DNA from: Hormiphora californensis
Lineage: Eukaryota > Animalia > Ctenophora
Length of the DNA stretch: 64,000 nucleotides
Direction: 5' to 3'
Assembly (NCBI GenBank): GCA_020137815.1
Contig: CM035362.1
Span: forward strand, 2,604,001 to 2,668,000
Shown: one piece after another, positions 1 to 64,000 of the stretch
Layout of the letters: each line of letters begins with the position of its first letter
How positions within the stretch are numbered: the stretch's first letter is position 1
Position numbers and translations under genes: made by a program
The notes under the pieces: generated by a model
What the model was told of the DNA's origin: nothing
What the model saw: the letters and a program-made list of their open reading frames with translations, nothing else
The model's database searches: none

Positions 1-3000
1 TTATCTCTGAGAGAAGGGGCTCCAACCATCCCACATTACACTCACAGTGACTGTCCAGGAACACCATGACGTCACCTGGCGGGGGTAATACAGGGTGGTT
101 GTCATGGTGACACATGGTTACACATGGTTACACATGGTTATAACTACAGTTGGCATGGTAACCTGCTGTTATAACACCAGAACACCTCTGCGTGACGTCG
201 CCCAAAGAAGGGGGAGTACATGTATGGTTCCGGTTGTCATGGTGGAACGTGACCCGTCCCGGCGTCTCGAATATGTGGTTATACCACTCTCTTGTCTAGA
301 CACGTCCCATTATACGTCACATGACAGCCGTATCATAATGTCCCTTAGAGGTTACATAGTTACACCAGGCTCACGCACGTACCTTTAGCCCGAGCTGCCC
401 CATATAGCCTGGCTTTTATCAGTCCACTCCTCTTGGGCATCCTAACATGGACTGTCTTTACCTGGAGAGGGAGACATAAAGATGTAGTTCTCAGAACAGC
501 GGTCAGAGCATTAATTAATTGGCTTGACCCTATTATCGCCCTCGGACTCTCGGGGTGACGAAAACAGTCCAGTAGTTGTCAGAGCGTTGTCCTGACAGAG
601 CTGCAGTAGTGCATAAATCGAGATCACAACCGCAATGTCATAAATCATGTCACATTATCGATAATTTTGGTTGATAAATAGCTAACTGGTTTCTCTTGCA
701 TCACATAACTACTTATCTCCACCTGCAGTTGTCACTTATCCACCTACTATAAGATGTTCACAAAACATCTCGCTCAATTCTCGCTGATAACCAGTGGTTA
801 TCAGATGGAGATGGGTGGTTATTAACCATCTCCATCTGGTTGTGATCGACAATTTAGAGATCTCGGTTTCTCTTGCCCCACTACTACTCAATATCAAGGA
901 CCTATCTATTAGCTACCTTGGACCTTGGTTTCTCTTGTACATTGCACCACTGCAGTCATAGTAGGGTCGGTTGTGGGAAGTTGAGTCTGGAATTTTAAAT
1001 TTGACTTGCTGATATGATTAGGGACTCTATAAAAAGTCCAAAGTACCATCCCACGGGTCGCTACCACCCCCGGTTCACTAATTAGTCGTAATTATGTGAT
1101 TTATGACGTTATCGCCAATTAGCACCAATAATACCAGTTCCTGGTCACTTAGAGCTTAGATTTTGATACCAGCTGATAGAGGATCACTAGATTAGTGGGC
1201 ATTCAAAATTTTAGGTCGATCGGAGTTATGGTCGAGGAGTTATAACCGTTTTTCCGTTTGGCTGGCGGTTGGCTGGCACCACGTGGGATTACGGGTTTAG
1301 GTCGTCGTGGGAGGTCGTCATTGGTCGCGTTCGATCGGGCTCGATGAGGTGATCAAAACCTAGTGGGGCCAGACCTTGGCCCCACCCCGTTCTTGGGTTA
1401 TTGGGCTTTTTCGGTTTCCCGCCAAAATATTTTCCCGCCAAAACCGAAAAAGCCTAATAACCCAAGAACGGGGTGGGGCCAAGGTCTGGCCCCACTAGGT
1501 TTTGATCACCTCATCGAGCCCGATCGAACGCGACCAATGACGACCTCCTACGACGACCTAAACCCGTAATCCCACGTGGTGCCAGCCAACCGCCAGCCAA
1601 ACGGAAAAACGGTTATAACTCCTCAACCATAACTCGGATTGACCTCAAAATTTGAATGCCCACTAATCTAGTGATCCTCTATCAGCTGGTATCAAAATCT
1701 AAGCTCTAAGTGACCAGGAACTGGTATTATTAGTGCTAATTGGCGATAACGTCATAAATCACATAATTACGACTAATTAGTGAACCGGGGGTGGTAGAGA
1801 CCTGTGGGATGGTACTTTGGACTTTTTATAGAGTCCCTAATCATATCAGCAAGTCAAATTTAAAATTTCAGACCCAACTTCCCACAACCGACCCTACTAT
1901 CACTACTACTTATCCCTGCCTGGTTAGTGGTTGTGACACCTACCAGTTATCTTGGTTTCTCTTGCACAATGCACCACCACTACTACTTATCCACACCTGG
2001 TTATTGGACACCTACCAGTTTAGCTATCTCGTCATCGAGAGTTTTAAGTTCGGAGCTGTCACTGTAATCATCCACCAGAATGATCTCCTTTAGTAGTCGT
2101 GGGGGTGTCCTGTTGATTACACTGTGCACTGTCCTGAGAGGGAGGGAGGGGGTCATGATTAATAACGAATGGTAACCAAGGTAACGGGATGGTGGGGGTG
2201 TCGTGTTGATCACGCTGTGAACTGTCCTGAGAGTGAAGGAGCTGGGTCACAATGAAAAAGTAAAATGGTTTTGATCGTTTTATTAGGTGATATAGAGACT
2301 GGTGTGAACATTGGAAACTGTGGATCATGGTTTAGATCGATCTATCCAGTAGGTTATTTCCAGTAGGTATCAGGAACCGACCGAATCAGGAAATACTGGT
2401 CCCTGATTGGCTAATAACCAGTCATGTGACCTAAATAACGAGCTCTGATTGGTTGTTTACTTGTTTCGGTAGGTATACTAACCTGAGTAGAACAGTGAGA
2501 GCCTCGTTGTGGAAGACAATGACAATACTGGCGGTAGGGAGATTGTGGGGGTAAAGTAGGACATCGCACCCGGGTGATCTCGTATCTCCTATTGGACGGT
2601 TAACGGGCGTCTGGTCACTTAGAAATGAGTTGAACCTGCCGGGGTGAAATAGTTTATATGAAGTTGAATCGTTCATACCATTTAATTTTTCGTCGCTTGC
2701 ACGGAAAATAATAGAGGGTACCTCAGCGAGTCAAAAATAAAATTGACTTTGGCAAACCATGTCCACCGGTACTAAGCGCATCAACCAATATATTCTAACA
2801 ACTGTTTCTCAACCCAAGTTATAGAGACGGCCTCCAAGAAGAAGAAGAAGAATAAAATTTGTTAGTACGTCCAGTAACAACAGCTGGTTACCTGTGTTTC
2901 TTCATAGCCAGATCTTTTAGTTTCAACTTCTCCCGGTGTGATACATGTCTCTTGTAGAAGGGTCCGTATATAGCCGGCTGGTTTGGTAGGCCCATATAGG

Positions 3001-3961
3001 ATCGCTCTGATACGATATAATTATTGGGTTAACTAATTACTTGCTGTACTGGGTGGCTACGCGGTGACAAGTCAAAACTTTATTAGGGACCACTAGTATA
3101 GGACTTGGACCCTTATGGTGACACATGACTAGAAAATGGTTACCTAAATAGTCTGAGTTGAAGAGGGCAAGATAAAGGAATGCGAAGGTAAGCCAGGCTG
3201 ATATTACCATCCCTGCTCCCCATATTATCTTCCCATGCTGTTTTATTACCGGTCTGAAGTATAGGGGTAGTCAGAAATTATACCATGTTGATCCTTGTTC
3301 TGTTCTAGAGAGGGTCGAGACAGAAAGTCATCCAACAGCAGATTGGAGGACTGAACTGATTAATATGTCTAGCAAACCTGGCGTATGTGTCAAAATGTTT
3401 GTTGGCAAGGCCATAGTGCTGCTTTACCCACACTCTGACCGGTCTGAGCTGTTCATTATCTGTGTGTTTCACGGCTTGTGATCTGGGCGGGAGATGTGGG
3501 ATAGTAATGGGCTAACAATTGAGAATGCACAGTTATTAACTGATCGAAATTCAAAGTATAAAACTTGCCAACCCTAAATATATTTGGTAACTCAGGTAAC
3601 TGGTATACCTGAGATAATGTGACAGGGCACGACACTGGATTACTAATACAACCCTCAGCGCCCTACAAATAACCGACAAATCTGCTACAGCTTTCTTGGC
3701 CTGTTCGATCTGTTCAGTGTGTTCCAACACACTGGCCACGTGTGACGTCACTTCGTCAGTAGCTGCATCTGGTTGCGTTGTCATGGTTACCACTGATTCT
3801 TCATTAGATATTTCCATTCCGTTTTCATCGATATCACGATCGATAATTTCTGGGACAATCACGGCATCTTCGAGGTTAGGGGATGACGATTCTTCACTTC
3901 TCATCATGAGTCCATCGTCATCTTGGTTTAATTCTCCCTCCGAGTCCTGTGGGTCCAACAT
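1..3961 (-). CDS. GALNT: Polypeptide N-acetylgalactosaminyltransferase (GT27), 5' part; runs off the window
   Basis: Phase-consistent GT-AG exons 3961-3609, 3482-3378, 3253-3144, 3006-2892, 2635-2483, 2133-2016, 461-383, 75-<1. They encode a TM anchor ([22 protein letters not shown]), [46 protein letters not shown] and the DxH motif [17 protein letters not shown]. The first two exons are less certain. Confidence 0.92.
958..1900. mobile_element. Fold-back (near-perfect palindromic) non-autonomous DNA transposon in a GALNT intron
   Basis: Arms of about 460 bp: atagtagggtcggttgtgggaagttg... / ...caacttcccacaaccgaccctactat, centre near 1428, TA at both ends. Confidence 0.85.
2371..2470. mobile_element. 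MITE family B (hAT-like, about 108 bp), 3'-truncated
   Basis: caggaaccgaccgaatcaggaaatactggtccctgattggct... matches the other 8 copies. Confidence 0.85.
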
Positions 3962-4952
3962 CTGGTTTTATGAAGGAGCACCGTCGTCAAGGTAACGAAT
4001 TGTGAGTGGATATTCCACAAACCGGATTTTACGGCAACCAGATGTGTGCTAACTTAGGCCGATGGTATGGCTAAAAGGAATGAAAAGGAATGAAAACGTA
4101 ATCAAACATGGACCAATTTGACTGAACAACTCTATACAAATGTAACATAGGGTTCCAACTTTGGATATAGTGAGGGGGTGAGAGAGAGAGAGAGAGAGAG
4201 AAGGTTGTGTGTGGAGCCGTGGTTACATGCGGTAGGGACGTGGAGTGTGCTACTATGCACATCATGTACTTGTACACTGTGTATAAAGCTCAGACATTTG
4301 ATGTGGATTTCCAATGATGAATAACCATGACTTTGATTTGTTCAAACCTTTTTAATTTCCACCGTACGGGGCGTGGCGAGACAGAGTTGTAGCAAGGCAA
4401 TAACTCTAGTTGTCACTTAGTTTTTATTAAGTCGGATTTTGCAAGGGAATCTTTTGAAGAAACAAGTTTTTGTAGATAAGAATGTACCTCTCCATTGGAG
4501 AAAGAAAACAAAACCATATCTGATACGAAAACACTCATTCAAAAAATGTCCTAATCCTGACACTTCCAGCTCACTACATGGTCGCGAACTGTCTGGTGGT
4601 CTGACCTGAGTTCATGAAATCTAAACGGATCCAGAATGTGGCTCATAACAGGTGAAGACACTAAACAGGAATTGTATGACTTTCACACTTTATTCAAAAC
4701 GAACAGAAATTTATGTTCTCGACAATATTAACAGTCTTTTCATCATCATCATCATCATCATTCATGCTATGTACAATGATAGGCACAAAAAGAAAACAAA
4801 CTTACGAAAATAATCTTTCAGAGTTCTTACCGACAAACATATACCGACAAACACACCGACATTCTGACATAACACACCGACCAACAATTAACAACCCTAG
4901 TCCCTAATGAACCAAACCTACAGACAACCCCCTCCCCACAACCCAAACACAT

Positions 4953-7900
4953 CTAGTACCCTGTAGTCCTGACTAAACACAAACTACAACTACTCCCAAC
5001 CAGTGCCACAATATTCACTGTCACTATGGCAACCAAAGGGAGGTATGACATCATCAAATATCGGATGATCCCACTGGAGTTCATCATCAACACGACGAGG
5101 GTAAAGATCTGAGCGCTGTTGTCTTTGTAGACCGTTCCGATTGCTGTGGTGATTATCACGTTGTTGGAAACATCTATCACGCCTGGAGGAGGGAGTGAGA
5201 TTAAGATAGGGGAAGCTTGAAGAAGAAAGATTCTTAAAGTTTATTATATGGACCTTTCATGAACCCCCATCCTACTGGGATCTGTCAGCGCAATGCCTGC
5301 AAGTTGCAACCTTTCTCCTCCAAAGCGAGCAAGGGAGAAAGTTTCAACGTGATGCTTGACAGGCTGGAATTTTGAAATACGACGATGAACGTCTAAAATT
5401 CATAATTGGCTCATCGCGAAAGTTGTCGAAACTTTCGACAACTTTCGCATTGAGCCAATCATGGGGTTTAGGCGTTGTTGGCAGTTTCAATTATTTTAAG
5501 TCAGTAAAACTGGAACTCCAGAGAGGACCAATCAAAAGTGCCCCAAACAATTTAAATATTCACTTTCGCTCTGTTACAGAGCGAAAGTGAATATTTAAAT
5601 TTCAATTATTGCAAGTCACCAAAATTGGAACTACATAGTCTGTAGTTCCAGTTTTAGTGACTTGCAATAATTGAAATTACAGTCGGACCCCGATTTAGGG
5701 ACACCCTCGGGGGTAAGGCTCTTGTCCACTAAATCGGGGTCAAATAAGGTTAATTTCCTATATCGGGGGGAAAAAATCCTGTCCCTAAATCGGGGTGCCA
5801 CTAAATCGGGGGCCCCTAAATCGGGGTCCGACTGTATATGCTTTGTTTGACGTCATAAAGATGTCAAATCAATCATATCGCAACTTAATTTCTCTTTACT
5901 GACAAAATTCTGCAGCTCTGTGACTGCTGCAAATTCAAGAATTCAGTTATCTAGTCTGGGGCTTGGGCGAATGCCAAATATAAGGTTTGATTTATTCTCA
6001 CACGTGCAGTGCTATCAGTTGTAAATTAATAAGTTTTGAGCCGGAACTTGAATTGTACTGATAAAGTCTAGTTAAGTAGAACTGTAAAATATTGGTGAAT
6101 TAAAACTGTGGCACATACTTGGTATCCAAGACACCTCACACTCGCGGCCTTCGTTCGGTGCGCTTCGCGCGCCGGCAAGGGAGGGGTAACTTCGTTACCA
6201 AGGCACATACAGTGCAGCAGTCGATAAAAAAAGTAGAAAATATATATCAGAATCTGAACCAGGTCTCACAAATTTCGTACATAAATATAAATTTCAAATT
6301 TGTTAACACCTACCTATGCATATTCCAAGAGCGTTGTTTGCCCACCGGTTAGGCTCAATAACAGGGGCCGAGTTGTAGAAGAGAGGGAACATGAAGGCTA
6401 TCACGGTGTAGGCTGTCACACCCAGGAATGTCGTTAGAACACTGGATCTCTTGAATCCTAACCGAGATACAACCCTACCTGCTATCTGGCCTCCTGATCA
6501 GAAGAGAGTGTGATTGATATGTGATGGGAGTCAGGAATGAATGCATTTTACCGGGCCGTGGCACTATTATAGGGGAGAAGATAGTGTGACCCTCACAGAG
6601 TGTGCGGTGTGAGCTACACAATGATATTGTATACGAGACAGAGGTGAATGTATTTAACAGACACTGTCGGGGAAAGCAGTTAGGATTAAACGATCAAGAC
6701 ATACAGCGCCGCTTGTAGTCATATTACCGTAATGGAAATACAGTAACGAGACGCACACTTTGCATAACGTGCAACAAAAAGTGCATGTTTCAGCACGTAC
6801 TAGCGCCCTGATTGGCCACGGTTGCACGTCTTCATACTGTATCTCCGTTTTCCATTACCGTTTTCTCACTACAAGCGACCGGGTTAGCTGGGAACTAATT
6901 GACATACCGACTATCTCTCCGATTCCAACAAAGATTCCGAATTCTGCAATGTACGACCGTTGTTCAAAGAGCATTCCGATGTAGCTTGGGATAAGAGGAG
7001 TATACAGCTGGGAGTAGATACCTGAAATTTGTATTGGTTATTGGAAAATTGAGGTCTGTTGTGAAATTATCGATATTTTTTTTCGCTATGAGCGTAATGA
7101 CAGACAGCTCTCTGCACTGCGCTCTGAGCGAAGTGCACAAGAAAAGGTCTTTCGAAATATTGACAACTTGGTGAAATTGATCTTCCACCCCGGATATATG
7201 ACCAAATTTGGAAATATCTTGATCTCATCATGTCAACTGTCAGATATTATCCGATACGATCTATTAGACCGTTTCCACAGATGACCCACGCCCAAAAACA
7301 GTGACACATATAAGGTAATCTTTGAGCAAAGATGGTACCAGTTCCAAGCTATTATCTAGACAGTTCTAGACATTGTTGACATGGGCGAGATCTTGGTTGT
7401 GACCAACATTGGTTTCAAAGCAAAGCTAGACACTTCTCTTGAAAGCAATGACATGTTGAGCTAGATTAGCTAGATGCAGTGTCACTGTCTAGACAGCGTC
7501 TAGACAGTGTCTAGAAATTGTCTAGTAGAAAGTTATCTTGATAGTACATAACTACCTGTTGAGCACAGTGGTAGGAGAAGGTAGATGTTCTTTCTACGGA
7601 ATAACGGCCTCAGAGACTGTTTGAAATCCTCCCAGAACGTGCTTGGCTCTTCTAGAGATAATAAATGAACGAGTTAAGTCTCGGAAATAAATATATTTCG
7701 GTCTGGAATATGTCTTGGAAAGTAACATTATATTGAGGAATGAAGTCTAGATGAGGAATGAAGCAATTTAATATTGTTACCGTTTTCGCTTGGTTCATAT
7801 TCAGAATCAGAACTGTTTACAAGGCTTTCATAACTCTTATCCATATCAGAAACCTTCTTTTTTAGCTTAGCATCCTGAGATAGGAATTATTAAAACTTAC

Positions 7901-10555
7901 TCAACTCGCCGTTTGTCTCATATAAGACCGTCCTCTTCGCAACGGGCCGAAGAGTACTTGCGAGGTGCGCGATGTATAACAGTCAGTGCCTGACAACTCG
8001 CCGTATACTTAATCCAAGTACTTGAAACCACAAATATGACACTGATCCATGATCCATTGATCACCGGAAGCTACTACTTACATCAATAAGAGGTCGCTCC
8101 TCACCCTCCTCTTCCTCCTCCTCTCCGTATGCAGGTAGGGGAGGTGGGGTTCGTGTTAGACAGTACAATAAACACCCAGTTGTACACATGGCCGTCAGTG
8201 CTCCCGCTACAACCTGTGTAATGGTATAGTTATAGTGGTTATACACACTGCAATATAGTTGTAGAATGAATCCTTTCGCCCTGTATTATAGGACACATTT
8301 GTTATATGATTTACATTTGTGGGGCGCGGTGAGACAGGGTCCAACAAGGCAAGGACAATATACATATTAGTGATGATATGAGCTACAACTTGAAACCAGA
8401 CTGGTCCTGTCAAATTTCAGTTCAGTGACCCCACCACACCTAGTTGGAACATGTTTTGCATATATTGTGGCGAGACATAGTATATTCATTTTGAGATCAT
8501 GCATCCTCTTCCTCAATGATATTTCGCCGAGTGACATGTATTTTACTACTTAGCAAGACGGCTGTGTTGCGACAAAGGATTTAACGTTAATCATGCCTCT
8601 AAATAAAATATGGTGCCCAAATCAATGTCAGCTGCATGGATTCCCAGCTGTAGTGATTTAGTGACTAATAATTAGGGCGTGATTACTAGCAGGTGGATGG
8701 AGTCTAAGCTAAGAGGGAGGGAGAGCGTTATATTTATATTATTTCGAAAGTTAACACCGCCACTGGAAATTGTTTAATGTCTCCCTGCTGCTCTGTTAAT
8801 TACAGTGTATGCAGTAATTTACCAAGTGGGACGTTATATAGGAACAGCTGTGGTGAATGAATGTGTACACAAGTCTGGAAAGTTGAAAATAATATTTTTA
8901 TGTAGAACGGGATCTGAAATTCTGAAAAAAAACTCATACATGTCATAGTTCATATATTATAGCATTACAGTCGGACCCCGATTTACCGGAACCCCGATTT
9001 ACCGGGAGGATAATCTTCCCCCGAAATAGGAAATTAACAGTATTTGACCCCGATATACCGGGCACCCCGATTTACCGGGCAAGACCCTTTCCGGGAAAGT
9101 TTCCCCCGAGCATCCCAGTAAATCGGGGTCCGCGATTGTACTATCTAAGCTGGGTGTGCGAATAATTTACAAATTACCATTCGGGTTGAGTCATCCAGGA
9201 AAAGTCTGTTCCCAATCCCAAAGTAGAGGACCAAGTTACCGAACAGGATACAGCTCATAAATATCATCCAGTGTAGTCCACTATTCCGGGCCATTTGGGA
9301 TTTAGTGGAGTTCTCAGAGAGGAATTGTAGGGATACAGCCCGTGAGAACGCATTTCCTGTTGGAATAGGATGAAATGGTTTACAACTTTATCTCTAAAAA
9401 AATGTATTTCACCTTCTATTCATGAGTGCCATCATGTGTAAAATATTTTCGATGTATTGCATTTTACGAAAGAGAGAGAAGAAAGAATGAAAAAAGAGAG
9501 ACAGTGACAGAGATATAGGACCATGATATAATGCTGACCCCAATGTGTCATATTCTGCTTGTATAACACACAAGCATACCAGTGTGTGACTGATGATCTA
9601 CATAACATGGGCTCTCTCTATAATACACAATTGTTGTTGACAGAGCTCCCATTATGATCTGGGTAGCAGCTTCCCCCCCCCCCCAACAGCAGCTTACAGA
9701 ACGGCCAACATTCATAGAGATCACCCCTAACCACCCTAACAAACAAACAAACAAATAAACAAACAAACAAACATTATTCGATCTCTAAGTACCACACAAC
9801 AACCCAAACAATCCATGCAGCCCAGCTTGAAATGTAAAATTATTTGTTACAAACCCAGAACAACCACCGATATCCACAGCCCACTTCCTCCTCTTTACTC
9901 TTACCTATTCCATTGATGGCTTGACACATTAAGATACTCCAGTTATAGGGTACAAACAGGGCACAACTGATGGGTATGGTACAGAGGGATCCCAACACCA
10001 GACTCAGTCTCAATCCCATTACCTAGAGAGGGGGGAGGTGTGTTAACATCCCGACAATGTGTTGCATAGAACAATGTAGCACAAACCGTTATCATACTAC
10101 ATGACTGTTTCTTCGTTCAAACAATTAAACTCGGTTCAGAGAGGGTAGTTTTTTATGAGACAAGAACAAGGAAGTATGAAATCTTAATTAAAGTTTAAGA
10201 TGGCTTCATTACCTTGATGGCGTATGGTGTGATAAATGCAGCGATTACAACAAAAAGGTTGTTCAACATCAGTCCTGTGAATGCTGTATGTGACGATATC
10301 CCATTCCTTCCCATCATGTCAGCGAATGCCGTGGGCTAAAACAGAAGGAAACTTTAGTAAAATCGCTCATCCATGATTACCATGGTTACCATGGTTACCA
10401 CCCTAAAAACCAATTATACTGATATTTCCCGTCTAAATTGCTATACCTACCATGACTGCGGCGCCTCCGTAGTAGCTGCTGTATACCAGCATCACTGCCA
10501 CTGCGTTCACGAGGATGTTCCATGTCCTGATCTTCTGATCTCTCGACTTGAACAT
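4953..10555 (-). CDS. MFSD11: UNC93-like / MFSD11-like MFS transporter, about 456 aa, 10 coding exons
   Basis: Exons 10555-10451, 10335-10213, 10022-9905, 9356-9178, 8213-8082, 7874-7781, 7651-7556, 7021-6908, 6493-6314, 5182-4953, all phase-consistent. Motifs SENS...MARNSGLHW...LFGNL, GIFVGIGEIVGG and YKDNSAQIF resemble the MFSD11/UNC93 family. Confidence 0.85.
5680..5834. mobile_element. MITE family A (Tc1/mariner-type, TA TSD)
   Basis: TA|cagtcggaccccgattt...aaatcggggtccgactg|TA. Confidence 0.9.
8968..9138. mobile_element. MITE family A
   Basis: TA|cagtcggaccccgatttaccgg...aaatcggggtccgcgattg|TA. Confidence 0.85.
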
Positions 10556-11185
10556 TGCCACTCCAACCTATGGTTCATGAGAGAGAGAGGAAGTTAGGAT
10601 TAATTGACGAATGATTGAGGACAATCATGAAGAATGAGGAAGTAGGGAAAATGACATGTGTATCTCAAGAGAAAAGAATGGCGTTTCGGCAGTTCTAAAA
10701 ACACGACACGTACAGCGTACATTGTTACTGAAACCTAAATACAAAATGCGTGTACACATAAATTGGAACGTGACGACCTGCACTTGTATGGCCTTTATAA
10801 CGGAACCATCGAAACGGTGGATGGAAATGGAAATGGCCTGGACAGGTGTAATAACTGCAAACACTGCAGGAATGCTTGACAGCTCCGAAAGCACAAGTAA
10901 TGTACATTTCACTCACACACGTTATGTGCTGCAGTAGAGAACACTTAATTGGCCTTGCGAGTTTCGCTAATTGGTAGTAGGATCAGAATTGGGGCGAGAG
11001 AGAAAAGAAGACACAGAGCGAGGGAATGAAAAAGACAGAGAATGAAAAAGACACATAGAGAAAGAAAGTTGACTTTGACGGAGTGAAGATGACCAAAAAG
11101 ACACCAGGAAAACAACCCATGTAACGAAAACAGTTGTACATAATATGCGGAGCACATGTTGTCGAGTAAGTGGTGAGCAACAACC

Positions 11186-11189
<4 letters not shown>

Positions 11190-11239
<50 letters not shown>

Positions 11240-11254
11240 TCTCTCTCTTCTCTA

Positions 11255-11303
<49 letters not shown>

Positions 11304-11360
11304 TTCTATCTCTCTCTCTCTCTTTCTCTCTCTATCTCTCTCTCTCTCTCGCTCTCTCTC
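11190..11360. repeat. (CT)n microsatellite
   Basis: Direct reading of the sequence. Confidence 0.95.
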
Positions 11361-12940
11361 TTAGCACTTCGATAGGATAAATCCTGCAGTGCAAGTCTAC
11401 ATTCGTCAAACTGCTTGCAGTGCAAAGAGTTGTTAGAAACCACATGAACAATTTGGACAAGTCAAAAGAGAAGACAGATTGGAGTAGCTGATTAGGACAA
11501 ATTAGGACAGTAGCGAGAAACAGTTACTGTTAGCTATCAGTGAGTAATAGATCAATGACCTAGGAAGTAGGATATGTCGATCCTCCTGTTAAACAGAGAT
11601 AACAGATAACCGATGTCATAGTCTAGGAGTATCTCGTATCTCGTATTTTTGCCTTGTTCGACCGACGACACTCGTTGTCTCTCTGACTCTCGTGGAAAGA
11701 AAAAACAAAAAGATGGGTTATAGCTTGAGACGAATCAGCCACCTGAGGGGACATGCCCATACTGTAATATATGGACACTATCATTTCATTTTGATACACA
11801 ACTGAATTAAATACAAAGTCCTCTCTGACGCACAATTATGCAGATGCCGGCTGGGAAAAGAGATAACTCTCTAGATAACACAATATATACCAACTGCTGT
11901 ATTATAACCTCCCTATCTTCCTGTTATAATTTCCAACAACAGCCCTCTCAAATCACATACTATATCACCTCAGCGGCATTAGCACAACCCCCTCACAACA
12001 CTGAACTGATGAACTCATGGCTGGTGGTGTGATAGCACATAGCCTTCTCATGGTTGTCATGGAAACGTGTATAATGCCATTGGGTAAAGCTGCTCCTTAC
12101 CTGATAACACTTGTGACGTCATAATGTGGCTTCCAGACTATTTACTGACGTCATACACGAGATGGGAAGTAATTGGGTGGGAAGTGGGTGCTTTGGATTT
12201 CTTATTTTATCTCCTAGCTACCTGTCATCCTTCTTCTCCTTTTCAACAAATCAAAACACGCAAATTTTGGTTTTTTAAAAGTGAAATGCAGCTGGGCCAA
12301 TCTTTTGAGGAATCAAAAAGTAAAAAAAGAGAAATCTCTCTGTCATATAATTGTGCATGTGGTGCAGACCCCTGATCATGTGTACTGCAAGGGGGCAGTA
12401 ACGATAACACAGGGGACTTTATCACGTGCTAATCACATGTAGTTGGGTCGTGAATAATAATATCTCTTTAAATGTGCACTTGCATTGGTACTACGTTACA
12501 CATACATATGCAACTAACATAATAAAATTTAAACTTATTTTTACTTTTTTCAAATCTATAGTTACAACTATATAATTGTGATATTAAGTTGTCAGGAAGA
12601 ATCGTGTGATGAAACTAACAAAACACTAAAAGCCTGATGGGAAAAATATCAACTGTCTCTCTTTTTCTCGTAGGATAAAAACTAGCTCGATTTCCGTCAG
12701 TCAACCTTGTGTAGAACTGTGGTCACAAGATGGAGCTAAAAGTAGACTTCCATAATTTTAGCGAAGTATTATATTGATTTTGTAACACAGGAAAAAAAAC
12801 TATATTCTCTAAAACTCTGCACACCTAAACACATGCACACATCAATTGTGCATAAACATGTACATATCTGCCAAATTGTTTAAAGACACATATCGGTCGC
12901 AAAGTTATTATTGCACTTCCTCCACGTGGTCGCAAAGTTA

Positions 12941-14042
12941 TTACTTCCTCCAAGCGTGGTTTGACTTGATACCGTGACCTACAAGTTCCTCTTCTGCAGA
13001 CTCGGCAAGTTCAGCTGTTTCGGAGTCGACCATCGCACTGTAGGGAAGGGGGGATATAATATGATAAGGCACGTTTGGTTAAAAAACAAATAGTTGCACA
13101 GTCGTTCCTGTAGATAAGTATAATACTACACATACCTGTCTAGACTGTTATCTAATCGGAGTCCATGTCCAATCTCCTCCTCAGCAGAGTCCAGCCTCAA
13201 CCCGTGACCAATCTCCTCACTTTCAACCCTGAAAGGAAGGAATTGTTTTAATTATTGAAGTTGGAACATGCACCTTGGGGAGAACATGAGCACTCCCCAA
13301 ATTGTATCATGGGATCCCGATGATGGAACATTCGGTGTTAAAACCAAATGTTATGAGCAGGAACCGACCGAAACAAGTAAACAACCAATCAGAACTCGTT
13401 ATTTATGTCACGTGACTGATTATCATCCAATCAGGGACCCGCATTTCCTGATTCGGTCGGTTCCTGTTTATGAGTTGCCGTTTTGAGTTTTGACTTTCCC
13501 AAATGTCAGGAACCTGCTGGCTGCTGCTGCACCCATTTCACACAGTACAATTTAGCTGTGTAATGGCCGCTTGTTTTGTTAAAACGGGACACAGTGATAT
13601 AGGGTGTCCCCCGCTCTAGTTTCGACAAAATTCGAAACTTCCTCGGAAAATTAGATAATGCCACTGTGTACTGCTACCCAGTGGAAAGCTACCATACACT
13701 CCAAGAAATCACCATGGGTTAACACACACACTCACACACCGTAGCACTAGCTAAATATAGCAGCCTCTAACAAACACTCCCAACAAACACTCCCAACACC
13801 TACCTCCCAAATCTCCTAACAAATAGTTTCAAACTAGATTTTGCTTCAAAACTAACCTAATAACACCTCCCAACAGTGCACTAACAACTAGAAATCAAAC
13901 TAACCTCCTATTAGACAAACCTCCTAACACTAACCTCTTAGAACTAACCTAATAACCTCCCCACAGTCAGTACTTACGATCTGGAGGTTGAGATGGTAAC
14001 AAGGGTGGCGATCAGGAAGAAGACTACTGTAAACTTGAACAT
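12941..14042 (-). CDS. Secreted neuropeptide-like precursor, 84 aa, 3 exons
   Basis: Exons 14042-13978, 13228-13136, 13037-12941 give MFKFTVVFFLIATLVTISTSRSVESEEIGHGLRLDSAEEEIGHGLRLDNSLDSAMVDSETAELAESAEEELVGHGIKSNHAWRK*. It has a signal peptide and three EE(E)-[I/LV]GHG-[LR/IK] repeats. Confidence 0.8.
13358..13466. mobile_element. MITE family B (reverse orientation)
   Basis: TIR caggaaccgaccga / tcggtcggttcctg; 8-bp TSD gttatgag/tttatgag. Confidence 0.9.
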
Positions 14043-14909
14043 TTCGAGAGAGAGTGAGATTTGCTAAGTGAGGACTTGGCTAGAACGGGGAGAATTCAGG
14101 TTAGTGAAACTGAAATATTTCATTGACCGGGTGGTCGGTGGTTTATAATCACCACTACATATCATTATGCAATTTTCTTGCATATACTGTCAATCAAAGA
14201 AAGTAACTAGCAAATTACAGGAACTTGAAATAAGCGTTTAGCATATATTACTAGATTGGACTGTACAAAGCTTAGGAAAGGCTACGTTGATCATCCATTA
14301 TTCAACGTTGAACAAGTTCGATATGATATCGAGTGAATATAAATAGCGATGGATCAGCATGATTTATAGAGCGAAGAGATGAACATATATCGGTAGAGAT
14401 ATAATGAGAACCTCATACTCCCTTCCGAGATTATCAGACTGACTTTGACGTAAATTCTAAATCGAGATCTCGGTATAGGAGGTTTAATAGTAAGTCAGCC
14501 AACAGGTAATTTCATGGAGGAATGTCTAGGCCTGGTCTGATGTGTCCCTCCATCTAGCTTGAACGGGATAATTAGTCGACGAGAGGGATATCGAATTCAT
14601 TTCGTGAACCAATCATAAAAGCAACTATCGTACTATCCTTTCTCTATATCTCCTCCTCTCGATACTCATATTATATGTCTATAAGTCAATGCGTCGGCCT
14701 ACAATTCAGATGTGTCTCTCTCATGAGCCCAGGGGAAGGGTTGCCACGCACAAAAAAACTAGCCTCTCCGAACTTATCCGGGCTGAAGTCGAGGGAGGGG
14801 TAGCCAGTCATCAGCTATGACTGCCGTGATCCTACGTGATGATAACAATTTGGAGCGAACCTCGATCACTCCATTTCCTTATATTTAATGGTTCTCTCGC
14901 TACCCCCTC

Positions 14910-14945
<36 letters not shown>

Positions 14946-15107
14946 CATCTCTCTCTCCCCTTCTCTCTCCTCTTCTCTCTCCCTGTGACAACAACTATAA
15001 TCTATGTGAGTGACACATGTCATCACGCACATAACAATGCGTAACGGATATGGGTCGACCAACAACAATATATATTATGAGGAATCAGGAAGGCCAAGAA
15101 GAAGATG

Positions 15108-15164
<57 letters not shown>

Positions 15165-15329
15165 ATAGAGAGAGAGCTTCGAAGTTTGAGGAAGTAGCAG
15201 CAAAGCACCAAGGATTATAGCAATCTTTATGTCTTAATGTCAACAGAGCTACTTATACTCAGTATTACAATATTCTATTGGTGCAAGTTTCAACGCGGAG
15301 AGAGAGATAGATAGGAGAAAGAGAAAGAG

Positions 15330-15363
<34 letters not shown>

Positions 15364-15839
15364 GAGAGGTATAGCGGAGTGGGACTTCCGTAATCTTGCC
15401 ACCACTAGCTGAGATTAGCGGACGATCCGGACAAGACCAGTATCCGACCGCATGTCCCAACCACAGATTAATAAACAAGTAGGGGACAAGTAATAAGTAG
15501 GGGACAAGGAAGGAACAAGTACTCATTTCCGGGAAAAGTAGGGGACAAGTATAATGAAGTTAATGACACTAATGTGCAGTGATCCGATCCACCTTTCTAA
15601 AAGTGAAGGAAAATAAATGATAAAGTAGGGGCTACAAAGAACGTAGACCATCCGAAAAGAGAAAACAAATGTCTGGTGCACAATCACATGATGTATCTTA
15701 TTTTAAAAGAGAATCTGCTGAATTTCAATAACAGAGACAACATCGAGACCTACTTCAACTCGAATTGCATCTGGGGGATTGGGAGAGGCACGTGATTTAC
15801 CACGGAAAGCGGGGTAATAATCTTGAGACCGGTGCACCT

Positions 15840-15913
15840 CTTCTTCTCTCTCTACCTACCTCCCTCTCTAGTCTCTTTCCATCTTCTCTCTCTTTCCACC
15901 TGTTCTCTCTTTT

Positions 15914-15994
<81 letters not shown>

Positions 15995-16150
15995 CTCTCT
16001 CTCTCTCTCATCGTCTCTCTCTCTCATCTCGTCTCGTCTCTCTCCTCTCTCTCTCATCTCTCTCCTCTCTCTCTCTCTCTCTCTTTCTCTCTATTTTTTT
16101 CTCTATTTTTTTCTCTCTCATTCCCTCACTCTCTATCTTTCTCTCTATTT
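15840..16150. repeat. (CT)n microsatellite / pyrimidine tract
   Basis: Direct reading; it explains the SL/ER ORFs here. Confidence 0.9.
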
Positions 16151-16293
16151 CTCTGAGGTCACCATCAGCAGCTCTACATGGTCATCAGTGAAGCGGCTGC
16201 AAGAGATTGATTAAGGGAGGGGCTGTATAATAATAGGGATTATTAGCGGTAGAGAGAAATTGAAAAACATGCCTCATAAAATAAGATGTGATA

Positions 16294-16444
16294 CAGTCGG
16301 ACCCCGATTTACCGGGAGGATATTAAATTACCCCGATATAATAGGAAATTTACAGTACAATTTGGTCCCGATATACCGCGGGTACCCCAATTTACCGGGC
16401 AAAACTGTTTCTCCCGAGCATCCCGGTAAATCGGAGTCCGACTG
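16294..16444. mobile_element. MITE family A
   Basis: TA|cagtcggaccccgatttaccggg...aaatcggagtccgactg|TA. Confidence 0.9.
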
Positions 16445-17229
16445 TAACAAAAGCAAAATTGAGAAGTTATGAAAACTCTGTTTTCACTGGTCTGTGGCGC
16501 CAATAACCCACAATTTGGGTCATCTGTAACTGTGCCCCATAGGGGGGATTTAACCCACGAAAGTCAAAAGTTTCGATCCAAAACTGGACCAATAAGATAC
16601 CGAAATATTGGAAGGGTATTTGAGAGCTGGGAACTGAACCGCCGCTGCTAGCTGGTATTGGCTGATAAACGTCCGGGGACGAATACTAATCTCTACTTAG
16701 TCTCTTTGGGGACAAAATCTGCCCCCGTTTTGTGGTCAGGAAGTGTAATCATAGCAATAGTGAAGGAAAGAAAAACGGGAGATAAAAGGAGAGATAGACT
16801 ACTTATAGTTCTAGGGAGGATAGTACAGTACTACTAGTACAGCTGGGTACTTATGGTGAGGGAACGAAAAATGGGACCAAACTACGGAGAGAAAAGGAGG
16901 GCTAAAAGGGAGAGAAAAAGAGGGCTAGAGTAGGGAGAGTAGAGAAACATAGAGCGTGGCTAGAGGGTCCGCCTCGATGGGTCCTGGGAATTTGGTACAA
17001 AAAGAGTAGGAAAAAGCCTAGATAAATTATAAACTGGAACTGGCTGAATACGGAAACCACTAATCTACCGCTACATCATATATAACTTTGAGTTGGGAAG
17101 TTATCCGAGTACAACCTATTTGGTCACGCTACAATAATATTGATGACCGCACCGGTTCGAATCAACCGCTTACTACATGACACAAAATATTACTATGGAA
17201 ATAAGAATCTAGACTTTCTATCCAATCAA

Positions 17230-17835
17230 TCTCTCTCTCCTCTCTCTATCTCCTCTCTCCTCTAGCTCTCTCTCTCTCTCTCTCTCATCTCGCTCTCTCC
17301 GCGTCTCTCGGATCACCTGTCTCCGTCGTCTCTCGTCATCTCGCTTCTTCTCTCAAAAGAAAAGATCTCCAGTCATCTCTCCGTCTCTCTATCTAGCTCC
17401 CCTCTCTTCTCCCATCATTCTCTTCTCTATTCTCCTCTCTATCTCTCCCTCTCTTCCCTCCCTCTCTGTGCTCTCGGGTCCCTCTCTCTTCCTTTTCGCC
17501 TCTCCATCTCTCTCCTCTCCTCCTCTCTTTCTCCCCCTCTCTCTCTCTCCTTTCTCTCTTCTTCTCTCTTCTCCCTCTCTGGTCTGCCGTCGTCTCTCGT
17601 TCCTGGGTCTTCTCCCGGGTCTCTTGTCGGGGTCTCTCTCTCTCTTCCTCTCTCTCTCGGTGGTTCTTTTCTCCCCGGTCATTTGCCCTCCTCTGATCGC
17701 TTTCATCGGGGCCTCTCTCTTTTTCCCGCATCTTTCTCCCCTCATCCCTCTTCCCTTTTCCTCTCCCCTCTCCCTTTTTCCCCTCTTTTTCTTTCCCATT
17801 TTTCCTCTTCCTACTCTTCCTTTTTCCCCTTTTTC
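17230..17835. repeat. Degenerate CT-rich low-complexity tract
   Basis: Polypyrimidine tract with irregular interruptions. Confidence 0.8.
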
Positions 17836-18956
17836 AAGCGTACAGCTTGGGGCGTTTTCATCTTTTACTTTACTCCCCGGGGAAAACATGTGGTGGTTTA
17901 CCATAAGCTTTCTGCTGAATATATAAAATTTCTCGGAGAGGGGGAGAGAAGAGAGAGATAAGGGGCAGAAGGGCGAGACAGGAGAAGATTTTCTAATTTT
18001 CTCAGGTCGTCAAACATCAACTAAACAAATAATGCTTAGTCACAATTCAGAATATTATGATAATCGTTTACAAAGGTTTTAGAAAAGACGACCTTATACT
18101 ATCTGTATTGGCTGCGTAGACGACGTGCCCAACTATCAGAAGAACTCGTCAAAGTAGGTGCGGGTGTAATCATCAGAATGTATTAGGTACCTGAAAGAGC
18201 ATCTTATTCCACAGTTAAAACAAAAAAAGAAGTGGTTATTGGGGCTCGGGGGAAGAACCCGGGTTATTAGTGGGTAGTAGTGTCCTGCACCTGGTCGGGT
18301 GGTTTACGCATTATAATATATGCTTTTGAGATCATTAGCCGCACGGCCGTCTGAATCGGCTGGGTTTATTCAATAAAACAGATTCACTATTATACTCTCT
18401 TTAACTCTCTCCCGTGATTACGGCCCTATCTTTTCAGATTTCACCTCTCTCACTACCTCTCTCTCTCTCTCTTCTCTAATATCCCTCTCAACTCCCAGCC
18501 CCTTTCTTCTAAGAGAGGGTGTGCACGTGGTATCTATAATTAGCGCATCTCAATCACTAGGGTGACGTCACACCCCAGTGATGTAATACATATGGGGGCT
18601 GGTGATCTTGGAGCAGCCGGGATTCCAGGTTTGAAGAGGGAGAGACAGAGGGAGAGAGATGGAGAGAGAAAACGAGAAAGAGATAATGGGGGCCATCACA
18701 AATCAAAAATAATAGGATTCAGACCACTGAATTCGAGTACTAACAGTAACTGCACAAAACCGGAACCAAATTATAATTCCCCGAACATTAAATGGAACGC
18801 TAGATACGCTAAAGCTCTACATTCGACCAAAAGTCCGACTTCCGACTTCTACTATTGTTATCATTTCTCTCCCGTTTTGGCATGGTTAGAGAGCCATTGA
18901 GCTAAGTAAACCGTGCACACAGATTCGCGGATTTTCTAGTACCGTCTTAGTGGTGC

Positions 18957-19049
<93 letters not shown>

Positions 19050-19066
19050 AAAGAGAGATAGAGAGA
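18957..19066. repeat. (GA)n microsatellite
   Basis: Direct reading of the sequence. Confidence 0.95.
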
Positions 19067-19774
19067 ACAAGTACTTTCCAGTATGTACCGAAAATAGGAA
19101 TATAGTTGCGTAAGCACCCGCAAATCGTGCAATAGCTGTACGTGGAATCTTGCAGCCATTCAACCACCAGCTTATATATAATGCAGATCTCATGGCCAAT
19201 ATATATTTTGCGACGCAATCCCAACAATCTGCTAATCTAGTATGGATCAGAGGGCTCCATGTAATGACTTTGGAGATTAAAGCACCGCGGTCTATCATGA
19301 CAGGGACATGATGGTCGTTAGAGAGATGATGTCTTAATAGCTCGTTAGATTCATGGATAGTTATATGATACTTGTCACCGCCCATTGGAGGTAGAGATAA
19401 GTGAATGAGCGGCAAGATCAAGCAATATAATGCAATGACCACTCTTGGTATCAATATATATTGACTAATCGCCACTAGTTATATTAGACCCGTAACAATA
19501 ACAAAGATCTGTTTGGCATATGCAACAGCTATATGAAGGGGGTAATGTGATGCTATTTAGGGGTTCTTGGAGCAGGAATTGGTATTGGTAGGGTAGGTAT
19601 CTCATCTCATGGCGAAAGACAAGAAACTCCTTGATCTACCGAACACTCACAGGGCGTATGGTGTGATCAACTGATCAGCTACATAAGAAACTACCAAACT
19701 GGGCGAACATCACAGAGTTCAATGACTTCATGGCATGAACTTTATGGCCATGGAATTCGCAACTTTATTACCTT

Positions 19775-19932
<158 letters not shown>

Positions 19933-20344
19933 CGCCTCCCTTGAACTGACATCCATAAACTGATTTCTTGACCGACATTTGGTTAACTGTAAACCACACG
20001 ATCTACGTTGGTTATACGCACAACTTATACCAATGTTAGTATCTCATGTTCAATGTCAGGTCATAATATTCGATAATAAATGTGGTGGAGAAAGAAAATG
20101 TGGACTTTCTTTCACCAGATTACTGGCTACTATAATCTAACTAGTATGCATTACATGTCATAATAAATTCATAAGATAGGCTCTGTTTTTAATTTGATAT
20201 TATGTATAAAATTAACTGCTAAGCTGGATAGAAGATCATGCTACACATCCCTTTCAGGACCACTAGTGTCGGGGACGAGACTGAAAAAAGGGGTGGCCAA
20301 CTGAGGACGTAGTAAAACTGTGCAGCTAATGTTTAACCCGGTCA

Positions 20345-20387
<43 letters not shown>

Positions 20388-21059
20388 GCGCTACTATCAT
20401 GTCACGTGATCCATGGCTTGTCACGTGATCGTCTGCCCCAGTAATCACTATTGTTAGGGGGCAGCTACCACAATTCCCTTTACATCCCAGATCTCTCCAT
20501 TTTTAACTCATACTCTATATCTCTCTCTCTCTCTACTTCTTTTAAGTATCCGGTTTTCAACATTCATTCGAAGATTCCACACACTTGTGACTTGTTTGGG
20601 GGAAATGCTCGTAACTTTTTACCTGGGCTATTTGAAATCATTGAAAGGTTTTATCGAACAGCAGTCGATAACAATTTTGCAGTTACAAATTTTAAACAGA
20701 ACACTAAAATGTGGCTACTTGTGCAATACAAATTAGGCCGGATTAGGCCTCACGCGAAGTTAATAGGCCAAACTTTGGGATACAGAGTAAAGTTTCGGCT
20801 GATCTAAGAACCGCACACAACGATTTAATCTTGCACATGTGCAGGTTGAATTTGTCTCTTTTTTAGTCTCTCTCCAACTGGTGTTCAGCCTTTGTTCAGA
20901 GGCGAGACTAAAATGTAAAGTAGTTCATACAGGCCTGATCTGAGATCTCTGGAAATGAACAAAGCCCCCTGATTTCTTGGCCATTTATCACGGTGTCTAA
21001 ATATGAGGCAGGGTGAAGTCATCATGGCCCCTGAGCGTGCGTCTATTTTAGTCGTTTTC

Positions 21060-21207
21060 TTTTCTGGTGGCGCGAACCCAATCTGAGAATCAAATGGGGT
21101 ATGGCGCCGCCATACAGGTCGTTTTCTTGTCTGGCGGTGCGAACCCGATCTGAATTCTGAGTGCCACGATTTTGATAATAAAAACGGGGCGTGGTGCCGC
21201 CAGATAG
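21060..21207. mobile_element. Two degenerate copies of mini-element family C
   Basis: ...gagaatcaaatggggtatggcgccgccatacag matches 39002-39072 and 63397-63472. Confidence 0.65.
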
Positions 21208-21420
21208 GTACCCTGTACGCGATGCTAAGTAAAGTTAGTTATATTCACAATAGCATTATATAATATTTATAGAGTCCCAACTTCAATTCCCAATAGCTCC
21301 CCTCATTTTGTCCCGGAGCTGTTTCCTATTTTCTATAGCGAGAGCTTGGATTAATGCGATCGAGCGGGAAAAGGGGCTACTAGCAGCTCCGGAAAAACTC
21401 GTTTCCCTATCTTGAAGAAA

Positions 21421-21460
<40 letters not shown>

Positions 21461-23644
21461 TAGAGAGAGAGTGAAGGATAAAGATATAGAAGGATAGAGA
21501 GATAGAAGGATAGAGAGAGGATAAAGGGAGATAATTTCTCTATCATTATCCCTACGATTAGTCTACTACTCAGTAAAGAATACTTGGGGCGGCGACAGAG
21601 CGCATAAAACGAGATTACACAGAGTTGTCTTCCGCTTCCTTTCGCCGGCCATTACTACTATATAGCATCTCATCCCCCGATTTACCGGGATGTTCGGGGT
21701 AAAGGAGTTTGCCCAGTAAACGGGGGTGCCCGGTAAATGGAGGTTTGAATGTAGCATCTCATCCCCCTATATATGCTATATAATGGCATCTTCTATAACA
21801 GTATAGTTGGCAAAATGGGAATTCTAAAACAATAGCTTTTATCGGATCTAGGATGAAAGCTAGACAGATCAGGAAGTATCTGATCCTAGTATAGGAGATA
21901 AGTATACCTTCCTGATCTATTGTTCTAACAGGAGATTAGACATATATCCGGAGAGGATTGGAACATATATATTGGCCACCCTGCTCCCAGCACTCCAAAG
22001 CAATATATGTGGATTCTGGGGCCACATGCTGGCTTGCAATATAATAACGTATCTCACAAACCTCTCTCCATGGGTAATAGCCAATTCTCTAATAGCCAAT
22101 TCTCTGGAGCCCTACTGTGTGTCTCCCAAAAATGAAGAGGTATAATACCAATAATCATGGGGGAGCTGGTTTATATACCTTGCTTGTTATGGGGTTGTGA
22201 TTTGACAATAATTGAAGGTCTTGGAGATCATTAGTCGATATTTAGCTCTCAATCATAGTTACCAAGCCCCGATCTATTATAAAACTGTAACAATCGGGTA
22301 GTAGTTGTTACGAGTCTCTATAGAACACCACCCCGCCTGGGTAATTTAAGATACAATGGACCTATGACATCATAGCTAATGACGCAATTGGGGCTACACA
22401 TTGAACAAGATATAGTACATTTAGCAAATGAAATAAATGACTAGTAGTAGCAAACTAGCATACGCGAGATAGGAATGGGCGGACGTGGTTTTGAAGTTTT
22501 CGAAAATGATCTAACTCTGAAACTCGTTAACCAATTACCGAACCTAACAATTTGCATGAATTGTTTTCGATCTTTTTTAACCGAGTAAAACACTTTACTT
22601 GTTGTCGACCGACAATTAGGAGTGATTGCGGTCACCTACTTATCTATTCCATACGCTCAGCATTCAGTCATAACATATGCTCATCTAAATCTAAAAGAAT
22701 CAAATGCCTCTGCTTATAAGATGCTCAAAATTCGTGATTTCAATTTTTGAGCGTCCAGAAGCGGTCATTACTTGATGACCTAATAATACGATATAATAAT
22801 ACCAAGCAATATAATAGGACCTCCGTGCAACATATAGATGCAATGAACAAAGGTAGAGAATTGTATTCAAGTGAAGTGGTTAAACCAGGTGTAACCATTT
22901 AGCCACAGTTTCAGAGATCTGTGCTGTTTCCTGTTTGTATCTTTATCTATAAGGAGTCTACAAATTTCTACAATCTACAATCTACACTCCCGTGCTAGAT
23001 ATGTACGAGCTTAGCTTACAAATTTTATATCGATTAGAAACTTTTTTCCAATACTGACGCCAGATTGCCTAGCTAAACTGTGTTTCGCGCCAGACATATA
23101 AATACTTAACGTTTAGGCATACTAATTTTTGTCTGCATAATATCAAGGCCCAAGGAGCCAGTAGCTATAGCTGGAGCTGGTCTAATGCGAGGAGATTATT
23201 GTCAGGTACTAGGTCACCCATTAGAATATTAAAGTACCCATTTTCAAATTATCAGAATTCTCGTACGTTCTTCAGGGCTAGAGGCATGAGACAAGTCGTC
23301 GACGTGAGTGATGCAGCAGCCTACTAAAACATTTTTCAACATGTTACATAATGTATGTAGGAGTGGTCATCCTTGAAGTAAGAGCTGATCATTGGTAATG
23401 CCACATATGTCTCACCACTATACGAATGAGTAGTAGGGTGTGAAAATGGGTGACCCTGGGTAGCAGGTTTCAGAAAAGATTTGCAAGATTCAAAACAACT
23501 TTAAGCTAGGGAAGCTTGTTTTGGCTATTTAGACGTTCCTATAGGGCCTTAATATCACTGTAGGGCAAAGCATAATCCGTACTCCAGGCATTTGATAGGG
23601 CGGTTCTGCAGTAGGGAGGGAGCTGAGACACTATCACACATTCT

Positions 23645-24106
23645 TTAAAAAGAAGAATAAGAGAGGAAAGGAGAGAGAGAGGAGAGAAGAGAAAGAGAGA
23701 AAAGAAGAAGGAGCGGAGAGAGAGTACGCAGAAAAAAAAGGAACAAGAGCAGAGAGAAAGAAAAAAAGAAGAAAAAAAAACAGTAAGAGTGGCGGAAAGC
23801 CAAAAGAGAAACCAACAAAGGTAGAACCTCGTCGAAAAACAAAAAGGGGTGAGCTACCCAAACCGGACACAGAATAAAAACTAAAGAACGGCGAGAAGAC
23901 ACGAGAAAGTAGAAAGAGGAGTGGAACAACAGTAACAAGAAAAAAAGAAACGAATGCCTAGTGCGCTAGAGGGGGGGTAGGGGCGGGAAACGGGAGAGAG
24001 GGAAAAGTAGGGAGGAAAAGAAAAAAGGCGGAGAGAAGAGAAGAGTAGAAGAGAGAGTGTGAGGGTTTGGTTCTTTTGTTGGGAGAGGGGTAGAGCTGAG
24101 ATAGAG

Positions 24107-24153
<47 letters not shown>

Positions 24154-24549
24154 AGAGAGACGAGAAAGAGAGAGAGGAGAGAGAGCGCGAGAGAGAGAGA
24201 GAAGGAGAGAGAGAGAGAGAGAGAGGAAGAGAAGAGAGAGACGCAGCAGAGAGAGCGCGGCGAGCGCGCCTCGCGATAGGAGCCGCGCCCCTCGAGAGAC
24301 GCGAGCGCGCGAGCGCGCGCCGCCGCGGGGCGCGCCGCCCGCGCGCGCGCGCGGTCGAGCCGCCGCAAAAAGAACAGAGACCCCGATCATGAAACGTAAC
24401 CACACACAGAAATACAATAAACAACACAATCGTACGAAAAAGAAAAGAGAGATAAAGAGAAGAGAAAGCCACAGATAGAGAAAGAGCAAATGAACTTTAG
24501 AGAAAGAGCAAGAAGAGAGAAGAGAAAGATATGAGAGGAGAGAGGAGAG

Positions 24550-24591
<42 letters not shown>

Positions 24592-24684
24592 AGAAGAGAA
24601 GAGAGAGAAGAGAGGAGGAGGAAGAGAAAGGGAGGAAGAGGGGGCAGAGAGAGAGAGAGAAGAGAGAGAGCAGAAGGAAGAGAC

Positions 24685-24715
<31 letters not shown>

Positions 24716-24777
24716 AGAGAGGAGAGAGAGAAGAGAGAGAGAAGCTCTCTCTCTCTCTCTCTCTCTTCCTCTCTCTC

Positions 24778-24828
<51 letters not shown>

Positions 24829-24848
24829 CTCTTGCTCTCGCTCTCTCC
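23645..24848. repeat. Degenerate (GA)n tract followed by (CT)n
   Basis: Purine-rich low-complexity sequence that switches to (CT)n at about 24744. Confidence 0.85.
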
Positions 24849-25336
24849 ATTATTTCATATGTATCTTACTCAGCATCACTTTGTCTAACATGTTTCTCTC
24901 CTACCCTAACACAATCCACACTCCACGGACACGTAGACGTAGGTACCTACACACACTCTAAAATAACCATGTTATGGGGTTTCTACTTGGGCTGCTGAAA
25001 ACTTAAAAGAAACGCACAATTCACAAAAAATGGTTTATCTAAACACTAAAATATTGGAAGACGGTACTGAGCAGTGAGCAGTGAGCATCTACCATAACAA
25101 TTCGGTCACACTTTTTAGTAGACATCAACGTGACGCGCGGCCAATTACTTAAGTTGAAATCAATCATACAGCATTTGGTTTTCAGGTTTGGCGCGGAATT
25201 TAGGGACCTTGAAACTGCGCGCGCAACTTACACACACTTGTTCAATTGTTGTACTGATTCTGTGTTTTGTGTCCCTTCCTCAAGGCTCAACGCGATTCTG
25301 GCAGGATCCTATGAACTAATTATCGTATCCTATAAA

Positions 25337-26975
25337 CACGGTGCACCAGAAGGATCGTCAACCCAAAGTTGAGCCCGCAAAACAAACTTTTGTTGGGGGT
25401 GACCCAGGAGGCCTTCCTGAACATCCCCACGGTGAGAAAAGTATATGTTATCGGGGAAAATTTTTGTCAAAATCGAAAAAACTGGTTTTTGGTCCAAATT
25501 TGTGCATAACTTACTTGACTGCCGTTTGATGAAATATCTGATTGACATAAAATAAGTATACAAGACCTATTTTTGCACGAGGAATCGATTGCCGGTGGAG
25601 AGAAATCTCTAAAATGACCGGAAAATTGTCAAATATGGGAATTTTGTCATTTTTTTGAGGTTTTTGGCCCTTTAACCATTGAAAACGTTGAGATAGGAAG
25701 TTGGCAATAGCGCCAATCGTTAAAATGATCATTTTTCTACGGGATCCCAAAATTTCATGTATATCCGATTCATGGTTAGATTTTGGCAAACTATTGAGAT
25801 GTGCTTACTGAAAAAAGGATAACTTGATTTTCTCGTTTTTTGCGATTTTTTAACTTTTGAAAGAATTCCGATTGAAATGACCAATCAGGGCCATGCTAAA
25901 GTTGTTTATGGGACAATTTTCGACCAAAATCCAAGATTTCATGCAAATCCAATGACAGATCATTGATTTATAGAAAGTTGAAATAGGCAAAAAAGGCCAA
26001 TTTTTACCATGAAAACAAAAATACACATTTTTTCTTGTCAATTTCCATCAACAACTGGTACCCTACCTATTTTTTGCACGTAGAATCGATTGCCGGTGGA
26101 GTGGATCCTCTTAAATGATTGGAAAAGCGGTCAAAATGCCATTTTTTGGAGGTCCAAAAACTTCCAAAAAATGACATTTCGACCGCTTTCCAATCATTTA
26201 AGAGGATCCACTCCACCGGCAATCGATTCTACGTGCAAAAAATAGGTAGGGTACCAGTTGTTGATGGAAATTGACAAGAAAAAATGTGTATTTTTGTTTT
26301 CATGGTAAAAATTGGCCTTTTTTGCCTATTTCAACTTTCTATAAATCAATGATCTGTCATTGGATTTGCATGAAATCTTGGATTTTGGTCGAAAATTGTC
26401 CCATAAACAACTTTAGCATGGCCCTGATTGGTCATTTCAATCGGAATTCTTTCAAAAGTTAAAAAATCGCAAAAAACGAGAAAATCAAGTTATCCTTTTT
26501 TCAGTAAGCACATCTCAATAGTTTGCCAAAATCTAACCATGAATCGGATATACATGAAATTTTGGGATCCCGTAGAAAAATGATCATTTTAACGATTGGC
26601 GCTATTGCCAACTTCCTATCTCAACGTTTTCAATGGTTAAAGGGCCAAAAACCTCAAAAAAATGACAAAATTCCCATATTTGACAATTTTCCGGTCATTT
26701 TAGAGATTTCTCTCCACCGGCAATCGATTCCTCGTGCAAAAATAGGTCTTGTATACTTATTTTATGTCAATCAGATATTTCATCAAACGGCAGTCAAGTA
26801 AGTTATGCACAAATTTGGACCAAAAACCAATTTTTTCGATTTTGACAAAAATTTTCCCCGATAACATATACTTTTCTCACCGTGGGGATGTTCAGGAAGG
26901 CCTCCTGGGTCACCCCCAACAAAAGTTTGTTTTGCGGGCTCAACTTTGGGTTGACGATCTTTCTGGTGCACCGTG
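25337..26975. mobile_element. 1.64-kb fold-back non-autonomous DNA transposon, Chapaev/CMC-like termini
   Basis: TAAA|cacggtgcaccaga...tctggtgcaccgtg|TAAA. Arms of about 810 bp are nearly identical, so identical ORFs appear on both strands; centre near 26156. Confidence 0.88.
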
Positions 26976-27417
26976 TAAACTAAAGAATCCCAAACTTTCT
27001 CTCCTTCTTTAAAATTTCCCACGGTTGTGGTTATTGCATCCGGCATTATCAGCTTCACATGTATAATACATGGTGGTTCTAAACAATACTACAATAGTCA
27101 ATAGTGTAAGTTGAAAAATCAAACTAGAAACTTGAAAGTAGGAGTCTTTATCGGTGTCTGCATCTAGGATGTATTTAGGACAAATAGTTACAGCAATAGA
27201 TTACTGTGTCTCAGCTGTGAAATAAAACGAGACTAAGGCATGGCAACTCAGGGAGGCGTTCTCACCACGACAAGTTTCCAGACACATATTTTTTATTGGA
27301 ACAAGTTTCAAAAATTTAAACAAGTACCTACATATAGATAAGCTTTTTGCCAGCCGTGGAGATGGTGTAGGGAGGGATAGCAAGCCTTTGAGAATTAGAG
27401 AGGAATTTTTGGGCAAA

Positions 27418-27460
<43 letters not shown>

Positions 27461-29575
27461 GGTAGAGAGAGAGAACCCTCGGCGCGTACCAAAGGCGTGT
27501 CCGGCATCTAATGGTATTGACTACAGTTGAATCACGAGGGGGAGAGGGAGTTGAGATGGGGAAAAATATCGCAAGCTAAGTCCTAGGCAAATGATGTGGA
27601 GGGCAAAAATAGAAATTTTAGAAATAGTTCATTAACTGCTCGCACTGCTAGAACAAACTGGAGAAACTTGTTGAGTTTTCAACCCCTTACTCAACAAGGA
27701 AAAACAAAAAGTCTGGCAGCGCCGACCCGATCTGAGCACAAAGATAAAATAAAAACGGGATTTGGCGCCTCCAGTCAAGTCTGGGCAGATCCTATGATAG
27801 TGCCTTGATCACTATAATACTGTCCATTATGAGCAACCAATGACCCATGACTAATATACTACTTCAGATATATCACCTAGTATAGTACTACATATATATA
27901 TATATCATCTAGTGCTATTATATCAGGGGCGACATGGTAACAGTGTGATTAGCATAATGATCATGGGGGGGGGGGGGGAATCACCCTGTCTGGTTGATCG
28001 GTCTGGCCCGGGGTATTTCGTAACATATCAGCCGCATGACGTGACCAACTAACTAACTGACTCCTGTACTAGTAATATATCTAGCCAACTAACTGTTATA
28101 GTACTGTAGTAATTTATCTAGCAAGGGGTGGGGTGTTATTATCTCGTGACACTGATTTTAGTAGTATATCACGTGTATAATGTGACGTGTAATTAGTGAT
28201 AAACGGGAGGCGTTACAACTGACATAATCTAATGATTTGGGAAACAATGCTATATTGGACTTTCTCTCAAAATGTCGCAAGATGCCACATTGGCCAATTT
28301 GATGCAGATTAGATCTACAGTGAAAGAGGGTCGGGCTAGGGCTAGGCAGTGAGGGCAGTGGGGTCCGTTGTGGGGAAGGGAAAGACAATGAGAGGAAGCT
28401 GGGGTTCACAGTGAAAGAAGGATTCAGGCAATGTTAGGGGTAACTTGGATCAGTGGCAATAGCATTAGAACCAGGAAATCCTCCAAAAGCTGGCCCTCCA
28501 GTTGTGAGGTTCCAAGTGAAATGTTTAAGGGCTCACATGCCTCTCTATGTGGGTTCCGTAGATCAGGGTAATAGTACTGTTGGGGCCGGTCCTAGTTTTG
28601 CAGGACACCCTGTACTAATATGGGACTGCAGGGGCCGGTCCTAGGTGTACAAATGGGTCACGTTAGGCTCTCTGTACAATTAGTCGACATCATAAAACAT
28701 TTAGAAAAATGGTCATAACGACTGACAGTGTAAAATCTATTAGGAGGGTAATCAATGTCTGGCCGACCTCGCTAAGATTAGGTGATCGGCGGCGCCAGAC
28801 AGGATAGTCAGGGTCTTTCTTTCTCAGTTTCCATTCTGTGTTTCTCCCCTTTATTTCTCTCATATATATATCTCGAATTATGCGGGGGAGAACTTGGTAA
28901 ATACAATGAATGCATTTTAAATTCTTCTGATGGCCGATAGTAGGAACAAAAGGAAAATTCGGAGAGACTGAGAGAGTGAGTTGTTGGGACAGAGAGAGAG
29001 AGTGATGTATAGTTTACAAGCAACTGCAGCAACCGTAAGAAAGCCCTAGATAGTGCCGACAAAAGGGCGCTCAAATCTTTACTTTCATACTTACTTCGAC
29101 GGTTTCTTCTAGACCGTTTTCATGTACACAGGTGTTAGCAAATCCGAAACTGTATAATACTAGTATGTAGTAACGTAACTTTGAGAGTTGGATGTGATGT
29201 TCGGTGCCCTAATCATAATGTTGAATCCATTCTCCTTATGTTATGGCTTTGAACTGTTGCCTTGAAATCAGAGTTAGTTAGAACGTCCTTCGCAACGATC
29301 TCCCCTTCAATCTATCTCTTTCAATCAATGCCTTCTTAGTCCTTCCCTCGAGGGGCCTCTCGATTCGTATCTCTCTCCCCTTCTCTAGAGCTCCATATCT
29401 CTAGAATCTCAATCTGGTTCTTCTCAGTCCGTCCCTCTCAATCTTTCCCCGGAGTTCACACTCTCGATCTTCCTCCTCTCTATCTCGTTATGTTTTAGAC
29501 TATCTTTTTATTCTTAAAACCCAACATGCAGAACTAGCTGCATGAGACAGTGTGAGTGAGTGAGTGTGAGTGAGT

Positions 29576-29614
<39 letters not shown>

Positions 29615-30688
29615 TGTGTGAGAGAGAGATAGGGAGATAGAGAGATAAAGAGATAGAGAGATAGAGAGAGAGGGAGAGGGAAAGATATTAAATATGTGGG
29701 TTACTTATATAATGCAGTTTATGATATACTGTGAGAAAATCATTTCTGTATGTTATACCGTTTAATTGAGCAGTGTGCTTCGTCTCTCCTGGCCCTTGCA
29801 CGTGCGAGATCGGGGGCCTGCTTGCCTTGCTTGACCCTCTTTCAGTGCCCTCCAAGTGTAAGGGAGGGTTAGAACATAACAAGGGGCCTGGCACCATTCC
29901 TCACCTATGATCTAGGACCTCAATGATAGGATCACCTCTGTTTATTGTTCAGTATCAAGTTTTAACCGTGCTCTCCATGATTTGTTGGCACACAAGACAA
30001 GACTGATCAATACCCCTTTGTTATAGTTTTGTTTACTAACACATGTCTGTTTACTAACACATACGTAGTTGTATCTAGCAAGCAGGCTAGGAGGATGTTG
30101 GTCAAAGAACTCAAGATATTCAAAGATGTACAGCAGGTGAGACTATCCATTAAATGTTTCTATTTTTATTTTTAGACCATCTTTACTTTTTAGAACATCT
30201 TTTTTGTGCAGCTACGAGACCTCACTAATTTTTCTAGACCATCGTTTTAGACGTTTGAAGCACAACTTTGATCTTCGTTCCGTTTCGTGTTTTTCCTTCG
30301 GCCATCTTCTTTCATTTTTAAAAGTACACAACGTTTACGTGGTAATTTACTGACTCTGCTTTTTCTCGGAAGCATGCTCCTCATGGCCTGGTAGCGCACG
30401 AGTAAAATAACTGAGACAGAGAGTGAGAGAGAGAAAGAAAGATAGAGATGGAGAGATAGAGGGGGAGAGAGAAAGAGAGTGAGAGTGAGAGAGAGTGAGA
30501 GACAGTGATAGACAGTGATAGAAAGAGAGAGAGAGAGATAGAGAAATTAAAAGTAAGAGTAAGAAGTAAGAGTAATAAAATGGATAGCTGGCTACTGTTT
30601 TCATCAATATATATTTTGTCGTCGTTATGCACAGTTGCGTGCATGTTTTTATACCGAATGTGCATCATATCGAAAGATCATTGGCGAC

Positions 30689-30801
<113 letters not shown>

Positions 30802-31172
30802 CCCCTCTATCTCAGTTATTTTACAAGTTCGATGGAAACCTAGTGCAGCGTGGGACGGTAAATCAGTAATTCTCGAATGGTTTAACTCTCAACTATGTTT
30901 AAGTGTTTTGGTCTGACTATGCGTGCTTCCTCCCACACTTTGTACTTTTTGTACTTTTTGTACTTGAGCATACTATAGTTGATCCCTTATTTTTTTTTCT
31001 GGCGTGGAGAGAGAGGGAGAAGGTAGAGCAACTTGTACAGGGGTTTCAACTGCAAAAATAGTTTTTTAGCAACACAATTCTCTGTCAACAAATTAAGATT
31101 TCCACCACTAAATAACAGATCACTCTCTCCAGTTACTGAATAACAGATCACTCTCCCTAGTTACCGGGATAC

Positions 31173-33128
31173 ATGTTTAAATCTGAAGTAGAGCCATGTC
31201 CAACCCCCACCACTACAAGCCCACCCGTCATCCTGCCTGTTAGGATTCTACCCACCAGACCATCGGACCCTCTTACCATCACACGGAGGAAAAACGCTCA
31301 GGTAGAGTTTTTTGTTTTTAGGAGGAAACTCAGGTAGAGTTTTCGCAAATTATCTGAAGAATATCTGCATTTTTTACAGAATTTCAGTTCATGGAACAAA
31401 GGGGGTTATAGCTGGAATCTGGATCCCTTTTTTTCTAACACTACCCCAACCCCCGTTTAGTTTGTGAGTGAGGGGTTACAACGGACACTCTCTGTGATCA
31501 CGAGTAGTCTATCATTCAGCCCAGAGGTGGTGGAGGAGCGAGTAATACCGGAGTTGCTGCCCTACCAGCACAATACTACTCAGAAACATAACAAACTGTT
31601 CACCCCTCCAACGGGTAAGATTGTTACTTTAACTAGGGAGAGAGTGTGGGTGAGATTGTTAGGGGGGTTCCCATGGTATACTTTGGTATACTTTGGCACT
31701 TTCCACAACTTTTTCAGCGATTTTCCATATACCAAAGTATACCAAAGTATACCAAAGTATACCAAAATATACCAAGGTATACCAAAGTATACCATAAAAA
31801 TTTTGAAAAATGTAAAATTTAAGCGATAAGATAAAATAATTGACTAAATTTGTAAAACTTCATCCTTATTTCGTTCTAAATTGGTAATATAAAGCTTATT
31901 AAACTGATTTTTACGTATGTTACATCACCCGGCTAGTGCTCAAGGCTGGCCACTCAGTGGCCAGGGGTTCAATTCCCGGTTGAGGCAATTTTTGAAAAAT
32001 ATTTACAGACTTTACCAAATACTGTTTGGACTTTTTCTTGACTTTTTAAAAAGTTTTTTATCGCACTCAAATGAGTCCCAATGTGTCAAACCCCAGTTTT
32101 GTGACTCATCATTTCATAGGCAAAATAAGTTTCCTCGATTCTATGAAATTAGCCAATTTAGCCTAGTTAACCTTAAGTTTATGAGTTAAGAAAGTTTATA
32201 CAAACTGTTTTAAAGCCTTAATTATTGTAAATTAACACTTTAAAGTACGTAAAGCTATTAAAAAGATATGGTATACTTTGGTATACTTTGGTACCTTCCA
32301 CATATTTTTTTGGAATTTTCCATATGCCAAAGTATACCAAAGTATACCATGGGAACCCCCCCCCCCCCCCCCCCCCCCCGATTGTTACTTTAACTAGGGA
32401 AAGAGATGGAGAGATTGTTACTTTAACTAGGGAAAGAGAGGGAGAGAACGCTCCCCTCTAACCCTCCTCTATCTTTACAGGTGTATCCCGAAACACACTA
32501 AGTAGACGGACCTCCCGATTAGGGCACCAACCCGCCACCCCTACCTCACACCTACCCTGTATTCTACGAAACTGCAAACGAACCAAGAACCACTCACACC
32601 ACATGGTAAACTTTAACCACTTGAAATTATAGTTTGTTCAACTCGAAAACTACAAACAAACTGGGACCCGACTCACTCAGCTCTAACTCCAATCTACCAC
32701 ATGCTTATCTTGCAATTCCACCTCCAGGGTTTCCAGTTGAGAGGTTCAGTGAGGGGTACCGATCACCGATGTAGGAGTCTGACCCACAGTTCCGGTACAG
32801 AGGGCGTCTCACCTGGTACCGAGGAGGAGTTCGAGGATGAGGTGTTTCTTAGTAAAATCAGCCCCTCTACTGTCGAACTTATAGGTAGGTGAGGGGGTGA
32901 GGTGTTTCTTAGTAAAATCAGCCCCTCTACTGTCGAACTTATAGGTAGGTGAGGGGGTGAGGTGTTTCTTAGTAAAATCAGCCCCTCTACTGTCGAACTT
33001 ATAGGTAGGTGAGGGGGTGGGGTGGTGAGGGTGAGGGTGAGGGTGAGGTGGGGGCATGCCTTGTGGTTCGTCTAAGAGCCTGGGCTTATAACAGTTGGGC
33101 AAGGGTTTTTTTCACAGCTGGAAGCTAA
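31173..33128 (+). CDS. Uncharacterised protein, 5 exons (low-complexity, no recognised domain)
   Basis: Phase-consistent exons 31173-31301, 31461-31614, 32481-32605, 32728-32885, 33118-33128: MFKSEVEPCPTP...FVSEGLQRTLSVI...GFQLRGSVRG...STVELIAGS*. The last exon is uncertain. Confidence 0.5.
31662..32379. mobile_element. Non-autonomous DNA transposon with poly-G/poly-C termini and 8-bp TSD
   Basis: gattgtta|ggggggttcccatggtatactttgg...ccaaagtataccatgggaaccccc(c)n|gattgtta, with subterminal (ccaaagtata)n repeats. Confidence 0.88.
32838..33018 (+). repeat. 3 x 60-bp tandem repeat spanning an exon end and splice donor
   Basis: tgaggtgtttcttagtaaaatcagcccctctactgtcgaacttatag|gtaggtgaggggg x3. 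Confidence 0.95.
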
Positions 33129-33602
33129 AGAAATAGTTCATTAATCGAGGGTCGATATATCTAATTGGAGAGTGTTTCATTTCAGTATCTAAAATGACGC
33201 ACGGTGCACAACAAGACCGATTACGGAGAAAGTTTCAAATTGACTCACGATACTGAACACGTTGTCAGAGCATTGGCCTGACAGGGAAAACCTGGAATTC
33301 TTGTAGTGAATTTTACACATGTGTTGATGCATAGAGAGCATCTAGCATAGAATGGGTCCGAGACATCGTCAGTGTGCTGTTTCTTTGGCAGGAATAATTA
33401 ATGGACCAATTAAGGAACCAATGAATGGTCATCCTAGACCAGCATTTTTTACTTTGTAACAGAACGGAAATTGTTTGGTGAAGCCCCTTTACAGCACATT
33501 CTGTATCACTGTTCTCTTTACAAATACAGCTTCGTAGATCGTTTCAATCAATTAAATTTTCACGTCATCAAACTTTAGAAATATAGCACTGGAATACGGG
33601 TA

Positions 33603-33708
33603 CAGTCGGACCACGTCCCCCGATTTACCGGGATGCTCGGGGGAAAGGGTTTTGCCCGGTAAATCGGGGTTCCGGTAAATCGGGGCCCGGTAAACCGGGG
33701 TCCGACTG
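33603..33708. mobile_element. MITE family A (short)
   Basis: TA|cagtcggacc...ggggtccgactg. Confidence 0.8.
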
Positions 33709-34569
33709 CAGTACTAGTACATGGCTGTAATGTCACACACGCTGCGGACCAGTTCGGAGAGGGCAGTCTTTTTTAAGACAGATCTCTCCCACCCCTCACT
33801 CATCCAGGTAGATCAGTTTTACACAGATTTATATCTGGCATGCATCGTGAGTCGTGAGATATCCTATAAAACCGCGATTTACATGGTTTAAACACTGAAC
33901 ATGTGCACTTTTAACCTGTTTTTGTGCACTCGCCACTCTCCTAAGATGCAGGCTGCGGTTTGAGAGCGCTACATGCTAACGTGGTTTTTATAGACACCAT
34001 GATCATTGCCTTGCTCGACCTCATCCTATTGGATGACGTGGAAAAGAAACAGGGTTTGAACAAAACATAAGGCCATGCTATGACACGCATATACTACTTT
34101 ACGACGATATATCTGACGATTGGTAAGAATTGGAAAGTCAATCTTTCAACCAAAATGTTCGCCAGACAATTCTCTAGAACACTGGTTTTTGTTAGAACTA
34201 TTTTGACCAATTTTTCGATCAGTTTTGGTTAGTTTAATGGAGCCCGGTCATGACCCAAAATCGCAGGTGATGCAAAGACAGTGGGACACCCTTTAGGTTG
34301 AAGAACACACATGTAATTGTATAGAAAGTAATAAACGAACTACAACTGTAATTTCAATACTATAACAGCGAGCGTCAACTTTGTACCAGTTTCTAGATTT
34401 ACTCCCCCCCCCCCCATAATTCACTCTACATTTCCAACCTCTTGTTCATCTTGAACAAAGATTTCCATCTTTAATCACCACTATCTGGCGGCGCCAGACC
34501 CCGTTTTGATTCTCAAAAGGTGTGCTCAGATCGGGTCGGCGCCGCCAAACAGAATCACTAAAAGTCAAT

Positions 34570-36172
34570 TTAATGGGACTTGTCCTTGGTAGTCTGGGTT
34601 GACAATGATATACTATTTGATGTTGGATGAGATTGAACCACACCTAGGGTAGATGTTATAAAACCCTGCCTACGCAGATTGAAATATGCGACTATAGCAC
34701 ATCCAATAAACAGGAACTGGCTAGGAATTACCAGCGCTGCAATGGCGTATCCTGCAGGCACTTTGAAAGTGTTATTCAGCACAGCTCTGATACCCATCAC
34801 TCCAACACGTAATGGTACTATGATTCAGCTGGGATGCGAATTCATTCCATTGGTTCAGGATTTTCATCTCATTAACCCAGTAATCCTCATCACACTCCGT
34901 CAAAACAATAAAGCACCCCCAATCGGATTCAACTGCCGCAAAGTCCCACCCACTGATTAACCCCGCTAGGGTGCCGTTATCACCTTTAGGATAGTAAGTT
35001 GTGAGAACTTCAATACATGGGTAATATGAGACACAATCCCCGGGACAGGGGCATTCCTCATGGTGAGCCGTTGTAACATCAACCGGCTCATTCGGGTTGA
35101 TATAACAGGTTCCCTTTACAAAGCTGAGGGCTGGGTAGTTGGAGCTTGCAACATAAAGTCCACAGACCATTAGACCAACTGTACAGATGATGAAGGTGGT
35201 AACAAATCGTGCTCTGATGGTACGGATCTTCTGGGTTTCATTGTTGGGATCCTGGGTTTCCTTATTTGGATCCTGGGTTTCCTTATTTAGATCCTGGGTT
35301 TCCTTGTTTGGATCCTGGGTTTCCTTGTTTGGATCCTGGGTTTCATTGTTGGGATCCTGGGTTTCATTGTTGGGATCCTGGGTTTCATTGTTGGGATCCT
35401 GGGTTTCATTGTTGGGATCCTGGGTTTCCTTATTTAGATCCTGGGTTTCATTGTTGGGATCCTGGGTTTCATTGTTTGGATCCTGGGTTTCATTGTTGGG
35501 ATCCTGGGTTTCATTGTTGGGATCCTGGGTTTCATTGTTGGGATCCTGGGTTTCATTGTTGGGATCCTGGGTTTCCTTATTTGGATCCTGGGTTTCCTTA
35601 TTTGGATCCTGGGTTTCCTTGTTGGGATCCTGGGTTTCATTGTTGGGATCCTGGGTTTCATTGTTGGGATCCTGGGTTTCCTTATTTAGATCCTGGGTTT
35701 CATTGTTGGGATCCTGGGTTTCATTGTTTGGATCCTGGGTTTCATTGTTGGGATCCTGGGTTTCATTGTTGGGATCCTGGGTTTCATTGTTGGGATCCTG
35801 GGTTTCATTGTTGGGATCCTGGGTTTCCTTATTTGGATCCTGGGTTTCCTTGTTTGGATCCTGGGTTTCATTGTTGGGATCCTGGGTTTCATTGTTGGGA
35901 TCCTGGGTTTCATTGTTGGGATCCTGGGTTTCATTGTTGGGATCCTGGGTTTCCTTATTTGGATCCTGGGTTTCATTGTTGGGATCCTAGGTTTCATTGT
36001 TGGGATCCTGGGTTTCCTTATTTGGATCCTGGGTTTCATTGTTTGGATCCTGGGTTTCCTTATTTGGATCCTGGGTTTCATTGTTGGGATCCTGGGTTTC
36101 CTTTTTGTGATCCTGGGTTTCCTTTTTGTGATCCTCCTCCGGGGATGACCCAGTTTTAGGCTCCTTGGACAT
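34570..36172 (-). pseudogene. Intronless BK-channel beta-subunit (KCNMB/CaKB)-like 2-TM protein with N-terminal (ETQDPNN/K)n repeat; in-frame TAG and +1 frameshift as assembled
   Basis: ATG at 36172, repeats, TM1 (FVTTFIICTVGLMVCGLYV), Cys-rich loop ECPCPGDCVSYYPCIEV (compare KCNMB CGxDC..SQYPCxQV), TM2 (AIAALVIPSQFLFIGCAIVAYF). TAG at 35987-35989; one extra G at about 34794. Confidence 0.6.
35230..36132. repeat. 21-bp coding minisatellite, about 43 units
   Basis: Unit ggatcctgggtttcattgttg / ggatcctgggtttccttattt. Confidence 0.97.
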
Positions 36173-36648
36173 AATCTGGTGGTCGTCTGTCAATGCTAAG
36201 AAATGCGAATAGGGTCAATGTTCTGACTTGTAGTAGTTGACCAATTTCAACGATCGTATGTAAACTGTTATATCAGTAAGATGAACACAAATAGGTAAAA
36301 ACACAGAGTCATGATGTGTCTACATGGTGGTGCATGGTGCAGTGTTATTTTATCACACATGATTAGGAAGTAACACTAAGTGTGGTACTGCCAGTATAAT
36401 AGTGCTATGGTCGACCTTTTTTTTCAAAATCTGAAATCAGACCGTCCCATCGGTATCCAGTCTCCTAAATATGTCCATGTGGAACATGCCCTATAGAGTG
36501 GGTGTATCGAAATCCCAAAATCACCCATTTATCACACCCCCCTAGTTATACTGGTATAATGTTGTCAATTAATAGTCAAGAACAATCATAGCAGTGGGCC
36601 CAAAAGGGTGGAGGGGTGTGGGGGGGCACATCGTGTGTTTAGTGATCT

Positions 36649-36719
36649 CTGTCAGAGCATTGGCCTGACCCATTCTCGTTTCTCTCGCGAGAACTGTGTT
36701 CAGAGCATTGGCCTGACAG
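36649..36719. mobile_element. Mini-element family D (71 bp)
   Basis: agtgatct|ctgtcagagcattggcctgac...cagagcattggcctgacag|agtgatcc. Confidence 0.8.
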
Positions 36720-37138
36720 AGTGATCCAGATTATGGACATTATGACATCATGCCTCATGAAAAGCTCCACTTTCAGATTTTAGTCTGAGAGAGAATTCAA
36801 CAATGTTATGAGTGATAAGAGCCCCTTTCTGCTCCCCAAAATCCAAATAATGTGATTAGAGCGGGATATTTAGGGTCCGAAACATACGTCATTCGGCCTC
36901 AAAGAGGGGAGAGGAATACTGTGTAAACTACTGTGGATGAATAACGTGGCCGTTACATTTGTCATTTCTATTCTGAATTCATCCCATCAGCTATCCCTTA
37001 CAAGTACAAATTGAGGCTTTGAATAAATCCTTTGATCGGTTAATATTGTTCTGGTTGGATTGGTATCATGCTTCCGGTAAGCTACAGGATGACGCCTGCC
37101 AAAAATATCGTTATTTTATATCTTTCCCATACACTTTC

Positions 37139-37218
<80 letters not shown>

Positions 37219-37329
37219 ACTCTCTCCATATCTCCACTACAGTCGATAACAGTCTACAAGATAAGACAGTTCATTCAACAGTCATTACCAATCGTTCCAC
37301 CTCTCTTCCTCTCCTGCAATAGATTGAGG

Positions 37330-40300
37330 ATGAGGTTGGTACAAATTAAACTGTTGTTGTGGAAAAATGCCGTGCTGATCAAACGAAAACCGGTAATTTG
37401 TTAGGATGTTGTCTTGATTGTTTGTTAAGTTCCTGAGGGCGTTCCTGATTTGTTGAATTGTTTAGATCTGCTCGTTTCATGTTTTGTAACAAAAGTCCTG
37501 ACTAAATTTACTAAACCCTAATCCCGATTCTTTCAGTGGGTAACACTCCTTCAAACAATTCTTCCGCTGGTATTATTCGTGATATTCGTAGCAGTCCGTT
37601 TCCGGCTTCCGCCCGTTAATGTCTCTGATAGTAAGTTTTACACCGGGTTTTGTATACCCTGAACCCTCTTGTTCTGTATAGGGTAGGAACCGACCGAATC
37701 AGGAAATACTGGTCCCTGATTGGCTGATAACCAGTCACGCGACCTAAATAACGAGTTTTGATTGGTTGTTTACTTGTGTCGGTCGGTTCTTGGTATAGGG
37801 CACCCTATTACTATTATTAGTGCCCCTCTTGTATCTTATCCAATTCTGTTTTTGTTCCTTACCATAGAGTTCTAACCTCCATCTCTCTTTCCCTCAGAGT
37901 TCTACTATGCCAAGCCCATGCCTAGTGCTGGGTCAGTTCCCTTTTTTCAGCACCTTCTATGTGATCCAATCAGCGGAAGACCTGAGATAAGAATGGAGCA
38001 TGTTTCACCCTACAAAACATATCCTGGAGCTGGGTGAGTTCATCATCTAGATGATATATCTCCCAACCAGGAACCGACCGAATCAGAAAATAATGGTCCC
38101 TGATTGGCTGATAACCAGTCACGTGACCTAAATAACGAGTTCTGATTGGTTGTTTACTTGTGTCGGTCGGTTCCTGGTGAGTTCATCATCTAGATGATAT
38201 ATCTCCCAATATTATCCTGTATATAGTTCAATCCTAACCACTCGGCCTCTTTACTTTTCTATCCTAACCCCTACTCCCGACCCTGAACCCTCATCGCAGC
38301 CCTCCCCTATCCTATCCTGACCCCCACACCATCATCCCTCCTCTACTCATTCCCCCTACAGGGTGTATCCAATGTTATCCCTGGTGGATAGTGTAGTTCA
38401 ACTTACAGATAGCTACACAGTTCTAACAACACTCCATACTCGCCTACTCCGGGAGACACTAAATGTAACCGATCCTGGGAACATACAGGCTGTCAAGGTA
38501 AGGGGTGTGTGTGTCACGTGATGTCCATATATGGTGTTATATGTCACGTGATAGTCAGGAACAACTCCGGGAGACACTAAATGTAACCGATCCTGGGAAC
38601 ATACAGGCTGTCAAGGTAAGGGGGGTGTGTGTCACGTGATGTCCATATATGGTGTTGTATGTCACGTGATAGTCAGGAACTACTCCGGGAGACACTAAAT
38701 GTAACCGATCCTGGGAACATACAGGCTGTCAAGGTAAGGGGTGTGTGTGTCACGTGATGCCCATATATGGTGTTATATGTCACGTGATAGTCAGGAACTA
38801 CTCCGGGAGACACTAAATGTGACAGATCCCGGAAACATACAGGCAGTCAAGGTAAGGGGTGTGTGTGGGTCACGTGATGCCCATATATGGTGTTATATGT
38901 CACGTGATAGTCAGGAACTACTCCGGGAGACACTAAATGTGACCGATCCTGGAAACATACAGGCTGTCAAGGTAAATGGGAAGTGAGAGTTCAATCAGTA
39001 TCTGTCTGGCGCCGCCGACCCCATCTGAGCGCACTGTTGAGAATCAAATGGGGTATGGGCGCCGCCATACAGATCAGTATCGCATATTTTGCCTTGCTCG
39101 ACCCTGTTTTACCGCGCTCCGGAGGAGGGTTAGAACATTAAAACAAGGCATATTATCGCTTATTGAATGAGTTTAGAGTTCGGAATTATTTCTGCAGTTT
39201 CTTAAGAACTCTTTACTTCTTCCCTTTCAGAATGGAATTGAGTCGCATCTAAACTCGGGTCTCCAACATCTCAATGATTCCTCCTCCGCTCTCCTCTCCG
39301 GAGATCCAGGCTCTTCGGTCAGCGGAATATTCGGAAACCTACTAAACCAAGAAACATCAGATCTCCTCCCTGAGTCCATCTCACTTAACAAAAAACAGAA
39401 TTTAGTGAAGGATCAGGATGTACAGAAGCGAGATTTGTCAGATTACCTGACCCCCATGTGGGGCGAGCAGATACCAAATGATGTTGTCCAGACTGAACCT
39501 GGGATACCTGAACCAACTGGTATTCCCCTTCTCGATATCGTGAGAGATCGTGGTCCTGAATTGCTTGCGGAGTAAGTTGTAACTTTTAATGAATTTAGTG
39601 CTCCTGAATTGCTTGCGGAGTAAGTTGTAACTTTTAATGTTGTAATCACTCCCAATCTCCCTCAGTCAAGAGGTGCTACAAGGTCTGGTCAGGGCAGCTC
39701 AGGGTTTACCGCTAGATAAAAAGGGTCGGGCGAAGGCTGAGAGAACGTTGGAACAGCTAACCAAGGAGTATCTCAAACAGAAATACTTGGAAAAAGTTAC
39801 TGGCAAAAAGGTACATTATCATTTGAATTCCATTTCCGAGTATAGTCTGTCAGAGCATTGGCCTGACTCATTCTCGTTTCTCTCAAATTTCTGAGCACGC
39901 GAGAACTGTGGTCAGAGCATTGGCCTGACAGAGTATAGTACCCAACTCTTCCTCCTATTCCACCCGAAAACCCACGAACTCCAACTGTTACCCTTCTCAA
40001 ACTGCAGGTTGAGATGAACGAAGAGATAAAGCACGTTCAGAAAGCGCTGTGTAGTGATCCCCTTCTAACATCTGACCCTGAGATACAATACGTCTGTGAT
40101 ATCGTACAACGCCGCAACATGTGAGTTTGCAGCCGTTATGTAGCTCATATCTGACAGCTGATCGTGATGGGACCAGATATGAGATGTAATCGATCACCTT
40201 TCATTATCTTTGATATATCGCGTGAATTAGCTGTTACCATTCTCGAGACAGTTGAGGCCTTTACCTTAATTACCTACTACTAGTTAATTCTTCATTAATA

Positions 40301-43300
40301 GTCCTATTTGTCTGATCTGCCAGGCATCGCGCTGACGAGTGATTGTCGGTTTATTTTTGATCCCCCGCTGTAACTCATTGATCTACCGAAGCCTCACAGC
40401 GGTGTGTGCGGCAGTGCACACGCTGTACCTAGACCATTTTATCTTGAACTATTAAATTGTTGACACTCCACCCCGTTTTCCTGTTAGTGTCACCCTACCC
40501 CGGCTAAAAACTTCTGAAACCTATCAAGATAATCAGATCTAGTGACCGGCTCATCTCGGATATCATCAGACCCAATTAGTAATCTTTTCCGCGGTCCTAC
40601 TCAAAGGAGTGATTGGAATGTGTGATAATTGGTTATATCTGGACCTCTAGCTGTCCAATTAGAGAACCTTTCCTACCAATGAGGGAGCTCGAGAGGGGGG
40701 TCTAACGCGTTATGATCACGTGATCAGTACAGGGTGGTATTTGAATCTCGAGCTCTCCTGGTTTCATCATCATTCTCAGCGTTCTCAGTCTTCTAAGCCG
40801 TACTTCTAACGTCTTGTGATAAGTACACTTATGTCTGTAGAATCTTTGTGATGATCAGTTCTTGTATCTAGCTTTGTAGTTCCATGTCATATTATAGGAT
40901 GGCACATGTCACTTTTATATGTACTTATGTAATGATTATTATGGCATGTCATGTTGTTTTTGAACAGTTGGTGGAGGAACCCTATTCATAATGTCCGACC
41001 CTTTTCGAGCATCCTACCATCTTTCTGAGCTAATCGTGGCAACTGAATCAACCAAGATAACTCTTCAACGCCCAAAAAGCAGCTCATTCACTCAGCTATT
41101 TAGTTTTTTAATTTCCCTGATTTCAAATCCCATGATCAGTATAATTTACAATTTCACAACCCACCCCCTCCTCCCCCGTGTCCCCGTGTCCTCAACAACT
41201 CTTCCCCAGATCTACGTTTGATGCCCTCACCCCTCCTCCCCCTCCCCCTCCTCCCGTGTCCCCGTGTCCTCAGCAACTCTCCCTCAGATCTACGTTTGAT
41301 GCCCTCACCCTGAACACTGTATCAATGGAGGTGCTGCTAGCTAGCAAGAGGATATCTACCCTAACCAAGACTGTTCAGATGGATCTAACGGCCCTACAAC
41401 GGTCTAACAAGACTCACTACCTAAAGGTATGTATGGCATGATGCTATCATTTCTTTCTCCTAGCTTCTACCCCAAAACCAATATCCCTATATCCCTACCT
41501 GCAACTAAATCCCAACAATCCCTACCTGCCTGCAGGGTCTGATGTGTGGGAAGGAGGAGACACCTACTACCCCTAACATGGAATCTGATATAGAATCCAG
41601 AACATTTGATGTCAAGTTGGGAATGTTGGTGAAATTAAAGAAGGCCAAGTTTGTTTTCTCTCCTGATACCCCTCCAGTGAGGAGGATCATCAAAAAGGTA
41701 TAGTTAATTAATTAAGGGAACTATCTAAAACCTTGAACTAGTACCACGACCTGTGGGAAATTCAGATCTTGTCTCTCAACAACCCGCCGGGCTAAGATCA
41801 TTGAACTAGTACCACGACCTGTGGGAAATTCAGATCTCACCTCTCAACAACCCGCCGGGCTACGATCTTTGAACTAGTACCACGACCTGTGGGAAATTCA
41901 GATCTCACCTCTCAACAACCAACCGGGCTACGATCTTTGAACTAGTACCACGACCTGTGGGAAATTCAGATATCGTCTCTCAAGAACCCACCCGGACTAC
42001 GAGCTTTGAACTAGTACCACGACCTGTGGGAAATTCAGATCTCATCTCTCAAGAACCCACCGTGCTACGATCTTTGAACTAGTACCACGACCTGTGGGAA
42101 ATTCAGATCTCATCTCTCAACAACCCACCGTGCTACGATCTTTGAACTAGTACCACGACCTGTGGGAAATTCATATCTCGTCTCTCAACAACCCACCGGG
42201 CTACGATCTTTGAACTAGTACCACGACCTGTGGGAAATTCAAATTTTTACCGATCCTGGGGTTCGGGGGGAGGGGGGTCTCACTCACATGTTCCTTTATC
42301 CAGATGAACAGGACCTTTGAAGAGGCAGTGAGGTTGAGAGAGATATCAACAGTGTGGATTCAGGAGAATTCACCCGCTTTAAAGGAATGCATCAGCCATC
42401 TTCAACCTTCAGTCACTCTTCTACAGGTATAGACTTTAGCTTCCCATCGTCGGTAGCCCTATTCATTAATACTGCTTTTGCTCCCCCGAGAATTTACCAC
42501 GCGTCTCATAACCGCTCATGAGTTGGCTCTAGTTCCCCTGTCCCGGGTCCCCTAACCTTTCTCCCCCCCCCCAGTTAGCAGGTGATATAGCAACCTGTAG
42601 CTCCTACAACCCCCACACTACCCCCCCCCCCAGTTAGCGGGTGAGATAGCAACATGTAGCTCCTACAACCCCCATACTATCCCTGCTGTTATGAAGGACT
42701 GGTTCGACCACGCAGTATCACAACAGAAAACCCTGGAGAACCTACTGAAAGTTGTGGAGGCATTCGATAGTAGCAGTTCTACCAATTGTAAGTGTGGTTT
42801 AACCCAAACATCATTATTGTTTTACCTCGCTTTTTGAAAGCTTGAATCCTCATAAATTGCTCGACCACTCGTAGGAGCTAGCACAAAAATGCAGAATTAC
42901 ACTAAATCGGTGTAGTTCTGCATTTTTGTGTTTTAGTACCTCCAAATTACAAACAATAACTCCCTCAACCAAGCTCGCAGCTTGCAGCATTGTCAAGTGA
43001 ATGCCAACTCCCTAATACCCAGTACCCCCTCAGATACCAACTCCCTAATACCCAGTACCCCCTCAGATACCCCCAACTCCCTAATACCCATTATACCCCC
43101 TCAGATACCCAGTTATTGCAGTTACACCCCATTCTACAGACTAGGATCACTAGAGAAAAGTTACTGGAGGGAATAGATCAGGTCAGTGAGATATATCGCA
43201 CAATCAGAGATTCAAAACGGGGTTTGGCGAGTTGCCAGATAGCATTTTACTGAGCATTTTAGTTTTACACAGAACGTAATGAACACTGGCAAGCACCACA

Positions 43301-46300
43301 TTGATCTAAACCAGGAACCGACCGAATCAGGAAATACTGGTCCCTGATTGGCTGATATCCAGTCACGTGGCCTAAATAACGAGTTCTGATTGGTTGTTTA
43401 CTTGTGTCGATCGGTTCCTGATCCTAATATATCATCTCCCAGGTGTCTTCCTTTCTTCAAGCCTACCTGGACGCTACAGATGATGTTGATTTTGATCTGT
43501 TTATACCCGCTGCAAACGCCTCAGAACTAGTAAAGGTAGAAATTCTTATTATAATTGCTCTCCTTGCAAGCGATTGTAACCGAAGCTGTTCCCTGTTCCC
43601 TGTCCCATACTGGCAGCTCATACCTCATGTTATGTAATATTCTCCTCCCCATGTCTCTACTCTGGCCCAAATGTAACACTCCCCTCCCTATTCAGTTTGT
43701 CAAGACAACAGATGAGCTTGTTTGGGCAGGGATAGTGTTTACTAATGTTAATGACACCATGCCATCCCGAGTGGAGTACACCCTCCGGATGAACGGACAA
43801 GTAAGTGGGGGTCCATCTCCCTGACCTCTCAATAGTAAAGGTATCCCTTGGTTACAACTCAGGAACCGACCAGGGAATACTGGTCCCTGATTGGCTGACA
43901 ACCAGTCACGTGACCTAAATAACGAGTTCTGATTGGTAGTTACTTGTTAATGTTTCGGTCGGTTCCTGTTACAACATTTTCCACTTTCCATACCTCCCTC
44001 TCTGATAAAGCTCTATTCATCTCCTTATAGGTGAAGGTGGGGACAGGAGAGGTAACTCTAGAACGGTTCTGGTCCCCCAACCCAATGAACGGATTCTCGC
44101 ACCGTCGATACGAGTGGAGTGGGTTCGCGTTTATACAGGTACCAAACATACAGATCACACACCACATGGCGTGACATGAGAGATCTTACAGATCCCTATA
44201 GCTGAATCTTTAGCTCAGCTCAGCAGTATACTGTCTCTGTTACCTGATTTTCACAAAAAACACCTACTGCTACTACCTAAACCGCAGATCGTATATCATC
44301 TTAGAATAGATCCCTATATAACAGCTATTCTGAATCTCAGTAGTAGACCACTTCAGGAATCAGGATCCGTTTGTTTGATGCTCTTGATTTTCACAACAAC
44401 ACTCCTACTCAGGACATCACAGATAGGGCCATTATAGCCCTGCAACAAGAACAGATAGGTGGAGGTGGGGAGCAGCAGCAGCTACCTGGATCATATGTCC
44501 AGGAGATACCTTACCCCTGTCATTGCTGGGATACGTGAGTAGTTAATTCCTGGGATAAGTGAGTAGTTAATTCCTGGGATAAGTGAGTAGTTAATTCCTG
44601 GGATAAGTGAGTAGTTAATTCCTGGGTTAAGTGAGTAGTTAATTCCTGGGATAAGTGAGTAGTTAATTCCTGGGATAAGTGAGTAGTTAATTCCTGGGAT
44701 AAGTGAGTAGTTAATTCCTGGGATACGTGAGTAGTTAATTCCTGGGATAAGTGAGTAGTTAATTCCTGGGATACGTGAGTAGTTAATTCCTGGGATAAGT
44801 GAGTAGTTAATTCCTGGGATACGTGAGTAGTTAATTCCTGGGATAAGTGAGTAGTTAATTCCTGGGATAAGTGAGTAGTTAATTCCTGGGATAAGTGAGT
44901 AGTTAATTCCTGGGATACGTGAGTAATCCCGGGACCACACGTTTACGAAATAACCATTTTTGTGGCACCTGCTACAGGCCATCCAGTATATGATATTCCG
45001 AGTTTTCCAAATATTCCTACCAAACACATCTCCAATTTCCCCAAAACTCCCAAATTCCAAAACTCCCACAATACCCTCAGGTTTCTGAGTCACAGTGTGA
45101 TAGTGCTACCCATGTCCCTGTGTATTAGTTTCGTGTACAGTGTGTGTGTTATTGTAAGGAATGTAGTTTACGAGAAGGAGACAAGGGTCAAAGAAGCAAT
45201 GCAACAGGTACACCAATTACCTTACTCTCGTTTTTTAAGAAACGCTTTAGTAAGAAACTTTTTTATAAGAAACTTTTCAAATGTAAATCACACAATTCAG
45301 AGACACCACAACAAAATAAAACACCCCTAACTTTTTTAGTTTCTTAATAAAGGAGAAATTCTTTTTGTTTTTGGATTGCTTACACCTGTAGTTTCCTAGA
45401 AAAAAAGTTTCTTGTTTAAAAGTTTCTTGAAATATGCGAGCTTAATTAACAAGAGTAAGGTAGTTCTTTAACCTCGAGTTATTAAACGCAATTCAATTTC
45501 TCCTCCGCTTTCCCTAAATGAAGAACTGAACTATCCAAACTCCGGTGTTCAAAACCAACACCTCTCTCTCTCCAGATGGGACTGAGTAACAGTGTTCACA
45601 GTCCCTCTCCCCCCTTACTAACAACTACCACCCCACACTAACACACCTCCCTCCCTCTCTCTCCAGATGGGACTGAGTAACAGTGTTCACTGGGCGTCCT
45701 GGTTCATCACCAGCATGCTACAAATGACTGTCACTACATCCCTTCTTACCATCATGCTCTATTATGGTATGTGAATCTTATTCCCTGTATTTCTTGATCT
45801 GTTGAACCCATACAGAGCTGTTGTGTGGGCTACATAATGTATTCCCCGCGTGATTTCTCCCCTACCCAACCCGCCACTTCGACCCCGATTGCCGTTCTCA
45901 CTCCCCTCCCCACAGGTAAGATCCTGACCCACAGTGATCCCTTTCTGTTATGGTTATTCCTGGAGGTGAGCTCCCTTGCAACAGTCAGCTTCTGTTTCCT
46001 TCTCTCTGTCTTCTTCAGGTTTGTCAGCTTCTGTTTCCCTCTCTCTGTCTTCTTCAGGTTTGTAGAATGCCCCCAACCCCCCAGCCTTCTAAATCTAAGT
46101 TTCCTATGCCGTTATTCAACCTTAAAACTACACATATTCCCCCTTGCCTTGTTCGACCCTCCTTCCCCGTTTGAACAAAACAAATCTCCCGCATGTAGTG
46201 AGGCGAAGTTGGCAGCGGCTGGATCAGGTTTAATCTACATAATCACCTACCTACCCTACACCCTCATATCTCAGAGTGATGGAATAGTTGTCAGCTTCAC

Positions 46301-49300
46301 TGCCAAATCTATTGTGGTACGTTAACACATGATGTTCACCCAGAATGTTTTGTCTCTCAAGACCTCTCTCTCTCACTACAAATCCTTTAGAGTTTTGCTA
46401 GTACCTCTCTCTCACTACAAATCCTTTAGAGTTTTGCTAGTACTTCAGCGACTGCCCTTGGAATTGAGTACTTCATACGGTTTGAAGAGCTGGGAGTGGG
46501 AGTACATTGGAACAACCTGTCACAAGGAGTGGTGAGTGGACATTGTTAAACATATTCTCTAGGATTTATTTTACATCATGTTTTCCACATTTCACCTCCC
46601 AAAAAACCTCTCCATCCTTCCCTCACCTCATTTCCCATCCTTCCCTCACCTCATTTCCCATCCTTCCCTCACCTCATTTCCCATCCTTCCCTCACCTCAT
46701 TTCCCATCCTTCCCTCACCTCCCCATCCTTCCCTCACCTCCCCATCCCACAGTTTCCTATGGACGACTACAACATGTTACGGTGTATCTGTACCCTGCTG
46801 GGAGATGCCCTTCTCTACTTTCTACTGGCCCTCTACATTGAGGGAGTCTGGCCTGGCATGTGAGTACTGCAGGGGGGGGGGGTTACTATGGTGACAATGA
46901 GGGAGTAGAGGGTGTTTTAGGAAGGGGGTTACCATGGTGACAATGAGGGAGTACAGGGTGTTTTGAAACAGGTGGTTTTGAAATTAAGGTTCCGCTAAAA
47001 CCAGTGAAGTGACTCACTCACTCACTCACTGAGCTCTGACCCATCACTAACTCTCTCACTCTCTCTGTCTGCAGGTATGGTGTCCCCAAGCCCTGGTATT
47101 TCCCTATCAAGTTTATGTTCTGGTGCCGACACCCTGCTCCCTCTAAAAACAGATATCTCTCCTACACCGACAATGAGATGCACGGTATGTTCTAACACCT
47201 GGCTTAGTGTGAGACATTAGGGCACGGTATGGTATGTATTGTGTTGTTCTAACCTTGTTCGACCCTCTCTTCGATCTCTCGTGTGTCCTAAATGCTAGCT
47301 GTTCATGGAGTACTCGTCAAACTTCACTATCTTGGCATGCATCTGAACCCGTACGCACCCTCTCCCCAGTCCGCTTCTAACCCCCTCTACCCAGCCCGCT
47401 TCTAACCCCATATCCCCAGTCCGCTTCTAACCCCCTCTACCCAGCCCGCTTCTAACCCCATATCCCCAGTCCGCTTCTAACCCCCTCTACCCAGCCCGCT
47501 TCTAACCCCATATCCCCAGTCCGCTTCTAACCCTCTCCCCAGCCCGCTTCTAACCCCATATCCCTGCAGCCCGTGATGCTGATGTAGAGCCAGTACCAGA
47601 GCACCTTACAGCCGGGGTGTCCATCTCCCAACTAGCCAAGAAGTACAGGGGCATGTCTAACTATGCTCTTTCTGGATTATCTCTGGAGTTATACGAGAAC
47701 CAGGTAACTCGATGTAGCTGTTATGAACCGACCGAATCAGGAAATAATGGTCCCCGATTGGCTGATAACCAGCCACGTGACCTAAACAACGAGTTTTGAT
47801 TGGTTGTTTGCTTGATTCGGTCGGTTGCTGGTTCTCTCCGATTTCCTTGTCCTTCAATATCCTCATTCATTTTCTCGCATCTTATTATCGGCCTACATGG
47901 ATTCCCTCATTACCATCTCCCATTCAGATTCTTACCTTTCTGGGCCATAATGGAGCGGGAAAGACTACGACTATGAGTATTCTCAGTGGTCTCTACCCTC
48001 CCAGTTCAGGGACCGCTACCATATATGGGAAGGACATCAAAAAGGACATGAGACTGGTAGGAGAGATACAAATTGAGGCGAGATTTATTGGCACTGGAGA
48101 TTTACAATTAACTGTTCAAATCAGAATATTTAACGTGATCTCTCTCACTCAGATCCGTCAAGATCTAGGAGTTTGTCCTCAATTCAATGTGCTGTTAGAC
48201 CATCTCACTGTGGAGGAGCACTTGTGGTTCTTTGCCAGCCTCAAAGGTATATATTGGGGAAATACTGGTCCCTGATTGGCTGATAACCAGTCACGTGACG
48301 TAAATAAAGAGTTCTGATTGGTTGTTTACTTGTGTCTGTCGGTTCCTGTATATTGGGGCCGGGGAGAGGATTGGGGTTAAATGGGGTATTGGGGTTAAAT
48401 ACAGGGGTATCTTATAGAAAATGGGAGAAACTTGGATCTCTAAATACTCCTGAAATGGTATCCGGGCTGGGTTGGGAAGGGGTTGAGGTTACATTCTCCC
48501 CTACACAGGTACACCACCTAATAAGATACTGGAAGAGGTGGAGACCTTTCTGAGAAGCGTGGGACTTGTTGAAAAAGGAAATCTGCAGGTTCACCAACTC
48601 TCCGGTATGTAGGGGCATAAAAACAATATAGGGGTATCTTTAGGAGTTCCAGAATATTACTAATACTCCTTGTCCCCATGCCACTCCTTTATTTTCTAAA
48701 CCCTCTAAAACCATGTAGTTCTAACCACTCTCCTTCACTTCAGGTGGTATGAAAAGGAAGTTGTGTGTGGCTATGGCATTTGTTGGTGGATCTCGAGTTG
48801 TTATATTGGATGAACCCACTGCTGGGGTAAGAACTGGACTAAGAACTAACTTCCTTGATTAATCGAATTAAATTACTAAGTTACTTTTGTTGATCAAATT
48901 CCTATAATCAGTTGCCATGACAACCGGAAGTTGAGCGTTTCAGATTCTAAAATTTAGTTTATTCAACTTCCTGCTGTACAATATTCCTCCCTGCTATAAC
49001 AGGTTGACCCATGGTCTAGGAGAAGTATCTGGGAGTTAGTTCTGACCCACAAACAGGACCGGACCATCCTCCTCTCTACACATCATATGGACGAGGCAGA
49101 CCTGTTGGGGGATAGAGTTGCTATCATTTCACGAGGTTCGTTGTAAACATAACAGGTACAGGTACAGGTATAAATCTTCTCTTTTCTCAAGGGTTCAATC
49201 ATTGGGCCGGGAAGCGACTGCAAAAACCCCATCTCCCCCATTTGCCTCACCATGTTTCATCTCAGGAAAGTTGTTGTGCTGCGGATCACCACTTTATCTT

Positions 49301-52300
49301 AAGGCTCGCTTTGGACCTGGATACTACTTGAACATCGAAAAGGAATCGGGTATACTGTTCATTCATGATAGCTTCAATACTCCGTTCAAGATCTTCTTTT
49401 TAATTTTCCTTCCCCATTAATCAGTTTCACCCTATTTAGTGCCCCCTCTAAATACCCTCTCCCTCCCAGTTTACTCAAGTGCCCCCCTGAACCCTCTAAA
49501 TACCCTCTCCCTCCCAGTTTACTCAAGTGCTCCCTCCCTCTAACCCCTCACCCTCCCAGTTTATTCCAGTGCCCCCTCTAAACAGCACCTCCCTCCCAGT
49601 TTACTCCAGTGCCCCCTCTTCCTCTTCCGGTGGTGGCTCTGAGCACTCTACATCTCTCCTAGAGGATAGTGGGTTCATAGGGAACACTACTATTGGGGAT
49701 CTGGATGGGAGTATGATGCTTCAGAAACACAGTGTTGCATTCGATCAGATACAGACTACCAGGTAGGATTCAGGAAATACTGGTCCCTGATTGGCTGATA
49801 ACCAGTCACGTGACCTAAATAACGAGTTCTGATTGGTTGTTTACTTGTGTCGGTCGGTTCCTAGTATGCTACAGAAACACAGTGTTGCTTTCGATCAGAT
49901 ACAGACTACCAGGTAGGATTCAAGCAGTGTCTTGAATAGCTTCATAAACTAGTGTTATACAAGGTGTACAAATTATCTCAGATAATTGTCCGATTACATT
50001 ACTATCAGATGACACAAAACAAAAGTACCCACCATAGGAGTAACTAACTCGCCCTATTTAGGTTGATCCAGAGTTACGTACCCCGAGCTACGATCCACTT
50101 CAATACCGACCTAGAGATCTCTTACCTGCTACCTTGGGAGGCCTTTCAAAAGGGTAGGAACTCTGGAACTGGGTGTTTCACTTAGTAACCATCTCACCAG
50201 CTAAATCTTCATTGAAATAGAATTCGGAACTCTAAACTTGATCACTATAACATCCCCAGACAAACCTCATAATCCAAGGCATAAACTAACCATCTCCTCA
50301 TCTCCACAGGCGTGTTCCCGGATCTGTTCAAGTCACTAGATGAGGGAAAGGGAGATCTGGGTATCAAGTGCTATGGTGTCATGGACAGCACCCTTGAAGA
50401 GGTTGGTGTGAGTGTCAGTGTGTCTCTAATGTCCCTCATGTTAGGGATTTGGACTACCCGTATTTCAGTTTGTACCTGATGTTCATTACAACTCCAATAC
50501 CCCCTGATCCCCTTCTTCATGCAGAACTCCAATAGCATTCCAATCCCCCTCCCCAGGTATTTCTGAATGTGTCTGAGGGAGCTAACACTGCCGATGAGAA
50601 GAAGGAGGTGGATGGGTCAACCACAAACCTACTCGGTGCTACTAAACAGGATCAGGATGACATCATCGATATGCCAGGTGAGAGAGCAACCCCCTGAGAT
50701 TCATGAGACAAATCAGTTGGCGATTTATGAGTTTTAGTAACTTGATGACTGTGGAACATTAATACAGAATTTTGCTATTTTCGCTACCCCTCCCCCAGAA
50801 ATTCCCGCCCATTTACCCCCCCCCCCCTCAGATTTGGACTATGCCGGTTCGGGTGATACAGGTGTGCCCCTATCTAAACAAGAAATACCACCTTCCAGTA
50901 ACTGCAGACAAATACAGGCACAACTCGCCAAGAGGTAAAGTGCAGTTGGTTATGTCCCAGTTGCAAGAGGTAATAAGGGTCTACTTTTGATTTACCGGAG
51001 CTCTAGCACGATTTACCGTCCTAGATTTTATGCTCACCTTAACCCCCTTGGCCTCTCTTGGTAGTACCCACCTGTAACCAATCTCCTGCTCTAGGATCCA
51101 CCATACCCGCCGTGATTTCTGGGGTCTATTCTTCCAGCTGGTCCTACCTGCCATCTTTGTATCTCTAGCCATGTTGATCTCCGTAGCACGACCTCACATT
51201 GACTCAGGTATTTTCCTCAGCATTGGTAGGGGCTGGGTAGTACCCAGTGGGTAGTGGGTATAGTATCACCAGCAACTAGATTTGTTCCACCGTGAGAAGC
51301 ATGATATCTTCTCTAGTCCAATATTTATATTTGTGGGCGCAGAGGGAGAGGGTCGAACAGGGTAATTATCTTCCAGGTAAAAGTCTGGAGCTGACTGTGG
51401 ACATGTTCAAACACCCGTACTACGTTCCCTTTGCTGATAATAACACACACGGAGCTGGAAGGCTGGCTGAGTTAGTAGGATACCCTGCTGGACCATGGAG
51501 TCCACCTATAGGTGAGTGATTTGGAGAATAATGAAGGATAACAGTGTGTCTCTTGTAATTAGAGAATTCGTATTCTAATTACATTACCGACTATGTTCCC
51601 TACCCAGATGATGAAGTGTTAATGTTGAGGAACTTTACGGCCCCCAAACACACTCCCACCCTCCCATTCCCCTGGACACACTACTGGAACAGTCCCCTGG
51701 GTAAGTTTGTGTGACGTCATGATGAGACATGAGACAATGCTTGGCTGGAGAACATTCCCGAACATATCAAAATCTAATTCCTGTTTCCCTGAAACTATGA
51801 AACGGCTGTTTTGGAGTTGATAGTCATGTGTGAAAAGTCTCAATTCATGCTATCTTGGTATGGACCCCCTGGAGAAAGCTGTTTTTCACTTTAGTAGCTG
51901 TTCTAACCATCTCCCATTCAGACGGTTGTGGTAACCACGAGTACCCCGAGATACCGGCAATGTTAGAATTCACCGCTCTATCTGGGTACAAACTACAGAA
52001 CCTGACTGGGTGGAATCTGGAACGGTTCTTATTGCACACCAATCATCGCTACATCTTCCAGAGGTACTGGGTGAAGTATGGTGGAGATTGGGGATGTGAA
52101 GTGTTATTATAGTGAAGTTGTTAGATAGTGTTCTGTGTAGTGTTTGGTTGCCAAGCTAGACTGCGATGTAAAGGGAGGGTTAGAACATAACAAGTGTTTG
52201 GGAGATGCTGCGCGGCGAAGGAATCTTGTTTTCAAGTGTTCAATTTAAGAGGTAGGGGCGGGGGTAACACCACCACCACAACCACCCCCAGGTATGGAGC

Positions 52301-55300
52301 ACTAACAGTTGGAGAGTGGCACAATGATCTACGGAAGTTCGCCCCAACCAACTGGACTGAAAGTTACCTTTCTAGTAAGAGCTTCACAATACTGCAACAA
52401 ATAAAATAGCTCACGATCGACCATTGACAGCTCCTCTCCAAACAGTAACCACTGCAACCCCCCTGTCATAACTCCTGCCCCCCCCCCCCCCTTAAAAACC
52501 CAGCCCCCATCCAGGCACTCACAACTACTGTACCCCCTCATAACTCCTGCCCTCTTCCTAGAATGGAGTGCATATAACCCAGAGGCGGCTAAAGCATGGC
52601 ACAGCTACAGAGGTGCCCACGCTCTGCCTACATACCTCTCTGCTGTCAGTAACATTGTCCTACGATCCGCCCTGCCACAAGGTATGAGAGAGAGAGGGAA
52701 GTTGTAGATTAGTATTTTGATACTGACAATGGATCGCAAACTGCACTGCAGTACATACTTCGGTATCTGTTTTGTTTTGTTTTGTATCTTGGAATAGGTC
52801 CCTAACTCCCATTATTCCCTGGTCATCGTTTCCTAAACCCCCACTCCGTCTAGATTGGCGTAACCAGTCCCGGTATGGTATAGTTGTATCCACCCACCCT
52901 CTCCCTAAAACCCCCCCCCCCCCCACAGATTGGCGGAACCAGTCCCGGTATGGTATAGTTGTATCCACCCACCCTCTCCCTAACGACCCCCCCCCCCCCT
53001 AGATTGGCGTAACCAGTCCCGGTATGGTATAGTTGTATCCACCCACCCTCTCCCTAACACCCCCCCCCCCCATATAGATTGGAGGAACCAGTCCCGGTAT
53101 GGTATAGTTGTCTCCACCCACCCTCTCCCTAACACCCCCCCCCCCCCACAGATTGGCGGAACCAGTCCCGGTATGGTATAGTTGTATCCACCCACCCTCT
53201 CCCTAACGACCCCCCCCCCCCCCCCCCCTAGATTGGCGTAACCAGTCCCGGTATGGTATAATTGTATCCACCCACCCTCTCCCTAACACCCCCCCCCCCC
53301 CTAGATTGGCGTAACCAGTCCCGGTATGGTATAGTTGTGTCCACCCACCCTCTCCCTAACACCCCCCCCCCCCTAGATTGGAGGAACCAGTCCCGGTATG
53401 GTATAATTGTATCCACCCACCCTCTCCCTAACACCCCCCCCTAGATTGGCGGAACCAGTCCCGGTATGGTATAGTTGTCTCCACCCACCCTCTCCCTAAT
53501 ACCTCCCCCTAGATTGGAGGAACCAGTCCCGGTATGGTATAGTTGTATCCACCCACCCTCTCCCTAATACCCCCACCCCCTAGATTGGCGGAACCAGTCC
53601 CGGTATGGTATAGTTGTATCCACCCACCCTCTCCCTAATACCCCCCCCCCCCTAGATTGGCGTAACCAGTCCCGGTACGGTATAGTTGTCTCCACCCACC
53701 CTCTCCCTAATACCCCCCTCCCCCCCCCCCCCCCCTTAGATTGGATGAACCAGTCCCGGTATGGTATAGTTGTATCCACCCACCCTCTCCCTAATACCTC
53801 CCCCCCCCCTAGATTGGCGAAACCAGTCCCGGTATGGTATAGTTGTCTCCACCCACCCTCTCCCTAATACCCCCCCCCCCCCTAGATTGGCGGAACCAGT
53901 CCCGGTATGGTATAGTTGTATCCACCCACCCTCTTCCTAACAATGGCTCCCTGGCTGACATATGGGAGATAATGGATGAGGAGAGTTATGACCTGGTTAT
54001 CAGTGTGTTTATCATTGTAGCTCTCAGCTTTGTTCCTGCTAGTTTTGTGCTCTTCCTAGTCAGAGAGAGGTAAGAAATCAGATTTTGATAATGTACTCGA
54101 GACACTCGACCTTTAATTCCCAATGTATATCTCGGCTATGTTAGCTAATATCTTTGTTATGTTCTAAGGGCCTTTCTTAACGAGACAAAAACTACAATTG
54201 CACCCTGCAATTGCACCCTGCAATTGCAGGGTGCAATCCACTTTCTGTCTCGTTAAGAAAGGTCTTTGCACCCTGTAGGGGTGTAACAGGAGGACCTATT
54301 ACACCCTGCAATTGCACCCTACAATTGCACCCTACAACTCTCGTTAAGAAAGGTTCTTGTAGGGTGCAATTGCACCCTTTACACGTGACCCAGTCACGTG
54401 TGCAATGAACGTGGGAAGTTGAGGGGTAGTGAAACATGAAACCCGGTTTACGGGGCATTGTTTATCATCACCTATTGGCATTGATACACACAGCATTACC
54501 ACATCAACATGGCACGTGACTGGGTCCTGTGTGAGGCATGCAATTGCACCCTACAACTTTCTTTCTTAACGAAGGTTTGCAGGGTGCAATTGCAGGGTGC
54601 AATTGCAGGGTGCAAACTCTCGTTAAGAAAGAAGTTTGTAGGGTGCAATTGCAGGGTGCAATTGCAGGGTGCAGCTCGTTAAGAAAGGCCCTTAGTTAGA
54701 ATCTAATGGCCTCCTTTACAATTGTTGTGGAAAAAGAGGGTCGAACAAGGGGGAGGGGGTCTCCCGCTAATCCCCTCACCTCAGGTGTTCGTGTCTCTAC
54801 CTGTTGGAATGTATAGCTGGTGCCCGTGTGTTCCCCTACTGGGCTGCTAACCTTATCTGGGATCTGGTATCTTTTACTGTTGCTAACACAGGTACTGCAC
54901 AGCTTCACTGAGATTAGTTTGTCACAGTTTAACTAAATGGAGTTTTTCTACTTCTTCACTGCTATTTTCGTGCTTGATATGTCACAATGCGGGCTGGGTT
55001 CGTTGAATGGGTAAGGGGCCTAGGGCGGCTAGGGGAGGGTGGGGACATCTCTACACATGTTTCAGGTTGTATTCTAGTAGTTCTGATGTTCCATTCTCCA
55101 TCCTTCTCAAGCACTGACAATATCCCTGCAATTATCGTACTGATGGCCCTCTACTCCTGGTCTATCACACCCCTCATGTAAGTATCACGTGATTCCCATA
55201 TATGGCAATGACCATATTTGGTAATAATACCGTATTTGGTAGGTATCTGTGTTCTCACACCTTCTCGGAGAGCAACAACGCTTACGTCACGATGATTTGT

Positions 55301-56247
55301 CTGAATACTTTCTTTGGTATAACCACCACCCTGACAACATTCTTAGTGGAGTTCCTGGCACCAAACGAGATCGGGTACGTGATGGGTGTTCAGATTGGGT
55401 ACATGTAGGTGATTATATAGTGGGGTATCTGATTGGATGGATTCGGAAATCTAGATAGCACAGGTCCCAAAATTAAGAGTTCTGGGATAGTGACGGGTCT
55501 TTGGTTCCTTCCGGTCGGTGGGAAGTTTTGGGAAGGGGGGGGATAATAACAATTCCCACACAGGTTCATTAGTTTCAATAACTTCCTAAAGTACGCCTTC
55601 CTACTGCTTCCCAACTACTGTCTGGGTCGGGGTATAATGGACCTAGCTGGCAATCAGTTCCTTAATGATATCAAGGTCAAATTTGGTAAGTGTGAAACCT
55701 AGAGCACTCCCCCCAAGCTCACATAACACCGCCCCTTGTTACTCAACAACCGCTCCTAGAGGTAGAACATCGGTTTCACCAAGACTTTAGTGCCTCCGGT
55801 TTCACCTAGACTTAATTGCCCCAAAATAACAAGATTATCATGATGCAGTATTGACTTGTTGCCTGCTCAACTACTTCCCCGCCTTGTTTGCCCATTACCT
55901 CCCGCAACCCCCCCCCCCCCCCTATATCCTCAACTACCCCCCACCTTCCTCAGGATACCCGACTGAGTCTCCGTGGGAGTGGGAGCTAATTGGACGGAAC
56001 TGTGTCTTTATGGGTGCAACAGGTACGAAAAAGTCAGGGTTTTTTAAATGAGAAGAAAGTTTAAAAATAATTAAATTCAGTATTTGAATAAGTTCCCCTT
56101 CTGAGAATAGAATCTCATATGGTCTTGTGCTCTTGTGCTCTTGAGTTCTTGTCAAGCTTGTATAACACTGATATGATAGGTATATCTCTCTCTTTCTGGC
56201 TTGGTCTTGGTCTTCGTTCTCTCTCTTTCTATCTTGATCTTGATCTT

Positions 56248-56306
<59 letters not shown>

Positions 56307-59300
56307 ATCATGGTCTTGGTCTTGACCTACTTGATTCAAGGATCTAGATTTTGGGATAGAGGGTTTTGTGGGTTGACCGTACCCACAGAGCCATCAACCA
56401 ACCAGGCTCACGGCAGAGGGACGATGATCACACAAACAAAACAAGAAGTAGAGTTTGTGTGATCATCGCTGGTACGAAGAGTCACTGTGCAATTGACTGT
56501 AATTTTAGAATGGCAAATGGCAATTGTACAGTGACTCCCCCCTCTGGGAACCCGAACCCTCCCACGCCTCCCCCGTATCCTGCTTGCCAGGCAGAATAGG
56601 AGTCAGAGTGAGAGGACCCGGGAACCGCTGATAAACAGCAAAAGGTCGCCAATAGGCCTACTTGCCAGTAGAATCTCTGGAGGTTGAAGCAGGACAGTCA
56701 GTCACGAGGCAGTGAGACCAAGAGAACCAGACAGGATGGAGAGCCGGAGCACACACGTCTCACTAAAGGCTTACTCCATCTGTAGGATAACGGAATCCGC
56801 TGAGGGGACGGGTGCGTCCTTACCCGGTACAAGACCGAGCTCTACATCCGTCTGAACCTCAACGGTAGAGGAATTACCTGACTGGCCAGCTATCCTCCGT
56901 GCTGCCCGGTCTACGACCTGGGAAATTGCCAGCCAGGATTGGCGTCCAGATTCCTTGATGAGGTCCCTAGTGGCCATGTGCTCACGCACAAGTACATCTA
57001 GGAGCTTCACCAAGGCAGCTAGACTGTGGGCCTTGGAGTCTGTCTGGTGTCTCTTGATGTCATCTGCCACGCGAAGGACACCCCACTTCAGTGCTGTCAG
57101 GTTGTCAGCGACACGGGCTCCCGAAGAAGCAAGGTCAACAGTGACTCCCTGAACAGACGCCTCCAGAGAACTGAGCCTCCTCGCAAAAGCGTGGAGGCCG
57201 ACAAGTATTGTAGACAACGCCGCTAGGACGAGGATGCCGACGAAGAGAAGACAGATTTCTACAGGAGAAATCATAGTTTACGAAACTTGCGGTGCGGTGT
57301 GAAAACAACAGCAAAGCAATAGCAGTAAACGGGCAAAGAACCTGCACGTGCTACCCTGGGTTATATAGACCTCCTGGTAGCCATGGTTACTGACTGGATT
57401 TGACACACTTCTTGCACGTGCTAGGCTTGTCAGGGGACTGGAGGGTGATACTTGGGCTCTAGTCAGCACTTTTAACCAGCCAATAAAGTCAACTTATTAT
57501 TCCCTAACCTTCCACAAAAGGAGAAAGACAATTAACTATCTTCCTCCCCGTTTCAGGTGTTGTGTTTCTGCTGATTCTGGTGGTTGTCTCAGTTCCTAGA
57601 AAGGGAAAGAGTATCAATGTGCCCAATGTTAACAAGGAACTTGAGGATGATGATGTTAGGTAGGTGTGATGGCTGATGTCCTTCCTCTTCCCTACCCCCT
57701 CCCTAAACCCTTCACTGTACCCCGGCCCCTACCCCCAATAGAAAGGAAGAACTAGGCATTAGGTGCATTGTGAGTTTATTGTGTAGTTGTGCATGTTTTT
57801 ATTGCTGACACTGGTTGATACGTGTTCCATAACAGGGCTGAAAGACAGAGGACCATCTACTCGTACTCGTATAGCGATGTTCTGAAAGCCCAGAACTTGT
57901 GTAAGGTGTACAAGAAGGGGAAGTTCGTTGCAGTTAACCGGTTATCATTCTCTGTATCACCTGGTATGTTAACATTCCTGTTGTAGTACTCCATAGAGGA
58001 CATGACAACATGGTTTCTTCATGTCTCTACAACCCGCTTGGCTCTTATTTTTTTCTAACCGAGCAAGAATGATGTTTTGTTTTGCCCCTTCTTCTCCCCT
58101 TAAAATCTTCCCCTGCAGGAGAGTGTTTTGGGTTGCTAGGTATAAATGGCGCTGGCAAGACAACAACATTCAAGATGCTAACTGGACAACTCAGACCTTC
58201 AAATGGGGACGCTGTAAGTTTTAAATCAACTCCCCTTACCTCCATCTCTCCCCTAAATTCTACCCACTCCATTCCTTTTCTCACTTCCTTTTTCTAAACT
58301 CCCTCCACTCGCTTTCCCTTCCTCCCCAGTCACCTCTCCAGTATCGTCCCTCGACTTCACCCCTTCTTCTTCACTCCCCTTCAAACCACTCCTCCAACAC
58401 CCCTCCTCTCCCCAGGTGGTATGCCAAATGAGTTTGAAACAGCAGCTGGTAAGAGCCCGCCGAAAGCTGGGTTACTGTCCCCAATCTGATGCCTTGTTAC
58501 CCACCCTCACCTCTCATGAGACACTTGGCTCTGTTTGCAAGGCTCAGGGGAATCCCTGAGAGCCAGATTGAATACATCTCAAAACAGGTGATTACTGAAC
58601 TCCAATCAGGTAGTATAGACTACCTATAGTAGTAGTGGAGCATAAATTTCACCCTAACTATCTTCATCTTCCTTGTCTCACTAGACTGCCCTATCCAAAC
58701 CGGGCCCTCTCTGAACTGTGAAGCACACGTAATATAAAGAAACATTCACTAACTATCCCCCATCTTCCTATAGATAATCCGGTTGGTAGGTTTGACGAGT
58801 TATGCCAGTAGACCCTGTGGTAACCTACAGTGGTGGAAATAAGAGGAAACTATCGGCAGCAGTAGCACTGATTGGGGAACCTCGACTAGTGTTGCTAGAT
58901 GAACCTACAGCAGGTACTGATCTGACAATTAATAAGGGGAAATTAGCTAAATAAGGGCCGAAACTAGGGAAAAATTTGTAACAAGCTAATTCCTTCACCA
59001 ATTGGTCCCTATGGGTCCCTAGAATCACCAAAAAAAAAATCACAAAAAATCCGCGATGGCTAAGTTGGGTTTTTGGACCACGCCCTTTTACCTGTATTTT
59101 CAGTCATGTGGTCAAAAATCTAAATTCTCTTAGAATATGAGTAAAGAAGAAAATAAGGGCACTAAACTGTGTAGCGTCCTCGCATTAGTGGGGGTAGACG
59201 CCCATGAAAAGTCTCTATCTCATTTGGTTAATTAGATAATTGGATAATTAGATCTGCGCATAGCCGTTTTTGGCCATACGGCTATAGCCACTTAGGAATA

Positions 59301-60108
59301 GTTTAGAGACTTTTCACTGGCGCCATTTTGTAGGCAATGGCCAAGTTATGGGGGGTCGACGTCGGACTTTTAAGCTCTAACTCCAACCGTTTAGCCGATA
59401 TTTGGCTTCAAAGGTGCTCAAAATCGGGCTTTTTACCGTTTTTTGCTCATTTTGAGCACCTTTAAAGCCAAATATCGGCTAAACGGTTGGAGATAGAGCT
59501 TAAAAGTCCGACGTCGACCCCCCATAACTTGGCCATTGCCTACAAAATGGCGCCAGTGAAAAGTCTCTAAACTATTCCTAAGTGGCTATAGCCGTATGGC
59601 CAAAAACGGCTATGCGCAGATCTAATTATCCAATTATCTAATTAACCAAATGAGATAGAGACTTTTCATGGGCGTCTACCCCCACTAATGCGAGGACGCT
59701 ACACAGTTTAGTGCCCTTATTTTCTTCTTTACTCATATTCTAAGAGAATTTAGATTTTTGACCATATCTTACTATATAATGCAAAAACACCCGAAACTTG
59801 ATCCCACCCATGCATGTTTGGTGGTCCCTAAATCGTCGTCATCAAGATCAGATCACATCACCCAACATGCATGATCAGATCACCCTACTGAGGATCAGAT
59901 CCCCCCACCCAAGATCAGATCACCATACTGAGGATCAGATCCCCCCACCCAAGATCAGATCATCCCATTGAGGATCATATCACCCCACCCATGATCAGAT
60001 CACCCCAGTGAATATCAGATCCCACATTTCACCCAGCAGTCCACTGTGCGTGATGAGATCCCCAAAATAGACAAAGACGACAGAGAAATTGAGATAGAAA
60101 TGAAGAGA

Positions 60109-60202
<94 letters not shown>

Positions 60203-60244
60203 AAGGAGAGAGACAGACAGAGGCAGAGACAGAGACAGAGACAG

Positions 60245-60327
<83 letters not shown>

Positions 60328-62194
60328 CAGAGACAGCGACAGAGACAGAGAGACACATAGACAGAGAAACAGAGCGATACGAAAAACGAGGAATTTCCTA
60401 GGTGTTTTTAGTTTAGTGTACGTCGCTTGAGTAATCAATTAATTGTAAGCCATCCGTAGGATGGTCTGGGTCCACTAGTCGTCCCTACTACTGGTTTACA
60501 ATCACCATTCTTATACTTTGAAATAATCCCACTGGGCTCCTATTTTACTAAAATTCTTTCTATCGGTATCACGAATGCAAAAAGTTATTCCCCCATTTCC
60601 AGGTATGGATCCTGGTGCCAGGAGGTCTCTGTGGGGTGTTATACAAGCTGAAAAGAGGCGTGGTAAAGCTCTGATAGTGACATCACACAGCATGGCTGAA
60701 TGTGAGGCACTCTGCTCTAGGATAGGAATCATGGTGGATGGGAGGTAAGGGTTGTAACTGCATGTCTGGTGGATTCTATTCTTTAATTCTGATCATAATC
60801 TTCATAAATATTCTTGAAGGTTCCTGATCTCTCACACCCCGCTAATTGAATAAGTCTCAACAACCTACCACCTCACACCCCCACTAATTGTCTCTACGAC
60901 TCACCTCCCCCGCTAATTGCCTCTCTCTCTCATCTGCAGGTTGAGATGTCTAGGAAGCACCCAGAGGCTGAGGGACAAGTATGGAGCGGGGTATGTTATA
61001 CACTTGAAGTTGAACCCTCATACAAGTAACATTGGAGCAGCTAAAACCTATATCACCCGACATCTACCTAACTCAGGTATAAACATGAACCCCCCCCCCT
61101 CCTCCTTCTCCCCTCCTCCCCCTCCTCCCCGATACAGATAATGGTTTGGTTCAGCTTTGTTATCTGCACGGTGTCGCATAGCTATATCTGTACTATCTGT
61201 ACTGGCGAGGAGTATGTTGCATTGTGCCTACAAACTCATGGCTGAACCAACAGCATGATAGCTCCACCTTCTCACGTGTAGTTAAAACTCTCTACTACTG
61301 TTTAGTTCACGTGTAAAAGTTTGCATCTCTTCTCAGCTCGATTCATCGGTGCTCCTTTCGCCAATCCCAATGAATAAATCCATTTTATCATCCATCACAA
61401 TAATAAAACATGCCCCTTATGAATTACTCATAACGACTATGTTATCGACTCAACGTAACCCATCTCCATAATACGTGTTATGTTTAGTCTGAGGTAGAGT
61501 CTAATCACTCTCTCCCACCCATACATAGCTGCGGTAATAGGGAACGAATGCTTTAAAAAACACATCTCCATACTACTATTTCTACGTGTTATGTTATGTT
61601 ATTTTAACCACTATCTCCCACGTCAATCTAAGATATTCTCTGCTAACTAATCTCTCTCTCCCACCTCAGTTCTGACCAATCATAATACTATTAACAATGT
61701 TTAGTCTGAGGTTGCCCCAGTTTAACCACTCTCTCTCTCTCCCACCTCAGTTCTAAAAGAGGAGAACTCATACAGTCTCAAGTTTGAACTAAAGCTGAAG
61801 GGTGGATGTGCTGTGGCTGATATATTCAGGGTACTACAAAAGGCTAAACCTGTCCTAAACCTGTTGGACTATGCTGTTCACCAGACCAACCTTGAACAGG
61901 TGAGGGGGAAATATCTGGGTTTTCGGTGCGATACCTAGCAGCGAAATACCAAACTCAAGAGGGTCTACCATTCAAATTGTTAGGGGTTATAGAAGTTAAT
62001 CAGTTTATAAAAGTCTTATTCCTGAATCGATGGAATGCAAAAACATTGCAACCTAATAACCCTTCCTGCCTCAGGTGTTTATCAACTTTGCACAAAGTAG
62101 GGAAAAGAAAGCTACGACACTCGAGGATCAACTGTTATGTGTCGATGACCCTAGTGTTCCCGTAGGAGACCTTGAACTGGCTTTTGATCAGTGA
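37330..62194 (+). CDS. ABCA: ABC transporter subfamily A (ABCA1/2/4/7-like), about 56 exons
   Basis: N-terminus [13 protein letters not shown]; [16 protein letters not shown]; NBD1 [26 protein letters not shown]; NBD2 [26 protein letters not shown]; C-terminal LEQVFINFA. Two apparent +1 frameshifts at about 58521 and 58822. Confidence 0.95.
37684..37792. mobile_element. MITE family B
   Basis: Perfect 8-bp TSD gtataggg. Confidence 0.9.
38068..38176. mobile_element. MITE family B, flanked by a ~33-bp duplication
   Basis: gtgagttcatcatctagatgatatatctcccaa occurs on both sides. Confidence 0.9.
38444..38976 (+). repeat. ~118-bp tandem repeat x5 (exon end + donor + short intron)
   Basis: The unit encodes [18 protein letters not shown]|gtaag. 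Confidence 0.95.
39002..39072. mobile_element. Mini-element family C (71 bp)
   Basis: atcagtat|ctgtctggcgccgcc...gcgccgccatacag|atcagtat. Confidence 0.85.
39847..39931. mobile_element. Mini-element family D (85 bp)
   Basis: agtatagt|ctgtcag...ctgacag|agtatagt. Confidence 0.85.
41733..42242. repeat. ~68-bp intronic minisatellite, about 8 copies
   Basis: Unit ttgaactagtaccacgacctgtgggaaattcagatct... Confidence 0.95.
43312..43420. mobile_element. MITE family B
   Basis: Full-length copy with both TIRs. Confidence 0.9.
43860..43968. mobile_element. MITE family B
   Basis: TSD ttacaact/ttacaaca. Confidence 0.88.
44526..44926 (+). repeat. 24-bp tandem repeat x17, each unit containing the splice donor
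   Basis: Unit ctgggata(a/c)|gtgagtagttaattc. Confidence 0.97.
45220..45460. mobile_element. TA-flanked MITE
   Basis: TA|ccttactct...agagtaagg|TA. Confidence 0.65.
46612..46745. repeat. ~23-bp tandem repeat upstream of an acceptor
   Basis: ccatccttccctcacctcatttc, about 6 copies. Confidence 0.9.
47364..47573 (+). repeat. ~25-bp tandem repeat x8-9 resembling the branch point and acceptor
   Basis: cccag(t/c)ccgcttctaacccc...; the real junction is gcag|cccgtg at 47570. Confidence 0.85.
47725..47830. mobile_element. MITE family B (diverged)
   Basis: Matches the family consensus. Confidence 0.85.
48258..48348. mobile_element. MITE family B (5'-truncated)
   Basis: Matches the consensus; flanked by a gtata(ta)ttgggg duplication. 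Confidence 0.85.
49770..49862. mobile_element. MITE family B (5'-truncated), flanked by a ~60-bp exon-end duplication
   Basis: Matches the consensus; atgct(t/a)cagaaacacagtgttgc...accag|gtaggattca occurs on both sides. Confidence 0.85.
52851..53942 (+). repeat. ~73-bp tandem repeat x15 (acceptor + first 18 codons of the exon)
   Basis: YAG|attggcgNaaccagtcccggtatggtatagttgtNtccacccaccctctccctaaY + poly-C. Confidence 0.97.
54168..54691. mobile_element. PIF/Harbinger-like MITE with internal (tgcaattgcaccc)n repeats
   Basis: ctaa|gggcctttcttaacgag...ctcgttaagaaaggccc|ttag. Confidence 0.8.
56771..57274 (-). CDS. Nested intronless 167-aa ORF (N-terminal TM or signal anchor + helical region) antisense within an ABCA intron
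   Basis: ATG-initiated, non-repetitive ORF; hydrophobic [21 protein letters not shown]; TATA-like ctatataa at 57368-57361. Confidence 0.55.
   Translation of the reverse strand: MISPVEICLLFVGILVLAALSTILVGLHAFARRLSSLEASVQGVTVDLASSGARVADNLTALKWGVLRVADDIKRHQTDSKAHSLAALVKLLDVLVREHMATRDLIKESGRQSWLAISQVVDRAARRIAGQSGNSSTVEVQTDVELGLVPGKDAPVPSADSVILQME
59109..59764. mobile_element. Fold-back palindrome (~315-bp arms) in an ABCA intron
   Basis: tggtcaaaaatctaaattctc... / ...gagaatttagatttttgacca, ~25-bp spacer near 59435; true element ends unclear. Confidence 0.85.
59844..60025. repeat. ~20-bp tandem repeat
   Basis: gatcagatcaccc... units. Confidence 0.85.
60103..60372. repeat. (GA)n / (GAGACA)n microsatellite
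   Basis: Direct reading of the sequence. Confidence 0.95.
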
Positions 62195-63396
62195 GAGAGA
62201 CACTGTTATTTGAATGAGAGAGACACTGTCTTTTGAATGAACTGTTGGGAGACTATATTTGCGGCTGTAGGTCAAAGAGACTTAATTTATTTTAAGTTAA
62301 ATCACGTCAAATTGACGGTCATGAACTTTTATTTTTCCCCCCATTTTGTAACTGTAAACGTTTTGGTACTTTTTTCATTATGAAATGAAACGTGTAAAAT
62401 CGATGTAATCGTGTGTGATCTTGCGATAATATCGGGATAATGTTTATCCGTGTGTTCCTGTGTGCAAGTTTTCTACTTTTCTACTTTTCTAAATCCAAAC
62501 AGATTGCGTGTTTGTTAATTTGTTCATGGGGAATGGGAACAAGGGGCCATCCCTCTCGAGGGAAAGAAGAGGCAAGATCCTGACAATTAGGAGTTATAGT
62601 ATCAGTATAATTATATAGTACGTAACAGTTACGTACTAGATAATTATACGGGGTATTATAACAGTAACTAAGCGACAGACCTGTCAGTATCAAGTATTGT
62701 TCTGCAGCCGACCATAGCAGCTAGTTCAGAGAGTTTTGCACGTGAGCCAAGAGAGATGTGTCACAGCTCTAATTTATGGACGTCACAATTGCTTATATGA
62801 CGATCAAATCACCTAAGTTGTCAGGTACTTGCTAATTCTGACGAAATGTGGGCGTGTCAGCGGGTGATTATAAAACCCAGTACGTTGTGCGCGCCACACA
62901 CACATGGCCTGTACATTTTTCCCACGCCCTTCAATGCGCGAAATTAATCAAGTGCTGAAAAGTGTGGTTTAATTTCCTAATCATCGGCGCGCGTTACGTA
63001 ATAATGATAGGATTTGTGCGACGGGCCCATTTGAGTGTGACGAAGTTAGTAAAACCCCGCTATACGATTATACTGTTAACAGTGTTAATAACTTGTATTT
63101 GGATAAGTCGAATGAAGCCGAAAATGCCCCTCTTTTCATCGTGGCTCTCACCACTAGGATTCTGTCACATACGAGATGGAAGCTTTACTTCCCAGTTTTT
63201 ACAAAAGTGATCTGTGATGTAACGGTCCGTTCTAGATTCATCCATGGGTTAATATCCCCTCTTTGCTCTCACTTCCTATATCTTCTAACATAATCGTGCA
63301 TTACTATGAGCATATTCTCGTATAGAATAAGACCCTTGCAGCTAGTGCTCGGGGTAGTATTTCCCAGGCCATGCAGCGACTCACCCCTGTACTGGG

Positions 63397-63472
63397 CTGT
63401 CTGGCGCCGCGACCCATCTGAGCGCACTGTCGCAGATTTGAGAATCAAATGGGGTATGGCGCCGCCATACAG
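63397..63472. mobile_element. Mini-element family C (76 bp)
   Basis: gtactggg|ctgtctggcgccgc...ggcgccgccatacag|gtactggg. Confidence 0.85.
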
Positions 63473-63595
63473 GTACTGGGAGGGGGAGGGGTTGGTGCCG
63501 GCGATATCGACCCTTATCTCTTAGGGGAGGGGTAACAACAATTGGTCAAAATGATGATTTAACAAATATTGCCAACATTCAACAACAACACCTAT

Positions 63596-63618
63596 CTGTC
63601 AGAGCATTGGCCTGACAG
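63596..63618. mobile_element. 23-bp solo unit of family D with a perfect 8-bp TSD
   Basis: acacctat|ctgtcagagcattggcctgacag|acacctat. Confidence 0.8.
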
Positions 63619-64000
63619 ACACCTATCTTCTCCATCGATTCAACCCCCACACAAACTTCCCCCGGTCATGCGTAGGGGTTTACCGAGATAATAAAAGCTA
63701 GATCAATCGTCGATTTCAGGACGGGTTTAGCCTTTTTTATAGCCCCCCCACGTCCCACCCCCGTATGTGATAATCGGCTGCCAGCTCTTACTAGAATTGA
63801 ATAATGACCGAATTAAGTTCCTGCTACTACACATCGAGGGGCCCTATTGTGCTTGTACAATTTGTTATAAACCCTGTATAAATGCCATTAAATTGATGGT
63901 TGCCCTAATGTCCTACATTATAATTTACATATTCAACATATTCGGTGTGTTTTACTGTCAGCTTTCTAGTGTCAAGACTGAGTCCCAGGTCCCTACTAGG

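Follow-up and report, generated by a model that had tools for sequence, protein, structure and literature searches.

Tandem splice-junction copies in an ABCA-family gene of the ctenophore Hormiphora californensis differ from the working exons mostly at silent sites

Minisatellites that run across exon-intron boundaries have been described as 'mirages' in the lancelet (amphioxus), where they occur in Adh3, the globins BflGb6 and BflGb9, troponin C and PGBD5 (PMC3087553, PMC3902484). According to the available part of PMC3087553, they are unstable in length and do not disturb splicing; the mechanism generating them is called unclear, and intron gain is proposed. Somatic instability also belongs to the mirage type. 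Further lancelet cases are given in the available part of PMC3902484. The junction repeats of an ABCA-family transporter gene of the ctenophore H. californensis, located in a 64,000-nucleotide stretch of DNA (the window), are a dense ctenophore case of these already described mirages (PMC3087553), to which a silent-site bias is an addition. As in the lancelet, so far as the available portions of those papers describe it, the ABCA copies are tandem or near-tandem, cross exon-intron boundaries on both the 5' and 3' sides, keep GT/AG, have units (24-118 bp) inside the reported range of 10-160 bp (PMC3087553) and differ in number between haplotypes (exon 18, exon 19, exon 24). Unlike the lancelet cases, the host is a ctenophore and 15 of the 55 introns of a single gene carry splice-site copies, usually with part of the adjoining exon. 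The silent-site bias and the allele sharing seen here have no counterpart in the available text of PMC3087553, from which the word 'synonymous' is absent, or in that of PMC3902484.

In human F7, the first unit of a 37-bp VNTR in intron 7 holds the exon-intron junction, and of 5-9 identical donors only the most upstream is used (PMC1557585, available part). This VNTR is one locus, on the donor side, with tested splicing, whereas the ABCA copies lie on both sides and at many sites, with exon-proximal use predicted from the sequence. Human CBS 844ins68 duplicates the intron 7/exon 8 acceptor. Its duplicated exon edge is unlike the working copy, and gene conversion between forms has been proposed (PMC2630376, available part); the extra CBS copy masks a harmful missense change, whereas the extra ABCA copies carry mostly silent changes. 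In the Rogers model, applied to ATP2A1, introns are gained by tandem duplication of AG/GT from exon DNA (PMC3265369, available part). Short intragenic duplication with an unchanged protein is common to that model and to ABCA, but in ABCA it is junctions already present that are copied, into introns already present, and no intron there was found to be new. In the open-licence literature, supplements aside, we found no report of such repeats from a ctenophore and none of silent bias in mirage-type copies; 12 of 16 relevant passages of the H. californensis genome paper (PMC8527503) contain no description of such repeats.

The gene lies as follows.

37330..62194, forward strand: ABCA-family transporter gene, 56 exons, 55 introns (median 202 bp)

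All 55 introns are GT-AG, the median exon is 119 bp long, and at every duplicated junction the model takes the first donor or the last acceptor. The model comprises 2265 codons if two single extra bases (58525 and 58824), which break the frame in the second nucleotide-binding domain, are skipped; judged from the window sequence alone, both are probably consensus errors. The model aligns with two animal ABCA proteins (P0011 and P0013) at 36-39% identity, the first-pass model matched P0002 at 57%, and the Pfam domain ABC_tran was found on exon 25. An ABCA exon query gave a single match among proteins of at most 2000 residues, and a query against representative proteins gave 13 weak matches; one of the latter, P0003, does not align with the gene model. 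Intron 44 (55178-55242, 65 bp) has no pyrimidine tract ahead of its AG, and its junction was fixed by homology.

An unbiased diagonal scan of the whole window, made after removal of microsatellites and dispersed repeats, identified 23 local duplications in ABCA introns, compared with 0, 0, 0, 1 and 0 in five block-shuffled controls. Eight, absent from the initial annotation, are wholly intronic. The initial annotation had named 15 ABCA sites with junction copies, and the scan recovered copies at all 15:

38033..38209, forward strand: intron 3 duplication, 34 bp, from the donor (1 exon base), flanking a 105-bp high-copy element
38444..38975, forward strand: exon 4 donor array, 118 bp x 4.5, 54 exon bases
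39550..39639, forward strand: exon 5 donor duplicate, period 48, 22 exon bases
41160..41310, forward strand: exon 8 acceptor duplicate, period 78-80, 23 exon bases; open frame if the decoy is used
42563..42683, forward strand: exon 11 acceptor duplicate, 59 bp, 50 exon bases
43004..43110, forward strand: exon 12 acceptor copies, 33-38 bp x 3, at most 6 exon bases
44522..44925, forward strand: exon 16 donor array, 24 bp x 16.8, 13 exon bases
45564..45690, forward strand: exon 18 acceptor duplicate, period 91, 24 exon bases
45984..46063, forward strand: exon 19 donor duplicate, 39 bp, 35 exon bases; open frame if the decoy is used
46366..46443, forward strand: exon 21 acceptor duplicate, 39 bp, 14 exon bases
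47357..47573, forward strand: exon 24 acceptor array, 25 bp x 8.6, 4 exon bases
49438..49616, forward strand: exon 31 acceptor array, 40-48 bp x 4, 17 exon bases
49716..49922, forward strand: exon 31 donor duplicate, 57 bp, 47 exon bases, flanking a truncated 105-bp element
52837..53942, forward strand: exon 42 acceptor array, about 73 bp x 15, 57 exon bases
61651..61754, forward strand: exon 55 acceptor duplicate, period 81, 4 exon bases

Both boundary types are affected, with six donor-side and nine acceptor-side events. At least 10 exon bases are copied in 11 of the 15, only 4-6 at 43004-43110, 47357-47573 and 61651-61754, and a single one in the 38033/38176 copy, where an inserted element lies between the copies; those at 49716/49866 likewise border an inserted element. 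The extra junction copies add to intron length, as had been proposed, and make up 2948 of the 18065 ABCA intron bases (16%). The description of the introns as 'filled' with copies was overstated, since the extra copies reach half of the intron length or more in 7 of the 15 affected introns. In the region 14100-30000, which may include genes, a score of at least 30 is reached by none of the 7 local repeats, versus 19 of 23 in ABCA. Duplicated acceptors are richer in C than the remaining ones (0.57 versus 0.42, P = 0.002, a post hoc comparison), which may be a cause or a consequence of duplication.

Junction copies were also present in the two other genes for which they had been noted, namely GALNT (2226/2133 and about 1940/2010) and a gene at 31173 that was read by eye (31297/31329 and 32838-33024).

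2099..2249, reverse strand: GALNT acceptor duplicate, period 93
32838..33024, forward strand: donor-side array in the gene at 31173, 60 bp x 3.1

The window scan found no strong junction duplication in a multi-exon gene at about 4900-14040 (reverse strand), labelled by eye as encoding a membrane protein; thus, the density of duplications differs between genes.

Tandem copies of this kind might be created in assembly, if the exon edges of two haplotypes were joined one behind the other, which would also give allele-like silent differences. The sample is heterozygous, the two probable consensus errors lie in the window, and the copy numbers of the three largest arrays (38444-38975, 44522-44925 and 52837-53942) are assembly figures. 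Against such an artefact, contigs from sequencing runs (X1, which may be the source sample, X5, X6 and X7 were compared) contain several of the copies. Both exon 11 copies occur on one 332-base X1 contig with 0 differences, and both exon 19 copies on one contig of another sample (run X6) with 8 differences and no gap. A contig of run X5 diverges from 46025 onward, so that this allele lacks the exon 19 decoy, and an X5 contig that spans the exon 18 decoy returns 133 bases, which indicates a further exon 18 copy in that allele. The exon 31 acceptor array is partly spanned in another sample. Joints in intron 23 skip 72-299 bases in X1, X5 and X6, from which it follows that the exon 24 acceptor array varies in length; it is shorter in other alleles. 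One X1 contig contains the duplicate in the interior of intron 22, which a second X1 contig and X6 skip; in X1 and X5, the middle part of intron 18 is either skipped or exchanged for other sequence. The junction copies are genuine and polymorphic DNA, and intron interiors turn over fast. Mis-assembly is unlikely, given that several copies, three pairs among them, are spanned by run contigs and that alleles differ in copy number; the exon 42 array, moreover, has 12 distinct exon-part versions among 15, which two haplotypes could not supply. An artefact is the least probable of the readings considered here. The X7 run, compared over 45700-52369, shares the species label of X1 yet shows differences at 13 of 68 exon 18 bases; it may represent a cryptic species or carry a wrong label.

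All 56 ABCA decoy sites retain GT or AG and score like real sites on matrices built from the 55 ABCA junctions; in the exon 16 array, 12 of 16 decoys score higher than the real donor. Use of a decoy leads to a premature stop in 54 of the 56 cases, and the model uses exon-proximal sites throughout, which bears out the earlier statement that the frame requires the first donor and the last acceptor. Skipping of the decoys in this animal is accordingly a prediction from the reading frame. Contigs of X7 (guessed to be RNA, about 81-93% alike and perhaps lacking the decoys) join exon 18 to exon 19 and exon 26 to exon 27, and in this possibly decoy-free animal exon 19 ends at the first donor, 46018, and is joined to exon 20; these joins support the gene model. 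Reed and Maniatis in 1986 reportedly found that, with truncated exon sequence beside a duplicated site, the outer site is used.

The initial annotation had further proposed that junction DNA is preferentially duplicated. In the null distribution, units were placed randomly on the ABCA gene with its extra copies removed, and placements wholly in an exon or crossing a whole exon or intron were barred; a palindromic-element duplication (54192-54673) was dropped beforehand, so that 22 of the 23 events were counted. Junction-spanning events (at least 3 exon bases) make up 14 of the 22, against 5.6, 7.3 (elements removed) or 8.4 (full periods) expected (P = 1e-4, 0.002 and 0.009). On the assumption that copies anchored in an exon can be recognised for twice the time, the expected number is 8.7-11.7 (P = 0.014-0.21). 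When at least 10 exon bases are required, 11 events stand against 4.6-6.0 expected (P = 0.001-0.013, or 0.06-0.23 after the persistence correction). The preference thus holds as an excess of about twofold over the geometric null, with no clear excess once longer persistence is allowed, and a mutational bias is unproven. The suggestion that such duplication is an intron-gain mechanism was not borne out: none of the 55 ABCA introns has the end repeats of an exon-derived intron, the longest end repeat being 6 bases.

A rival account of this distribution is slippage on a single chromatid, with copies arising anywhere, a survival filter that loses those in exons, neutral decay of the others, and no exchange between decoys and working alleles. 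By geometry alone, 5.6-8.4 of the 22 events should span a junction, a number that longer persistence raises to 8.7-11.7; eight duplications are internal to introns, and the initial events show, by eye, short microhomologies at several breakpoints or an inserted element. What separates slippage from recombination with working alleles is the codon position of the differences between copies.

The decoy exon parts were compared with the working exon in the working frame, with 4 bases trimmed per breakpoint and with events of at most 6 exon bases left out of the variant count. Synonymous changes make up 19 of the 25 distinct decoy variants (76%), against 27% expected (P = 5e-7), although these variants derive from 7 events in ABCA, the gene that supplies most of the data, and are not independent, as five changes in one copy may represent one import. 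The untrimmed count is 20 of 27, and shifted-frame controls give 4/25 and 3/25. Under a second null, with free mutation of the decoys and silent changes accruing in the working copy (43% expected), P is 8e-4; dropping any single event leaves P at or below 1e-4 and 0.013 under the two nulls. Variants that differ between decoys of one array are synonymous in 13 of 17 cases, and summed over copies pS is 0.153 and pN 0.018. By event, the synonymous share is 5/5 in the exon 4 array, 3/4 in exon 11 (all third position), 2/2 at both the exon 31 acceptor and the exon 31 donor, and 7/9 in exon 42; the exon 16 array (0/2) and the exon 19 copy (0/1) go in the opposite direction, and four counted events have no variant. 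In GALNT, one exon of which is closest to proteins of Mnemiopsis leidyi (80%) and Bolinopsis microptera (78%), the decoy independently has synonymous changes in 3 of 4 variants. Slippage with neutral decay predicts about 27% synonymous, or at most about 43% if the working copy changes, whereas 76% is observed, and in frame only. Slippage as a full account is therefore unlikely.

Coding constraint on the decoys could also be kept up if they were themselves used, through alternative or regulated splicing into protein. All decoy dinucleotides are intact with scores like those of real sites, and the frame stays open with two of the ABCA decoys and with that of GALNT. Use of the GALNT decoy would add 31 residues, however, which are absent from the M. 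leidyi homolog; all ABCA events with silent-biased variants lead to a premature stop when the decoy is used, and the sole in-frame decoy with a variant carries a nonsynonymous change. Protein-coding use of the decoys is thus highly improbable. Because the silent-biased ABCA decoys cannot be translated, the constraint must come from the working exon, and since the variants fall mostly at silent codon positions, the exon pieces were likely copied from working alleles rather than being decaying junk.

Two of the donor-side events involve a 105-bp non-coding element with inverted ends, which has a very high word depth in the sequencing runs and nine copies in the window.

2372, 13361, 37685, 38069, 43313, 43861, 47725, 48258, 49767: copies of the 105-bp element

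Relatives of the element were found in two metagenome contigs (L001:220-300 and L002:1022-1110); at these two short loci no junction duplication could be defined, and the element has no Rfam match. Its flank repeats range from about 7 to 57 bp. Insertion that resembles retrotransposition or is linked to repair might make long target duplications near donors and so seed the arrays. The donor copies of 34 and 57 bp flank the element, other element copies have flank repeats of 7-10 bp, some copies are truncated at one end, and six of the seven ABCA copies begin at most 61 bases from a donor; the exon 4 array, in addition, has a 64-bp filler and a final unit that continues differently. Yet insertion of this kind accounts for none of the nine acceptor-side and at most three of the six donor-side events, and a target duplication is identical at birth, so that silent differences would go unexplained without later recombination. 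As the general source of the copies, element insertion is very unlikely.

We consider it probable that the ABCA copies are mirage repeats in which junction duplications are tolerated through exon-nearest splicing and the exon parts are renewed from working alleles by recombination. Such repeats would start with a duplication, arising next to an inserted element or where short microhomologies allow template switching or slippage. Selection would remove copies wholly inside exons, whereas junction copies would persist because the first donor and the last acceptor restore the exon; leaky splice products would probably be destroyed by nonsense-mediated decay. The population is very polymorphic, with mainly silent differences in the exons and large replacements in the intron interiors. 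Exchange between homologues, through unequal crossing-over and gene conversion, would then carry working exon edges into the array, and the working copy may later be replaced by another allele, leaving the decoy as a snapshot of its source allele. Arrays could gain units from different alleles through unequal exchange, and a decoy may sometimes be moved to the working position, where harmful changes would be purged. If this turnover outpaces neutral decay, decoys would come to resemble the set of coding alleles. The junction excess would stem partly from geometry, introns being short, and partly from an exon-anchored template that is never lost, and possibly also from breakpoints gathering where homology between homologues ends.

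Serial copying would account for the layout of the exon 4 array, in which the two units adjoining the exon are exact copies of it and the two farther units are not; in the exon 42 array, no clear polarity is visible. Exon SNPs in the runs are synonymous in 30 of 32 cases among those in the best 40 of 750 and best 40 of 168 rows. Within the same best 40 of 750 and best 40 of 168 rows, which is why only one was matched, at least one decoy variant corresponds to a segregating allele, that at 42675, which also segregates in the working exon (X1, X6). A rough estimate from the missense/silent ratio suggests that the residence of a decoy is a small fraction of the allelic coalescence time. In a wider and more speculative reading, which we regard as rather doubtful, ctenophore introns would be a renewable archive of past coding alleles: decoy-exon swaps in a very large population would let purifying selection act on untranslated DNA by way of its chance of promotion, and duplications would favour exon edges because the homology of divergent homologues ends there.

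This signature in the codon positions of untranslated copies is open to measurement wherever a genome has such arrays, and it makes the origin of mirages testable. If the ABCA pattern is general, intron growth would be tied to population polymorphism, and an early-branching animal would pick exon-proximal sites among many intact decoys despite its short introns. It would also be a warning for annotation, as such copies mimic exons with low dN/dS.

Several other repeats and open frames were observed in the window, which gave 0 Rfam matches over its 64,000 nucleotides. A decayed older copy of the GALNT acceptor and exon start, seen by eye, seems to lie at about 76-200 (reverse strand), with the working acceptor, at 76, downstream of it. 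In the gene at 31173, one intron (31600-32447) has its opening bases repeated on either side of an inverted-repeat element and also in tandem (33 bp x 2). A 21-bp x 43 array with 93% identity occupies 35231-36135, and all three forward frames are open in its displayed part. Three long, near-perfect palindromes with arms 96-99% identical lie at 954-1904, 25336-26976 and 59109-59764; two of them are intronic, and that at 954-1904 breaks up the GALNT donor-side repeats. Within ABCA intron 47, an antisense open frame of 168 codons (56771-57277, reverse strand), with no Pfam match over the cut-off, may be a nested gene or an element fragment. A 23-bp duplicate at 62192-62240 starts at the ABCA stop codon and is thus a further copy at the edge of the coding sequence.

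What the first reader, a model, noticed from the sequence alone, without database searches (positions are those of the whole stretch)
38444..53942. Intronic exon copies differ from the real exon mostly at synonymous positions
Seen (hand count). 38.4-kb array: GTA/GTG, ACC/ACA, CCT/CCC, GGG/GGA, GCT/GCA (5 synonymous, 1 not). 42575 vs 42634: GCA/GCG, ACC/ACA, CAC/CAT plus GAT/GAG. 49712 vs 49863: CTT/CTA, GCA/GCT. 52.9-kb array: Arg CGT/CGG/CGA/AGG, Val GTA/GTC/GTG, TAT/TAC, CTC/CTT, AAC/AAT (8 synonymous, 3 not). GALNT copy: 3 synonymous, 1 not. The 44.5-kb and 46.0-kb copies show only non-synonymous differences (3). Overall roughly 21 synonymous to 9 non-synonymous. Established: neutral decay gives only about a quarter synonymous changes. 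Inference: either the copies are translated, or they are an archive of selected exon alleles captured by unequal crossing-over or gene conversion between polymorphic haplotypes, with copies taking turns as the working exon edge.
Basis: partly seen in the sequence, partly recalled or inferred. Interest (0 to 1): 0.85.

Follow-up and report, generated by a model that had tools for sequence, protein, structure and literature searches.

The report
Exon-edge repeats storing silent alleles
In a comb jelly, one intron in five of a lipid-transporter gene holds stacked spare copies of the neighbouring exon's edge, and these copies differ from the real exon mostly at silent positions, likely because they are untranslated copies recently taken from other working versions of the exon in a very variable population; the repeat type is already known from amphioxus.

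Summary
Observation confirmed. In a ctenophore ABCA gene (56-exon model), 11 of 55 introns hold copies of an exon edge with its splice site. Copy variants are 25 synonymous to 13 non-synonymous (21:7 without edge sites). The pooled excess survives that (P 0.0003-0.004) but not without the two largest arrays (P 0.06). Translation is unlikely: 27 of 29 alternative splice uses tested hit a stop. The 38.4-kb array is not an assembly artefact: junction contigs occur in two samples. Working alleles differ densely and silently (34 of 34 listed exonic variants). At 38467 the pattern is reciprocal: the window's intronic GTG is the working allele in another sample, where the window's working GTA sits in an intronic copy. 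This is one site of five; recurrent mutation is possible. Best reading: untranslated splice-junction minisatellites refreshed from working alleles by inter-allelic recombination. The class is known (amphioxus 'mirages'); my hand count of a published mirage alignment gives the same bias (17:7). This scan noted the pattern before in two other genomes. New member of a known kind.

The parts
37330..62194 (+). Host gene: ABCA-family lipid transporter, 56-exon hand model, all introns GT-AG, about 2260 aa; one extra base near 58527 breaks the frame
   Evidence: ORF open to exon 51, 66% identical to P0001 over 589 aa; ABC_tran, ABC2_membrane_3; P0001 closest to ABCA1; spliced contigs of a diverged run X7 at three or more junctions
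38444..38975 (+). Donor-side array: 54-nt exon 4 end plus 64-nt spacer; working copy 38444-38497, idle copies at 38562, 38680, 38798, 38918; last copy is followed by a different intron; 5 synonymous, 1 non-synonymous variant; spacer overlaps a high-copy repeat
   Evidence: junctions and alleles; relatives end the exon at the same residue
39550..39639 (+). Single donor copy of exon 5 end (22 exonic nt); one non-synonymous edge difference
41175..41310 (+). Single acceptor copy (41210) of exon 8 start (working 41288); 23 exonic nt identical, 3 intronic differences; the only acceptor copy whose use keeps an open frame
42563..42683 (+). Single acceptor copy (42575) of exon 11 start (working 42634); 3 synonymous, 2 non-synonymous (one at the edge)
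44522..44925 (+). Donor-side array of 24-nt units, about 17 copies, 9-13 exonic nt each; 3 non-synonymous variants, none synonymous (only 1.0 synonymous site)
45564..45690 (+). Single acceptor copy (45576) of exon 18 start (working 45667); 24 exonic nt identical
45984..46063 (+). Single donor copy of exon 19 end (35 exonic nt); one non-synonymous difference; use of the second donor keeps an open frame
46366..46446 (+). Single acceptor copy (46391) of exon 21 start (working 46430); one synonymous edge difference
49438..49625 (+).
49716..49922 (+). Donor copy of exon 31 end (47 exonic nt) on the far side of a left-truncated high-copy inverted-repeat element (about 49770-49862); 2 synonymous differences
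52837..53942 (+). Acceptor-side array, 15 units of 68-84 nt (C tract, AG, 56 exonic nt); last unit (53886) is the working start of exon 42; 14 distinct unit haplotypes; 8 synonymous, 3 non-synonymous variants
   Evidence: homologue P0001 has the segment once
2099..2241 (-). Acceptor copy (2226) of a GALNT exon start (working 2133); 3 synonymous, 2 non-synonymous (one at the edge)
32835..33024 (+). Donor-side array, three identical 60-nt units, in an unidentified gene; no variant to count

Best explanation
These are tandem duplications of exon edges with their splice sites, likely spliced out with the intron and not translated, and their silent differences likely arise because the exon part of each unit was recently copied from a different working allele of a hyperpolymorphic population. 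Shown: the structure, the synonymous excess, the array in reads of two samples, silent-only allele variation, one reciprocal site. Inferred steps: (1) a duplication forms at the exon edge by slippage or break repair at short shared sequence, sometimes with a repeat fragment between the copies; (2) it is tolerated because the copy joined to the rest of the exon is the one spliced; (3) misaligned crossover or conversion between homologous chromosomes moves the working edge of one allele into the array of another, and probably back; (4) units turn over before much neutral decay builds up. A pN/pS of 0.16 means that about five sixths of the divergence arose while the sequences were working exons; a single chromosome lineage can supply at most half, so exchange between alleles is needed.
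For: Synonymous excess beyond the one-side-selected null, P 0.0003-0.004. Listed exonic allele variants 34 synonymous, 0 not (34 of the 51 rows shown). Allele distance 10% and 18% of synonymous sites versus 16% between copy and exon in pairs, with 3% at non-synonymous sites. One search, run X6: depth at 38467 is 6155.2, of which 5458.1 is G; the remaining 697.1 equals record 29, an intronic unit (spacer junction, table 5c) that carries the window's working A; both upstream-anchored contigs (records 26, 27) span 38467 and so carry G, the letter of window copies 4 and 5. In X1 and X2 both anchored contigs end on A. In the 38.4-kb array the exon part is more varied at silent sites (5 of 15) than the spacer (4 of 64), Fisher P 0.01. 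The 52.9-kb units show all four combinations of Arg third base T/G and Val third base A/C, 27 nt apart. Hand count of the amphioxus BflGb6 mirage alignment: 17 synonymous, 7 non-synonymous, 2 indels, and 4 of the 5 differences between the two working alleles occur in the other haplotype's idle copies.
Against: Only one site shows allele sharing firmly, it is a transition at a site with three alleles, so recurrent mutation is possible. Four other working-allele variants inside the unit (38452 A, 38461 G, 38461 T, 38467 T) are in none of the window's copies; ACC/ACA at 38470 is not listed in any contig; 38476, 38479 and 38491 lie too near contig ends to be resolved. Without the two big arrays the excess over the one-side-selected null is not significant (12:9, P 0.062). 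The 44.5-kb and 46.0-kb copies differ only non-synonymously. Variant tables were cut (40 of 441 rows shown) and favour well-supported variants. No RNA of this organism was laid.
Confidence: 0.62

Rival explanations
1. Plain duplication on one chromosome: the copy freezes an older state of the exon, the working exon then changes only silently and the copy decays freely. No exchange between alleles is needed; the effect is expected.
For: Predicts 38-43% synonymous, not 25%. Not rejected for the eight pairs (9:6, P 0.055) nor without the two big arrays (P 0.062). Several copies are identical to the exon, as a same-chromosome birth predicts. A shared variant can be ancestral or recurrent.
Against: Pooled P 0.0003-0.004 under the most generous form of this model; in many-copy arrays most branches are idle, so the expectation falls toward 25%, yet the 38.4, 49.4 and 52.9-kb arrays give 16:4. 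It does not explain a spacer younger than the exon part or the reciprocal site.
Confidence: 0.17
2. Indirect selection on idle copies: conversion from array into working edge is frequent enough, in a very large population, that copies with amino-acid changes are purged. Compatible with the best explanation, but it makes the copies a selected reservoir.
For: Mosaic units and the reciprocal site imply frequent exchange; human CBS 844ins68 was proposed to template a missense change into the working exon by conversion (PMC2630376, passages).
Against: Non-synonymous variation in the 38.4-kb exon part (1 of 39 sites) is not lower than in the spacer (4 of 64), Fisher P 0.65; the 44.5-kb array carries a Thr-to-Lys change in 12 of 16 copies.
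Confidence: 0.12
3. The copies are translated, as alternative splice sites or as small cassette exons (57-nt phase-0 units in the 38.4-kb array; 24-nt microexons in the 52.9-kb array).
For: Units 2-5 of the 38.4-kb array read as CAG, 19 open codons, GT. Two single copies (41210, 46057) keep the frame open if used.
Against: 27 of 29 alternative donor or acceptor uses tested hit a stop. Cassette use needs 61-nt (or 44-60-nt) introns; the shortest of the gene's 55 introns is 65 nt. Other haplotypes change the would-be first codon to Gly or Lys or lose the in-frame CAG (table 5c). P0001 has the 52.9-kb segment once. Acceptor-side copies at 42575, 49.4 kb and in GALNT have no donor.
Confidence: 0.05
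4. Assembly artefact: two alleles joined in tandem by the assembler or polisher.
For: The assembly has an apparent indel error near 58527 and noisy microsatellite tracts; pair distance equals allele distance.
Against: Contigs cross the spacer-to-exon-copy junction of the 38.4-kb array in X2 (the window's copy-2 junction), X5 and X6. Both anchored contigs of X1 and X2 carry GTA, so the GTG copies are not the second allele. Fourteen distinct units in the 52.9-kb array cannot come from two alleles.
Confidence: 0.04

Closest known systems
Amphioxus 'mirage' minisatellites (Adh3, globins BflGb6 and BflGb9, troponin C, PGBD5): PMC3087553 (section 16 and supplementary file 4 read), PMC3902484 (passages); original description PMC117041 not held, not read
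   Same: Tandem units of 10-160 bp that span an exon-intron boundary at either end, repeat the splice signal, vary between haplotypes and reportedly leave splicing normal. My hand count of the BflGb6 alignment shows the same silent excess (17:7) and allele sharing.
   Different: Here in a ctenophore, at 11 of 55 introns of one gene; two cases have a dispersed-repeat fragment between copies. The section read does not mention synonymous bias or allele capture.
Human CBS c.[833C; 844_845ins68] (PMC2630376, passages)
   Same: A 68-bp duplicate of an intron/exon junction; the distal site is used, the upstream copy is spliced out and carries a different allele; gene conversion from it was proposed.
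   Different: One duplication in a low-diversity species; the idle copy bears a missense change, not silent ones.
Variable internal tandem repeats at exon-intron boundaries of human segmental duplications (PMC2812944, passages)
   Same: Tandem repeats at boundaries that can be spliced out and may create introns.
   Different: Mostly expansions of coding repeats in paralogues; 'synonymous' does not occur in the main text.
Tandem mutually exclusive exon clusters (Dscam, myosin heavy chain; recalled)
   Same: Repeated exon sequence in introns with a synonymous excess.
   Different: Those are whole exons with both splice sites under direct selection; here the copies are exon fragments with one splice site.

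Membership tests
Mirage minisatellites | Tandem repeat unit spans an exon-intron boundary | tested here: met
   11 of 55 ABCA introns, plus GALNT and the 32.8-kb gene
Mirage minisatellites | Splice dinucleotide is repeated; both donor and acceptor ends occur | tested here: met
   5 introns with donor copies and 6 with acceptor copies
Mirage minisatellites | Unit length of about 10-160 bp | tested here: met
   array periods 24, 40-48, 60, 68-84, 118; pair offsets 39-150; range from PMC3087553
Mirage minisatellites | Units turn over: identical neighbours and mosaic units | tested here: met
   units 1 and 3 of the 38.4-kb array identical in the exon part; four-combination mosaic in the 52.9-kb array
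Mirage minisatellites | Copy number differs between haplotypes | tested here: inconclusive
   unit types absent from the window occur in both samples, but contig depth is not a copy number
Mirage minisatellites | Normal mRNA, no aberrant splice forms | not testable with these tools
   no RNA holder listed; X7 is about 85% alike and its listed pieces cover no copy-bearing junction
Mirage minisatellites | Somatic length instability | not testable with these tools
   needs single-molecule typing of tissues
Mutually exclusive or cassette exon duplicates | Each copy is a whole exon with acceptor and donor in a usable frame | tested here: not met
   27 of 29 uses give a stop; only the 38.4-kb units read as cassettes, with introns shorter than any of 55 and junction variants that break them
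ABCA transporter (host gene) | Two membrane-plus-ABC halves with large extracellular loops, closest to ABCA1/4/7 | tested here: met

The most novel reading that the evidence does not exclude
In hyperpolymorphic marine invertebrates, exon edges are swappable parts: splice-junction arrays trade sequence in both directions with the working exon of the homologous chromosome so often that idle intronic copies are kept free of missense change by selection acting through conversion, form a running archive of the population's silent alleles, and can replace a damaged working edge as CBS 844ins68 does in humans.
Probability: 0.2. Interest if true: 0.72.

Novelty: new member of a known kind. Interest (0 to 1): 0.42.

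Why it matters
Low pN/pS in an intronic exon copy is normally read as proof of a translated alternative exon; here it most likely arises without translation, which is a trap for annotation and for SNP calling in very polymorphic genomes. The arrays also offer a natural record of ectopic exchange between alleles over 20-60 nt, so the origin and turnover of mirage repeats, called unclear in PMC3087553, and their proposed role in intron gain become testable with phased long reads. The structure itself is known and the effect follows from ordinary population genetics, which caps the interest.

Tried and rejected
No whole genome is held, so no genome-wide pN/pS. No RNA holder listed for 44100-54080; no evidence either way. 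Run X7 (RNA by guess) gave 7 laid contigs, about 85% alike: useful for splice joins only. One search was swamped by high-copy repeats; 40 of 441 variant rows were shown, so the pairs at 45.6, 46.0, 46.4, 49.7 kb were not verified; 49619 T>C in working alleles matches the edge of copy 49518, and 49477 A>C in X5 matches the working exon, but both are weak and were not counted as support. Metagenome scan with P0001 found 3 distant ABC hits of 346 candidates, not used. Profile search with exon 4 found 3 short exon-read-through proteins: they confirm the donor position but cannot test cassette use. Transition bias does not explain the excess (15 of 25 synonymous variants are transitions; weights 1-4 tested). 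A Poisson test on the pairs (P 0.005) treats an estimated rate as known; I use the binomial (P 0.055). The branch motif does not separate real from idle acceptors (26 of 55 real ones have it). Literature: 8 searches found no paper on synonymous bias in splice-junction repeats or on mirages in ctenophores; most subscription papers, including the original mirage paper, are not held, so absence from print is not shown. PMC8527503 (passages) gives 2% SNP heterozygosity for another ctenophore assembly as context only.
Full report
Setting. The window is intron-rich eukaryotic DNA. An MFS exon at 5007-5180 (minus) is 91% and 88% identical to proteins named from Mnemiopsis leidyi and Bolinopsis microptera, so the organism is a ctenophore. 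The finding lies in an ABCA transporter gene on the plus strand, 37330-62194. My hand model has 56 exons, all introns GT-AG, 65-1689 nt; it is open to exon 51, where one extra base near 58527 shifts the frame, and is 66% identical to the unnamed homologue P0001 over 589 residues (families). Contigs of run X7, RNA by guess and about 85% alike, join exons as modelled (48249 to 48523, 48828 to 49027, loose ends at 47924, 52320, 52369). No whole genome is held.

The copies. An 11-mer search of all ABCA exons against their introns, a junction search and a repeat scan of 1-37300 give exon-edge copies in 11 of 55 ABCA introns, one in a GALNT gene and one array of three identical units at 32.8 kb. Donor-side copies follow the working exon; acceptor-side copies precede it. 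In each case only the copy joined to the rest of the exon gives the colinear protein: P0001 has the 52.9-kb segment once, and three relatives end exon 4 at the same residue. Two cases have a dispersed repeat between the copies: a truncated inverted-repeat element at 49770-49862 and, in the 38.4-kb spacer, a repeat with contig depth near 100,000 against 166 for the single-copy exon. In the 52.9-kb array the unit ends where the exon's CCTAAC resembles the intron's branch region, which points to microhomology (sequence; inference).

The count. Over 12 families, each site-allele counted once: 25 synonymous and 13 non-synonymous, pN/pS 0.16; 21:7 without the last 6 nt of each copy. Neutral decay predicts 23-28% synonymous (P at most 1.2e-6). 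But if one of two copies is the working exon, half the history is filtered and 38-43% is expected. Family-wise simulation under that null gives P 0.0003-0.004; 0.007 without the 38.4-kb array, 0.012 without the 52.9-kb array, 0.062 without both; the eight pairs alone give 9:6, P 0.055. Variants in one array are not independent.

Not an artefact, where tested. Laid on one unit of the 38.4-kb array, contigs of two samples cross from spacer back into the exon copy (X2 38561 to 38446, the window's copy-2 junction; X5 38559 to 38444; X6 38555 to 38444). Both upstream-anchored contigs of X1 and X2 run to 38467 with the window's letter, so the GTG copies are not the second allele of those runs. The 52.9-kb array has 14 distinct units among 15. 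The two-copy pairs were not verified.

Probably not translated. Of 21 upstream acceptors and 8 downstream donors tested, 27 lead to a stop; 41210 and 46057 stay open. Units 2-5 of the 38.4-kb array can be read as 57-nt cassettes, but need 61-nt introns, below the gene's minimum of 65, and other haplotypes turn the first codon into Gly or Lys or lose the in-frame CAG (table 5c). A 24-nt microexon reading of the 52.9-kb units needs 44-60-nt introns and leaves the Val variants unexplained (sequence, by eye). No RNA of this organism was available, so this rests on sequence.

Alleles. The 51 variant rows shown (40 of 441, and all 11) include 34 in exons; all 34 are synonymous. Two haplotypes of X2 differ at 3 of 29.7 and 5 of 27.7 synonymous sites; copy and exon in pairs differ at 9 of 57.0 synonymous and 6 of 198.0 non-synonymous sites. 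In X6 all depth at 38467 is G except 697.1, which equals record 29, a unit entered from spacer sequence; records 26 and 27, anchored in unique upstream exon, therefore carry G. The window has the reverse: A working, G in copies 4 and 5. Against this: it is one transition at a three-allele site; four other working-allele variants inside the unit are absent from the window's copies; 38470 was not seen and three sites were unresolved. The exon part of the 38.4-kb units is more varied at silent sites (5 of 15) than the spacer (4 of 64; P 0.01), while its non-synonymous sites (1 of 39) match the spacer (P 0.65): young units with old silent differences. The 52.9-kb units are mosaics over 27 nt.

Mechanism. 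On one chromosome lineage at most half of the divergence can fall on the selected branch. pN/pS 0.16 puts about five sixths there. The simplest source is exchange between alleles: misaligned crossover or conversion copies the working edge of one chromosome into the array of the other, and turnover removes units before they decay. This step is inferred (confidence 0.62). Plain duplication (0.17) is not excluded for pairs; selection through back-conversion (0.12) has no positive support; translation (0.05) and artefact (0.04) are unlikely.

What is known. Tandem repeats over exon-intron boundaries were named mirages in amphioxus and reported not to disturb splicing (PMC3087553, section 16; PMC3902484, passages); the original paper was not held. 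Reading the BflGb6 alignment (supplementary file 4) by eye, I count 17 synonymous and 7 non-synonymous variants and 2 indels in the copies, and 4 of the 5 silent differences between the two working alleles in the other haplotype's copies; section 16 does not remark on this. Human CBS 844ins68 works alike for a single duplication (PMC2630376, passages); see also PMC2812944 (passages). Eight searches found no report of the silent bias or of mirages in ctenophores; the library lacks most subscription papers. This scan noted similar patterns in two other genomes, one with a null result for rare variants and one explained as preserved older exon states; these are unchecked AI notes.

Verdict. Real, a new member of a known class in a new phylum, with a modest but testable addition: the silent bias exceeds what plain duplication gives and one site shows working and idle alleles swapped between samples. 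Interest 0.42.

Noticed in passing
window 37685, 38069, 43313, 43856, 47723, 48241, 49770 (also 2372, 13378): A 110-nt element with terminal inverted repeats, contig depth thousands of times single copy, is flanked by direct repeats of very variable length: about 8-9 nt, 11 nt, 34 nt including a splice donor (38033/38178) and about 57 nt including an exon end (49716/49866). It may seed exon-edge duplications.
   Followed up: partly
window about 58527: One extra base shifts the ABCA frame relative to P0001; probably an assembly indel, not checked in reads.
   Followed up: no
window 25336-26976, 954-1904, 59106-59767: Long near-perfect inverted repeats: arms of 790 nt (100%), 464 nt (97%) and 319 nt (99%) with spacers of 61, 23 and 24 nt; the second lies in a GALNT intron, the third in an ABCA intron. 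Foldback elements or assembly products.
   Followed up: no
window 45081-45207 and 38362-38467: Very high silent-site diversity: 5 and 3 synonymous differences between two haplotypes in single exons, and a second sample sharing only 16% of sampled 31-mers.
   Followed up: partly
window 42575 and 42634: The idle upstream acceptor keeps the branch-like motif while the frame-preserving downstream acceptor lacks it; how the downstream site is chosen is unexplained.
   Followed up: no
window 41733-42241, 47358-47573, 46612-46740, 43004-43110, 35231-36135: Further intronic or intergenic minisatellites; those at 43.0, 46.6 and 47.4 kb repeat the branch and pyrimidine region just before an acceptor with little or no exon sequence.
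   Followed up: no
window 56350-57370: About 1 kb inside an ABCA intron with a different, coding-like composition, possibly a retroelement fragment on the minus strand (by eye).
   Followed up: no
runs X1 and X2 at 46538, 47894, 51234: Two runs under one sample label differ in genotype, so the label may cover more than one animal.
   Followed up: no
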